Virus record (IMG/VR): IMGVR_UViG_3300023179_000184
Location: 1-44,470 of that record
Length of the DNA stretch: 44,470 bases
Strand: one strand, 5' to 3'
From: a virus
Lineage: Duplodnaviria; Caudoviricetes
Notes under the pieces: model-generated
Told to the model about the DNA's origin: nothing
The model's database searches: none
What the model saw: only the letters and a program-made list of their open reading frames with translations
Program-made: the position numbers and the translations under genes
Shown: positions 1-44,470 of the stretch, piece by piece
How the letters are laid out: each line of letters begins with the position of its first letter
Numbering within the stretch: the first letter of the stretch is position 1

Positions 1-111
1 TAGTTTTTTGTATAGAGCCATAAGTTCATCAAACTCGCTCTCTAACATAGTATCGCTCTCGGCAATACGCATAAGTTCCTTGTATCTAAGTTTCATTTCT
101 ATTAGTGTCAT
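1..111 (-). CDS. small hypothetical protein, partial (runs off left edge): MTLIEMKLRYKELMRIAESDTMLESEFDELMALYKKL...
   Basis: Read manually (not in ORF track). ATG at 111, AGAAAGG RBS at 118-124 on minus strand, TTGACA at 163-168 upstream, frame open to base 1. Confidence 0.6.
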   Translation of the reverse strand, partial: MTLIEMKLRYKELMRIAESDTMLESEFDELMALYKKL

Positions 112-200
112 TTTTGACCTTTCTTTTTTATCTATAACTATCTAATCATACTTTTAGCAATTTGTCAATAGCAAAACGCTTATTGTTATCATTTTGTTAT

Positions 201-314
201 CTATTGTTTACTTAGTAAATACTTGACTAGGTTTCTTTCGGCAGGGGTTAGTTTGATACCTGCTCTGGCATACTTGGCTAACATCTGGGTTAGTTCTGTC
301 TTTTTATCTTTCAT
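201..314 (-). CDS. 37-aa hypothetical protein MKDKKTELTQMLAKYARAGIKLTPAERNLVKYLLSKQ
   Basis: Read manually. ATG lies 6 nt downstream of a TATAGT -10 box (321-326), the same leaderless geometry as other genes here; stop TAG at 201-203. Confidence 0.55.
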   Translation of the reverse strand: MKDKKTELTQMLAKYARAGIKLTPAERNLVKYLLSKQ

Positions 315-320
315 AGTATT

Positions 321-329
321 ACTATACAC
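321..329 (-). promoter_or_regulatory. -10 promoter element GTGTATAGT (leaderless)
   Basis: Variant of the recurrent -10 motif, 6 nt from ATG at 314. Confidence 0.5.
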
Positions 330-611
330 CTAACCACTGACATTTGACCCTGCGACACGCCCAAAAATAGCCATTGTGGATAAGAATTAACCTAGTAAAT
401 TTTTGGGGCGCAATCAAAAAAAGGGTAGCGTGTGGGGGTGCCATCGTGCCACATTTTGTATAACTCAGGGTAACGTGTACCCTATGTGTGCTCACTAAAT
501 TTGGGTAACGTGTGATGTATATCCGTGTATCATACACACAAGCAAAATATTCAGAAATGTATCAAAATGAAATATAAAAAATTTTTCAGATTTTGGCGGT
601 ATGCAGAAATC

Positions 612-836
612 CTATTTCCTCTTGACATAATAAGAACCAAACTTGTCATACTTCACATACCAATATGCCTTACATTTACGACATTGCCAATCTTGTTTGT
701 CATGGAAATACATGTTATATGGAACATTGCAGTGGTGTATTTTGTTGGGGGTATCACGAAACTTCAGTTGATGATGTAAATATCCAATAGCACCAACAAA
801 CAACATAATAGTTAGAATAATTACTAATATTTCCAT
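612..836 (-). CDS. small membrane-anchored protein with Cys/His cluster (possible Zn ribbon)
   Basis: N-terminal hydrophobic helix (ILVIILTIMLFVGAIG), HHC and WQCRKC motifs; TAATG coupling with the upstream ORF at 836. Confidence 0.65.
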   Translation of the reverse strand: MEILVIILTIMLFVGAIGYLHHQLKFRDTPNKIHHCNVPYNMYFHDKQDWQCRKCKAYWYVKYDKFGSYYVKRK

Positions 837-1018
837 TATGGTAGCCTAACGTCTGGGGTATTGCGAAGCAATCCATGCTCAATCAGCCAATAATTAACTA
901 ACTTATAAGACACTTTGTTCTGATTGGCTATGTCTTTTGATGTCATCTTGGCTGCTATGCATGCTTCAAGATATTCTTTTGATTCATAATGCTTGACGTA
1001 TTGTACATTTTCGTCCAT
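836..1018 (-). CDS. small helix-turn-helix DNA-binding protein
   Basis: MTSKDIANQNKVSYKLVNYWLIEHGL fits an HTH pattern; GAAAGAGAGAG RBS and TGCTATAAT promoter upstream. Confidence 0.7.
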   Translation of the reverse strand: MDENVQYVKHYESKEYLEACIAAKMTSKDIANQNKVSYKLVNYWLIEHGLLRNTPDVRLP

Positions 1019-1044
1019 ATTGCTCTCTCTTTCGGTAGAATTCT

Positions 1045-1053
1045 ATTATAGCA
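1045..1053 (-). promoter_or_regulatory. extended -10 promoter TGCTATAAT
   Basis: Exact motif on the minus strand upstream of the HTH gene. Confidence 0.65.
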
Positions 1054-1235
1054 TAAAAAAGGGCATATCGAAATAGGGGATATGGGGTGAAAAGGTCTGT
1101 ATGGGGCATTTAAACCCTTATTTGCCCTATTTGGCAATTTGTTGCATGTTTGGCATTAGGGGGGTTTGGTGCTTCTATTTCGACCGTTTTTAAATTCCCG
1201 AAACTCTCGCAAAAACCGTGTATAATAATACTATT

Positions 1236-1529
1236 ATGACAATTGCAGACTGGGCTGGCTTAATCTTAACAGCGTTATCTATTATCGCACTTACCGTTGG
1301 CGGAATCAGATGGTTTATTCAAGCCGAAATCAAAGTCCTTTCAGCCGAACTTAAAGAAGACCTTTCAGAACTAAAGCCTAATAGTGGGTCATCAATGAAA
1401 GACCAGGTTAATCGTTTAGAAGAAAAATCAAATAAATTAGAAGAAAAGATTGATGGTTTATATACAATTCTAGTTACTGAAGGTGTCAAAACACAAAAGA
1501 AAACCAAATCAGAAAAAACCGAACTTTGA
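1236..1529 (+). CDS. holin-like / membrane protein with single TM helix and coiled coil
   Basis: TM segment WAGLILTALSIIALTVGGIRW, then LKPNSGSSMKDQVNRLE, a PNxGSSxxDxVxR motif common in actinophage small membrane proteins. Start moved to ATG 1236 because GTG 1218 is part of the -10 box. Confidence 0.65.
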   Translation: MTIADWAGLILTALSIIALTVGGIRWFIQAEIKVLSAELKEDLSELKPNSGSSMKDQVNRLEEKSNKLEEKIDGLYTILVTEGVKTQKKTKSEKTEL

Positions 1530-1664
1530 TTATTATTATTTAATATATAAACTATACTATATATTAATATATTATATATAAGTTATATATCCCCAACAAA
1601 AGGTATTAAAAGGGTATCACACTTTTTCAAATTTGTCAAATGAAACACAGAAATCCCTTATAAA

Positions 1665-1673
1665 TGGTATAAT
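1665..1673 (+). promoter_or_regulatory. extended -10 promoter TGGTATAAT in front of a hairpin rather than an ORF
   Basis: Exact motif; the hairpin starts about 8 nt downstream. Confidence 0.6.
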
Positions 1674-1679
1674 TAACCA

Positions 1680-1736
1680 TAGAGCCAGTGTCCAATACTC
1701 TCTCTCATACCCACTTTGGACACTGGTTTCTTTATT
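1680..1736 (+). ncRNA. candidate small hairpin RNA (or leader attenuator)
   Basis: Perfect 11-bp stem CCAGTGTCCAA (1685-1695)/TTGGACACTGG (1716-1726), 20-nt C/T-rich loop and T-rich tail. It has its own promoter, and the next gene has a separate -10 box at 1743-1748. Confidence 0.4.
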
Positions 1737-1754
1737 ATGGTGTATAATGAGTAT

Positions 1755-2150
1755 ATGTCTTGTTCTTCATGCTCGTCTGATTCCCCGATTTTAATTGGTG
1801 CAGACCCTCAAAACGTCAAATGGACCGTAGTCCGTGGTGATGATATCTCTGCCAAGTTTGAGTGGTATGAAGATGATGGAACTACCCCTAAGAATACCAC
1901 AGGATGGACATATGCTGCAAGTGCCTATGACCCTAAAACAGCAACCAAGTATACTCTGACTACGACTGCTGGTTCTGGATATGTTATTGTTAGTGCAGCA
2001 AACACAATGACAGATGATTGGGGAACTGGAAGTTCCAACATCGTAGCCGAACTTATTTTTGACCTAGAAGTAACTATTTCTAGCAAAAAATGGACTCCAG
2101 TTATCGGAACAATTGTAGTTCGTTCTGACATTACTGGGAGTGCCTTGTAA
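1755..2150 (+). CDS. small beta-rich virion structural protein (baseplate/fibre-associated)
   Basis: WTVVRGDD...TTGWT...FDLEVT...GTIVVRSDIT pattern resembles phage beta-sandwich fibre-associated proteins. Likely start is ATG 1755, 6 nt after TATAAT 1743-1748. Confidence 0.6.
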   Translation: MSCSSCSSDSPILIGADPQNVKWTVVRGDDISAKFEWYEDDGTTPKNTTGWTYAASAYDPKTATKYTLTTTAGSGYVIVSAANTMTDDWGTGSSNIVAELIFDLEVTISSKKWTPVIGTIVVRSDITGSAL

Positions 2151-2758
2151 TGACTACTTTTAAGATTATTCCAGATACTACACAAACTGCAACAATTAAG
2201 GCAGTTTCTACTACTGAACCCTCAAACGTTGGCATTGTCCCTATTCCTGGACCAGTGGGACCACAAGGAATACAGGGAGAGGTTGGACCACAGGGACCTG
2301 CACTTAATCCAACAGCAGTTAGATGGTCTCCTACATTCCAAGCAACAGGACTAACTTTTACAGGCTCCAATTCTACTTATCCCACCTACAACTCTTATTA
2401 CATTAAGGTTGGTCAATTAGTTACTTTTAACATTAAGATTCAAATGACTACCGTGACAAATTTTGGAACTGGTCAATTTAAGGTCGATTTGCCATTTGCT
2501 CCAATTGCATCTGCTGCAAATCACTTTTCTGCATGGGCTTGGGTAGACCCATCTCAGCCAGCAGACGAACTTAATGGACATGTTCAGATGGTTGCTGACC
2601 ATCTACCTGGTTCTCAAACTCTAGATTTACACTGGCTAAAAGAAACTACAGCAAGCCCAAAACCACTTATTGAAAGCCTACTTTCTCAAGGCAATCCGAC
2701 AACGTTTACTACAGCCAGCATATTCTATGTCAATGGCACATACATAGCAGCCTCTTAG
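2150..2758 (+). CDS. collagen-repeat-containing minor tail/fibre protein
   Basis: GPVGPQGIQGEVGPQGP Gly-X-Y repeats followed by a beta domain (YIKVGQLVTFNI...LPF...GTY) typical of fibre tips; TAATG overlap with the previous gene. Confidence 0.75.
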   Translation: MTTFKIIPDTTQTATIKAVSTTEPSNVGIVPIPGPVGPQGIQGEVGPQGPALNPTAVRWSPTFQATGLTFTGSNSTYPTYNSYYIKVGQLVTFNIKIQMTTVTNFGTGQFKVDLPFAPIASAANHFSAWAWVDPSQPADELNGHVQMVADHLPGSQTLDLHWLKETTASPKPLIESLLSQGNPTTFTTASIFYVNGTYIAAS

Positions 2759-2767
2759 TGCTATAAT
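2759..2767 (+). promoter_or_regulatory. extended -10 promoter TGCTATAAT
   Basis: Exact motif directly after the previous stop codon; AAAGGA RBS follows. Confidence 0.65.
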
Positions 2768-2791
2768 AGATACTGAACAAAGGATTTAAGT

Positions 2792-3838
2792 ATGAAAATT
2801 GCGGTATACACAATTGCCCTTAATGAAGAAGATAACATTCAAGAATGGTATGAATCTGCCAAAGATGCAGACTACCTGTTTATTGCTGATACTGGTTCTA
2901 CAGATAAGACTATAAGACTTGCTAAAAAACTGGGTATCAATGTTGCAAAAATCTCTGTTAAGCCATGGCGTTTTGATGATGCTCGCAATGCTGCTCTTGC
3001 TTTACTACCAGATGACATCGATATATGTGTTTCACTTGACCTAGATGAAAGATTGTCTGAAGGTTGGAGAGAAGACTTGGAATCGATTGACCCAAGTTTT
3101 ACTCAATTGCAATATAAATATGTCTGGTCTTGGAGAGACCCACAATCAAGAACTCAACCACAGGTAGAATACTTGTTAAATAAAATACATGCAAGGCACG
3201 GATATAGATGGAAATACCTTGTCCACGAATTAGTTTTTCCAGATAGAAATGAAAATCATAAAGAAGGTTTATTAGAAAAACTTCAAATTCATCACTACTC
3301 AAATCAGTATGAAAACAACAATAAGTATGGTGATATGATTTTGGCTGCCTTTGAGGAAGAAAAAGATGATAAAAGATATTGGATATACAAGATAGGTGTT
3401 TTGCTAACAAAGGATAAAAAAGAGGGTAAAAATACTATTTTAGAATATTTAAAAAAGTTTAAAGATGATTTAGAACCAGTAGAAAAAGCAAGACAATATA
3501 AAAACCTATTTATATGCACATTGAACAAAAGATATCTGTATAAAGCCCATAGAGAATTTCCAGAAGAAAGAGAGTTTATGGTAGATATCGCTATGATTAG
3601 TTTTATCAAGAAAAAGTATAGAAAGTCTAGAAAATACTGTAAGAAAGCCCTAAAGATTACAACAAGAAAACTTGATTACGAATATAAAGAGTATGCTTGG
3701 GGATATCTTGCTAAAAATATGCTGTATGTATGTAATCATAACCTTAAATTTAGAAATAGAAAGGACCAACTTCACCTGAACGTCAATTCTATAACATCGT
3801 CTAGTTTTGACTTATTTAAAGATGAAGTTGTGCTATAA
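2792..3838 (+). CDS. family 2 glycosyltransferase with C-terminal helical (TPR-like) region
   Basis: IAVYTIALNEE, ADTGSTD, FDDARN, LDLDE (DxD) and VHE motifs of GT2/GT-A fold. Confidence 0.9.
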   Translation: MKIAVYTIALNEEDNIQEWYESAKDADYLFIADTGSTDKTIRLAKKLGINVAKISVKPWRFDDARNAALALLPDDIDICVSLDLDERLSEGWREDLESIDPSFTQLQYKYVWSWRDPQSRTQPQVEYLLNKIHARHGYRWKYLVHELVFPDRNENHKEGLLEKLQIHHYSNQYENNNKYGDMILAAFEEEKDDKRYWIYKIGVLLTKDKKEGKNTILEYLKKFKDDLEPVEKARQYKNLFICTLNKRYLYKAHREFPEEREFMVDIAMISFIKKKYRKSRKYCKKALKITTRKLDYEYKEYAWGYLAKNMLYVCNHNLKFRNRKDQLHLNVNSITSSSFDLFKDEVVL

Positions 3839-3839
3839 T
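3831..3839 (+). promoter_or_regulatory. extended -10 promoter TGCTATAAT (leaderless)
   Basis: Overlaps the GT stop codon; ATG 3846 is 6 nt downstream, with no SD. Confidence 0.65.
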
Positions 3840-3845
3840 TAACGT

Positions 3846-6296
3846 ATGGCTACTCAAATAGGTTCAGGCACAGGGCTGCTTGCCACATACATTCCAGACT
3901 TAGCAGATACCGCAAATATTCAAACTGCGTTAAAGCAACTATACTATGGAACAACTAATGCAACATTAAGCACTTCTACTGGTGTTTATGGTGCTTTGTA
4001 TCAGATTTTTTCTGGTACCCCAACTTTTGCTGGAAGTCCAACCTTTAGTGGTAGCGTACTATTTTCAGATACGGATGCTGTAACTCTTGCATCAACTACT
4101 CATGCAATTCAGATTGGACCAACAGCGTCTGTAAATCTTGCAATGAGTCCTGCAATAATTCAGGGAAGAAATAATGGTGCTGCATCTGCGTTAAGCATTA
4201 ACTCACTTGGTGGAAACATCACTCTTGGAAACTCTAGTTCTACAGTTACAATTACTGGAGACCTGATTGTTTCTGGTAATACGACTACACTTAATACAGC
4301 AACACTTGATGTAGAAGATATTGAAATTACACTTGGAAACGTAGCAAGCCCTTCAAACACTACTGCAAATGGTGGTGGAATTAGACTAGAAGCAGGTTTA
4401 GATGTTGATAAAACAATTACTTGGGATTCAACTAACGCTAACTGGACAACATCAGAAAACTGGAATATTGCAACAGGAAAAACTCTTAAAATTAATAACG
4501 TCAATATTGCTTCTGGAACAGGTGCTGCATTAGTTCTTGGTGCCAATGCATCGACATCACTTGCTATTGGAAATACCGCAGGAACAACTACTATTAATGG
4601 AACATTGGCAGTAAACAACCCAAACAGAACAATGGCATACTTGATGGGATACACATCTACCGTTACTGCTGGAGGAACAACAACCCTAGATAATACAAGT
4701 TCATATTATCAGCAATTTACTGGAACCTCAAATCAAACAGTTGTTTTACCAGTAACAACATCAAACTTTTCTACAGGATGGACATTCCATATTGTAAATA
4801 ATAGTACAGGAACAATTACAGTACAGGCATCAGACACATCTGCAGTGATTACAGTACCATCTACAACTACTGCAATGGTTACTTGCATTAGCACAGGTGT
4901 AACATCTAATGCTGCTTGGGAATCTGGCATTACTGACTTTAGTGGATATACTGGTTCTGGAAACGTAGTCATGGCTACCTCGCCAACTTTTGCAACATCA
5001 ATTATTGGTTCTGCATCTATGGATGTATTTAATACCGTAAGCAGCACTTTAAATATTGGTGCAGCAGCAACAACACTTTCTATTGGACACAATACAGCAA
5101 CAAAAACTTTGAATATTGGTACTCTCGGAACAACAGCAACAACTACAACCATCAACATAGGTTCTGCAGTTGGAACAACTGCTGTATCCAACATTAGCCT
5201 AAGCGGTAAAATCTCTAGACCATCGACATCTCAAAACGTATCTTCTTGGACTACATCTGGACAGGCTTTTGACATTGCAGCAGCAACATTTACAGACACA
5301 TCTGGTGCTGGAACTATTGCACAAAGGGTTGTCAATTCTTTCAATACCCCAACTTTAGCAGCATCTACATCAGTAACTCTAACTGATGCTGCAAACGTAT
5401 ATATTTCTGCAGCCCCAACTGCAAGCACAAATACAACTATTACAAATGGACATGCACTATGGGTTGGAGGTCAAACAAGAATTGATGGAAATATTGTTAC
5501 TGGTTCTGCCAGCGTAAACCTATTAAACACAACAGCGACCACCCTAAGTATTGGTGGAGCAGCAACAACATTTACTCTTGGTTCAACGACTGCAGGAACC
5601 ACAACAGTACAGGCTGGAACAACATTAAACTTAAATGCTCCAACAATTGCTACAAACGTAACATCTGGAACATTGGCGTTATTCAATACAGGTTTGACTG
5701 GAACATTAAACTTTGCTGGTGCAGCAACAACTATTGCTGTTGGAAATACAACTACTGCTGCTCAAACAGTAAACATTGGTACAGCATCTACAGGTGCTTC
5801 TACTTATAACATTGGAACTGGAGCAACAGTTTCTGGAACAATTAAAACAGTTGCTGTAGGAGGTTCTGGTGCATCTGGTTCAATTACAAACGTAACAGTT
5901 GGTTCTGTCGTTTCTGGTTCTATCAACAGAGTTATTACTCCAAACACTTTGCATACTTCTTCAACAACAAATACTGGAACATCAGTAACCCTAACAGCAG
6001 CAATGATGTTGACAAAAAATGTTATTCAAACTACCGCTACAACAGCAGTAACATATACTTTAGATACAGGAACAAATCTAGATGGTTCTACTACAACAGG
6101 ATTTAATACTCCAGCAGTAGGAACAACCATTGAATGGAACTTATTTAATGATGCAACAGTTTCAGGAGCAATTACAATTGGCGGAGGAACAAACCACACC
6201 TATTCTGGTAACGCAACAGTGGCTATTGCTACCATGGCAAAATTTCTTACTAGAAAAACTGCAGCAAACACATATATTACTACAAGAATATTCTAG
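3846..6296 (+). CDS. long Thr/Gly/Ala/Ser-rich tail fibre / virion appendage protein
   Basis: 816 aa of low-complexity beta-repeat sequence (TLNIGAAATT-type repeats, VTITGDLIVSGNTTT), typical of phage fibres. Confidence 0.7.
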   Translation: MATQIGSGTGLLATYIPDLADTANIQTALKQLYYGTTNATLSTSTGVYGALYQIFSGTPTFAGSPTFSGSVLFSDTDAVTLASTTHAIQIGPTASVNLAMSPAIIQGRNNGAASALSINSLGGNITLGNSSSTVTITGDLIVSGNTTTLNTATLDVEDIEITLGNVASPSNTTANGGGIRLEAGLDVDKTITWDSTNANWTTSENWNIATGKTLKINNVNIASGTGAALVLGANASTSLAIGNTAGTTTINGTLAVNNPNRTMAYLMGYTSTVTAGGTTTLDNTSSYYQQFTGTSNQTVVLPVTTSNFSTGWTFHIVNNSTGTITVQASDTSAVITVPSTTTAMVTCISTGVTSNAAWESGITDFSGYTGSGNVVMATSPTFATSIIGSASMDVFNTVSSTLNIGAAATTLSIGHNTATKTLNIGTLGTTATTTTINIGSAVGTTAVSNISLSGKISRPSTSQNVSSWTTSGQAFDIAAATFTDTSGAGTIAQRVVNSFNTPTLAASTSVTLTDAANVYISAAPTASTNTTITNGHALWVGGQTRIDGNIVTGSASVNLLNTTATTLSIGGAATTFTLGSTTAGTTTVQAGTTLNLNAPTIATNVTSGTLALFNTGLTGTLNFAGAATTIAVGNTTTAAQTVNIGTASTGASTYNIGTGATVSGTIKTVAVGGSGASGSITNVTVGSVVSGSINRVITPNTLHTSSTTNTGTSVTLTAAMMLTKNVIQTTATTAVTYTLDTGTNLDGSTTTGFNTPAVGTTIEWNLFNDATVSGAITIGGGTNHTYSGNATVAIATMAKFLTRKTAANTYITTRIF

Positions 6297-6841
6297 ATAG
6301 TTGGAACAATTCTTATAAAAACAATTCTGTTATTTTTATAATTAGTTAAAGGTTCAATTATTGTAGTTCCTGCTCCTGAGTTTGCATTAACTACCTTGCC
6401 TTTTCCAATATAGATTGCAGAATGGTAATAACTCTTATATCCTTTATATCCAAATACAACAATGTCTCCAAGTTTTGGAGTCATAACTCTTGTTCCAACT
6501 CTTGCTTGGGCGGTAGCAGAATGAGGCAAAGTTTTTCCAAATTGCTCATACATCCACATAACCATTCCAGAACAGTCCCAACCATATGGGCTAGAACCAG
6601 CAAATACATATGGGGTCTTGTTTACACGATGAAATATTTTCATAATAGTTTCGTGCATTGTTTTTGTATTGTTGCTAATTGTTGCATTGTAAATAAGGCG
6701 AGTACCAACATCAGTTGGATGTTCTGCAACCACCTTTGTAGTAGGTATTTCAATAGCCTGGGATTGAGGGGTAACACAACCAGTCAAAGTCAAACTTAAA
6801 ATTCCTGTAGCGAGTAATCTTTTGATTTTTAAATTATTCAT
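6293..6841 (-). CDS. NlpC/P60 peptidoglycan endopeptidase with lipoprotein signal peptide
   Basis: PYVFAG...DCSG (catalytic Cys), GDIVVF and HSAIYIG (His). N-terminus MNNLKIKRLLATGILSLTLTG-C is a lipobox. AAAGGAGG RBS supports ATG 6841. Confidence 0.9.
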   Translation of the reverse strand: MNNLKIKRLLATGILSLTLTGCVTPQSQAIEIPTTKVVAEHPTDVGTRLIYNATISNNTKTMHETIMKIFHRVNKTPYVFAGSSPYGWDCSGMVMWMYEQFGKTLPHSATAQARVGTRVMTPKLGDIVVFGYKGYKSYYHSAIYIGKGKVVNANSGAGTTIIEPLTNYKNNRIVFIRIVPTI

Positions 6842-6886
6842 ATTTTCCTCCTTTAACGGAAAAACACCTTGTTGAAGGGTGTCGTA

Positions 6887-6939
6887 TATCAATTATACCA
6901 CTATTTGACCAAATATCAAGTTTTATGCTATAATTGATA
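6887..6939. promoter_or_regulatory. back-to-back divergent extended -10 promoters
   Basis: TGGTATAATTGATA on minus (6887-6900) and TGCTATAATTGATA on plus (6926-6939). Confidence 0.7.
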
Positions 6940-6960
6940 CACACTAACCGAAAGGAAATC

Positions 6961-7224
6961 ATGCCACTTGATTTTAAATCTGTTTTAACAACAGACCAGT
7001 TGCGAGGTGTTCTAAATCAGCAAATTCAACAGTTTGCGGTTCAAGGATATCAGCATGAACTAAATAAGATAATTATTGAAAAGAATGCTACACCAGAAAA
7101 CGCAGAAGAGACCCAAAAGAGTCTTGAAGAAGCAGAAAAAAATGTTAAATTACTTTCTTTAGCAATTGAAACATATCTTGCAGAACTTGAAGCACTGCCA
7201 AAACCACAAACTGCTTCAGAATAA
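6961..7224 (+). CDS. small coiled-coil hypothetical protein
   Basis: GAAAGGA RBS at about 6950-6956 supports ATG 6961; helical Q/E/K-rich sequence. Confidence 0.7.
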   Translation: MPLDFKSVLTTDQLRGVLNQQIQQFAVQGYQHELNKIIIEKNATPENAEETQKSLEEAEKNVKLLSLAIETYLAELEALPKPQTASE

Positions 7225-7246
7225 AAAAATAATTCCGATATAGAGA

Positions 7247-7274
7247 TTGACATTTTTCAAAACTGTGGTATACT
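7247..7274 (+). promoter_or_regulatory. sigma70/SigA-type promoter TTGACA-N16-TATACT with TGn extension
   Basis: TTGACA 7247-7252 and TGGTATACT 7266-7274, upstream of nrdJ. Confidence 0.75.
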
Positions 7275-7308
7275 TTATACATCACAGTTATGGAAAGGTG
7301 GAAACACT

Positions 7309-9348
7309 ATGTCGGAATTTTTCTCATTTACACTCCCAACAGATTTTGTCGAAAAGTACAAATCGTTGGAATCACCCTTTGGATTCGTGGATGCAGGTGG
7401 CAACGCACTAGGTGAAATTACCTTTGTTCGCACCTACTCACGAGTCAAAGATGACGGAACTAAAGAACGCTGGTACGAAGTTGTACGCAGAGTTATTGAA
7501 GGTATGTATTCTGTCCAAAAAAACCATGCAAAGGAGAATCGTCTTCCATGGAATGACTACAAGGCACAGAAGTCAGCACAAGAAGCATTCGACCGTATGT
7601 TCAATCTAAAATGGACACCTCCAGGTCGTGGAATGTGGACATTTGGTACCCCACTCACAATGGAAAAACGTAACTCTGCTGCTTTGCAGAATTGTGCTAT
7701 GGTATCTACAAAAGACCTAGACAAGAATGACCCAGGTGCCCTATTTGCATGGGTAATGGATGCTCTTATGCTTGGTATTGGTGTTGGCTTTGATACCCTT
7801 GGAAAAGATAAGAACTTTAGCATCTATACACCAACAGAGCCAGAAGTTACTTATGTTATTCCCGATACTCGTGAAGGATGGGTAGAAGCAACTCGCTTGC
7901 TAATTAACTCATATCTTCGTGCAGGTCAAAATATCCAAAAGTTTGATTATTCAGAGATTCGTCCAGAAGGTGCCCCAATCAAGGGATTTGGTGGTGTTGC
8001 TTCAGGTCCTGGACCACTAATCAAACTACACGAAAAGATTTCTCATGTTCTAGGTTCTAGAGCAGGGGAGACACTGGATGCTCGTGCCATTGTTGACTTG
8101 GTTAACCTTATTGGTACTTGTGTGGTATCTGGTAACGTCAGACGTTCTGCTACCCTTGCTTTGGGGGCAGAAGGAGACGATGACTTCCTAAACCTAAAGA
8201 ATCCAGAAGTATTCCCTGAACGTAACTCTTACGACCCAGAGAATCCTGGATGGGCTTGGATGTCAAACAATTCAGTTTCTGCAACTGTTGGCATGGATTA
8301 CTCAAAATATGTTGACCGAATTGCTGACAATGGAGAGCCAGGTTTTATCTGGCTTGATGTTGCTAGAAACTATGGTCGTTTGGCTGATGCTCCAGATGGA
8401 AAGGATTTCCGTGTTATGGGATTCAATCCATGTGCAGAACAGCCATTGGAATCATATGAATTATGTACACTTGTAGAAGTTCACCTAAATCGTCACGATT
8501 CAAAGGAAGACTTCTTGCGTACATTAAAGTTTGCCTATCTGTATGGTAAGACAGTTACACTTCTTCCCACACACTGGCAACAGACCAACGGTATCATGCA
8601 GAGAAACCGTAGAATCGGAACATCTCTAACTGGTATCGCATCATTTGCTGATGAGCATGGTCTTCCAACTGTCCGTCAATGGATGGATGAGGGCTATAAG
8701 AAGATTCGCTTCTATGACAACAAGTATTCAGAATGGTTATGTGTTCGTGAATCAATTCGTGTAACTACTGTTAAGCCATCTGGTTCTGTGTCAATTCTTT
8801 CTGGTGCTACCCCTGGTGTTCACTGGGGTCCAGGTGGAAAGTTCTATCTAAGAGCAATCCGTTTTAGCAACCAAGACCCAATGCTTCATTTGTTTAAAGC
8901 AGCAGGGTATAAGATTGAAGCAGACCTTGTATCAGCAAATACTTCCGTAGTCTATTTCCCAATTGCATCTGGACACAAGAGAGCAGAAAAGGATGTCACT
9001 CTATTTGAGAAGACAGCACTTGCTGCTACCGCCCAGAAGTACTGGTCTGACAACGGAGTTTCCGTAACCCTGTCATTTGATAAGGAAAAGGAAACACAGC
9101 ATATCACTTCTGTTCTAAATATGTATGAGGGTCAGTTGAAGGCGGTATCATTCCTATCAATGGGTAATGATGTTTATCCACAGCAACCATATACAGAAAT
9201 TACAGAAGATGATTATGACTACTACATCGGTAGATTAGCAAAGATTGATTTTTCTGCTATCTATGATGGAGTAGACAATCTGGAAGCACAAGGCGAAGCC
9301 TACTGCACCACCGATTACTGTGAAATCAAAATTCCAGATAAAAACTAA
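7309..9348 (+). CDS. nrdJ: class II (adenosylcobalamin-dependent) monomeric ribonucleoside-triphosphate reductase
   Basis: PPGRG, LQNC, GNVRRSA, NPCAEQ (thiyl Cys), LCTL, TVKPSGS and C-terminal CTTDYC redox pair; GAAAGGTGG RBS; no small-subunit gene adjacent. Confidence 0.95.
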   Translation: MSEFFSFTLPTDFVEKYKSLESPFGFVDAGGNALGEITFVRTYSRVKDDGTKERWYEVVRRVIEGMYSVQKNHAKENRLPWNDYKAQKSAQEAFDRMFNLKWTPPGRGMWTFGTPLTMEKRNSAALQNCAMVSTKDLDKNDPGALFAWVMDALMLGIGVGFDTLGKDKNFSIYTPTEPEVTYVIPDTREGWVEATRLLINSYLRAGQNIQKFDYSEIRPEGAPIKGFGGVASGPGPLIKLHEKISHVLGSRAGETLDARAIVDLVNLIGTCVVSGNVRRSATLALGAEGDDDFLNLKNPEVFPERNSYDPENPGWAWMSNNSVSATVGMDYSKYVDRIADNGEPGFIWLDVARNYGRLADAPDGKDFRVMGFNPCAEQPLESYELCTLVEVHLNRHDSKEDFLRTLKFAYLYGKTVTLLPTHWQQTNGIMQRNRRIGTSLTGIASFADEHGLPTVRQWMDEGYKKIRFYDNKYSEWLCVRESIRVTTVKPSGSVSILSGATPGVHWGPGGKFYLRAIRFSNQDPMLHLFKAAGYKIEADLVSANTSVVYFPIASGHKRAEKDVTLFEKTALAATAQKYWSDNGVSVTLSFDKEKETQHITSVLNMYEGQLKAVSFLSMGNDVYPQQPYTEITEDDYDYYIGRLAKIDFSAIYDGVDNLEAQGEAYCTTDYCEIKIPDKN

Positions 9349-9356
9349 ATAGACAA

Positions 9357-9391
9357 GATGCCCTGTCGTTAATTCGGCAGGGCATTTTCTT
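9357..9391 (+). terminator. intrinsic terminator after nrdJ
   Basis: GATGCCCTGTCG-ttaatt-CGGCAGGGCATT followed by TTCTT. Confidence 0.85.
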
Positions 9392-9394
9392 ATG

Positions 9395-9403
9395 TGGTAG
9401 AAT
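9395..9403 (+). promoter_or_regulatory. extended -10 promoter TGGTAGAAT (leaderless)
   Basis: 7 nt before ATG 9411, with no SD. Confidence 0.6.
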
Positions 9404-9410
9404 AGAGTAT

Positions 9411-12400
9411 ATGGCTACTATCTCACATTCCTATGCAGAAAAAATCTTGCAAGAACATCCAACATCAATATATATATTAGATGATGAAGTTGTTCATTTT
9501 AATGATATTAATCTTAATAGTTTTAATTCAAGTTTTCCATCAACTACTGGAAAATTAATTCGCTGTTTAAATTTAGCAAAAGATTTTGGATTTATAACAT
9601 CGTCAGTAAATATTGAAAAGGTTGCTCCAATTGTTTTTGGTTCCGATTATTCGGTATTTTTATCTGGTTCTAATAGTACAATCACAATACCGTCAAAAGG
9701 AATATTTACTTATAATGGTAGATACAACAGTAATACTCTAGAATTTTGGACTAAAGTAGATAAGCCATATTTGGGAAAAAGAAAAATTGTGGGTGCTTAT
9801 TCTACAAATGACGATGGTAATGGTTTATATGTTAATCAAACATCTTTTGTTTTACAAATTGGAGAAAAGTCTGGCACAGCATATATAAAAGATTTTAATA
9901 GACCATTTCTTATTCAAATTGTAAATACCGCAAATTCGTCAAAACTTATAGTTAATGGAGAAGACCTAATATCTCTATCATTGTCTGATACAGATTTAAA
10001 TACATTAACTGATACAGAATTTTTATCATTTGGTCAAGGAACTTATGATTGTATTTCTACATATACTTATCAAGTTGATACAGTACAGGCTTTAAGAAGA
10101 TTTGGATTTGGTCACGGTGTTTCTTTTCCAGACAATATAGTTAGAAATTTTAATGGAAAGTCAGTAGTAATAGATTATTCAAAATCTAAATATGCTGTTA
10201 ACTATAATTACACATCGGGTGCAGGTTGGAAGCAATCAAAAACAGATAATTTAGTAGTTGAAAATAACTATATATCTAATTTTCAATATGAAAAACCAAC
10301 CCTAAATTCAGACACCAAAACAATAACTGACCTTGAAAACACAATTTCTGGCACAACATTTAATTTAAAATCTGGAACAATGTCCACTGCAATATCTAAT
10401 TTACAGATTGAAAAACTAAACATGATGACGCAACAAACAAAAGGTTTTTATATACACGGATATTATTCAAATGCTTTGCCAACATCAGACGAAGTTTTGT
10501 TTAAAATTGTTAATAAGAATAATTCAAATGAATATTTTTCTATAGTTGTTAATAGTTCTACAATCTCCTATAGAATAAAATATCAGTCATCAGACGAATA
10601 TGAAATTCTATCAGAAAATTCAAACAATCTTGTTTATAATTCACCAAATTTTAATTTTATCATTGGTATAGATATAGATGCTTTTGCAACATATTGCATG
10701 ACTCAAAACCAACAGGGCAGGGGAACAGATGTAAAAAACTTTTTTGCAAATCAGTCTGACCTAATTGCTTATATTGGTGGAGATAGTAATTTAACTATTT
10801 CAAAAACCTGTTCTGCAAATATTTATTCAGTTAAATTTTTAACAGATGAGAATTTATCCAAACGTTCATCTTTAGTTTCTGCATCTGGAACTTTTACATA
10901 TCCAGTAGACATAAGCAATGTTTTGACTACATCTGCATCATTGGCAAACAGCATTGTAGGTAGTTATGAAGTTAAACCATATCAAGATTATTTAAATCTT
11001 GCAAGCGTTGGATATAGACTTGGTGTATTTAGTAATGGTTATTGGAAAAATGCAATTCCCTTATCACAATTTTGCAAGGTAGAAAATGACACCGTATATC
11101 CATATAACTTTATTCAATTTAACATTGATTATGAATCATCTTTGCTAGAAAAAACAATTTCTTCAAAAAACTATTTTGATACAAATAGTTATGAAAATTC
11201 AAATGTAAAAACATATATAACCTTTGAACCAGTATCTAATTCATATAAAGAAGATTCTACTTTTACAACAACATTAGAGCCAAGTTCTGATAGAACCGTT
11301 ATTCCAGGGGTATCTTGGGAAACAACAAAATATGAAATTGTTGATGGCTTTGTAATTTATCCACCAACTGGAATAGATATTAGAGAATATAATCTAGTTA
11401 TACATATAGATTTTAATGTTGCAGACACTGAAAATAATTCTATAACTATTCAAAAAATGCAATTATCATCTCAAGCATATAATCAAAATTCTATAAAAAC
11501 AATTGGAACAAAATATGGAACAGAACTTATTCCATATACATATAATACTTCGACATCGACATATGACTATAATGGTTATAATCCATTCTTAATTAGTAAA
11601 AGAGAGAACCCATACACATATATGGGCAGGGAATCTGGAATCAGACTTGTTGGATTTGATACAACAGTTGCTAACACTGTTCGTGGAATTAGAATTCCTA
11701 TTAACCAAACAGCAAATATTAGCATGATGCAACTATCTATATTTTACAATGCTGAATTAGACACAAGTTCTTCTCCGTTCTATGCAAAATTTCCAAATTC
11801 ATCAGAAAAAGTATTTGAAATAAAGGCTCAAAACAAGACAGTTGAAGTTGTTTTAACAAGAACAGGAAACGGAAATACCGCAACAATTTCGGCATCATTA
11901 AATGGAGTGGCAGACAATCAGGTATTTTATTTTATAAACGGTAAGCATGATAATGTTCCAACAATTACTACAAATCGCTGGTACACACTTGGAATATTTT
12001 TTAAGGAACCACTTATATTTGACCCTAGTGGCGAATTCAATCTAATTGGCGGTATATCAATTGACAACCTATCATATTATCAATTTAAATTTGCTGCTGG
12101 AACCTGGAATGACCTAACATCATTAACATGGAACTCCATAACTCCTTATACTTGGAATTTTATAATTGATAATAGTTATTGGTTAAATAACCTAATAAAT
12201 TGGAATACAACGTGGAATTCCATAACACCATACACCTGGTCAATAATCAATAATAGCAGTTCTTGGGAAAATGTCTTAGGACCAACATCAATATCTTCAA
12301 AAAATATGTACTCAATGTTTACTGGAACAAATAGAATTATTGGTGAAACAAGTCTAACTAATAATTTAGGCTTGGTTGCAGCAGAATATAAATATCTGGA

Positions 12401-12440
12401 TAGCCCAATTAAACAAACTTATGTTGTCAGTGTGGCATAA
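9411..12440 (+). CDS. large virion structural protein with LamG/concanavalin-like beta domains
   Basis: YAEKILQEHPTSIYILDD N-terminus, TLEFWTKV...KLIVNGE pattern and ITTNRWYTLGIFF; Trp-spaced repeats near the C-terminus. Confidence 0.65.
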   Translation: MATISHSYAEKILQEHPTSIYILDDEVVHFNDINLNSFNSSFPSTTGKLIRCLNLAKDFGFITSSVNIEKVAPIVFGSDYSVFLSGSNSTITIPSKGIFTYNGRYNSNTLEFWTKVDKPYLGKRKIVGAYSTNDDGNGLYVNQTSFVLQIGEKSGTAYIKDFNRPFLIQIVNTANSSKLIVNGEDLISLSLSDTDLNTLTDTEFLSFGQGTYDCISTYTYQVDTVQALRRFGFGHGVSFPDNIVRNFNGKSVVIDYSKSKYAVNYNYTSGAGWKQSKTDNLVVENNYISNFQYEKPTLNSDTKTITDLENTISGTTFNLKSGTMSTAISNLQIEKLNMMTQQTKGFYIHGYYSNALPTSDEVLFKIVNKNNSNEYFSIVVNSSTISYRIKYQSSDEYEILSENSNNLVYNSPNFNFIIGIDIDAFATYCMTQNQQGRGTDVKNFFANQSDLIAYIGGDSNLTISKTCSANIYSVKFLTDENLSKRSSLVSASGTFTYPVDISNVLTTSASLANSIVGSYEVKPYQDYLNLASVGYRLGVFSNGYWKNAIPLSQFCKVENDTVYPYNFIQFNIDYESSLLEKTISSKNYFDTNSYENSNVKTYITFEPVSNSYKEDSTFTTTLEPSSDRTVIPGVSWETTKYEIVDGFVIYPPTGIDIREYNLVIHIDFNVADTENNSITIQKMQLSSQAYNQNSIKTIGTKYGTELIPYTYNTSTSTYDYNGYNPFLISKRENPYTYMGRESGIRLVGFDTTVANTVRGIRIPINQTANISMMQLSIFYNAELDTSSSPFYAKFPNSSEKVFEIKAQNKTVEVVLTRTGNGNTATISASLNGVADNQVFYFINGKHDNVPTITTNRWYTLGIFFKEPLIFDPSGEFNLIGGISIDNLSYYQFKFAAGTWNDLTSLTWNSITPYTWNFIIDNSYWLNNLINWNTTWNSITPYTWSIINNSSSWENVLGPTSISSKNMYSMFTGTNRIIGETSLTNNLGLVAAEYKYLDSPIKQTYVVSVA

Positions 12441-12442
12441 TG

Positions 12443-12451
12443 TGGTATAAT
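12443..12451 (+). promoter_or_regulatory. extended -10 promoter TGGTATAAT (leaderless)
   Basis: 7 nt before ATG 12459. Confidence 0.65.
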
Positions 12452-12458
12452 AGTGGTT

Positions 12459-12854
12459 ATGAATATAGATGTTAACAAAGATATTGGTCAAGTCATGCCC
12501 AACCAAATTGGCAAAACAAGAGTTTCTGTCATAGAAGAACCATTTTCAGACTATGGTATTTATGTATGGCAGTTGCGTTCTGGCAAAGTTTTGACAGATG
12601 ACAACGGAAATGCCCTGTCAATTGACTCAATGCGTGATGACCAATCAAGAATTATCCTATTACAAAAAGAAGCCTCTTGGCTAGGTTTTCCAGATGGTAG
12701 ACCAATCTTTATGCCAAATGTTCGCAAGGTATCCGATGAAGAATACTCAGAACAACTAGACCGTATGACACAAGGGCTAATTCCTTCTGAAACAGACCTT
12801 GGTGCAATCATCGATGCAAAAAAGACATTTGATAAGTTTGGAAGCGATGACTAA
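12459..12854 (+). CDS. hypothetical protein translationally coupled to portal
   Basis: Open frame with TAATG overlap to the portal start; function not recognised. Confidence 0.75.
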   Translation: MNIDVNKDIGQVMPNQIGKTRVSVIEEPFSDYGIYVWQLRSGKVLTDDNGNALSIDSMRDDQSRIILLQKEASWLGFPDGRPIFMPNVRKVSDEEYSEQLDRMTQGLIPSETDLGAIIDAKKTFDKFGSDD

Positions 12855-14452
12855 TGAGTTATTATGAAAATGCCTACACTCCTGCTCGTTTAGACGAAGT
12901 ACCAGAAAATAAAAATCAATTTGCAGACTTAGACCCATTCACAAAGTCATGGGATGACATTAAAGGTCTAAGTGGCATGAACACTAACTTTAAGCGTAGA
13001 AGTGCTAGAATGGCTAAGGCTCTTGGCGATGACGCTTACCTTGAATCTGCTGGAGCAATTCAAACTGGTATTAATGGTGCTCGTTCTACTGCAATTAATC
13101 CAGGAATTGTATTCCGTAATGCATATTCACTCTTTGACGTAATTACTCCACCATATAATTTATATGAACTAGCAAGTTACTATGATACTTCATTTGCCAA
13201 CCACGCTGCTATTGATGCAAAGGTTGAAAACACCGTTGGTCTTGGTTATGACTTTATTATTTCAGATAAAACTAGCCTTAAATTAGAGGCTGCTTCAGCA
13301 GACCAGATGGCTCGTGCTCGCAAACGCATTGAAAAACTCAAAGTACAACTTCGTGATTGGCTAGAAGGTCTAAACCAAGATGAATCATTCACATCCGTCC
13401 TTGAGAAAGTATTTACAGATGTTCATGCTATGGGTAATGGATATATCGAAGTAGGTAGAACTGTTACTGGAGAAATTGGCTATGTTGGTCACATTCCTGC
13501 ATCCACTATGCGTGTGCGTAGACTTCGTGATGGCTATGTTCAGATTATTGCAAATAAGGTTGTTTACTTTAGAAATTTTGGGGCAAAGAATGTAAACTAC
13601 ATTACCGATGACCCAAGACCTAATGAGATTATTCACATTAAAGAATACTCTCCATTAAATACTTTTTATGGTGTTCCAGATGTATTGGCAGCCATGCCAT
13701 CTCTTGTTGGAGATATGCTTGCTTCACAATACAATATCGATTACTTCAACAATAAGGCTGTTCCTCGCTATATTGTTACACTAAAGGGTGCACAACTTAC
13801 ACAGGAAGCAGAGGATAAACTATTCCGTTTCTTACAGACAGGTCTTAAAGGTCAGTCACACAGAACTCTATATATACCGCTTCCAGGAGATTCAGAAACC
13901 AACAAAGTAGAATTTAAGATGGAGCCAATTGAAAATGGTGTTCAGGAAGGCTCTTTTACAAAATACCGTGAGCAGAACCGTGATGATATCTTGGTAGCAC
14001 ACCAGGTTCCTTTATCTAAACTTGGCGGTAGCAGTTCATCAACAATTGCTGATTCACTAGCACAAGACCGCACATTCAAAGAGCAGGTAGCAAGACCAGC
14101 ACAGCGTAATCTTGAAAAGATTCTGAATAAGATTATCCGTGAAAAGACAGATATTCTAGAATTTAAATTTAATGAACTTACACTTACCGATGAGTTGGCT
14201 CAGTCGCAGATTCTTACTAACTATGTTAAGAACCAAATCATGGTTCCTAACGAGGCTCGTGAACTTTTAAACTTGCCAGAACGTGAAGAAAGCGATTCTA
14301 TGATTCAGCCAACTGCTAGACAGGCTGCAGATTCTAATGCTAATAACGCAAAAGACAGAACTCGTGATGGAGAACGTCAACAGGCACAGGCAGACAATAC
14401 AGCAACTACTCAGGGTAGAAATCCAAAGGGCGAGGGGAGACGTTCCTCATAA
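12854..14452 (+). CDS. portal protein (PBSX/HK97-like)
   Basis: HAAIDAKVENTVGLG, GNGYIEV, NEIIH..YSP...YGVPD, ILVAHQVP and PNEARELLNLP motifs; position before protease and capsid. Confidence 0.92.
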   Translation: MSYYENAYTPARLDEVPENKNQFADLDPFTKSWDDIKGLSGMNTNFKRRSARMAKALGDDAYLESAGAIQTGINGARSTAINPGIVFRNAYSLFDVITPPYNLYELASYYDTSFANHAAIDAKVENTVGLGYDFIISDKTSLKLEAASADQMARARKRIEKLKVQLRDWLEGLNQDESFTSVLEKVFTDVHAMGNGYIEVGRTVTGEIGYVGHIPASTMRVRRLRDGYVQIIANKVVYFRNFGAKNVNYITDDPRPNEIIHIKEYSPLNTFYGVPDVLAAMPSLVGDMLASQYNIDYFNNKAVPRYIVTLKGAQLTQEAEDKLFRFLQTGLKGQSHRTLYIPLPGDSETNKVEFKMEPIENGVQEGSFTKYREQNRDDILVAHQVPLSKLGGSSSSTIADSLAQDRTFKEQVARPAQRNLEKILNKIIREKTDILEFKFNELTLTDELAQSQILTNYVKNQIMVPNEARELLNLPEREESDSMIQPTARQAADSNANNAKDRTRDGERQQAQADNTATTQGRNPKGEGRRSS

Positions 14453-14457
14453 AAAAG

Positions 14458-14504
14458 TGGTATAATAACATTTGTATAACACTTTCATAAAAAGGGGCTA
14501 TAAT
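14458..14504 (+). promoter_or_regulatory. tandem -10 elements (TGGTATAAT 14458-14466; GGCTATAAT 14496-14504)
   Basis: The second copy is 7 nt before ATG 14512 (leaderless geometry). Confidence 0.6.
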
Positions 14505-14511
14505 TAATAGT

Positions 14512-15762
14512 ATGAGTATTCAGAAGGCACATTTTGACATTGACGGAAATAATGTCCGTATCTCTATGCCTCTTACAAAAGTAGATGCAGAACGCAGAAT
14601 TGTATCTGGATTTGCTACGCTTGATAACATTGACAAGCAGAATGATATTGTTACCCCAGAAGCATCTCTTAAGGCATTCTCTAAATTCCGTGGAAACATT
14701 CGTGAAATGCACCAACCAAAGGCTGTTGGAAAAATGGTAGCATTCAAAGAAGATAAATATTTTGACCCAGAAACAAAGAAGTTTTATCAGGGTATTTATG
14801 TGTCAGCCTATATTTCCAAAGGTGCAGAAGATACTTGGGAAAAGGTTATTGATGGAACTTATACAGGTTTTTCAATTGGTGGCAAAATGAATAAGTGGGA
14901 TGATGCATATGATGAGAAAATGGATGCTGCTATCCGTATTATCAAGGATTACGATTTGGTTGAACTTTCATTGGTGGATAGTCCAGCAAATCAGTTTGCC
15001 AATATTCTTTCTGTTGAGAAGGTAGATGGCGTTGATACTGTTGTTGGCAACGGTACACAAACAGTTCTAGAAAATGTATTCTGGGACAAAGAATCAGGAT
15101 TGGTAACAATCTCAGAAGAAGATTCTGCAGTTAGCCCAGTAACAGGTGCAACAATGCAGAACATAGGTTTTGTCGAGAAGTCAGATGCTGACAAACTTGA
15201 CATGATAAAGTTCTTAGTAGATAGTGCTAAAGGCATTAATACTTCTAAGACTATTAAAAAGGAGAATGATAACATGACCGATGAAAACGTAAACGTTGAA
15301 TCAGTAGATGTCGTTCCAGAGGCAGAAGTTGTAGTTGACACTCCTGCTACAGAAGAAGTTGTTGAAGAGGCTCCAGTAGCCGAGCCAGCACATGTAGAAG
15401 AAGTTGTAGAAGAAGTTGTTCCAGGTTCAGAGGAAGTAATTGCCAAGGCAGTTAATGAACTAGGTACAACTGTTACAACAGCCTTTAGCGACATTGCGGC
15501 AATCGTAAAGTCTCTAGCAGATGCAAATGCATCTCTAGTTGCAGAAGTTGCCGAACTAAAGAAGTCTCTTGGATTTGTTACTGCAAAAGTAACAGATGCA
15601 GAATCAGACTTTAACAATCTTGGAAAGCGTATCGATGCTGTAGAAGCAGACACTGCTTTCCGTAAGTCTGGTGACCTCGGAGAGGTCATTCAGGAACCAG
15701 TACTGGTGGAAAAATCAGTATGGGGCGGAAGTTTCCTCACAACATCCGATTTACTAAAATAA
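14512..15762 (+). CDS. prohead maturation protease fused to acidic/coiled-coil scaffold region
   Basis: RIVSGFA, DKQNDIV, IREMH (His), GFSIGG (Ser) and ELSLVDSPAN are HK97-type protease motifs; C-terminal half is E/V-rich then coiled coil. Confidence 0.9.
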   Translation: MSIQKAHFDIDGNNVRISMPLTKVDAERRIVSGFATLDNIDKQNDIVTPEASLKAFSKFRGNIREMHQPKAVGKMVAFKEDKYFDPETKKFYQGIYVSAYISKGAEDTWEKVIDGTYTGFSIGGKMNKWDDAYDEKMDAAIRIIKDYDLVELSLVDSPANQFANILSVEKVDGVDTVVGNGTQTVLENVFWDKESGLVTISEEDSAVSPVTGATMQNIGFVEKSDADKLDMIKFLVDSAKGINTSKTIKKENDNMTDENVNVESVDVVPEAEVVVDTPATEEVVEEAPVAEPAHVEEVVEEVVPGSEEVIAKAVNELGTTVTTAFSDIAAIVKSLADANASLVAEVAELKKSLGFVTAKVTDAESDFNNLGKRIDAVEADTAFRKSGDLGEVIQEPVLVEKSVWGGSFLTTSDLLK

Positions 15763-15786
15763 ATTTACTAGGAGGTGAAAAATAAA

Positions 15787-16932
15787 ATGTCAGAAGAAAT
15801 TATCAAAAATATGCCTTCAGGTGCGTCTCCAGTTTCTGGATACCCTAACGCTGAAGGTGCTTTCGGTACATCAACTAGCGTATCGTCAGGTACAGGTGCT
15901 TTTTCAGAGCACGGTACTTACTTGGCTAACAGCCCAACCGCTAACTTTGGTGTAACAACTGGTGCTAATGGTGTAAACCCATCTGCTACTGCAAGTCCGA
16001 CTTACCCAGGTACTGGTATCCTACGCCCTGAACAGGCAAGACGATTCATCGACTATGTTTGGGACGCAACCACACTTGCACAGGACGGTCGCAGAGTAAC
16101 AATGAGAGCAAACACAATGGAACTTGAGAAGATTAACGTGGGAGACCGTGTTATTCGTGCTGCAAGCCAGGGTGTCTCAACTTACACTAACACTGGTGCT
16201 ACCTTCTCTAAGGTAGAACTAACAACCAAGAAGATTCGTCTAGACTGGGAAGTTTCCTCAGAGTCACTCGAAGATAACATCGAGGGTGCTGCTCTAGAAG
16301 ACCACCTAGTTCGTCTAATGACTAATGCTTTCGGTAACGACATTGAAGACCTAGCCATTAATGGTGACGGTTCAACTGGTTCGTTCCTAAGTATTATGAA
16401 CGGATTCATCAACTTGGAAAAGACCAACCCTAACGTTGGTTCTGGTTCTAACCTTGGAAGTGCACACGAAGTTGTAAATGCATCTGCAATTACAGATTGG
16501 ACAACAGACAAGTTGCAAGCACTTATCTTGGCTATGCCTCGTAGATATCGTGCTATCACTAACGGTCTAAAGTTCTATGCTGGTACAGACACATTTGCTA
16601 ACATCGTTAAGAACAATGGTACTGTCTACAACGTCATCGGTTCTACCGAAGGAAGTCGTGGAGAGTTCCTTGGTGGTGCAAACCAGACCTTCGGAGGTGC
16701 TCGTCAGACTCGTGTTCTAGGTGTGCCTGTTCTTGAAGTTCCTTACTACCCTGCAGGATTTGTTGACCTAACATTCCCACAGAACCGTATTTGGGGCTTC
16801 CAAAGAGACATCACTGTGAACCGTTTCTACGTTCCTAAGAAGGACACAATTGAATACACTGTATTCGTTCGTTTCGGCATCGCCTGGGAAGAACTTGATG
16901 CAGTTGCATTCCAAGACGCAACTACAGAATAA
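15787..16932 (+). CDS. major capsid protein (HK97 fold)
   Basis: GILRPEQARRFID, VELTTKKIRLDWEVS.E.LEDNIE, DIEDLAINGD and VLGVPVLEVP motifs; AGGAGGTG RBS supports ATG 15787; highly expressed-type codon usage; terminator follows. Confidence 0.92.
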   Translation: MSEEIIKNMPSGASPVSGYPNAEGAFGTSTSVSSGTGAFSEHGTYLANSPTANFGVTTGANGVNPSATASPTYPGTGILRPEQARRFIDYVWDATTLAQDGRRVTMRANTMELEKINVGDRVIRAASQGVSTYTNTGATFSKVELTTKKIRLDWEVSSESLEDNIEGAALEDHLVRLMTNAFGNDIEDLAINGDGSTGSFLSIMNGFINLEKTNPNVGSGSNLGSAHEVVNASAITDWTTDKLQALILAMPRRYRAITNGLKFYAGTDTFANIVKNNGTVYNVIGSTEGSRGEFLGGANQTFGGARQTRVLGVPVLEVPYYPAGFVDLTFPQNRIWGFQRDITVNRFYVPKKDTIEYTVFVRFGIAWEELDAVAFQDATTE

Positions 16933-16961
16933 TAAAATTCTGTAATGCGTTCCCTTTGATT

Positions 16962-16991
16962 GGGGGTAGGGATAAACTCTCTACCCCCTTT
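16962..16991 (+). terminator. intrinsic terminator after capsid gene
   Basis: GGGGGTAGGGA...TCTCTACCCCC stem followed by TTT. Confidence 0.8.
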
Positions 16992-17002
16992 CGACATTTA
17001 TC

Positions 17003-17011
17003 TGGTATAAT
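17003..17011 (+). promoter_or_regulatory. extended -10 promoter TGGTATAAT
   Basis: Exact motif after the terminator; AAGGAGG RBS follows. Confidence 0.65.
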
Positions 17012-17038
17012 TAAATTAAAATCTAAGGAGGTTTTATC

Positions 17039-17431
17039 ATGGCTGAAAAAGAAAACAAGTCTATTGAAACACCTATTGTTGATGATGTAGTTGTAGAAAC
17101 AGTTGCAGAACCAGTAGTAGAAGTAGTAGAAGACAAGGTTATCGTAGCACCAGCACCAACAAAAGAAGTCCCAACTTTGGGATTTGATAAGGATGGTGTA
17201 ATGGGTTCTACCACAACAAAGGCTGAAAAAGTAAAGAAAGAAGAAGTTGTTAAAGTTGACATGCCAGTTGGCAAGGTTGCTTTATATTCTACAAGAAATC
17301 TTTATGCAGATGGATACGGAAAGATTAATGTTGGATACAACATTGTTCCTAAAAAGTATTCAGATTTCTGGCTAACACAGCGTGGAGTTCGCTTGGCAAC
17401 CCCAACAGAGGTTGCGGAGGCATTTGCCTAA
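17039..17431 (+). CDS. hypothetical head-associated protein
   Basis: Strong RBS; E/V/P-rich N-terminus and compact C-terminal domain; lies between capsid and adaptor. Confidence 0.75.
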   Translation: MAEKENKSIETPIVDDVVVETVAEPVVEVVEDKVIVAPAPTKEVPTLGFDKDGVMGSTTTKAEKVKKEEVVKVDMPVGKVALYSTRNLYADGYGKINVGYNIVPKKYSDFWLTQRGVRLATPTEVAEAFA

Positions 17432-18598
17432 ATGGAAGTATTGAGAGTTCCACCATATCCAATTTCAACTAAATGGGATGTCCCAGATGCTAACGCACCC
17501 TACATCTTTGAGGTTGAGGATTTGGTGGACCACTCAATTGAGCAAACAACACTAACATCGGATGCAAATAAACAGGTTACATACATTATCCCACGAGCAA
17601 AAGCACAGTATGACCGTGACTTTGCTGTAAAAATTTATGATACAGATTTGTATGGTGAAATTGTTACAGAGTCAAATTTAACAATTTATCGCCCATATGT
17701 TGACCCAAACTTACTGGGAACAACAGCACAAGAAATTTATGAATATCAAGAGTATGAAATCATTGCTCGTTCTATCATTGATACATATCTTCAAGAAGGT
17801 TCTGGAACTGGTGGTGCCTTTTATAATCACAAACTTATCATCCAGCGTACAGGCGAGGGTAACGACTATTTCCCAGTATGGCATCCAGTAAACCGTGTGT
17901 TAAAAGTATATGAAAATAACGTTCTTGTTTATGATGCAGAGAACACCCCTATTGGTATTGCAATTCAGAACGTAGATGTTACCAGCGGTGTCCTAACTCT
18001 TACTACAACCATTTCTCATGGTTTCCAGGTTGGTCAGGCTGTAATAATTTCTGGTGTAACTCCATCAAAATTCAATGGAACATTCTATGTAACAGCAGTA
18101 CCAACAGCAACTACATTTAGTCTTGATAATGCAGATATTTCTGCAACAGATAATGAGGCAATTACCACTCGTGGTGGTGTAGAGTCTGTTTGGGAATATA
18201 CCTATAAACCAACACTAGATAACTCAGCAATTATGAGAGTTCAAGATGGTATTTATAATAGACTTGAACAAACTCCCTTAACTATTCCACCTGCTGTTGG
18301 AGATTTAGGCTATTATGGATTCTATCCAATTAGTTTTCCAAAAGGATTTGACTATATCTTTATTGTAGATGCTGGTTTTAAAGCAGTTCCACCAGATGTT
18401 GAGATTGCTATTAAGATGCTAATTGAAGATATTAAATGCGGAAAAAACGATTACTACAATAGATTTGTAACGCAATATAGCACAGACCAGTTTGACATTA
18501 AGTTTGCACCACAATTTTTGGAGGGTACTGGAAACATGATTGTAGATAAAATCCTTAGTAACTATAAGGGTACACTCATTAAACCAGGATTACTATGA
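17432..18598 (+). CDS. head-tail adaptor/connector with inserted beta-barrel module
   Basis: EIIARSIIDTY and DAGFKAVPPDVEIAIKMLI...VDKILSNY resemble gp6/gp15-type adaptors; synteny. Confidence 0.7.
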   Translation: MEVLRVPPYPISTKWDVPDANAPYIFEVEDLVDHSIEQTTLTSDANKQVTYIIPRAKAQYDRDFAVKIYDTDLYGEIVTESNLTIYRPYVDPNLLGTTAQEIYEYQEYEIIARSIIDTYLQEGSGTGGAFYNHKLIIQRTGEGNDYFPVWHPVNRVLKVYENNVLVYDAENTPIGIAIQNVDVTSGVLTLTTTISHGFQVGQAVIISGVTPSKFNGTFYVTAVPTATTFSLDNADISATDNEAITTRGGVESVWEYTYKPTLDNSAIMRVQDGIYNRLEQTPLTIPPAVGDLGYYGFYPISFPKGFDYIFIVDAGFKAVPPDVEIAIKMLIEDIKCGKNDYYNRFVTQYSTDQFDIKFAPQFLEGTGNMIVDKILSNYKGTLIKPGLL

Positions 18599-19041
18599 TA
18601 TGCGAAACAACAGACTTTATGTATCCACTGCTTGCAGATATTTACTATCCAATAGTTGATACTGGTGCATATGGTAACCTAAAAAAGACTTGGGTTCTAG
18701 ATAAAACAATGGCATGTGCTTTTGTTCCAGCAGGAACCAAAAACAAAAAAGACGTAAATGCAGAACCTAACATTAATATTGATAATTCAATAATTGGAAG
18801 AACTCGGTCAGATATAACAATTTCAGATAACAATGCTCCATATTCATTAACAAATATAGTTGTTGCAAACATAAGAAATGCAAATGGAGAAATAATTTAT
18901 AAAGAATCTGCTGGAGCACGTTCTGGACAATCAACGTTATTTGAAGTGGCTACGTTTAATCCAATTGTTGGTCCTTTTGGCAATATTGAATATTATATGA
19001 TAATGCTAAGACGTTCTGAAAACCAGGCGGTAGACCTATGA
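18595..19041 (+). CDS. head closure (stopper) protein, putative
   Basis: Synteny, size and DTGAYG...W motif; ATGA overlap. Confidence 0.6.
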   Translation: MICETTDFMYPLLADIYYPIVDTGAYGNLKKTWVLDKTMACAFVPAGTKNKKDVNAEPNINIDNSIIGRTRSDITISDNNAPYSLTNIVVANIRNANGEIIYKESAGARSGQSTLFEVATFNPIVGPFGNIEYYMIMLRRSENQAVDL

Positions 19042-19718
19042 TAGTTACATTTGATTCTAAAACACTTATTAAAGAATTAAATAATTTAACAAATTATTCT
19101 ATTGGATTTTTAGAAGGTGTGGATGCAGCAAAAGAAATATTTATAGATAATTTTGGAAAAAGTGTTATCGAATCACTCAAAAACTTTATAGACACAAATG
19201 CCAGGGTAAACCCAGAATCATTACATCACGTTTATGAATGGTATCAAACAGGTAGTCCAGAAGCAAGACTATTTGATATAGAATATACTGTAGTAGGAAA
19301 AAATACATTAACATTTAATTACACCTTTTCTCAGTCTTTGTCATATTCACAAAACTCTAGTCAGCCATTTTATGATAAAGCAAACATTATGGAAAATGGC
19401 ATTCCAGTTACAATTAGACCAAAAGCAAAAAGTGTAATAACATTTAATGACAATGGTGAGCAAGTATTTACTAAAAAACCAGTAATCATATCTAGACCAG
19501 GTGGGGATGCAGTGCAAGGAGGCTTCGAAAGAATACTAAAGTCATTCTTTGAAAGTTATTTTACTCAATCATATATTATGATTAGTGGAATAAAAGAACA
19601 TTTTAACAATCCAGAGCCATACAAGAGAAACTTAAAGTCTGGAATTAAACAAGGTGGCAAATCATTGGGATTCAGAACAGGATTTGAATGGACAGCGAAA
19701 GGTGGTAAAATAGAATAA
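19038..19718 (+). CDS. neck / tail completion protein, putative
   Basis: Synteny, A.IMENG motif similar to HK97 gp10-like proteins; ATGA overlap. Confidence 0.5.
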   Translation: MIVTFDSKTLIKELNNLTNYSIGFLEGVDAAKEIFIDNFGKSVIESLKNFIDTNARVNPESLHHVYEWYQTGSPEARLFDIEYTVVGKNTLTFNYTFSQSLSYSQNSSQPFYDKANIMENGIPVTIRPKAKSVITFNDNGEQVFTKKPVIISRPGGDAVQGGFERILKSFFESYFTQSYIMISGIKEHFNNPEPYKRNLKSGIKQGGKSLGFRTGFEWTAKGGKIE

Positions 19719-20242
19719 TGAGCAGAACATCTATTCTTAATACACCTGTTTTATGGGTAAATGCATATCTTCAAGACAAACTTCAGGGTCTTGGGTTTGA
19801 TACCGTTCCATTTTTTCCAACAACCCCATCAACAATTAATGATTTGACAGACTATTTTCCACCAGGTGGAATCATGTGTACATATGACAGACTAATTCGT
19901 ATGCGTAAATCACCATTTCCCCATATTAAATGTGAAGAATTACTTTATTATTTTTATGCCACTGCTGAAAATTCAGTAATTAATATGATTAAAATCACCG
20001 AAAAAGTAAATAGACTTCTTGATAGAGAAGATGAATCAGCACAAGAACTTAATGATTGGTGCAGACAAAAAGGCTCAATCATTGTAGAGGGAGAAGTAAT
20101 ACAGCCAAACTTTAATTTTGTTAATTTTAAAGTTTTTCAGTTGCAAGAAACTCGTGATATTATTAATTTTGGAACAGCCAGAACTTATGGGGGCAACAAA
20201 ATAGTCGTATATTACGATTATGTAATGCTTCAATTAGATTAA
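19718..20242 (+). CDS. tail terminator protein, putative
   Basis: Position immediately before the tail tube gene, size; TAATG overlap. Confidence 0.55.
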   Translation: MSRTSILNTPVLWVNAYLQDKLQGLGFDTVPFFPTTPSTINDLTDYFPPGGIMCTYDRLIRMRKSPFPHIKCEELLYYFYATAENSVINMIKITEKVNRLLDREDESAQELNDWCRQKGSIIVEGEVIQPNFNFVNFKVFQLQETRDIINFGTARTYGGNKIVVYYDYVMLQLD

Positions 20243-20254
20243 TTATAAAAGGCA

Positions 20255-20263
20255 TGTTATACT
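20255..20263 (+). promoter_or_regulatory. extended -10 promoter TGTTATACT
   Basis: Variant of the recurrent motif upstream of the tail tube gene. Confidence 0.5.
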
Positions 20264-20318
20264 TATATAGAGGAAACAAAAGCCCAATTATTCGCACAAT
20301 GAAAGGTGGTGAAAAAAT

Positions 20319-21101
20319 ATGGGATATACAAGAGGTACAAATTCCAACATTATCGTTGGTGCAGCAGCATTCTTTGTTACTAGGGATTCACAGTCATTGA
20401 GTGCAGCAACAATTCCAGGTTTCGTTGGTGGTGAGTCTTACAAGACTTCGCTAACAGACCGCTACGCTACTCAGTTCCGTAACGTTGGTTACACCAATAA
20501 CGGTCTTGAAATTACCTTTGCTCCAGACTTTGGTGAAGTTATGGTAGACCAACTACTAGACACAGCAAAAATCTTTAAGCAGGGTATGAAGGTAACACTG
20601 AAGACAACTCTTGCTGAAGCAACACTAGAAAACCTACTTCTAGCAATTGCTGGTAAGGACGTTGACTATCAGCCAGGACTAGGAAACCTAATTTCAACAG
20701 TATCAGAAGTAACATTCTTGGCTAACTTGACCAACATGACCCAACTTACAGTTGGTAACTTGGCTTCAATTACAAGCAACGTTACACTGAGCACAGTTGG
20801 TACTCTAGGTGCAGTTACTGACTCTATTCTAGACATCAACTCTGGTGACTTGGGAGACTATCCAGTAGAACGTGGTATTATTGCAGTTGGTCCAGGTCTT
20901 GGAAACAAGGATGGATTCGAAGCAACAAGTCCAACCACAGCAGACCAGCAAGAACGTGTTTACATTGCATACCGTGCTGTTTCAATCGATTCAGTTACAG
21001 TTTCAGCAAAGCGTGACTCTGCTACTGCATTCGAAGTATCGTTCCGTCTTCTTCCAGATGACACAGGTTCATATGGAAAGATTGTAGACAGAACCTTCTA
21101 A
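20319..21101 (+). CDS. major tail tube protein
   Basis: NIIVGAA, VGYTNNGLEITF.P...V.VDQ, LAEATLENL and FEVSFRLLPD are siphovirus tube motifs; GAAAGGTGGTG RBS; terminator follows. Confidence 0.88.
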   Translation: MGYTRGTNSNIIVGAAAFFVTRDSQSLSAATIPGFVGGESYKTSLTDRYATQFRNVGYTNNGLEITFAPDFGEVMVDQLLDTAKIFKQGMKVTLKTTLAEATLENLLLAIAGKDVDYQPGLGNLISTVSEVTFLANLTNMTQLTVGNLASITSNVTLSTVGTLGAVTDSILDINSGDLGDYPVERGIIAVGPGLGNKDGFEATSPTTADQQERVYIAYRAVSIDSVTVSAKRDSATAFEVSFRLLPDDTGSYGKIVDRTF

Positions 21102-21126
21102 AACTAAATAACAACTAAATATCATT

Positions 21127-21162
21127 GAGACTGCCCTGGGGATTCCTGGGGCAGTTTCTTTT
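21127..21162 (+). terminator. intrinsic terminator after tail tube gene
   Basis: GAGACTGCCCTGGG...CCTGGGGCAGTTTC stem followed by TTTT. Confidence 0.85.
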
Positions 21163-21170
21163 GGTATACT
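21162..21170 (+). promoter_or_regulatory. extended -10 promoter TGGTATACT (leaderless)
   Basis: 6 nt before ATG 21177, with no SD. Confidence 0.65.
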
Positions 21171-21176
21171 TATATT

Positions 21177-21884
21177 ATGCCTACTAAAATATATGATATA
21201 AACGAGATAGAACTTGTAGATGGAACAATCCTAGAGATAAGTCCACTAAAGATTAAATATCTAAAAGAATTTATGGAAAAATTTGAAACTATACACTCAT
21301 GTACTAATGATGATGAGTCTGTTACAGTTCTTGCTGAATGTGTAAGAATAGCAATGAAACAGTTTTATCCAGCAATAAAAACCATAGAAGACGTTGAAGA
21401 CAACATTGATTTACAAACAATTTATAAAATTATAGAATATTCTGCAGGTATAAAAATTAAACCAGACAAATCAGATATTCCTATGAATACTCAGCCAACA
21501 AATTCATCAACAAAAAACTCTTGGGAAAATATAGATTTGGCAAAACTAGAGTCCGAAATATTTGTTTTGGGTATTTGGAAGAATTTTGACGAACTTGAGT
21601 CCAATATATCTATGCCAGAATTAATGACAATTCTTGAAATGACTAGAGAATTAGACTATAATGAAAAGAAATTCTTGGCTGCTATGCAGGGCGTTGATTT
21701 AGATGAAGCATCTGGAAAAACAGTAGAAGACCCTTGGGAAGCCATGAAAGCCAGGGTAGCGTCAAAAGTATCTGGTATTGGTAATGGAGACCCTAACGAC
21801 ATTACATCACTTCAAGGTGTAAAGGCTCAACAGATGGGCTTCGGTATTGGAATGGGTCTTGACTACGAAGTAGTTGAAAAATAG
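21177..21884 (+). CDS. tail assembly chaperone, long (GT-like) form
   Basis: Lies between tube and TMP; first ~95 aa are paralogous to the next gene; has an extra C-terminal domain (WKNFDELESNISMPEL). Confidence 0.7.
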   Translation: MPTKIYDINEIELVDGTILEISPLKIKYLKEFMEKFETIHSCTNDDESVTVLAECVRIAMKQFYPAIKTIEDVEDNIDLQTIYKIIEYSAGIKIKPDKSDIPMNTQPTNSSTKNSWENIDLAKLESEIFVLGIWKNFDELESNISMPELMTILEMTRELDYNEKKFLAAMQGVDLDEASGKTVEDPWEAMKARVASKVSGIGNGDPNDITSLQGVKAQQMGFGIGMGLDYEVVEK

Positions 21885-21894
21885 CATTGCTTTA

Positions 21895-21903
21895 TGCTAT
21901 AAT
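21895..21903 (+). promoter_or_regulatory. extended -10 promoter TGCTATAAT
   Basis: Exact motif; AAGGAGG RBS follows. Confidence 0.65.
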
Positions 21904-21927
21904 TATATAGAACCTTAAGGAGGATTC

Positions 21928-22251
21928 ATGTCTACAACTATTAATGAAACAAAAACTGTAGAACTACTGGATGGTACAAAGATTCCAGTACGACCACTAA
22001 AAATCTCTCTTCTACGTCCTTTTATGAAGAAATTCGAAGGGATTGCAGAAGTTGCAGATGACAACGAGAAGTCAATGACACTTCTCATGGAGTGTGTACA
22101 AATTGCTCTTCAGCAATATGCTCCAGAAATAGCCAAGGATTCAAAGGCTCTAGAAGACCTTTTGGACCTACCAACCGTATACAAGATTGTTGAAGAAGCA
22201 TCTGGTATTAGACTTAGCGAAGCATCGCTAATAGGTGGTTTAATCGGCTAG
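21928..22251 (+). CDS. tail assembly chaperone, short (G-like) form
   Basis: 107 aa, immediately before TMP, strong RBS, paralogous to the upstream gene. Confidence 0.75.
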   Translation: MSTTINETKTVELLDGTKIPVRPLKISLLRPFMKKFEGIAEVADDNEKSMTLLMECVQIALQQYAPEIAKDSKALEDLLDLPTVYKIVEEASGIRLSEASLIGGLIG

Positions 22252-22268
22252 TAAAGCGGTGTAGTTGA

Positions 22269-25200
22269 ATGGCTGATATTGAATCCAACATAAAAGTAAA
22301 TATAGATACGTCAGATGCTCTGGCTCAACTTAAGTTACTTCAGCAACAGATATCAGCCTTTCAGCAAGCCATGCGAAATGCAGGGGCACAAAATGCCGCT
22401 GCTGCTGCTGCAATGCAGCAAAATCTTGTAACATCTATTAATGCTACTGGAAAATTCCAAGCAAATATAAAGACAATCAAAACAAGTGCAGAATCTTTTA
22501 CCGAAGCACTTGAAAAGAATAAGATGTCTATTGGCGAATACTTTCGCTATGCTGGTGGGGCATCTAAAACATTTGGTAAATTATTCAAATCAGAATTCGC
22601 TACAATACAACAAGTAGCAATTGAACGAGTAAAAGAAGTTCAGACTCAATACATTAAACTTGGTCGTGATGCTAGTGGAGCAATGAAGGCTATTTCTGTA
22701 AAGCCACTTGCTCTTGACATGAACAACCTTGCAACTAAAACACAAATTGCTGCTCAAAGACAACAGTTGTTTAACCAACTTATGAAGCAGGGTTCTACAC
22801 AACTTCTAAACTTTGGTAAGAATACACAGTGGGCTGGTCGCCAGTTGATGGTTGGTTTTACAATCCCACTTACAATGATGGGGTCTGCTGCTGCTAAAGC
22901 ATATATGCAAATTGAGGCAGCATCAGTTAAGTTTAAACGTGTCTATGGTGACATGAATACAACAACAACAGAAACCAATAAAATGGTTAAATCTGTTCAG
23001 GCTTTGGCTAATCAATTTACTCAATATGGTCTTGCAGTTGCAGAAACCATGGATATGGCTGCCCAGGCTGCTGCTATGGGTAAAACTGGTTCAGACCTTT
23101 TAGCACAAATCAACCAATCTGCAAAACTTGCAGTTCTTGGTGGTGTAGACCAACAGAAGGCACTGGAAACAACCATCAGCCTTACAAATGCATTTGGTGT
23201 TTCTGCACAAGACCTTGGCAAAAACATTGACTTCTTGAACGCAGTAGAAAACCAGACAACACTTAGCATTGAAGACCTCACAATCGCTATTCCAAAGGCT
23301 GCTCCAGTTGTTAAGCAACTTGGTGGAGATGTTAAAGACCTTGCATTCTTCCTAACAGCAATGAAGGAAGGTGGAATTAACGCATCTGAAGGTGCCAACG
23401 CCATTAAGTCTGGTCTTGCATCTTTAATTAATCCATCACAAAAAGCATCACAATTTTTACAAAGTTTTGGAATCAATGTTAAAGGAATTGTTGAAGCAGA
23501 TAAGGGTAATCTAAAGAAAACAGTCATTGATTTTGCCAAAGCCTTAGACACGCTTGACCCACTAAACCGTGCTCGTGCTATTGAGCAAATGTTTGGTAAG
23601 TTCCAGTTCTCTCGTATTTCTACATTGTTCCAGAATGTAATTGCAGAGGGTAGCCAAGCACAACAGGTAGCAGAACTATCAAAGAACTCAGCAGAAGAAC
23701 TTGCTATCCTATCAGAACGAGAAATGAAAAAGATTTCAGATTCTCCAATGTTTAAGTTCCAAAAATCTATTCAAGATATGCAAGCAAAACTTGCTCCTGT
23801 TGGTGAAGCATTCCTTAAGGCTATTACTCCAATAGTTGAATTTGTTGGCAAAATATTAGATGGTTTCAATAATCTTAGTTCTGGTGCAAAAAGTTTTATA
23901 ACTATTTTAGTAACTGCTGTAGCAGGTATTGGACCATTGCTACTTATGACATTCGGTTTGATTGCAAACGGTATTGCAAACATTATGAAATTGTTTACAA
24001 ATATCAAAGCATTTATAAATAAAACCACAAAGCCATCCGATATTATTGGTGAACAAACTAAGTATATGACAACAGAGCAATTAAATAGTGCTGCTATTGC
24101 AGACTCTTTAGACCAAGCACATGCCAAACTTAAACAAACTTTTACATCAGAAACAGAAGCATTAAGAAAACTAACTGAAGCATATCGTCAAGCAGTTCAA
24201 GCACAACAAGGATATGCTGGTATTCCTGGAGTTCCAGTTGGAAATCCAAATGCAACACCTCCAAAGAAATATGCAAATGGTGTATCTTATGTTCCTGGTC
24301 CAAGAGGTGCTGGAGACATTATTCCAGCCCTATTGTCTCCAGGTGAAGCAGTCATTCCTGCAAAACATGCACAAAAGTATGCTCCAGTAATTGCTGGTAT
24401 GGTTTCTGGAAATCTTCCAGGATTTGAAAGTGGAACTACTGGTGTTGGTATGCGTCAAAGCACTATTGGACCACTTACGGAAAAACAAACAGAAGGATTA
24501 TTAAGAACAGGAAAAACTCTTAAAGAGATTAGCGATGAAGTTTATGCTGGTCCATATGGTCAGATTCCACCAGAACAATATATTAGACAAATTGAGCCAA
24601 CCAAGGGTCATTCTTTCCCTGCTTTTGAGGTTGGCGGTATTTATGAAAAGGCTGATGGAACAAGAGTATTCGTTAAGCCACAAATAGATTTGACATCAGC
24701 ATTAGCAGAAGTTCGTGGAACTCAGATTGCAAGAGATGCCCATCAACTAGTAACACCTATGCAAAAAATTGTTACAATGATGGACCCAACAGACCCAGAA
24801 GGAAGAAGAAAATTCATTGCTCTTGAATCACCATTAAGTGAACAAATTGCAAATATTAAAACATCATTTACCAAAGATGAATATTTTAAACAACTTGTTG
24901 CATCGCTTCTTCGTGGAGATAAAGATTTAGGTATTGGTAATCTTGGCGGCAATGTTCTTGCTGACGTTGGTCCTGCTGGTGTATTCCAGAGGGCATCAGG
25001 AAAACGTCAACTTGGTGGCAGAATTAACTCAATGGAAGAACAAGCCATCATTAACTTACTTGGTGTAAAGGGTGGTGCCAAGAGATTCTTTGCAGAAGCA
25101 ACTTCTGAAATTGCTAGAGGTATGTCTCCAGATGCATATGATGCAGCAATGAAGGCTGAAATCGCTTCAGTTCTATCTAGATTCCCATCCGTTATAAATA

Positions 25201-28200
25201 GTTTTGGTTCTCTAACTCCAGAAGAAAAGGCTGCATATGCAGACATGGAGAACCGCCTAAAGCAAGGCTCAATGACTGACTGGCGTAAATATCAAGGAAT
25301 TCATTCTGCAGTAACCCCTAAAAAATATAAAGATGGTGGAATTGTAGGATATCTTAAAGGTAGTAAAGGAATTAAAAAAGAATCAGACTATACTCCACAA
25401 GAGATTTATGAATTATTAAAAATTCAAGAAGCACACGCTTATGGTGAAATGGATATCAAAGATAAAAATGTTCAAGAACAACTTAAACGAGTATTTTCTG
25501 AATCAAGTCCAGAAGACTTTAATAAATTTAAAATTCTTAGCAATCTTACTATGAGTTTGCCAGGTAAATTAAATCAATTAATTAAAGAAACTGGCAATGG
25601 TGTACAGGGACCAATTTTTAGTCAGGCATATAATGCTTTGCGTGGAAAACTAAGCAAAACTGCAAAAATGTCTGGTGTCAAAAATATGTCAGATGCTCAA
25701 ACTCTTGAAGATATTATTGGAACAAAATTTGTAGGAGAGCCATTAATCAAAGATTCAATATTTGCAAAAATAGTTGAATCAACCATTAATGAACAAACTG
25801 CAAATGTTTCTCAAATTGGCTCTGCAGCAAACTTAATTTGGGAAAGAACAAAACAAGTTGGAACTGTTCGTCCTAAACGTGATAATTTAGACACACAAAA
25901 ATGGAATGAATTAATTACAACAATGCTACAAAATGATGAGTTAGTTGTAGTTCCAGGAAATGAAAATGGTTTTCCAGTTGCACAAACACCATTTGGTGGA
26001 CGTTTTGGAAGAATCATGTCGGATGGCATTGGCTCAAGCAAAACTGCTGAAGGTCGTGCTATTCGTAAATTGGCACAAGATGCAGCAAACCAATGGGCTA
26101 AATCTGGAAATCATAAGTTGCCACTGCCACTAGTTGACCTTGGCAATGGAAATGTTGTTCAGTTAAAATGGAGAGACAATAGTGCAAAACCAGGAACATT
26201 CTCATCCGATGAATTTCCTGCTTATGATGATAAAAGTAAAAAATATGCATCAGACCTATCTTTTGCACCTGGTGGATTAAATGTTCTTAAAAATCTTGGA
26301 TATTTTGCTAAAGGTGGAATAATTCCTGGAGGACAAGATGAAAAATATAAATACCTAGAAAAAGACAGAGGTTTTTATAAAACTGCATTAGCCTATGCTG
26401 CTATGGAAAAAGCATATAGGGATAAGAAACCAAATGCTGCACAACTAAAGGGTGCCTACACCAACCTAAGAGCCAAATATGGAATTATGGATAGTGAGAT
26501 AGTAGATGAATACTATTGGGACGAACCAGAACAAATTGAGGCAAGAGTTGCAGCAGAATGGGCAAAAGCCTACCCTGGATTGAAACTTGCTAAGGGTGGA
26601 ACTATACCAGGATATGCTAAAGGAAGTTTCGACATTCCTGGTATGGGACAAAAGAAATCAGCATATTCTGATGCAAAACTAAAACACAATATCCTTCTTA
26701 AACTTGTAGAGTTAAAGAAACAAGGATTGCCAGATGATGCAGTAATTCAATCAATCAGGTCTAATCCAGAATTTGCTAATGCACTAGCAGAATATGAAAA
26801 GTTTGGTCAAAGACCAAGGCTAAATGTTACAAGTTTAAATACAGCAATGCGTTTAAAGAGTGACAAGGCTCTCGACAACGCTGTTGGTAGAAGTGCAGAA
26901 TATCTTGAACAACAGTCATTTGGATATAAAGCAAAAAAGATAGCAAAGGCTACTCCAGGAAAAATTGGTGAAGTTGCACAAGGTTTAGCGTATGCTGGTA
27001 TTGCAGGAATCGCAGGATTAGGCAGTATGGCTGTAACAAATCCACTAGGATTCAGGGCTGCTACTAGTGGTTTAGGAGAACTTGCAAAAGTAGTTTTGGC
27101 AATGTTTGGACTTCATCTAAATAAGGGTGGTGTTATTCCAGGGTATGAAGAAGGTACTCCAGAAGTTCTTCCACAAGGATTTTCTGCTATGCCAACACAA
27201 GCAGAAAAAGATGCACAAGTTGCATTTGTTCAGAATTCTCCATTAGCCCAACTACAACGTGGTGACGCATTAGCAAGTTTGGTTGCCAAGTCTACAATTG
27301 GTAAGGGAAACCAAATGTTCCGTGTTCCTACCATTAGACAAAATGAAGAACTAGCCACAAAAAAGGTTGGGGACATAGTTGATATTGGTAATAGGTTTAC
27401 ATCTATTGCAGACCAAACGCAACTGCAAGCAATAGGAATGACTGCTGCAGGAAAACTAAATACAGGAAATAGAGAACGTGCTGTAAACACTATCCTGAAA
27501 CTTGTTGCTGGCTACGATATGCCAGGAATTATGAATCACAACTCATACAATCCTGATTATAAAAAACAAGCATTTGGAGAAAAGGGTGGTGCAGAATATC
27601 CATTCCAGTCAGAGGGAGTTCTTCCTCCAGGACTTAAAGGCAAGATTACTAATATTGCTCAAAGTGGAGACCAAAAAATAATTGAAGTCTTAATTCAAAA
27701 ACTTGCTAAGGGTGGAATAATTCCAGGGTATGCTAATGGTGGTTTTATTGCAACACAAAAGCCAAAGGCATCAGTATTTGATATTGATGATACCCTTCTT
27801 GACCTATCTTCTTTTATGCCAGCACACGAAGCAAAAAACGAAAAACTTCCTAAAGACCAAAGAACAAAATGGCACGAAGAGGCTGCAAAGAATCCTAAAG
27901 GTATTCCTGCAGCAATTGAAAGACTAAGGGCTGCACAGGCTCGTGGTAATAAGATTCTTCTTATGACTGCTAGACCACAGTCATATGACATGGTTACAAT
28001 GGATACCCTACAAAAACTGGGTATTGATACTAACAATGTAAAACTAATTTCTAGAGCAAGCAAAGATTATCGTAAACCAGAACAGATGAAGTTTGATAAA
28101 ACTTCTAAGTATATGCAATGGTATGACATTGAAGAATTTTACGATGACCTTGCAGAGACTCGTGCTGCTATCAATCAATTAGGTATTAATGCAATTGACC

Positions 28201-31200
28201 CACTTGCCCTTGCTAAGGGTGGAATTATTCCTGGAAAAATTGGTCCACTTCATAAAGATTATGTTCCACCAATTACCGCAAAAGTTGGAACACCATTTTA
28301 TGCTATAGAAACAGATTATGAAGGTGTAAACGATAGTGATGGTTTATTTACTTCTAAGGAAGCAGCAGATGCATATATTGCTCGTATGGCTAAAGAGTAT
28401 TATGGCAACAATAAAGAAATGCAAAAACTTCATTTTGACAGAACTCATGCTGTTCCTATGTATGGCAGCACAATGGGCGGACCTACTCAATGGGGCATTA
28501 ATGTTGATTATGAAGGTGTTGCTCCAGATTGGGGAACATTCCCTAATAAAAAAGCCGCTAATAATTTTATAGCAAAATATGTCGAACAGTTTAATGACCC
28601 AGAAGCAAGAAAACGATATGCCAGCACTATGCATCCTGTTCCAATGAAGATTAATAAATCGGAATTGATGAAGAAACTTGCTAAGGGTGGAATAATTCCA
28701 GGATATGCTAAGGGTGGAATTATAGGTTCCATTTGGAATAGTCTATCTAACATTGGAACACAAGATGGAGAGTTCTCAGATAGACAACTTGGTGGTATGG
28801 TTAAATACGTAGCAGTAGACGGTGCTTTTCCAAAAAACTTTAAACAATGGGAACCAAATGATGAGTTTTCTGCTGCATTTAGAAAATATAGAGAAATTAA
28901 ACATTTAGAATATTCTATTCCAGCAATGGAAAAGTTTGTATCAATGTATAAACCTGGAATGAAAAAAGAACAATTAATGATTGATATGTATGATTCCGAA
29001 GGTGGTAAAAGATTATTTAGAAGAGGTAATCCAGAACTTTCAGGATTAGTAAGTAAGTCTAAAGAACAACAGTTAGCAAGAATAGAACAGGTTAAACAAC
29101 AAGTTGCACAGTTCTATCAAAGTAAAGAATATGCAATGTTACAGGGTGCAAAAGGTAAAAATGCTAGTGCTTGGTTGATGCAACAACTAAGGCGTATGGG
29201 TAAATCCAATGTTTACTCTGCAATAGAAATGAAAGATAGATTTGCAGATAAAAAAGAAAATATTATTATTGGTGCCGAAGTAAGTGCACATGAACAAAAA
29301 ATTGAAAATGCAATTGATGAAGGTCTTAGCCCTGGAGAAATTGCATTACTAAAACAAGAAGCATTAAGACATAGAACAACTTCAAGATTAAAGGTTGGGG
29401 CTCTAAAGCATCCAAAAGATGCAGGAAGTAAAAATGGAAGATATTTTGGTCCAGGCATGTACTTTGCAGAAGACCAACTAGATTCTAAAAAACTATTTTC
29501 TGATTTTGGAAACAATGTTTATAAACTAGACCTATCAGATGAAGAAAAAGAATTTGTAAGAAATAGTAAAGGCTATATTGATGAAGCAACAATGATTCAA
29601 AAAGCAAAAGAATATAAACATCTTTTGCGTGATAGAGGAATTAATGATGCTTGGTTTGGCGATAAAACTATTCGTGGAGTATTTGGTGCTAAATGGACAG
29701 ACCCATTTATTCAAAAACTTATGGAAGAGGGATACATTGGTTATCAACATGGAAAGGCTTTTACTGATTGGTATGTTGGTTCTAGACCTGGCTATGGTTT
29801 AAAGAAAACTAAATATGCTAATGGTGGAATTATTCCAGGATATGCCAAGGGCACTAGTAAAGTAGATGAGTTTGCAGGATACGATGAATATCTTGGAACT
29901 CCAGAATACTATAACTGCCCTCACGGTTTTGTTTTTGGAGAAGGATGCCCTGCATGTAGAAAAATATCTAATGATTCGATGTATAAGCAAGGATACAAAA
30001 AATGTACTGCACAAACTAAAACTGGTCAACGCTGTAAAAACTTTGCAGAAGCAAATGAACAATTATGTAGTTTCCATAAGAAAAATGGTGCAGAAGCAAA
30101 GTATATCCAAAGAGGAACACAAAGACCAGTTCAAAGTTGGATAGAATCATTAAAACTTGCAGATGGTGGATACGTTGACCCATATGACGATTTACCAAGT
30201 GATTATTTTGACTGTCCTCATGGATACCTATATGGTGAAGGATGTCCTACCTGTAAGAAAGCAAGAAATAACGAATGGTATGCACAAGGATATAAAAAAT
30301 GTACTGCTCAAACAAAGAATGGTAAGCGTTGTCAAAACTGGGCAAACCCTAATGAGCAATTATGTAATTTCCATAAAAAGAATGGTGCAGAACCTGTTTA
30401 TAAACAATTAGGTATAGCGAGAGAAATAGAAAAGCCTTATAAGTTTGCAAATGGTGTATTCTCAGTTCCAGGACCAAAGGGTGCTGGCGATGTAGTTCCT
30501 GCAATGCTATCTCCAGGTGAGGCTGTTATTCCTGCTGATAGTGCCGCCAGACATCGTGGACTAATTACTAAAATGATTGCTGGTGATTTGCCAGGGTATG
30601 CCAATGGTGGAATTATTCCAGGGTATGCATTTGGAACACCAGAAGTTCCTGGTCAAAATTTTGGATTCCCAGGTTTTGGAGAAAGACCACTCAAGGTTAT
30701 TATTATTGGCGATGAAACAAAGATTAATGACGATACATCAAAGGTTCAAAAAGAGGTTGCAAAAGAACAAAAGGCTGCTGCAAAAGACCAGAAAGATGCT
30801 GCAAAAGAATCAAAGAAATCAGACAAAGATATTCGTGACGCAATTATAAAAGACAAACAAGAAGCACGAAAAATGCAACAGGAAGCAATTGCTGAACAAA
30901 GAAAAATAACTGCAAACCAAGAAAGAGTCAAGGCTAACTATGACCAGATGACTGATAAAGAAAAGGCTAAATTTGATGAGAAGTTAAACAAGAAATATGA
31001 AAAAGAAGATAAAGACCTTCAGAAACAATATGACAAAGAAGATAAAGGTCCTTCAAAATTCTCTAAACTATTCAAAGCAAATAAGTTTACTGCTAAAGCA
31101 ACAGGCATTGGCTATATGGCTTCTGGTGTTGTTGGATTAGCAACTCAAATACCTGGCGGAATTGGTCAGGCAGCCCAAGCCGCTTTGCCAGCCATTGGTG

Positions 31201-34200
31201 CAATGACTTCAGCAATGTCGATGATTCCTGGACCTGCTGGTATGGTTGTTGGTGGTTTGATGGCGGTAGCAACAATTGCAGGACAAATAGAAGCACACTT
31301 TAAAGCACTTAGAGAAGAATCTGCTAAAAACGTAAGAGCACTTGGTGCATCAACACAAGCCATGAGTAAGTTGTCAGAATTTGCTAAAAAGGTTGGTTCT
31401 AGAGAACTTATGGATAAGAGACGTGAAACATCAGCAAGCAGTTTCTTCTACATCAGACCAGGCAAAAAAACATTTGGTGAATCCTATATGGAATCAGAGG
31501 CTGGAAAAGAATTAACTCAAGAAACAAGTAGTTCACTAAAGTCTAAAAACCCACAGGTAACTTCAAAATTAATTTTGTCACAAATGGGAACAGCAATTAC
31601 CGAAGGAATTCTGTCACCTGAACAAGCACGAAGTATTGTTTCTAACTTGGCAAAACAATTAAAGAATACTCAATTTGGTATAGATGTTAATGCAAAAATA
31701 ACAGCAATGTATGGACCAGATGGAACTCCACTAGACTATTCAAAGAATTCTATTAAACTTGCCATGGATGCAGTTCTTGCTGTAGCAAGTGAAACTGGTG
31801 TAGAGGGTGCTACAAAAGCAGCGGCATTAGCAGAATCAACCGTTGCTGCAATGAATTCTATTCAGGCTGCAACAGATGCTTTGGCTGCAAATCCAAAAGC
31901 AACTAAGGAAGAAAAAGATGCACTAACACAATATGCTCAACAAACAATGACACAACTATATGACCAAACAGTAAAGGGACAGTCGGAACTGGGAAACCAG
32001 TTTGCAGATTCAGCAAGAGAATCTTTGACTAAGGCATACGAAGGAACTGGTTTTGAAGATGTTGCTAAATCTACAGGAGAAGCAATTCAAAACTTTGATG
32101 CTTATAGTCATGCACAAGAAACTTTCTTTACTCAAGTGCTCGCATCAAAAGTTATAGGTACAACACAAATGCAAACCGCTATGAACCTAAATATAAGTGG
32201 TGATGTCTTAACAGAACTAATCAAAACAAATCCAACTGCACTCAACCAATTGCTTGGTGTTGCAGGAAGTATGGACAAAGAAACTGGTGCAGCACTTATA
32301 AGTAATCAGGCTGGACAAACATCAGAACAAATGGCATCAACTGCCAGTGCACTAGAACTAACAGGAAAAACTACTGGAGTTTTTGCAATGGATGAAACCA
32401 GCAAAAAGGCAATTCAAAAATACTATGCAAATGAAGGATTGGACAAAGCAAAAGAAATAGATAGAATATATAAAGAATTAGATAACAAAAAAACAACAAT
32501 AACAGTCGATACGGTTACTAGTGTTGCTGGAGATAACTTAGAATTGAAAGAAGCCATGAAAAATGGAAAAGTATCTAGTTACTTCAACAAACTTAAAGAC
32601 AAAAAGAACAAAATTATTTTTACAACTGAATTCAACTCATTACTTAGTGCAGATGAAACATTGGCACCAGCAATTAGGTTGTGGGCATCTGCCGCTGGTA
32701 AAAATACAAATATGACAGATGTAGACCTTGTTGCAACATATAAAGTAGAATACGCATTCTCTGAAGCACAAAGAGTTACAGACACAGGTGCTTTACAAGA
32801 TTTAACATTTAATCCAGACGATGCGTCAAATGGCACACCAGAAGCATCGATTCTTGATAAATATGTAAAGATGCTTAGAGAAGGTTCTAACTATGCTCAA
32901 AAACTTACAACTGGTTGGACAGCATCATATAATGCATTATCCAAATATGGAACTAAAGCAATTGACCAGATGGCTGGTATTGCATCATTGATGAAACAAT
33001 ATGGTGGAGATACTGGAATTATTAATGATTTCTTGGGTGGTACCGAAGAAGAACAAAACAGAATTATTGACAAGAGCACAGGTAAATTAAGGGCTGGTGC
33101 TGGAGAACTTATTGCTAAACTTAAACAAATTAAAGATATGCAAGAATATGGTTTATCATATGTTCTTGCTTCACCAGCAGAAAGATTACAAAAAGATAAC
33201 GAACTTTATCAGGCTGGATTAGATGTAATCGGTGCAAAAGAAAAGAAAATTAATGATAAATACGATAAACGTATCAAGGCACTTGATGAAATTGGTAAGA
33301 TTCAAGAAAAGAATAACCAGTTACAAAAAGATACCCTAACACTTGCTGATGCATTGTCTAAGGGTGACATAGCAGCAGCCGCTAGAGCAGCAATGCAAAC
33401 ACAACAAGATAGTCAAAAACAAGCACTTGAAGATGCTAAAGCAAATATTGAAAATGCTAGAAAAGCAGAACTAGAAGCAATTACAGTTAAAATACTTGGA
33501 CATACTCAACATCGTTCCGACCTAGAACAAATGATTTCTGACAATTCGCAAAAAATTGCGGAATATAAATTGAAAGAAATGAACCGTCAAACTCAGATTG
33601 GAAAAGATGCTCTTATTGCTGCCAAGGCTAGTGCAGAACAATTAAAAAATGGTAAAGCATTGGCTAGTTTGTCAAAAGGAACTGGAGGAGGTTCTGGTAA
33701 TGGAAATAAAGGAAACCCAACTGGACAACCTTCTGCTACTCAAGACGCTAAGGGAAACCCTATTGGAACCAGATACGACTCTCAGGGACAAATAGATGTA
33801 AATGGAAAATACAATGACCAAGGTAAATTAATTAAGCCAGCAGCAACTGCTGCAGAAATTAAAAAATTACAAACAGGTGCATCTGTTGCTGGACTTACTG
33901 CTGCTAAAGAAAATGCACAAAATAAATTGAATACTAAAAGAACGAGTGTACAAAATAAATTTGGTTTAAATTATAGTGACTTATATTTGGCAGTTAAAAG
34001 CAAAGATATGCAATCAGTTTATGGAAAAGTTAAAAAAGACCAACGAGCAGAATTTGCTAAAGAGTTTTCTAATCTTACATCATTACAAGATGTTGTAGAT
34101 ACTTATAATGACTTGTCTGGAAATGGAGATATTTTAAATAGTGCTGCAGGAAAAGAAGCATCACAACAACTATTAGATGCTTTGCCAGAAAATGACATAA

Positions 34201-35213
34201 AGGCTATTACTCTTGTAAAAGAAAGAGTCTCATCATATGCTACAGAACTAATAGATTATTTAGCAAAACAAAAAGCGTATAAAGACGCTGCAAATAAATT
34301 AAATGTTGGAAATGTTGCATGGGAAGACATGACACCAGAAAACAAAGAAAAACTTGAAACATTGCATACAGCCTATATTGAAAAAAATAAATTTATGTTT
34401 CAAAAACATAAAGATACCAATGCCGCAGTAGATACAGTAACAAAACTTTCTAATAATGGATTAGACCTTAATTCAGTGGGAATAGGAAGAGGTTATTTAT
34501 ATAAAAACGATATAACAAATAAAGAAGTAAGAAATTGGCAAACTTTTGCATCTGGTGGTTTAGTATTACCAAAACCATATGCTGGTGGTGGCATAGTTAT
34601 TCCAAAGGGATTTAGCAATGGAGGTAAGGCTACTAAAGACAAAAAAACTAAAGATAAAAATAAGGGTACTCAAACAACAGATTTAACAACTGAAACAGGA
34701 GAAAAGATTTCCAAACCACAGGACGCTGGCAAATTAGTTAAATCTGTAACAAATAAAACTAAAAGTAAAGGTAACCACATAACTAATTTGGGTGGTCCTC
34801 GAACCAGTTCAGGTATTGCACGTTCACCTGGCGGTGGAATGGGTATGATTGGCGGAATCCTTGAAATGATGCATCAAATATTTGCAGATGGTGGTGTGGT
34901 TGTTCCAAAGGGATATGCTATTGGTGGCGGTATTTATGGAACTGATACTGTACCTGCTATGCTTACTCCAGGAGAATTTGTAATAAGAAAATCAGCAGTA
35001 GATGCTATTGGTGTGGAAAATCTACAAAAACTTAATGGATATGCCAATGGCGGCTTGGTTGGTGGAACTTCAAGCACAACAGCAAGTGATTCAGTGTATA
35101 ATTATAGTATAACAGTGAACGCCAATTCTTCAGATGCAAATGATATTGCAAATGCAGTATTGAACCAAATTAAGAGAATTGATTCACAAAGACTTAGGAG
35201 CAATGTTATTTAA
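22269..35213 (+). CDS. giant tape measure protein (TP901-type core) carrying an internal array of effector-like domains
   Basis: N-terminal TMP core (GRQLMVGFTIPL, AAMGKTG, LNAVENQT, EGGINASEGANAIKSGL), TM segments near 23890-24000 and 31090-31290, C-terminal GTDTVPAMLTPGEFVIRKSAV and YNYSITVNA; synteny. Confidence 0.92.
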   Translation: MADIESNIKVNIDTSDALAQLKLLQQQISAFQQAMRNAGAQNAAAAAAMQQNLVTSINATGKFQANIKTIKTSAESFTEALEKNKMSIGEYFRYAGGASKTFGKLFKSEFATIQQVAIERVKEVQTQYIKLGRDASGAMKAISVKPLALDMNNLATKTQIAAQRQQLFNQLMKQGSTQLLNFGKNTQWAGRQLMVGFTIPLTMMGSAAAKAYMQIEAASVKFKRVYGDMNTTTTETNKMVKSVQALANQFTQYGLAVAETMDMAAQAAAMGKTGSDLLAQINQSAKLAVLGGVDQQKALETTISLTNAFGVSAQDLGKNIDFLNAVENQTTLSIEDLTIAIPKAAPVVKQLGGDVKDLAFFLTAMKEGGINASEGANAIKSGLASLINPSQKASQFLQSFGINVKGIVEADKGNLKKTVIDFAKALDTLDPLNRARAIEQMFGKFQFSRISTLFQNVIAEGSQAQQVAELSKNSAEELAILSEREMKKISDSPMFKFQKSIQDMQAKLAPVGEAFLKAITPIVEFVGKILDGFNNLSSGAKSFITILVTAVAGIGPLLLMTFGLIANGIANIMKLFTNIKAFINKTTKPSDIIGEQTKYMTTEQLNSAAIADSLDQAHAKLKQTFTSETEALRKLTEAYRQAVQAQQGYAGIPGVPVGNPNATPPKKYANGVSYVPGPRGAGDIIPALLSPGEAVIPAKHAQKYAPVIAGMVSGNLPGFESGTTGVGMRQSTIGPLTEKQTEGLLRTGKTLKEISDEVYAGPYGQIPPEQYIRQIEPTKGHSFPAFEVGGIYEKADGTRVFVKPQIDLTSALAEVRGTQIARDAHQLVTPMQKIVTMMDPTDPEGRRKFIALESPLSEQIANIKTSFTKDEYFKQLVASLLRGDKDLGIGNLGGNVLADVGPAGVFQRASGKRQLGGRINSMEEQAIINLLGVKGGAKRFFAEATSEIARGMSPDAYDAAMKAEIASVLSRFPSVINSFGSLTPEEKAAYADMENRLKQGSMTDWRKYQGIHSAVTPKKYKDGGIVGYLKGSKGIKKESDYTPQEIYELLKIQEAHAYGEMDIKDKNVQEQLKRVFSESSPEDFNKFKILSNLTMSLPGKLNQLIKETGNGVQGPIFSQAYNALRGKLSKTAKMSGVKNMSDAQTLEDIIGTKFVGEPLIKDSIFAKIVESTINEQTANVSQIGSAANLIWERTKQVGTVRPKRDNLDTQKWNELITTMLQNDELVVVPGNENGFPVAQTPFGGRFGRIMSDGIGSSKTAEGRAIRKLAQDAANQWAKSGNHKLPLPLVDLGNGNVVQLKWRDNSAKPGTFSSDEFPAYDDKSKKYASDLSFAPGGLNVLKNLGYFAKGGIIPGGQDEKYKYLEKDRGFYKTALAYAAMEKAYRDKKPNAAQLKGAYTNLRAKYGIMDSEIVDEYYWDEPEQIEARVAAEWAKAYPGLKLAKGGTIPGYAKGSFDIPGMGQKKSAYSDAKLKHNILLKLVELKKQGLPDDAVIQSIRSNPEFANALAEYEKFGQRPRLNVTSLNTAMRLKSDKALDNAVGRSAEYLEQQSFGYKAKKIAKATPGKIGEVAQGLAYAGIAGIAGLGSMAVTNPLGFRAATSGLGELAKVVLAMFGLHLNKGGVIPGYEEGTPEVLPQGFSAMPTQAEKDAQVAFVQNSPLAQLQRGDALASLVAKSTIGKGNQMFRVPTIRQNEELATKKVGDIVDIGNRFTSIADQTQLQAIGMTAAGKLNTGNRERAVNTILKLVAGYDMPGIMNHNSYNPDYKKQAFGEKGGAEYPFQSEGVLPPGLKGKITNIAQSGDQKIIEVLIQKLAKGGIIPGYANGGFIATQKPKASVFDIDDTLLDLSSFMPAHEAKNEKLPKDQRTKWHEEAAKNPKGIPAAIERLRAAQARGNKILLMTARPQSYDMVTMDTLQKLGIDTNNVKLISRASKDYRKPEQMKFDKTSKYMQWYDIEEFYDDLAETRAAINQLGINAIDPLALAKGGIIPGKIGPLHKDYVPPITAKVGTPFYAIETDYEGVNDSDGLFTSKEAADAYIARMAKEYYGNNKEMQKLHFDRTHAVPMYGSTMGGPTQWGINVDYEGVAPDWGTFPNKKAANNFIAKYVEQFNDPEARKRYASTMHPVPMKINKSELMKKLAKGGIIPGYAKGGIIGSIWNSLSNIGTQDGEFSDRQLGGMVKYVAVDGAFPKNFKQWEPNDEFSAAFRKYREIKHLEYSIPAMEKFVSMYKPGMKKEQLMIDMYDSEGGKRLFRRGNPELSGLVSKSKEQQLARIEQVKQQVAQFYQSKEYAMLQGAKGKNASAWLMQQLRRMGKSNVYSAIEMKDRFADKKENIIIGAEVSAHEQKIENAIDEGLSPGEIALLKQEALRHRTTSRLKVGALKHPKDAGSKNGRYFGPGMYFAEDQLDSKKLFSDFGNNVYKLDLSDEEKEFVRNSKGYIDEATMIQKAKEYKHLLRDRGINDAWFGDKTIRGVFGAKWTDPFIQKLMEEGYIGYQHGKAFTDWYVGSRPGYGLKKTKYANGGIIPGYAKGTSKVDEFAGYDEYLGTPEYYNCPHGFVFGEGCPACRKISNDSMYKQGYKKCTAQTKTGQRCKNFAEANEQLCSFHKKNGAEAKYIQRGTQRPVQSWIESLKLADGGYVDPYDDLPSDYFDCPHGYLYGEGCPTCKKARNNEWYAQGYKKCTAQTKNGKRCQNWANPNEQLCNFHKKNGAEPVYKQLGIAREIEKPYKFANGVFSVPGPKGAGDVVPAMLSPGEAVIPADSAARHRGLITKMIAGDLPGYANGGIIPGYAFGTPEVPGQNFGFPGFGERPLKVIIIGDETKINDDTSKVQKEVAKEQKAAAKDQKDAAKESKKSDKDIRDAIIKDKQEARKMQQEAIAEQRKITANQERVKANYDQMTDKEKAKFDEKLNKKYEKEDKDLQKQYDKEDKGPSKFSKLFKANKFTAKATGIGYMASGVVGLATQIPGGIGQAAQAALPAIGAMTSAMSMIPGPAGMVVGGLMAVATIAGQIEAHFKALREESAKNVRALGASTQAMSKLSEFAKKVGSRELMDKRRETSASSFFYIRPGKKTFGESYMESEAGKELTQETSSSLKSKNPQVTSKLILSQMGTAITEGILSPEQARSIVSNLAKQLKNTQFGIDVNAKITAMYGPDGTPLDYSKNSIKLAMDAVLAVASETGVEGATKAAALAESTVAAMNSIQAATDALAANPKATKEEKDALTQYAQQTMTQLYDQTVKGQSELGNQFADSARESLTKAYEGTGFEDVAKSTGEAIQNFDAYSHAQETFFTQVLASKVIGTTQMQTAMNLNISGDVLTELIKTNPTALNQLLGVAGSMDKETGAALISNQAGQTSEQMASTASALELTGKTTGVFAMDETSKKAIQKYYANEGLDKAKEIDRIYKELDNKKTTITVDTVTSVAGDNLELKEAMKNGKVSSYFNKLKDKKNKIIFTTEFNSLLSADETLAPAIRLWASAAGKNTNMTDVDLVATYKVEYAFSEAQRVTDTGALQDLTFNPDDASNGTPEASILDKYVKMLREGSNYAQKLTTGWTASYNALSKYGTKAIDQMAGIASLMKQYGGDTGIINDFLGGTEEEQNRIIDKSTGKLRAGAGELIAKLKQIKDMQEYGLSYVLASPAERLQKDNELYQAGLDVIGAKEKKINDKYDKRIKALDEIGKIQEKNNQLQKDTLTLADALSKGDIAAAARAAMQTQQDSQKQALEDAKANIENARKAELEAITVKILGHTQHRSDLEQMISDNSQKIAEYKLKEMNRQTQIGKDALIAAKASAEQLKNGKALASLSKGTGGGSGNGNKGNPTGQPSATQDAKGNPIGTRYDSQGQIDVNGKYNDQGKLIKPAATAAEIKKLQTGASVAGLTAAKENAQNKLNTKRTSVQNKFGLNYSDLYLAVKSKDMQSVYGKVKKDQRAEFAKEFSNLTSLQDVVDTYNDLSGNGDILNSAAGKEASQQLLDALPENDIKAITLVKERVSSYATELIDYLAKQKAYKDAANKLNVGNVAWEDMTPENKEKLETLHTAYIEKNKFMFQKHKDTNAAVDTVTKLSNNGLDLNSVGIGRGYLYKNDITNKEVRNWQTFASGGLVLPKPYAGGGIVIPKGFSNGGKATKDKKTKDKNKGTQTTDLTTETGEKISKPQDAGKLVKSVTNKTKSKGNHITNLGGPRTSSGIARSPGGGMGMIGGILEMMHQIFADGGVVVPKGYAIGGGIYGTDTVPAMLTPGEFVIRKSAVDAIGVENLQKLNGYANGGLVGGTSSTTASDSVYNYSITVNANSSDANDIANAVLNQIKRIDSQRLRSNVI
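24270..30640 (+). repeat. dispersed in-frame direct repeats encoding [LFY]AxGG(IIPGYAxG) linkers
   Basis: Copies start at 25326, 26304, 26586, 27117, 27702, 28209, 28677, 29814, 30156 and 30597, with YANG/FANG variants at 24270 and 30444. 27699-27727 and 28674-28702 are identical over 29 nt (AAACTTGCTAAGGGTGGAATAATTCCAGG). Confidence 0.9.
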
Positions 35214-35818
35214 TGGCTGATTCAGTTTATTTAGGCGGTAGAACAAAATATGCTAGACCACAGGCTATGCTATGGTCAGATGCTCCACCAGAAATATCTA
35301 ATGGTTTATACGTTCCAGCAGGATTTGAGGTTAATGCTGCAACTGCTGGTAGTGATTTTTTAATTCTTTCAGACCACGGTAGAAAAGACATTTCATTCAA
35401 ACCAGAACGTATTGAAAAACGTGAACGTATGATTAATGGTCGTATGCGTTCATACCACATTGCTGACAAACTAACTATTTCTACATCTTGGGATATGTTG
35501 CCATCTAGGGCATTTCGAGATGACCCAAATTTTGATGTATCAACTGGTTTATCAACAATAAAACCTTTTACAGTTGATGGTGGTGCTGGAGGAAATGAAT
35601 TGCTTGATTGGTATCAAAATCACACAGGTTCTTTCTATGTATTTTTAGCATATGACAAAAAATCTAATTTTGCAGAATCTGGTCAGTATGGACATCTAGC
35701 AGAATATAATGAAGTCATTGAAATGTTTATTTCTAGTTTTGACTGGAATGTAGTAAAACGTGGCGGTATTAATAATTATGATTTTTGGAATGTATCCGTT
35801 ACGCTGGAAGAGGTATAA
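35213..35818 (+). CDS. distal tail (Dit-like) protein, putative
   Basis: Directly after TMP (TAATG); RERMINGRMR, ISTSWDMLP and WNVSVTLEEV resemble siphovirus distal tail proteins. Confidence 0.65.
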   Translation: MADSVYLGGRTKYARPQAMLWSDAPPEISNGLYVPAGFEVNAATAGSDFLILSDHGRKDISFKPERIEKRERMINGRMRSYHIADKLTISTSWDMLPSRAFRDDPNFDVSTGLSTIKPFTVDGGAGGNELLDWYQNHTGSFYVFLAYDKKSNFAESGQYGHLAEYNEVIEMFISSFDWNVVKRGGINNYDFWNVSVTLEEV

Positions 35819-38800
35819 TGTATCAGAATACTTCGCTAAAAAATTATATTGAACAGTCATCATCAATTAATTTACAATCATTAATCTTAGCAGAATGGAA
35901 TCTGAATTACTCAGATAATATTCTGTTGCTTGGCAACTATAGAAATAGACCAAATATTGCTAGTCCATCACAATCTAACTATGGTATCATTGCACCATCA
36001 TATGACGATACAGATGCATTAGGTGCATACACAAATGCAACAGATTCAAAAGTTCTTATTTATAATGGTTTAAACTCATCTAATAATACCCCAAACATTT
36101 TTGTTAAACAAAGTGAAACAGAAAAAATTCTATATTCTTTAGTTGATTGTGTTGGTAGATTTAGACCACGTTCTGGAATTAACAAACTTCGTTATCAAAA
36201 AGGGGACCAATATTTAAATTTTCCAAACGAAAATATGTATCTACAACCAAGATATTATCTTTCTTCTAAAGATGACAAGTTCAAATATTGGAGTTCATAT
36301 CGTGTAGATGGAACAACTGATGCAATTCAAAGGGGTATTTCAACAACCTTAAAATCAACTGGAGAATACTATATAGATGATGCAGCACCATTTGTTGTCT
36401 ATGACAAACCAGTTCCAGCAAACAGAATAGTTATAAAAATGCAAACACATGCGAGTGACTATAGTTTAGGAACATATAAAATTTCTAATAACACATCATT
36501 GTCAGACCCATTTTATGAAAGTGCAACAAATACAGGTGCATTGATAAATCAAAGAACACCAGAAGATTGGAAGATTCAATATCTAGATAATAATAATACT
36601 TGGCAAGATGCTAAAGTATTTACAAGTTCTTCTTTGCGTTCTACAGGAAAAAGAATCATTGGCTCTGACGGATATGTGGAACTTGCTTTTGGACTTACAA
36701 ATACTTTGCCAACTGGATTTAGAGATTTGGGACAATATCCTTCTCAAGCATCATTGCCAATAAGTTCAAATATTGGTGATGCATATTTAGTGCCAGACCC
36801 AACTAATACTACTGCTGGAACATACTATGTTTGGAATGGAACCAACTGGACAACCAATTCATTTGTTCCAGTTTATGGCTGGTATGTAAAAGAAGAAGAA
36901 GAGACTCTTCAATCATTTAATGTAACCAAACTAACTTCCCCAGATTTTTACGGAACTCCAGCAAATGTATATACAGCAAACTACAGAGAGTTTCAGTTTG
37001 TTAAAGGATTGAGAATTGTTGTTAATACTATGAGCAAACAAAACTCATCTTTTGAACTAATTGAAATGTCTCCAAGACTTGCTGCCAATATTTCAGATAG
37101 GGTAAAGTCTTATTCTGTAACAAAAATTGCATCTGATATTGGAAATACAGGTATTCCAGTTGGACAACTTTCGGCATCAAATGGTGAACTTTCAATATTT
37201 GATTATGACCAATCACTTAATCCATATAATGATTTAACTCTTAATGCTGGATTAATTACAGGAAGTTTAATTTCAGATATATCATCAAAAAATTTACAAA
37301 TTAAATTTTATGAACAAATTATAGATGATAGAACAGCAACAGTTGTTGATTACTTTGTTCCTATAAAAACATACTATTCTGATGGATTTCCATCTATCTC
37401 TAGTGAAGATAGAAATGCAACAATTAGTTTACGAGATTTATATTTTTATTTTGAGTCAATGATTGCACCAAGTTTGCTAATGCAAAATGTAAAACTAAGT
37501 AAAGCAATTGCAACAATACTAGACAATATTGGATACTCAAATTATAAATTTTACAAAACAAGCACAGAATCAGAAGACATTATTCCATATTTTTATGTAG
37601 CACCAGAAACAAATGTAGCAGAAGTTTTAAATAATTTAGCACAATCAACCCAGTCAGCAATGTTCTTTGACGAGTACAATAATTTTATAGTTATGTCAAA
37701 GGACTATATAATGCCATCCGAAAGTGAAAGACCAACAAACATTGAACTATATGGAACAAAAGATTTTAATGATACAGGAGTTTTCAAAAATGCTGCTACT
37801 CAATCAATACTAGCAAATATTATGAAAATATCTTCAGAAAATAACGATGTGTTTAACGATGGCAAAATTATTTATTCCAATAAGTATATTCAAAAATCTT
37901 ATGGAACAATTAAAGAAGCATCTCTTCTAAATAATAATCAGGCATATAAATATAAGCCAGTGCTACTTTGGGAGGTATCTGGAACAGAAACATTAAGACC
38001 AACAAATGAAGAACTTAGTACACAATCAAGTTATGTGTTGGCAGCAATGCCACTTGACGCTACATTATCGGATACAGAACCTAGTGTAAGTTCTGGTGCA
38101 ATAATTAACGACATTATTGATTTTGGTAGGTCAATCTATTGGTTGACAAGATATGAAGGTTACTTCTATTCAAATGGTGAAATTATAAAGTATAAAGGTG
38201 TTGAGCATACCATTCAAACTTCTAGAATAACTGGATTTCAAGCAACACTTGCAACAGGAACGAATGCCATCACTTTGACAAGTGGAAATATTTTTAAACT
38301 ATCAATAGGTCAAAAACTCGTTGAAAGTGGTTCCAATCCTGGTCAATTTGGTGCAGCACCAATTATTACTTCTATAGATACAAAAAACAATAGTTTTACA
38401 ATAACTAATAATCATTCAAGTGCTGGCTTTATTTCATTTTATGTCGAAGAACAAACAAGTAATGTTTGGATACAGAATGTAAATGACTATCAAAAATATT
38501 TTTCACAAGTTGGATTTAATGGCAAAATATTTCCAACTGGTCGTGTAAAGATATATACAGAACCAAAAGTTGATTCTAATGGAAATATTACTGGTATAGC
38601 AAAACATGGTCGTGGTCAATTTGGAACAACAGTAACCAATCATGCAATTCTAGATTCTTCAAATCATTGGCTTCAAGATGAAAACAAGAAATCATTTGAG
38701 ATGCAGTCTTCTTGGATGTTTAAAGATAGTCATCAATACGACCAAGTAAAGTATGTCATCACAGGATGCACAACATCGAATAGTCCAACTGCAACCGTAA

Positions 38801-40632
38801 CACTTACTGGAAATTTAACTACAGAAGACATTGAGGTAGATTGGCTGGTAAGTGGTACAGGAGTTCCAACTGGAACAAAGGTAAAAACTGTAAGTGAAGA
38901 CCAAAAAAGTTTTACACTTACAAAAGGACTTACATCAACAGGCACAAATTTGACAATTACTGTAGTAAATAGAACTTTAGAAACAGTTTCATTAAGTCCA
39001 ATTCTAACCTTATCTGACAAACCAACTACGACAGGTTTAACATCAGACATGTTTGACACTTCTTATTTTACAGAATCACCAAACACAACAACAATTGATA
39101 AAACCAAACCAAATGGTAGCGTTGCTGCATCAGCACTTACAATTACTGGAATACAAAAATCTGATAAAAACTCTAATAATTTTATATCCTATGTTCATAA
39201 ATCATATACAGAACCATTTACAACATTTGGAACAAGAATGAAAATTCTTGGAAAACAAAAAGATAAAAATCTATCTGGAGTAAATCAAATACCGATTGGT
39301 GCAGATGCAATTGATATTATTAAGGACACTATAATTAGTGGTACTGGTGGCGGTATAGCAATAAGATTAGACACAACACAAGACACACATACAGGTTATT
39401 ACTTCGAAATAGATGCATTGACAAATCCAACTATCCTAGAACAAACAACATCTAGACAAGAAATAATATCAATTCCAAATGTTTATTTTTATAAAGTTTT
39501 AAGAGGCGAAACTTCGGAAAAAGCAATTCCTATTACTCTTTGGTATGGCTCTGCACCAATCCTTGTTGACCCTGGATTGTTTGCTGGAATGGGTAAAATT
39601 GTTGGAGAGGCAAATACAACCGTATATGACTTATCGGTAAAGATTGAAGAAATTTCTGAAAAAGTTGTAAAGTTTTATTTATATATAAACAACAAATTGA
39701 TAGCAACAGTTTTAGATGAAGATGCCATAGATGATACAACTAATCATAAAAACTTTGCTCTATTTGTGCGTGGTGCTGGTAAATGTATGTTCGAAAATGT
39801 ATATGCAATTGCGGATAATCCAAAGACACAGTTTGAAACTAAAAATTCTCCACTAAATCAGTTCTTGTCTGTACAAAATTTAACATCAGAATCTTATAGA
39901 AAGTATTTGATTAATCCAGGAGTTATAGAATCATTCTTGACTGGAATAACCACAAGTGGTGCAAACAACAACTCACTATATTATGAAGAGTTTGGAACAA
40001 TTATGCGTGAATGTGCTTACTTCAATGTGAAATATGAAAAAGCATATCCAGCAATATATTCAAAAATATCTCCAACATTTAATGATTTGCAAGGTTATTT
40101 GGTTTCAGGTTTTAGGTCAAATCCATACTCTGCAGAATTTTTGGTATTCAATGTTACTGACTTTGCATTGAATCTCGATGAATCAAGCGGAAACTATTTA
40201 AGAATTCAAGGTATAACATTTACACAACAAGCAGACCACAACTTAACAGTTGATGAATTCCTATCTACTACAAGCAGTTTAAATAACTATAATAGATATT
40301 CAGAAATTAATAACAAATATGTTACTATTCAAAACAGCAGAAACACATATGGTCGTAAAGAGTTTACAATATCTGGAACGTATATTCAAAATATTGATAT
40401 GGCTTCAAACCTTATGAACTGGATGGTCAATAAAATTATGGTGCCCAAAAAGGCGGTATCAGTTGAAATTTTTGCCAATCCAATGATTCAACTTGGAGAC
40501 ATTGTTAAAATTAATTATACTGTTGATAACGTTCAGCAACTTACAAATAATAGATTTGTTGTTTATCATATAGAGTATAATAGAAGTTCGGATGGTCCAT
40601 CTATGACGCTATACTTGGAAGAGGTAATATAA
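35818..40632 (+). CDS. large tail tip / baseplate hub protein
   Basis: Start at ATG 35818 (TAATG overlap). EVLNNLAQSTQSAMFFDEYNNF and ANPMIQLGDIVKI are hub-like motifs, with many inserted beta domains. Confidence 0.7.
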   Translation: MYQNTSLKNYIEQSSSINLQSLILAEWNLNYSDNILLLGNYRNRPNIASPSQSNYGIIAPSYDDTDALGAYTNATDSKVLIYNGLNSSNNTPNIFVKQSETEKILYSLVDCVGRFRPRSGINKLRYQKGDQYLNFPNENMYLQPRYYLSSKDDKFKYWSSYRVDGTTDAIQRGISTTLKSTGEYYIDDAAPFVVYDKPVPANRIVIKMQTHASDYSLGTYKISNNTSLSDPFYESATNTGALINQRTPEDWKIQYLDNNNTWQDAKVFTSSSLRSTGKRIIGSDGYVELAFGLTNTLPTGFRDLGQYPSQASLPISSNIGDAYLVPDPTNTTAGTYYVWNGTNWTTNSFVPVYGWYVKEEEETLQSFNVTKLTSPDFYGTPANVYTANYREFQFVKGLRIVVNTMSKQNSSFELIEMSPRLAANISDRVKSYSVTKIASDIGNTGIPVGQLSASNGELSIFDYDQSLNPYNDLTLNAGLITGSLISDISSKNLQIKFYEQIIDDRTATVVDYFVPIKTYYSDGFPSISSEDRNATISLRDLYFYFESMIAPSLLMQNVKLSKAIATILDNIGYSNYKFYKTSTESEDIIPYFYVAPETNVAEVLNNLAQSTQSAMFFDEYNNFIVMSKDYIMPSESERPTNIELYGTKDFNDTGVFKNAATQSILANIMKISSENNDVFNDGKIIYSNKYIQKSYGTIKEASLLNNNQAYKYKPVLLWEVSGTETLRPTNEELSTQSSYVLAAMPLDATLSDTEPSVSSGAIINDIIDFGRSIYWLTRYEGYFYSNGEIIKYKGVEHTIQTSRITGFQATLATGTNAITLTSGNIFKLSIGQKLVESGSNPGQFGAAPIITSIDTKNNSFTITNNHSSAGFISFYVEEQTSNVWIQNVNDYQKYFSQVGFNGKIFPTGRVKIYTEPKVDSNGNITGIAKHGRGQFGTTVTNHAILDSSNHWLQDENKKSFEMQSSWMFKDSHQYDQVKYVITGCTTSNSPTATVTLTGNLTTEDIEVDWLVSGTGVPTGTKVKTVSEDQKSFTLTKGLTSTGTNLTITVVNRTLETVSLSPILTLSDKPTTTGLTSDMFDTSYFTESPNTTTIDKTKPNGSVAASALTITGIQKSDKNSNNFISYVHKSYTEPFTTFGTRMKILGKQKDKNLSGVNQIPIGADAIDIIKDTIISGTGGGIAIRLDTTQDTHTGYYFEIDALTNPTILEQTTSRQEIISIPNVYFYKVLRGETSEKAIPITLWYGSAPILVDPGLFAGMGKIVGEANTTVYDLSVKIEEISEKVVKFYLYINNKLIATVLDEDAIDDTTNHKNFALFVRGAGKCMFENVYAIADNPKTQFETKNSPLNQFLSVQNLTSESYRKYLINPGVIESFLTGITTSGANNNSLYYEEFGTIMRECAYFNVKYEKAYPAIYSKISPTFNDLQGYLVSGFRSNPYSAEFLVFNVTDFALNLDESSGNYLRIQGITFTQQADHNLTVDEFLSTTSSLNNYNRYSEINNKYVTIQNSRNTYGRKEFTISGTYIQNIDMASNLMNWMVNKIMVPKKAVSVEIFANPMIQLGDIVKINYTVDNVQQLTNNRFVVYHIEYNRSSDGPSMTLYLEEVI

Positions 40633-41102
40633 TGGCAAAACCAAAAATAACTAGAACAAATATAGGATACAACAAAAGGGAACCAGTTAAAATTGCCACA
40701 TCCAATCTATTTATAGAAACAGGGGATGTACCTGTTGACTACATGGTTGGTGCTATTTTTAATGAAATTGGAGGTCAGGAGTTCCTGTCCTATGAACCAG
40801 AAGATTTTTTAACTAGACCAAATACCTTCCCAATACAAAATATTAGCGAAAACATAACTACTTATTCTTCTGCTAATATTCTTTTTCCAACAGACGGTAT
40901 TCTATCTACAACAGCGGACTATATTATAAGTTTAAATAATTACTTAATTTCACCAAGTTTGAAAGATTCATACGATATTCCATTAACGTCTTCAAATTCA
41001 AATATCCGCATATCAAGTGATTATAAGTCTTTGGTAATCCTTGTTGACGATGACGCAGAGGGTTTTGACATAGAAATTGAGTTCTTGACTAGGCAAGTCT
41101 AG
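40632..41102 (+). CDS. hypothetical tail-tip protein
   Basis: TAATG-coupled ORF in the tail module. Confidence 0.7.
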   Translation: MAKPKITRTNIGYNKREPVKIATSNLFIETGDVPVDYMVGAIFNEIGGQEFLSYEPEDFLTRPNTFPIQNISENITTYSSANILFPTDGILSTTADYIISLNNYLISPSLKDSYDIPLTSSNSNIRISSDYKSLVILVDDDAEGFDIEIEFLTRQV

Positions 41103-41105
41103 ATA

Positions 41106-41114
41106 TGTTATAAT
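41106..41114 (+). promoter_or_regulatory. extended -10 promoter TGTTATAAT
   Basis: Motif in the 24-nt gap before ATG 41127. Confidence 0.55.
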
Positions 41115-41126
41115 TAGATAGATATT

Positions 41127-42533
41127 ATGATTACATTAACTGGCAGAGACATTATTTCTAAATACCTTATTGGTCAAACCACATCATTTGCATCTCATAT
41201 TGCTATTGGTTGTGGGGCTACTCCATCAACTACCCTTGGGAACTATGCATCAAAAACAGAACTAGACTTTGAAATGGATAGATTTCCCATAACCTCAAGA
41301 AGTATTGTTGTAGATTCATTAACACTTGCTGCCAACACAGTTCAGGCAACCACAGTAGACGGTCAAAATGTTTTTATTTTTACAATTCCAAGTGGAAATC
41401 AATTTGGTTTTGGTTCAACAATTTATGTAACTGGTGCTGATAATTTTACTAACATGGACCCACCAGTATCAACAAACGCAAATGGCTACTTTACAATTTT
41501 AAACGCATCATCAACAACAATTACAGTATTAGATAGTACTGGTGGTACAGACCCAGATACGCTGTTTGACCAAACTATATCAATTTTTGGGTATGTTCCA
41601 CAAATTGTAATGGTAGCAGAAATACCATCAACAATAACAAATAGATATGGAATAACAGAATTTGGTTTATATCCAAGTGGAACAAACACCTATGCAAATG
41701 GACAAGATAGTTATATTCCTGTAAACTTTACACAAAATGAAAAATGGACCTACCTTGAATACGCATCTCCAACCAATTATAATTTTTCAGATGTTCCATA
41801 TTATTCAGTAATAACAGATGCAACAAATAATATTATAAAAACAGACAAGGCTTTTATTTCAAATGCAGAAAACACATTTTTTAAAGATTCATCAAGAATA
41901 AGTAGAAATGAAGTTCCAAGATTTCAAAGTGATGTTTTATTTCTTGCTGGAGACATGTCAAGATTTTCGGGTGACCTCACACCTGACCCTAACCACCCTA
42001 CATTTACATTAAATTATGTTTCCGTTCCAATTACAATGAATTTAGATGAAAATTCTGAAAACGATGAATTAAGAGTTGCATTTTCACTAATTAATAAAAA
42101 TGCAACGCCATCTACCACACCAGCATCAATAAATATAATGCTCGAATTTGTTAATCAAAATGGTTCTGATTCTGCAAAATATCATTTTAGACTAACAAAT
42201 TTGGATTTAAACAATAGGTATAGTGTTCTTACTTTAAAACTTCAAGATACATCAACATTAACATCAAGAACTCAAAATTTTAATTGGAAAAGCGTTAGAA
42301 CATTAAAAATTTATTCCAGTGTTGAAGATGCAACAAACTATGGTGGTAATGCATTATCGGATTATACAATATGCCTGGATGCATTAAGATTTGAAAATAA
42401 ATCAAATACGAATCCACTATATGGATTAACTGGCTACACCATTGCCAAATCAGATTCTCCTATTGTTAAAGATGCTGGAACAATGAATTTAATAGAATTT
42501 AAATTTGCAACTGGAGTAACAGCATATGTCTAA
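41127..42533 (+). CDS. baseplate/tail fibre-attachment protein, putative
   Basis: MITLTGR...HIAIGCG...L.FE..R...ITEFGLY resembles tail-fibre N-terminal/collar domains. Confidence 0.65.
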   Translation: MITLTGRDIISKYLIGQTTSFASHIAIGCGATPSTTLGNYASKTELDFEMDRFPITSRSIVVDSLTLAANTVQATTVDGQNVFIFTIPSGNQFGFGSTIYVTGADNFTNMDPPVSTNANGYFTILNASSTTITVLDSTGGTDPDTLFDQTISIFGYVPQIVMVAEIPSTITNRYGITEFGLYPSGTNTYANGQDSYIPVNFTQNEKWTYLEYASPTNYNFSDVPYYSVITDATNNIIKTDKAFISNAENTFFKDSSRISRNEVPRFQSDVLFLAGDMSRFSGDLTPDPNHPTFTLNYVSVPITMNLDENSENDELRVAFSLINKNATPSTTPASINIMLEFVNQNGSDSAKYHFRLTNLDLNNRYSVLTLKLQDTSTLTSRTQNFNWKSVRTLKIYSSVEDATNYGGNALSDYTICLDALRFENKSNTNPLYGLTGYTIAKSDSPIVKDAGTMNLIEFKFATGVTAYV

Positions 42534-44470
42534 AGAAATCATAGTCCCAATTAATAAAATTAATAAATTTACAATAACTGATGATAATGAAATTGCTATT
42601 ACTTTTAGATATAGACTGAAAAACAATCAAGATTCTAGTCAAATTTCAGAATGGTCTAGTCCAGCAACACTTAAACTTTTAAAAACAATTTTAGAAACCA
42701 ACTATGATGATGCACCGTCAGTATACAACTATCCAGTTGGTCTACATGGAACTAGCACATTAAATTTAAATGCAACTGATTTTTCGGGTATTTCTTCAAA
42801 AATTCCAACAAGTGAAATAGTCCAATTGACAGCAAACAAGGAAAATGGACAACATTATCCAGAACAGGATGACTATTTGTGTAAATGGGAAAATCCAACT
42901 GATTCAAATGTTAAAAATTTTGATGTATATACTTCTTGGAGCATGTATGCCTTTTTAGCAAAGTGGGCAACAATAAGTGCCCCAGTCCTAAACTCTAGTG
43001 CGTATAGAGGAACGATAACCTTACCAAGTTCAAATACAAATGTGGCATTATCATTTAAAACATATTTGGATAGATTGTCCAATTCTTCAACTGCACTAAT
43101 TTATGCTGCACCTGGTTCTGTAACACCTGGCACCTCATTAGAAACTTCAAATAAAAATGGAAACGGAGTACTTGATGGAACAACTGTAATTTCTAATGCA
43201 GGTACTATCGGTACTGTTTCTGGTTCTGGTCCATACACAGCAACAATTACAGGCATGGATTCTGGTAGTACAGCAAATCTTTTTCCTGGTCAAATAATTA
43301 TTGCTACTGCAGGAACAGGTAAATTTGGTGCAGGAGTAATGACGGTTTCAACCATTGCAAGTTCTACAAGTATTACAGTTTCTTCAACAGCAACATTTAC
43401 TGCTGGAACTGTTACTAATATTGCAGTTAGTGCATACGGTCCAGGAAATGTTTTTGGGGTTCTGTCTGCAGAAACTTGGGGTTCCGCTGGAACAATTACA
43501 AATCTTACAAGAAATCATTTATGGACTCAATATGAATATGCTGGCACATCTCCAGATAACGTATCTCAAATACAGTTTTCAAGAAAAATGAAGTCTTGTA
43601 AATTGACAGCAATAATAACTAAAGATGGTTGCACTATTAAAACAAATGAAAATTTAATAAATTATGGAGTTGTTCCTGGAATGTCATTGGTTAAAATTAG
43701 TGGTGATGGAGAACTTTGTAGTGGAATAATTTCTCAGGTTGATTATGACGAAAACTATATTGTTTTATCAAATTCGCAAGATGCTACAAGTACCATATCT
43801 CAAACTTTTACAATTGGTTCAGTAGACAATATTTCTTCTCCAGAGTTTAAAACAGCAACAATTACATCTGCAACAGCATTCACAAGTAATCTAGAAGTTG
43901 GACAAATCATTACTGGTGCAGGTGGAACTGGAAGTCTTGGTTCTGGTGCTGTCAAAATAATAAACATTAATTCTTCCACATCAATGGATATTCTTTCTAA
44001 ACGTAATTTTACTGCAGGAACACTAACATCAATTTCGTATCCAACTAAGCCAACAACTCTTCACACTGTATCTGGAGATATAGTTTTTGTTGCAAAAAAT
44101 GAATCTGTAACATCCAATACAAATCACAACGGTACAATTGAAACTGGTATTCCAATAACACAATACCAACTAAAGCCAGTATTTGTTCAGGCTATCATAC
44201 TAGCAGCAAATGATGAGCAATCAGATATTTTAAGTACTTTAAATAATAATACATTATGGAGTATAACAAAAACAAAAGCAACATATTTTGATGCATATGC
44301 AACCATGGATTCATACGACACAACATTACCATTTTCATTAAATCTAACTAGCATGAGTTTGCCATATTCTAGTAGTGATAGAAATATTGGATTAAGAATT
44401 TATGGAGAAAAGTCTTCTGGTCTTATTTTGCCACCAACAACAACGATTGTTGATTACATAAGCAGAACAT
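42526..44470 (+). CDS. tail fibre/structural protein, partial (runs off right edge): MSKEIIVPINKINKF...
   Basis: Absent from the ORF track because there is no stop in the window. ATG 42526 overlaps the end of the previous gene; no stop seen in the parts of this frame read through to 44470; FRYRL...SEWS (FN3-like) and Thr/Gly-rich beta modules. Confidence 0.8.
   Translation, partial: MSKEIIVPINKINKFTITDDNEIAITFRYRLKNNQDSSQISEWSSPATLKLLKTILETNYDDAPSVYNYPVGLHGTSTLNLNATDFSGISSKIPTSEIVQLTANKENGQHYPEQDDYLCKWENPTDSNVKNFDVYTSWSMYAFLAKWATISAPVLNSSAYRGTITLPSSNTNVALSFKTYLDRLSNSSTALIYAAPGSVTPGTSLETSNKNGNGVLDGTTVISNAGTIGTVSGSGPYTATITGMDSGSTANLFPGQIIIATAGTGKFGAGVMTVSTIASSTSITVSSTATFTAGTVTNIAVSAYGPGNVFGVLSAETWGSAGTITNLTRNHLWTQYEYAGTSPDNVSQIQFSRKMKSCKLTAIITKDGCTIKTNENLINYGVVPGMSLVKISGDGELCSGIISQVDYDENYIVLSNSQDATSTISQTFTIGSVDNISSPEFKTATITSATAFTSNLEVGQIITGAGGTGSLGSGAVKIININSSTSMDILSKRNFTAGTLTSISYPTKPTTLHTVSGDIVFVAKNESVTSNTNHNGTIETGIPITQYQLKPVFVQAIILAANDEQSDILSTLNNNTLWSITKTKATYFDAYATMDSYDTTLPFSLNLTSMSLPYSSSDRNIGLRIYGEKSSGLILPPTTTIVDYISRT

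Follow-up and report, generated by a model that had tools for sequence, protein, structure and literature searches.

The window's tape measure protein (TMP), the window being the whole 44,470-nucleotide stretch of DNA from an uncultured lake phage that was analysed here, carries ten modules of 89–365 aa (aa 724–2725), fenced by two copies of a 55-residue block and set off from one another by the motif [FYL]AxGG(IIPGYAxG). Comparison with related TMPs leaves little doubt that these modules are shuffled among them. The best explanation, to which we attach a probability of roughly 45%, is that this polymorphic array is loaded into the tail tube, expelled together with the TMP and cut at the linkers into host-modifying enzymes. 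If true, the tail would deliver a changeable enzyme toolkit that acts on the host ahead of phage gene expression. The features of the gene, a single open reading frame of 4314 aa, are as follows.

22269..35213, +, TMP gene; PF10145, TIGR01760 and phrog_10030 matches
22269..24269, +, conserved N-terminal TMP scaffold, aa 1-667; PF10145, TIGR01760
24270..24437, +, block A, opens the array; 58% identical to block B, block profile matches
24438..25325, +, M1, predicted atypical kinase (CotH/MavQ/PI4KII/CtkA/HipA-like); structure model, residues
25326..25340, +, linker, YKDGG variant; motif scan (as for all linkers below)
25341..26303, +, M2, fast-diverging, usually next after M1; homologues in TMPs
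26304..26318, +, linker FAKGG(IIPG)
26319..26585, +, M3, 89 aa; linker-bounded homologues in L085 and L119
26586..26627, +, double linker LAKGG-TIPG-YAKGS
26628..27116, +, M4, Gly/Ala-rich end; linker-bounded homologues in L090 and L104
27117..27158, +, double linker, LNKGG variant
27159..27701, +, M5, candidate R-S-E ADP-ribosyltransferase (ART); R1685, S1712, Q1780-x-E1782
27702..27743, +, double linker, M5/M6; whole-module insertion site in P0002, by comparison
27744..28208, +, M6, HAD-family phosphatase; D1838-x-D1840, T1900, K1941, D1959-D1960
28209..28223, +, linker LAKGG(IIPG)
28224..28676, +, M7, two-fold internal repeat (0/2000 shuffles)
28677..28718, +, double linker LAKGG-IIPG-YAKGG
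28719..29813, +, M8, helical N-part and C-terminal ART-PolyVal-like domain (M8C, ~29331-29813); Atlas, motifs
29814..29855, +, double linker YANGG-IIPG-YAKGT
29856..30155, +, M9, putative Zn-binding module with two sites; CPHG..CxxC, C-x9-C-x11-CxxH
30156..30170, +, linker LADGG
30171..30443, +, M10, M9 paralogue; 59% identity
30444..30638, +, block B with a double linker (30597) at its end, closes the array; 58% identical to block A
30639..34544, +, C-terminal TMP scaffold; 33-67% identity to relatives
34545..35054, +, C-terminal cluster of motifs plus block C; alignable to lambda gpH 708-798, E 0.024

The N-terminus of the protein is of the TP901 type, with matches above cut-off to PF10145 (E 3e-25) and TIGR01760 (E 1.5e-32), and phrog_10030 was matched at E 1e-102. 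The locus is as expected for a tail module, with genes of tail-chaperone size on one side and a tail hub gene on the other, and the gene order (portal-protease-capsid-...-TMP-minor tail) matches that of Streptomyces phage Mildred21, one of the nearest relatives in culture (29% identity at the N-terminus). The N-terminal scaffold is 82–94% identical to that of the closest relatives. Hydropathy analysis revealed one hydrophobic zone at aa 540–577 (nt 23886–23999) and another, in the C-terminal scaffold, near aa 2985–3005 (nt 31221–31283). Both in the window and in 13 of 14 relatives checked, these zones flank the cargo array; the exception (L085) is a sequence that stops short of the second one. 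Mildred21 has its two zones ∼170 aa apart, the block being absent between them. No MuF domain was matched by the full TMP or its parts, and profile searches of the window (Pfam, PHROG and NCBIfam) identified no tail-associated protease; nor was an MPTase-type processing domain detected there.

The motif [LFY]AxGG[IVY][IV] occurs 10 times in the TMP, against a mean of 0.0055 and a maximum of 1 in 2000 shuffled sequences, and [LFY]AxGGIIPG occurs 6 times against 0 in the shuffles. All ten positions at which a preliminary description had placed the end of a module proved to lie in frame and to bear the motif, although only 8 of them fit [LFY]AxGG; the sequences at 25326 and 27117 are YKDGG and LNKGG. 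The copy at 30597, which had been taken for the end of a cargo module, closes the second 55-aa block: M10 stops at 30444 (FANGV), and M1 begins after FESGT at 24423. Outside the array, aa 4093–4262 contain a third block together with six further [LFY]AxGG-like copies. Motif density, scored with a matrix trained on the TMPs themselves, was 1.91 per 1000 aa in TMPs versus 0.20 in the remaining ORFs of those loci, and the N-terminus of the capsid protein shows no conservation of the motif. In the linker DNA, Ala is encoded by GCT in 24 of 27 copies, although GCA is commoner across the gene, and the first Gly by GGT in 23 of 27 and by GGA in none. The likeness among these copies exceeds what codon use demands, so recombination by itself could yield the punctuation; the linker DNA behaves like a recombination arm and can account for the pattern without proteolysis.

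Block A consists of the motif, ∼45 aa with an invariant Asp and Gly-Glu, and the motif again. The block profile gave two matches in the Douge TMP (E 1.7e-32), where the blocks fence ∼385 aa, a match in the JBD30 TMP (E 1.1e-7) and a weak match in lambda gpH at residues 732–785 (E 0.098); T5 pb2 was absent from its matches in the PDB. Judged by these similarities, block and motif are general TMP elements, found in Douge, JBD30 and, weakly, lambda gpH. The last of these is described as shedding a ∼14-kDa C-terminal peptide from a glycine-rich region (PMC12617516, available text). The aligned residues lie in or beside that cut zone, with the motif at 733–737 compared with cleavage-site estimates of 691–730, in an alignment that is weak (E 0.024–0.098). 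Homology with lambda suggests that the motif may be a site of TMP maturation. In the Mildred21 TMP, the sole strong motif copy is located after a C-terminal peptidase-like domain that reads as M23 from its HxH motif; because the motif follows the domain, cleavage at that copy alone would leave the domain attached to the ruler.

The cargo had been proposed to include a kinase-like module and a HAD phosphatase, and both assignments were supported. The structure model of M1 (pLDDT 87.6) aligned with CotH at a VIA Z of 11.7 (rmsd 3.8, 209 aligned) and with MavQ, PI4KII, CtkA and HipA at 10.8, 10.2, 9.7 and 9.3, respectively; the best Foldseek E was 3.8e-3, and every row among the matches listed contains a kinase. 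Residues K803, E814, D884, D886, N891 and D899 are invariant in 18/18 aligned homologues, and from general kinase knowledge we take them to fill the Lys, Glu, catalytic-loop Asp/Asn and metal-binding Asp roles. M1 is thus predicted to adopt a bilobed atypical kinase fold of the CotH/PI4KII/CtkA/HipA/Fam20 group, with a protein, a lipid or a small molecule as its putative substrate. M6 matched PF03767 (E 9.6e-18, 65 bits versus a cut-off of 27) and phrog_415 (E 7.8e-18) and retains HAD motifs I–IV (DxD, T, K, DD), which by family membership identifies it as a HAD phosphatase. The segments are not all helical ruler sequence, at least two (M1 by its model and M6 as a HAD protein) having globular enzyme folds.

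For the two modules described as ART-like, motifs and ESM Atlas look-alikes were found, but HMM or structure support was not. In M5 the R, S and QxE residues occur in order and are invariant in 5/5 close homologues, which is weak evidence because those rows are 75–90% identical. Its Atlas look-alikes scored 0.87–0.89 (below 0.9) and include a phage ModB cluster; those bearing PF03496, at 0.87–0.88, are a lead only. No HMM of an ART family, PF03496 included, matched M5, and fold support was absent, the joint M5–M8 model being of low confidence (pLDDT 42.9; M5 under 50). M8C contains H2381, GPGxY2398F and GYxGY motifs and reached an Atlas score of 0.92 with 190 shared features, PF18760 being present on 22% and 54% of members of two matched clusters; the PF18760 HMM itself did not match. 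Among 8 copies of the M8 domain in 7 TMPs, the Tyr of the triad is invariant (8/8), the His is missing in at least two homologues, and the third residue is D or N, its placement being uncertain. The N-part of M8 is helical in the low-confidence model. ART activity is accordingly predicted for M5 and M8C with weaker support than the kinase fold of M1. The two proposed Zn-finger modules, M9 and M10, keep their Cys/His patterns, with profile matches to zf-primase and HGG_STG that fall below Pfam and NCBIfam cut-offs. The modules had also been called unrelated, which needs qualifying for the paralogues M9 and M10, the similar fencing blocks and the two-fold repeat of M7.

M2, M3, M4 and M7 received no functional assignment. 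M2 has no match in Pfam, PHROG or NCBIfam and is present in 20 of 127 non-redundant TMPs, window counted; of the TMPs collected, only the one in the window contains M7. The cargo evolves under purifying selection, with dN/dS of 0.08–0.38 in 15/15 module pairs (0.34–0.38 for M4). Conflict-type domains are over-represented in the cargo across relatives: kinase-like, ART-like, GNAT (PF00583 at E 6e-4, slightly under cut-off), HEXXH, CHAP-like and OmpA. Array orders were compared among TMPs with 82–94% identical N-termini.

Window: M1-M10
L004/L083: M1,M2,M6,M5
L088: M1,M2,M6,M8,second M8C-type
L085: M1,M2-like,M6,M3,X,block,X,M5,M8
L090: M1,M2,Y,M4
L092: M1,M2,other kinase-like

As had been anticipated, the flanks are kept while module number, identity and order vary, and the relatives do not all share one module set; the sister rows L090 and L092 differ in cargo despite branches of ∼0.01. 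P0002, near-identical to the window protein (98% in the M5 part and 100% in the M6 part), contains an extra ∼345-aa module exactly at the M5/M6 linker, flanked by linker on both sides, and both clean insertion and tandem duplications occur at linkers among relatives. The expected coincidence of domain boundaries with linkers was also observed. When a projected module C-end within 12 aa of a linker was scored, this was found in 14/15 matches for M6 (1.3 expected), 5/5 for M5 (0.5), 5/6 for M8 (0.5), 2/2 for M4 (0.2) and 8/17 for M2 (1.4), whereas M1 ended at a detected linker in just 20/70 matches, or 15/20 at ≥65% identity. No linker-bounded segment of 75–480 aa was detected in 54 of 91 complete TMPs. 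Modules are added, dropped and reordered at the motif, and the tail therefore likely injects a changeable enzyme toolkit.

That the array is an assembly artefact of collapsed repeats is barely credible. Contigs do break near the linkers at 27724–27758 and 28704–28733, and the bridges at 27702 and 28677 are short, reaching 15 letters beyond the 42-nt double linker. However, contigs of four other runs (X5–X8, three studies), none flagged as a possible source, gave depth in 30/30 bins with no joint inside 24270–30640, every linker noted being bridged by at least one contig among 32 of 188 pieces; the frame is also open over 4314 codons, and equivalent arrays occur in many independent contigs.

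In the preferred reading, an ancestral motif-block-motif element of the TMP would have been duplicated between the two hydrophobic zones to create the array, and unequal recombination between 15–42-nt linker repeats would shuffle the modules. By analogy with other TMPs, the array is probably carried in the virion and delivered: the chain would be stored extended in the tail (∼685 nm at the Douge value of 0.159 nm per residue) and ejected into the cell with the TMP at infection. Given delivery, the chances that the chain is cut at the motif are about even. Cutting of the linkers would yield separate enzymes able to modify the host ahead of phage gene expression. Precedents for the parts of this scheme, as described in the available texts, are cleavage of the T5 TMP that parts an enzyme domain from the remainder (10.1101/2022.09.20.507954), an embedded enzyme motif that adds to tail length in TM4 (PMC1796659) and a TMP-fused RNA polymerase of P23-45 that transcribes pre-early genes (PMC10770324).

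The cargo might instead be delivered yet stay tethered to the ejected TMP channel like beads on a string, the linker being an uncut flexible or structural joint and its DNA a recombination arm. We consider this rather unlikely, although linker DNA homogeneity, the clean insertion and tandem duplications at linkers and the search of the window in which no protease was found are consistent with it, and its position between two hydrophobic zones could let the array stay anchored while looping into the cell. The accessible texts hypothesise continued pore association for the P23-45 vRNAP (PMC10770324) and describe packaging of the N4 vRNAP in unprocessed form (PMC5512222). It is nonetheless the peptide motif, and not the DNA, that is common to Douge, JBD30 and lambda; the motif adjoins the known lambda cleavage zone and is kept at both ends even of 90-aa modules. 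Distinctly less probable is trimming at the motifs during tail assembly without delivery, the modules acting late in the producing cell or being packaged elsewhere and the fusion serving as an expression vehicle. Lambda cleavage follows tail assembly, with possible loss of half the gpHC copies (PMC12617516, in part), loss of internal TMP segments is mentioned in PMC1796659 (available portion), and a 685-nm tail is demanding; but tails of up to 875 nm exist (PMC13033339), embedded TM4 enzymes are measured into the tail (PMC1796659), and a protein present at few copies per virion would be a poor route to express late enzymes.

It is very unlikely that the modules are of little benefit, piled up by repeat-mediated recombination at a site between hydrophobic zones that tolerates insertions: their gain, loss and tandem duplication are rapid and most relatives (54/91) are without arrays, but against this stand the purifying selection, the intact catalytic residues of the kinase and HAD modules and the enrichment in conflict-type domains. 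Highly improbable is that the ART-like modules are aimed at protist grazers of the infected host instead of the host itself, a role proposed for the VIP2-family ARTs that freshwater phages, actinophages among them, carry (10.1101/670067). The R-S-E pattern of M5 and its PF03496-bearing look-alikes would suit such a role, but M5 has no PF03496 match, the phage ModB cluster is among its look-alikes, T4 Alt, which belongs to the same clade, modifies the RNA polymerase of bacteria (PMC5512222, in part), and no binding or translocation domain was seen.

The array is best read as polyvalent-protein-like cargo carried in the tail. Polyvalent proteins likewise join many domains with disparate activities in a single polypeptide, with kinase, ART, GNAT, NTase and zincin types that recur in the TMP family of the window, and are predicted to enter with DNA and to be mosaic by recombination (PMC5512222, available text); injection of the window array with DNA is inferred from its fusion to the TMP. 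The window differs in that the carrier is a TMP (the main text of PMC5512222 has 0 occurrences of "tape measure" and of "linker"), a single repeated motif fences the modules and no MPTase-type processing domain was detected. Its predicted kinase is CotH/HipA-like with a full C-lobe, in contrast to the truncated polyvalent kinase described there, and of the catalogued domains ART-PolyVal was suggested by Atlas features (0.92) with no HMM match.

The giant TMP of Thermus phage P23-45, gp96 (5002 aa), also carries a cytoplasm-acting enzyme that functions before phage gene expression, but this is one N-terminal enzyme, hypothesised to stay tethered, and no repeat-punctuated or variable array is reported in the available text (PMC10770324). 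Lambda gpH is cut near its C-terminus during assembly to gpH*/gpHC (PMC12617516), and T5 pb2 is cut in assembly to pb2*/pb2C, which frees an enzyme domain (10.1101/2022.09.20.507954); unlike the window, the accounts available for both describe one cut and no cargo array. The literature search found no paper describing a repeat-punctuated, variable multi-enzyme TMP array. MuF polymorphic toxins (PMC5576092) and the TMP-related CIS effectors Sle1/Tme (PMC13277306) resemble the window in pairing a conserved loading part with exchangeable functional domains but, in the text available, have a single C-terminal toxin or functional domain. MuF is a head protein and Sle1/Tme belong to bacterial CIS, whereas the window carrier is a phage TMP with an internal array. 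MuF toxins are accompanied by immunity genes. Enzyme domains within the ruler are described for TM4 gp17 (Mt3), Douge gp16 and Mildred21 (PMC1796659, PMC13033339), the known actinophage cases, as far as these texts extend, being one or few cell-wall hydrolases. By contrast, the window TMP contains ten polymorphic modules, and those that are assignable have cytoplasmic-type chemistry.

The tape measure protein (TMP) of the window (22269-35213, plus strand) is encoded by a single ORF of 4314 codons, in which a linker built on the motif [FYL]AxGG, often extended with IIPG(YAxG), fences ten cargo modules (M1-M10, in order). The linker consists of either a single motif or two motifs connected by IIPG, and each of the ten linkers claimed in the preliminary description was found in its place (10 of 10), far above chance. 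The array is opened and closed by copies (blocks A and B) of a 55-residue element in which ~45 residues with an invariant Asp and a Gly-Glu lie between two motifs. The layout of the protein is as follows:

aa 1-667, plus strand: N-terminal scaffold
aa 668-723, plus strand: block A
aa 724-2725, plus strand: modules M1-M10, 89-365 aa each
aa 2726-2790, plus strand: block B, followed by scaffold
aa 4093-4262, plus strand: C-terminal motif cluster with a third copy of the element (block C)

The two hydrophobic zones of the TMP flank the array; in Streptomyces phage Mildred21 these zones are only ~170 aa apart. The second motif cluster, near the TMP C-terminus (window 34545-35054), looks empty, and relatives load cargo there: M5 in locus L086 and protein P0001, and several modules in loci L009, L010, L013, and L015.

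The array does not appear to be a mis-assembly, since contigs from four sequencing runs not flagged as possible sources (three studies) filled 30 of 30 bins with no joint within the array, although the contig bridges at two linkers are narrow. In one of these runs (X5), a contig carried different sequence (window 26305) that stops precisely at the 26304 linker; it possibly derives from a strain whose M2 is of a different type or from the TMP of another phage. In three related loci, the TMP frame is interrupted by a stop or frameshift (L003 at 10001-10324, L007 at 9142-14488, and L148), reflecting either assembly error or a real split.

Approximately 1500 IMG/VR stretches match TMP N-terminal patterns. 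Relatives were fetched from IMG/VR by N-terminus (80 loci), M5 (5), M8 (2), and an M1 profile (80), which yielded 164 TMPs of at least 700 aa, or 127 once contained duplicates had been removed. In this set, which includes the window, is skewed to M1 carriers, and has some rows that end at contig ends, M1 was present in 71 TMPs, M2 in 20, M6 in 16, M5 and M8 in 6 each, M3 and M4 in 3 each, and M7, M9, and M10 in 1 each. The set obtained by N-terminus only (n = 81) contained M1 in 15, M2 in 5, M6 in 2, M5 in 1, and none of the remaining modules. Block A was found in 112 of the 127, and ~30 cargo clusters were distinguished among 126 TMPs. A linker-bounded segment of 75-480 aa was absent from 54 of the 91 complete TMPs, segment number increased with TMP length (Spearman 0.49), and the window had the highest segment count. 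The array is therefore an optional trait of a sub-clade, of which the window is the extreme case.

As anticipated in the preliminary description, the modules vary between relatives, and close relatives reorder, move, and duplicate them. The M5-M6 order of the window is M6-M5 in loci L004 and L083; M6 adjoins M8 in L088; M5 adjoins M8 in L085, after tandem duplication of one module across a block; and M5 is relocated beside the C-terminal block in L086. An unassigned module of ~200 aa, together with a block, is duplicated in L085 (aa 1755-2211) and present in three copies in L104 (aa 1640-2620), probably the product of recent unequal recombination within the array. Protein P0002 is near-identical to the window on either side of the M5/M6 linker yet has an extra module there, flanked by linkers on both sides. 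Different cargo was also carried by sister sequences in an N-terminal tree of 21 hand-picked, manually labeled rows. The proposal that modules end at linkers held for M4, M5, M6, and M8 (projected ends at a linker in 26 of 28 matches) but was weaker for M2 (8 of 17) and M1 (20 of 70) and failed in the single M3 match (0 of 1).

Codon use alone would allow more variation in the linker DNA than is seen. This uniformity, with the clean insertions and the duplications, marks it as a putative recombination arm, a role compatible with that of a cleavage site, as the two do not exclude each other.

Comparison of sequences indicates that the linker is not peculiar to the window phage. The block profile matched the TMPs of Douge (twice) and JBD30 and, weakly, residues 732-785 of lambda gpH, where an FATGG stands at 733-737; block B matched 81 cultured phage records, and all 40 among the matches listed are annotated TMPs. 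In the TMP of Douge, a cultured mycobacteriophage (PDB 8zdo chain S), ~385 aa within 963-1473 are fenced by two blocks, at 963 and 1411. In the Mildred21 TMP (aa ~1900-2104), an LAVGG motif at 2022 lies immediately C-terminal to an M23-like peptidase stretch and precedes a degenerate block and C-terminal anchor. The large tail protein encoded 3′ of the TMP gene (window 35785-40632), which has homologues in many loci, contains a conserved YAMSG stretch. In relatives this stretch is picked up by the motif matrix, but it lacks the second glycine pattern and is probably unrelated to the linker motif.

The cargo had been described as kinase-like, ART-like, HAD phosphatase, and Zn-finger modules that are unrelated to one another. 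This last point does not extend to M9 and M10, a paralogous pair; M7 is built as an internal repeat. The HAD phosphatase assignment holds for M6, in which all four motifs are present. The modules M2, M3, M4, and M7 and the helical front of M8 gave no assignment. The kinase-like assignment of M1 was supported by its predicted structure (18 homologues, pLDDT 87.6), which matched CotH (Z 11.7, rmsd 3.8, 209 aligned) as well as MavQ, PI4KII, CtkA, and HipA, with invariant catalytic-type residues. Sequence searches of the PDB with M1, M5, and M8C (the C-terminal part of M8, the front part being helical) returned nothing significant, and tblastn of cultured phages gave no matches for M1 and M5 and four weak, uninformative ones for M8C. 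M5 has R, S, and QxE residues in ART order, and its Atlas look-alikes carry PF03496 or ModB (scores 0.86-0.88); those of M8C carry ART-PolyVal (0.90-0.92). However, PF18760 and PF03496 had no matches on the record of the window, and an AlphaFold model of the M5-M8 region as it occurs in L085 (12 rows) reached a pLDDT of only 42.9. Given this lack of HMM support and low model confidence, M5 and M8C are only candidate ARTs. A word-limited search of 3747 candidates gave no stand-alone M5 homologue of 99-317 aa. M9 and M10 each contain two Cys/His clusters, as expected of Zn fingers, but score below curated cut-offs. Linker-bounded cargo of relatives includes OmpA (E 8.5e-17), GNAT (6e-4), and CHAP-like (0.043) domains and, by motif reading, further putative kinases, HEXXH peptidases, ART-like domains, and a HIGH-type nucleotidyltransferase. 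The dN/dS ratio was 0.08-0.38 in 15 of 15 module pairs, compared with 0.07-0.13 for the N-terminal scaffold.

The architecture of the TMP array is real and well supported; its function we infer. PMC1796659 describes enzyme domains within the TM4 TMP as measured into the tail, so the window TMP chain would likewise be stored extended. PMC13033339 gives 0.159 nm of tail per residue for Douge and tails of up to 875 nm. At 0.159 nm per residue, the chain would occupy a ~685-nm tail (~360 nm if the array were absent), inside the known range; upon ejection, the hydrophobic zones would insert into the membrane, and the modules would refold and then act. Kinase, ART, and GNAT chemistry requires cytoplasmic co-substrates, which argues for a cytoplasmic site of action. 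As PMC10770324 shows for P23-45, an enzyme fused to the TMP is able to work inside the cell prior to early expression. We assign a probability of roughly 0.75 to delivery of the cargo array.

Given delivery, cutting of the array at the linkers is slightly better than an even bet, the main rival being cargo that stays tethered to the TMP. The weak match of the block to lambda gpH, in or beside its glycine-rich cut zone, marks the motif as a candidate maturation site, and this is the main support for cleavage there. Against cleavage, no protease for the linker is apparent in the window, the capsid protein lacks the motif as a shared feature, and the linker DNA is unusually uniform. A mapped cut at the motif was not found in passages of 10.64898/2026.02.24.707460, PMC11445458, and PMC7824862 or by a word search of PMC5099701; the JBD30 site at 1066 is a prediction only. 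The prohead protease was considered as the TMP cutter via a capsid N-terminal motif and rejected: YATGG occurs in a few capsid proteins but is not conserved across 79 aligned rows. According to PMC12617516, neither the position nor the mechanism of the lambda gpH cut is known, and the motif gives a precise hypothesis for this long-standing question. A tentative extension of the cleavage reading is that the motif and Asp/Glu block form a general siphophage TMP maturation signal, including the lambda gpH cut, multiplied in this phage clade into an injected, cut-apart polyprotein magazine. If so, the tail would store recombination-shuffled kinases, ARTs, phosphatases, acetyltransferases, and peptidases and inject them before the DNA, as a counter-defense and takeover kit that evolves rapidly.

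To our knowledge, TMP enzymes known so far are single domains. In keeping with the claim that no TMP with a punctuated multi-enzyme array had been characterized, searches of open-access main texts returned no account of a TMP with a polymorphic array punctuated by a motif. The array would work like the polyvalent proteins of PMC5512222, whose main text does not mention TMPs or linkers, and it shares cargo classes with them; of the domains catalogued for those proteins, ART-PolyVal was seen in Atlas look-alikes of M8C but had no HMM match. The tail ruler, usually annotated and then ignored, may be a hidden and rapidly changing reservoir of injected enzymes in a clade of phages common in fresh water, and the modules are candidate anti-defense and host-takeover proteins acting before transcription.

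The window is a 44.5-kb genome fragment of an uncultured freshwater siphophage (CheckV completeness 42%). The host may be actinobacterial, as the gene order (portal, prohead protease, capsid, tail genes, TMP) is that of Mildred21 (Stanwilliamsviridae) and the best cultured matches of the TMP N-terminus are Mildred21 relatives (~29% identity). The single match in a MAG labeled Bifidobacterium was read as a binned phage contig and not as evidence of the host, and protein names citing “Chitinophagia” and “Alphaproteobacteria” were set aside likewise. The capsid N-terminus (window 15775-16932, and homologues) is a variable Gly/Ser/Thr/Asn-rich stretch that is far shorter in Mildred21 (L081) and loci L116, L122, L148, L150, and L151. 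The final 1.9 kb (42534-44470), with no complete ORF in the list, is probably a gene truncated at the contig end. A low-GC ORF of 1009 aa with no Pfam or PHROG match (9411-12440) precedes the portal, and a GT2 glycosyltransferase (2792-3838) and a class II (B12-type) ribonucleotide reductase (7309-9348) lie 5′ of the structural module.

Follow-up and report, generated by a model that had tools for sequence, protein, structure and literature searches.

Joint peptide repeats separate exchangeable cargo modules in a phage tape measure protein

A tape measure gene with an internal module array

The window, a 44,470-nt stretch of Caudoviricetes DNA (IMG/VR record IMGVR_UViG_3300023179_000184), carries a tape measure protein (TMP; PF10145, E 3e-25; PHROG TMP, E 1e-102) amid portal, head protease, capsid-like and tail genes. 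As in siphoviruses, a TMP domain is present, and major tail and chaperone genes precede the TMP while minor tail genes follow it. The nearest cultured TMPs are ~29% identical to that of the window, and searches of cultured phages returned no match to the array described below. This is a freshwater (lake) phage, and Actinobacteria are the probable hosts of its family, given that three of five relatives encode whiB. Within the gene we distinguish the following features, the joints between them being listed separately.

22269..35213 (+): TMP reading frame (4,314 aa), surrounded by head and tail genes of the siphovirus type (PF10145, PHROG TMP, neighbour genes)
23886..23984 (+): aa 540-572, a hydrophobic stretch predicted to span a membrane, located before the array (hydropathy)
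24270..24422 (+): first copy of a 51-aa TMP mini-domain with the joint motif at both ends (sequence, profile)
24423..25325 (+): module M0, kinase-like by motifs only
25326..26303 (+): module M1, highly variable, no family assigned (sequence)
26331..26585 (+): module M2 (family F6), no family match (sequence)
26625..27116 (+): module M3 (F10), no family match (sequence)
27156..27701 (+): module M4 (F3), candidate ADP-ribosyltransferase of the R-S-E type (motif positions, Atlas leads)
27741..28208 (+): module M5 (F2), HAD phosphatase with intact DxD (PF03767, PHROG polynucleotide kinase family)
28236..28676 (+): module M6 (F16), internal repeats, no family match (sequence)
28716..29813 (+): module M7 (F7), predicted ADP-ribosyltransferase in its C-terminal part (Atlas, motif)
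29853..30443 (+): modules M8a and M8b, a duplicated pair of zinc-finger-like units of the Cys/His kind, including a minimal joint at 30156 (PF09329 below cut-off)
30444..30635 (+): second copy of the TMP mini-domain, closing the array, with a joint at 30597 (sequence)
31221..31280 (+): aa 2985-3004, another hydrophobic stretch, located after the array
34545..35210 (+): C-terminal TMP region with more motif copies, homologous to lambda gpH 735-798 (E 0.0018)

Hydropathy placed a segment of the aa 540-572 type in all five proteins examined, and the mini-domain profile matches the Douge TMP twice (E 2.7e-24), that protein thus carrying two copies of it.

Every module begins after [FYLM]AxG and ends with [FYLM]AxG. 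The array comprises a HAD phosphatase, two likely ADP-ribosyltransferases, a likely kinase, zinc fingers and modules without assignment. M5 matches PF03767 above the cut-off (E 4.4e-18), which makes its HAD assignment firm by sequence criteria. M4 is likely an ADP-ribosyltransferase of predicted activity: its motif positions come from the sequence and presumably correspond to the R-S-E labels, and Atlas leads to PF03496/ModB stay below 0.9. The AlphaFold2 model of M4 has a pLDDT of 37, and a search for M4 relatives 102-326 aa long was negative. The C-terminal part of M7 likely belongs to the H-Y-E type, likewise with predicted activity, and scores 0.94 in the Atlas against a cluster in which 12% of members carry ART-PolyVal (PF18760). 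An ADP-ribosyltransferase is reportedly mentioned in work by Ghai et al. on freshwater actinophages. M0 has no Pfam, PHROG or credible PDB match, and PDB sequence searches with M1, M4 and M7 also gave nothing credible; conserved H and N residues in M1 faintly recall an HNH-type site. A homologue of M2 in assembly P0003 is a tandem duplicate (87/87 aa identical), and M6 is confined, among 32 arrays, to the window phage. The claim of an earlier note that the cargo between joints is unrelated fails for the last two blocks (29853-30443), M8a and M8b being 68% alike at the nucleotide level. In the usual view a TMP is a ruler and a channel for DNA, carrying a cell-wall hydrolase at most, and our literature searches found no description of such a cargo array.

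Joint repeats, reading frame and codon usage

The peptide encoded by the repeats, [FYLM]AxG(GIIPG), separates ten modules within the TMP. A regular expression for it left six segments unsplit, and the motif variants at those junctions were recognised by inspection. The principal joints, all defined by sequence, are these.

26304..26330 (+): joint FAKGGIIPG
26586..26624 (+): spacer-bearing joint (9 aa), in which a 16-mer occurs for the first time
27117..27155 (+): joint with spacer, LNKG variant
27699..27742 (+): left copy of a 42/44-nt direct repeat, a joint with spacer
28209..28235 (+): joint LAKGGIIPG
28674..28717 (+): right-hand partner of the repeat at 27699, with 42/44 nt identical and at a distance of 975 nt
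29814..29852 (+): joint with spacer

The earlier note had reported the 42/44-nt match and exact recurrence of the 16-mer at 26586, 27702, 28209 and 28677. Both observations hold exactly, with no other occurrence of the 16-mer on either strand of the whole window, and every copy lies, as had been claimed, in the one frame of ORF 22269-35213. The proposed array span of 26304..30635 begins too late, further joints lying upstream at 24423 and 25326. At the DNA level, window joints are identical in patches: of 55 joint pairs, one has a perfect match as long as 29 nt, and every other pair shares at most 20 nt.

Because the motif is also found in array-free TMPs (lambda; Mildred21, with one copy) and its glycine codon varies freely (GGT 74, GGA 40 and GGC 14 in 128 joint copies), the joint is primarily a conserved protein motif, common to other TMPs including lambda gpH. 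With this codon free to vary, the likeness of the joints is no demonstration of selection on the DNA itself.

We compared the joints with expectations from a codon-pair model built from the non-joint codons of 19 related TMP genes. Synonymous codon identity over all window joints was 211/304 (0.694) versus an expected 0.432 ± 0.046, a value attained in 0/5,000 simulations. Under the same model, the four identical codings of LAKGG, a motif chosen post hoc, have P = 4.5e-6, and a pair like the 42/44 repeat, with at most one codon mismatch in 12 codons, has P = 0.0027. One coding is used by 15/16 LAKG joints as opposed to 0/53 LAK elsewhere in the same genes. Joints following different modules are more alike within genomes (0.68) than between them (0.57; p 0.005-0.007), and remain so when the window is left out (0.64 and 0.54; p 0.023); genome codon bias differs by no more than 0.04. 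The simulations and the within-genome comparisons thus reject codon or codon-pair bias, against which the earlier note had proposed to check its claim, as the source of the joint DNA identity.

Module exchange among related arrays

The 32 related arrays fall into 27 architectures and their 125 junctions into 56 adjacencies, with six family pairs occurring in both orders; as the arrays are akin to each other, these are not counts of independent events. Modules have been gained, lost, duplicated, reordered and exchanged between lineages at the joint peptide. Leaders and trailers stay with their own module whatever its neighbours, and these neighbours change among relatives, such that the same module does recur at different array positions, as the earlier note had suggested looking for.

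Local alignments built without use of the motif ended within 10 aa of a window joint in 70/75 cases (32/36 distinct positions, versus 15.7% of all positions) and inside the motif in 44/75, in line with the breakpoints foreseen by the note; since alignments tend to run on into a motif that both sequences have, and domain borders fall at the motifs, this count alone cannot separate targeting from selection. One alignment end lies 143 aa within M1, and one contig departs from M2 ~20 aa past the joint. Many junctions have in common just a 12-nt variable core, which is short for RecA-type pairing.

The HAD tree conflicts with the N-terminal tree at fully supported splits. M4 is mobile across lineages: seven more distant TMPs have it in front of another joint, in most cases close to the C-terminus, and in 7/7 the module ends at the motif. 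M4 and M7 are adjacent, without the 975-nt block, in relatives L082 and P0002, and the HAD module follows an M1-type module in 22/23 arrays. Near-identical assemblies share the window's module order over the whole array (P0001) or part of it (P0044 and P0045), and the shuffled modules of relatives differ from those of the window by at least 8% in amino acids.

Probable crossover between joints and its alternatives

In our reading, copies of a TMP peptide motif separate exchangeable modules, and their near-identical joint DNA probably serves as an in-frame crossover point. A short TMP peptide motif would have been multiplied, its copies coming to lie between cargo modules, and a RecA/UvsX-like recombinase or strand annealing would cross over between joint copies of 12-44 nt, in a single genome or in two that infect the same cell, either as an unequal exchange or by way of an excised circle. 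Such joint-to-joint crossover would add, drop, duplicate and reorder modules, with products in frame because all joints share one frame, and repeated exchange would make the joints more alike. The 975-nt block of the HAD module and M6 may have entered between M4 and M7 and so come to be flanked by the 42/44 repeat. The earlier note's proposal, in-frame module shuffling by microhomology recombination between linkers, is thereby supported, the crossover itself being inferred from its end products.

Of five relatives searched for recombinase genes (one complete, four 49-66% complete), four encode a RecA/UvsX-like protein and none an ERF or Rad52-type annealing protein. No crossover product of the window genome was seen in the contigs of eight runs, uncovered stretches in low-depth runs not being taken as module absence. 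Two candidate joints, 27736 to 28679 (run X1, 27-nt side) and 28234 to 30681 (run X3, 24-nt side), were not counted; each has a side below the 30-nt guide, and in neither are two joint copies fused in register.

Exchange precise to a repeat might also be the work of a dedicated site-specific recombinase, integron- or shufflon-like, that recognises joint DNA, and the commonest joint coding does open with a short interrupted palindrome. Yet most joints have no palindrome, no DNA core is invariant over the 128 joint copies, tyrosine integrase (PF00589) and serine resolvase (PF00239) were found in 0/5 relatives, and no integrase family occurs among the 66 ORFs of the complete one, all of which makes this reading highly improbable. 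Equally slim are the chances that repeats led assemblers to chimeric module orders: although unitigs break at joints, one assembly splits just past the 27702 joint and the exact P0003 duplicate could be an artefact, the window order recurs in P0001, assembled from another source, single contig pieces (runs X1 and X3) cross several joints, relatives' shuffled modules are too divergent from the window's, and most joints share <21 nt.

A more serious competitor, which we still regard as unlikely, is that illegitimate recombination strikes anywhere and that the survivors are motif-joined products, the motif being indispensable for cleavage or for delimiting domains; a similarly small probability attaches to the corollary that joint DNA likeness is a mere leftover of copying. 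The motif's conservation as protein despite free glycine codons, its presence in array-free TMPs and the few exact bases common to many joints favour such a filter. Against it, junctions are exact to the motif, with over half of the alignment ends inside it, joints behind unrelated modules are homogenised within genomes, and removal of the 42/44-flanked block yields an adjacency known in two relatives. We therefore retain crossover at the joints as the probable explanation.

Integron cassette arrays are ordered exchangeable units with one joint copy per unit. The window array resembles them in this respect; it differs in that no integrase was found in five relatives, DNA sites of the attI/attC type are absent, and what is exchanged is a fused protein domain, not a gene. 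Of the earlier note's comparison with an integrase-free cassette array, the absence of an integrase (0/5 relatives) thus stands, whereas the integron likeness gives way to a closer analogy, PeSL-mediated shuffling in T4-type phages (Arbiol et al. 2010, PMC2839356). In that paper, short dispersed repeats bound exchangeable modules, insertions and deletions map to PeSL repeats, circles are shown by inverse PCR, and a dedicated enzyme or general phage recombination (<50 bp homology) are both left open. Module gain and loss maps to dispersed short repeats here too; unlike PeSLs, intergenic promoter/stem-loops between whole genes, the joint is coding, in-frame and frame-fixing inside one essential structural gene.

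Like the polyvalent proteins of phages and conjugative elements, thought to enter with DNA (Iyer et al. 2017, PMC5512222, excerpts), the window protein is very large and combines disparate predicted enzymes (ART, kinase), one module resembling ART-PolyVal clusters. It departs from them in being built on a TMP in which the joint motif is fixed; Pfam searches of the whole TMP or its parts detected none of their common, if not universal, hub domains (zincin MPTase, other peptidase), and neither 'tape measure' nor 'linker' occurs in the text of PMC5512222. TMPs with enzyme motifs or cleaved in assembly are described, in the sections we drew on, for TM4 motif 3 (PMC1796659), T5 pb2 (bioRxiv 10.1101/2022.09.20.507954) and lambda gpH (PMC12617516). 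Cargo in these is one or two cell-wall hydrolase motifs, as opposed to up to ten cytoplasm-type modules in a variable array here. Cleaved forms are known for lambda (gpH*/gpHC) and T5 (pb2*/pb2C), and the window protein has homology to gpH, its C-terminus matching a stretch within the part that lambda cuts off.

By analogy with TMP biology (PMC12617516, in part), the modules may travel in the tail and enter the host together with the DNA at infection, where they would act as host-takeover or counter-defence enzymes. A bolder version, tentative and rather doubtful, is that the joint has a dual use, its peptide as a TMP cut site sharing the signal of the lambda gpH cut and its DNA as a crossover handle, making the tail an integrase-free reloadable effector magazine. 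If so, exchangeable effectors, each separate (a nucleotidyltransferase, a phosphatase, kinases and ADP-ribosyltransferases), would be injected from the tail before the genome. The AxG motif is also a candidate, open to testing, for the signal of the lambda gpH cut, the site being stated as unknown in the consulted part of PMC12617516. A survey of phage protein mosaicism (PMC10684548) could, by its own account, confirm no genuine recent TMP mosaicism; the present family clearly exemplifies it, as its junctions map to a motif of four residues and are backed by statistics on the DNA. It would make an essential virion gene a fast-evolving effector depot in freshwater phages, and the array may serve as a naturally occurring template for fitting phage tails with cargo.

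A repeated joint in the tape measure gene

The repeats singled out in the earlier note lie within ORF 22269-35213, which encodes a 4,314-aa tape measure protein (TMP; PF10145, E 3e-25; PHROG TMP, E 1e-102) and belongs to a head-tail cluster of siphovirus type. Their description was borne out: 27699-27742 and 28674-28717 agree at 42 of 44 positions, the 16-mer occurs exactly at 26586, 27702, 28209 and 28677 with no further copy on either strand, and every copy is in the frame of this ORF. The repeats encode the peptide [FYLM]AxG, after which GIIPG and another YAxG commonly come; this joint separates the cargo modules (M0 to M8, in array order). The motif recurs at aa 668, 719 and 1020, as well as within the last 220 aa of the protein. 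Near the C-terminus (34545-35210), several additional copies of the motif and a short insert suggest a second, smaller cargo slot; M4 occupies this region in distant TMPs.

The array is closed by a 51-aa mini-domain, which recurs in 80 sequences, 45 of them non-redundant. Thirteen were set aside, namely a fragment from the window's own cluster and more distant sequences that lack this layout of the array; the 32 retained include the window, and DNA was available for 19. When these 32 arrays were cut at the motif, the 125 resulting segments fell into 22 families and formed 27 architectures with 56 adjacencies; inspection of six unsplit segments revealed motif variants. In a motif-independent border test (40 local alignments of ≥60% identity and ≥60 aa; 80 ends), breakpoints fell at the linkers, as the earlier note had anticipated: 70 of the 75 in-array ends were ≤10 aa from a joint, compared with 15.7% of positions, a count somewhat inflated by the tendency of alignments to extend into the shared motif. 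According to the junction table, each module keeps its own leader and trailer regardless of what adjoins it, and up to two 9-aa spacers lie between modules.

Module order and movement between lineages

The same module was expected at different array places, and six family pairs were indeed found in both orders. The HAD phosphatase module M5 (PF03767, E 4e-18) comes before M4 in five relatives but after it in the window; an M1-type module precedes HAD in 22 of 23 arrays, the exception being the window. In the related locus L081, HAD is joined directly to M7, equivalent to the window minus 468 nt lying between two joints, and in locus L082 and protein P0002 M4 is followed directly by M7, equivalent to the window minus the 975 nt bounded by the 42/44 repeats. 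We infer that this HAD-M6 block was inserted between M4 and M7 in the window, leaving the repeat on both flanks. P0003 harbors an exact, joint-bounded 87-aa tandem duplicate, possibly an assembly artefact.

Modules cross lineages, as judged from tree conflict, M7 synonymous identity and the occurrence of M4 in distant TMPs. The N-terminal tree (20 proteins) groups P0002, P0003 and P0005 with the window (support 100/99), whereas a 100/100 split in the HAD tree (20 proteins) separates them from it; pairwise identities of HAD and N-terminus correlate weakly (rho 0.17; 20 proteins). Synonymous identity of the window to L081 and L082 is 0.84-0.86 in M7 versus 0.70-0.72 in the N-terminus. Seven more distant TMPs, with N-termini 66-70% identical, contain M4 at 73-78% identity, placed before a different joint and mostly near the C-terminus, with the motif at the module's end in 7/7 and its start not at the motif.

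Even longer or more repetitive arrays were observed in the TMPs of L082 (aa 1647-3093 of 4,710) and L089 (aa 1649-2621 of 4,062), where one unassigned module is present in two or three diverged copies (79-83% nt identity within a genome) and an internal mini-domain copy travels as a cassette. At L003:10001-10330, the TMP frame ends after 108 aa and the database protein begins downstream, probably reflecting an assembly frameshift.

Joint DNA and the probable route of exchange

The earlier note had proposed comparing synonymous identity among linkers with that expected from codon bias. A codon-pair model was built from 19 related TMP genes, using their codons outside the joints; identity over all window joints exceeded it, at 211/304 (0.694; expected 0.432 ± 0.046), with none of 5,000 simulations as high. 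Under this model, identical coding of the four LAKGG, a motif picked post hoc, has P = 4.5e-6. Across the 19 genes, a single coding was used in 15/16 LAKG joints versus 0/53 LAK tripeptides elsewhere, the copies being non-independent. Joints behind different modules were more alike within (0.68) than between genomes (0.57; permutation p 0.005-0.007), also with the window left out (0.64 versus 0.54; p 0.023), and genome codon bias differs by ≤0.04.

The identity is patchy: one of the 55 window joint pairs has 29 perfect bases and the others ≤20, and the motif glycine is written with three codons among 128 copies. Given this excess but patchy identity and the variable glycine codon, the peptide is what is conserved, and the joint DNA looks more like the product of recent copying or homogenisation than like a fixed sequence. 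Selection on the peptide, the main rival explanation, strikes us as an improbable account of these data, while joint copies would quite probably cross over by general recombination; the two can operate jointly.

Five related records, one of them complete and the other four 49-66% complete, were surveyed for genes: a RecA-like gene was present in four and whiB in three, and none had a tyrosine integrase, serine resolvase, ERF or Rad52. A scan of 66 of the 73 listed ORFs in the complete relative also found two Holliday junction resolvases and an SSB. Comparison of eight of 16 sequencing runs, all as contigs, with the window gave no credible joint-to-joint deletion, and two weak apparent junctions were rejected. 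One X1 contig departs from M2 about 20 aa past the joint, and module order is unchanged in near-identical assemblies.

Two pieces from run X14, at a depth of 2-3, are no more than suggestive: the alignment of one begins at 26305, after 19 unaligned bases, and the other matches 28599-28714 with one difference, then continues for 35 unaligned bases. In another assembly of the window's phage, the proteins P0045 and P0044 are split, relative to 27729-27770, just after the 27702 joint; their ends imply a small out-of-frame deletion, either artefact or mutant.

The closest cultured TMPs belong to Streptomyces phages (~29%), that of Mildred21 having a single motif match near its C-terminus; the host is likely actinobacterial. 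In the complete relative (G001; L136:6071-11184, L137:15860-18884), a sugar-modification gene block is inverted and three glycosyltransferases of a single family stand in tandem; the window has one gene of this family (2792-3838). An 816-aa ORF (3846-6296) matches a virion protein weakly, and a 1,009-aa ORF ahead of the portal cluster (9411-12440) lacks a notable Pfam or PHROG match.

Cargo, possible cleavage and related systems

The C-terminal part of M7 is similar (0.94) to a cluster in which 12% of members are annotated ART-PolyVal. For M4, leads to ADP-ribosyltransferases were all below 0.9, and structure prediction gave no usable model. The kinase, R-S-E, H-Y-E, HIGH and HNH labels are presumptive, coming from motifs located in the sequences and not from database matches. 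A module with what we take to be a HIGH-type nucleotidyltransferase motif (L006 TMP aa 1033-1197; P0017, P0020, P0026, P0027) is bounded by the joint motif and occurs in more distant TMPs too. A second kinase-like module (L082:13916-14824, L096:11891-12799), with catalytic residues more canonical than those of M0, had no match in Pfam or PHROG. Two hydrophobic segments enclose the array in all five proteins examined, a layout that would fit delivery across a membrane.

At its C-terminus, the window's TMP aligns with lambda gpH 735-798, a stretch that includes the YATGG of gpH (E 0.0018), and the mini-domain profile has two matches in the Douge TMP (E 2.7e-24). In lambda, a ~14-kDa C-terminal piece is removed, with the cut site stated to be unknown in PMC12617516; arithmetic from ~14 kDa puts it around residues 720-730, not far from the gpH region that is matched. 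In T5, an enzyme-bearing C-terminal piece of the TMP is cut off, according to bioRxiv 10.1101/2022.09.20.507954. Because the lambda site is unknown and 'cleav' is absent from the text of the Douge paper, we treat possible TMP cleavage at the joint as a hypothesis.

No description of a motif-bounded cargo array in TMPs was found in a body of full-text literature that excludes most subscription journals. PMC1796659 concerns single TMP enzyme motifs and PMC6802176 freshwater phage ADP-ribosyltransferases, and the authors of PMC10684548 were unable to confirm recent TMP mosaicism. The array resembles in its working the shuffling of PeSLs, the promoter/stem-loop repeats of T4-type phages, as described in PMC2839356, but operates within a single gene. 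The modules it carries are reminiscent of the polyvalent proteins outlined in PMC5512222; by the defining tests of PeSLs and integrons, the array is neither. Cargo injection, like cleavage, is put forward with less support than joint crossover. The motif-bounded TMP cargo array itself is real, with modules that are precisely motif-bounded and reassorted and joint DNA that is identical in excess.
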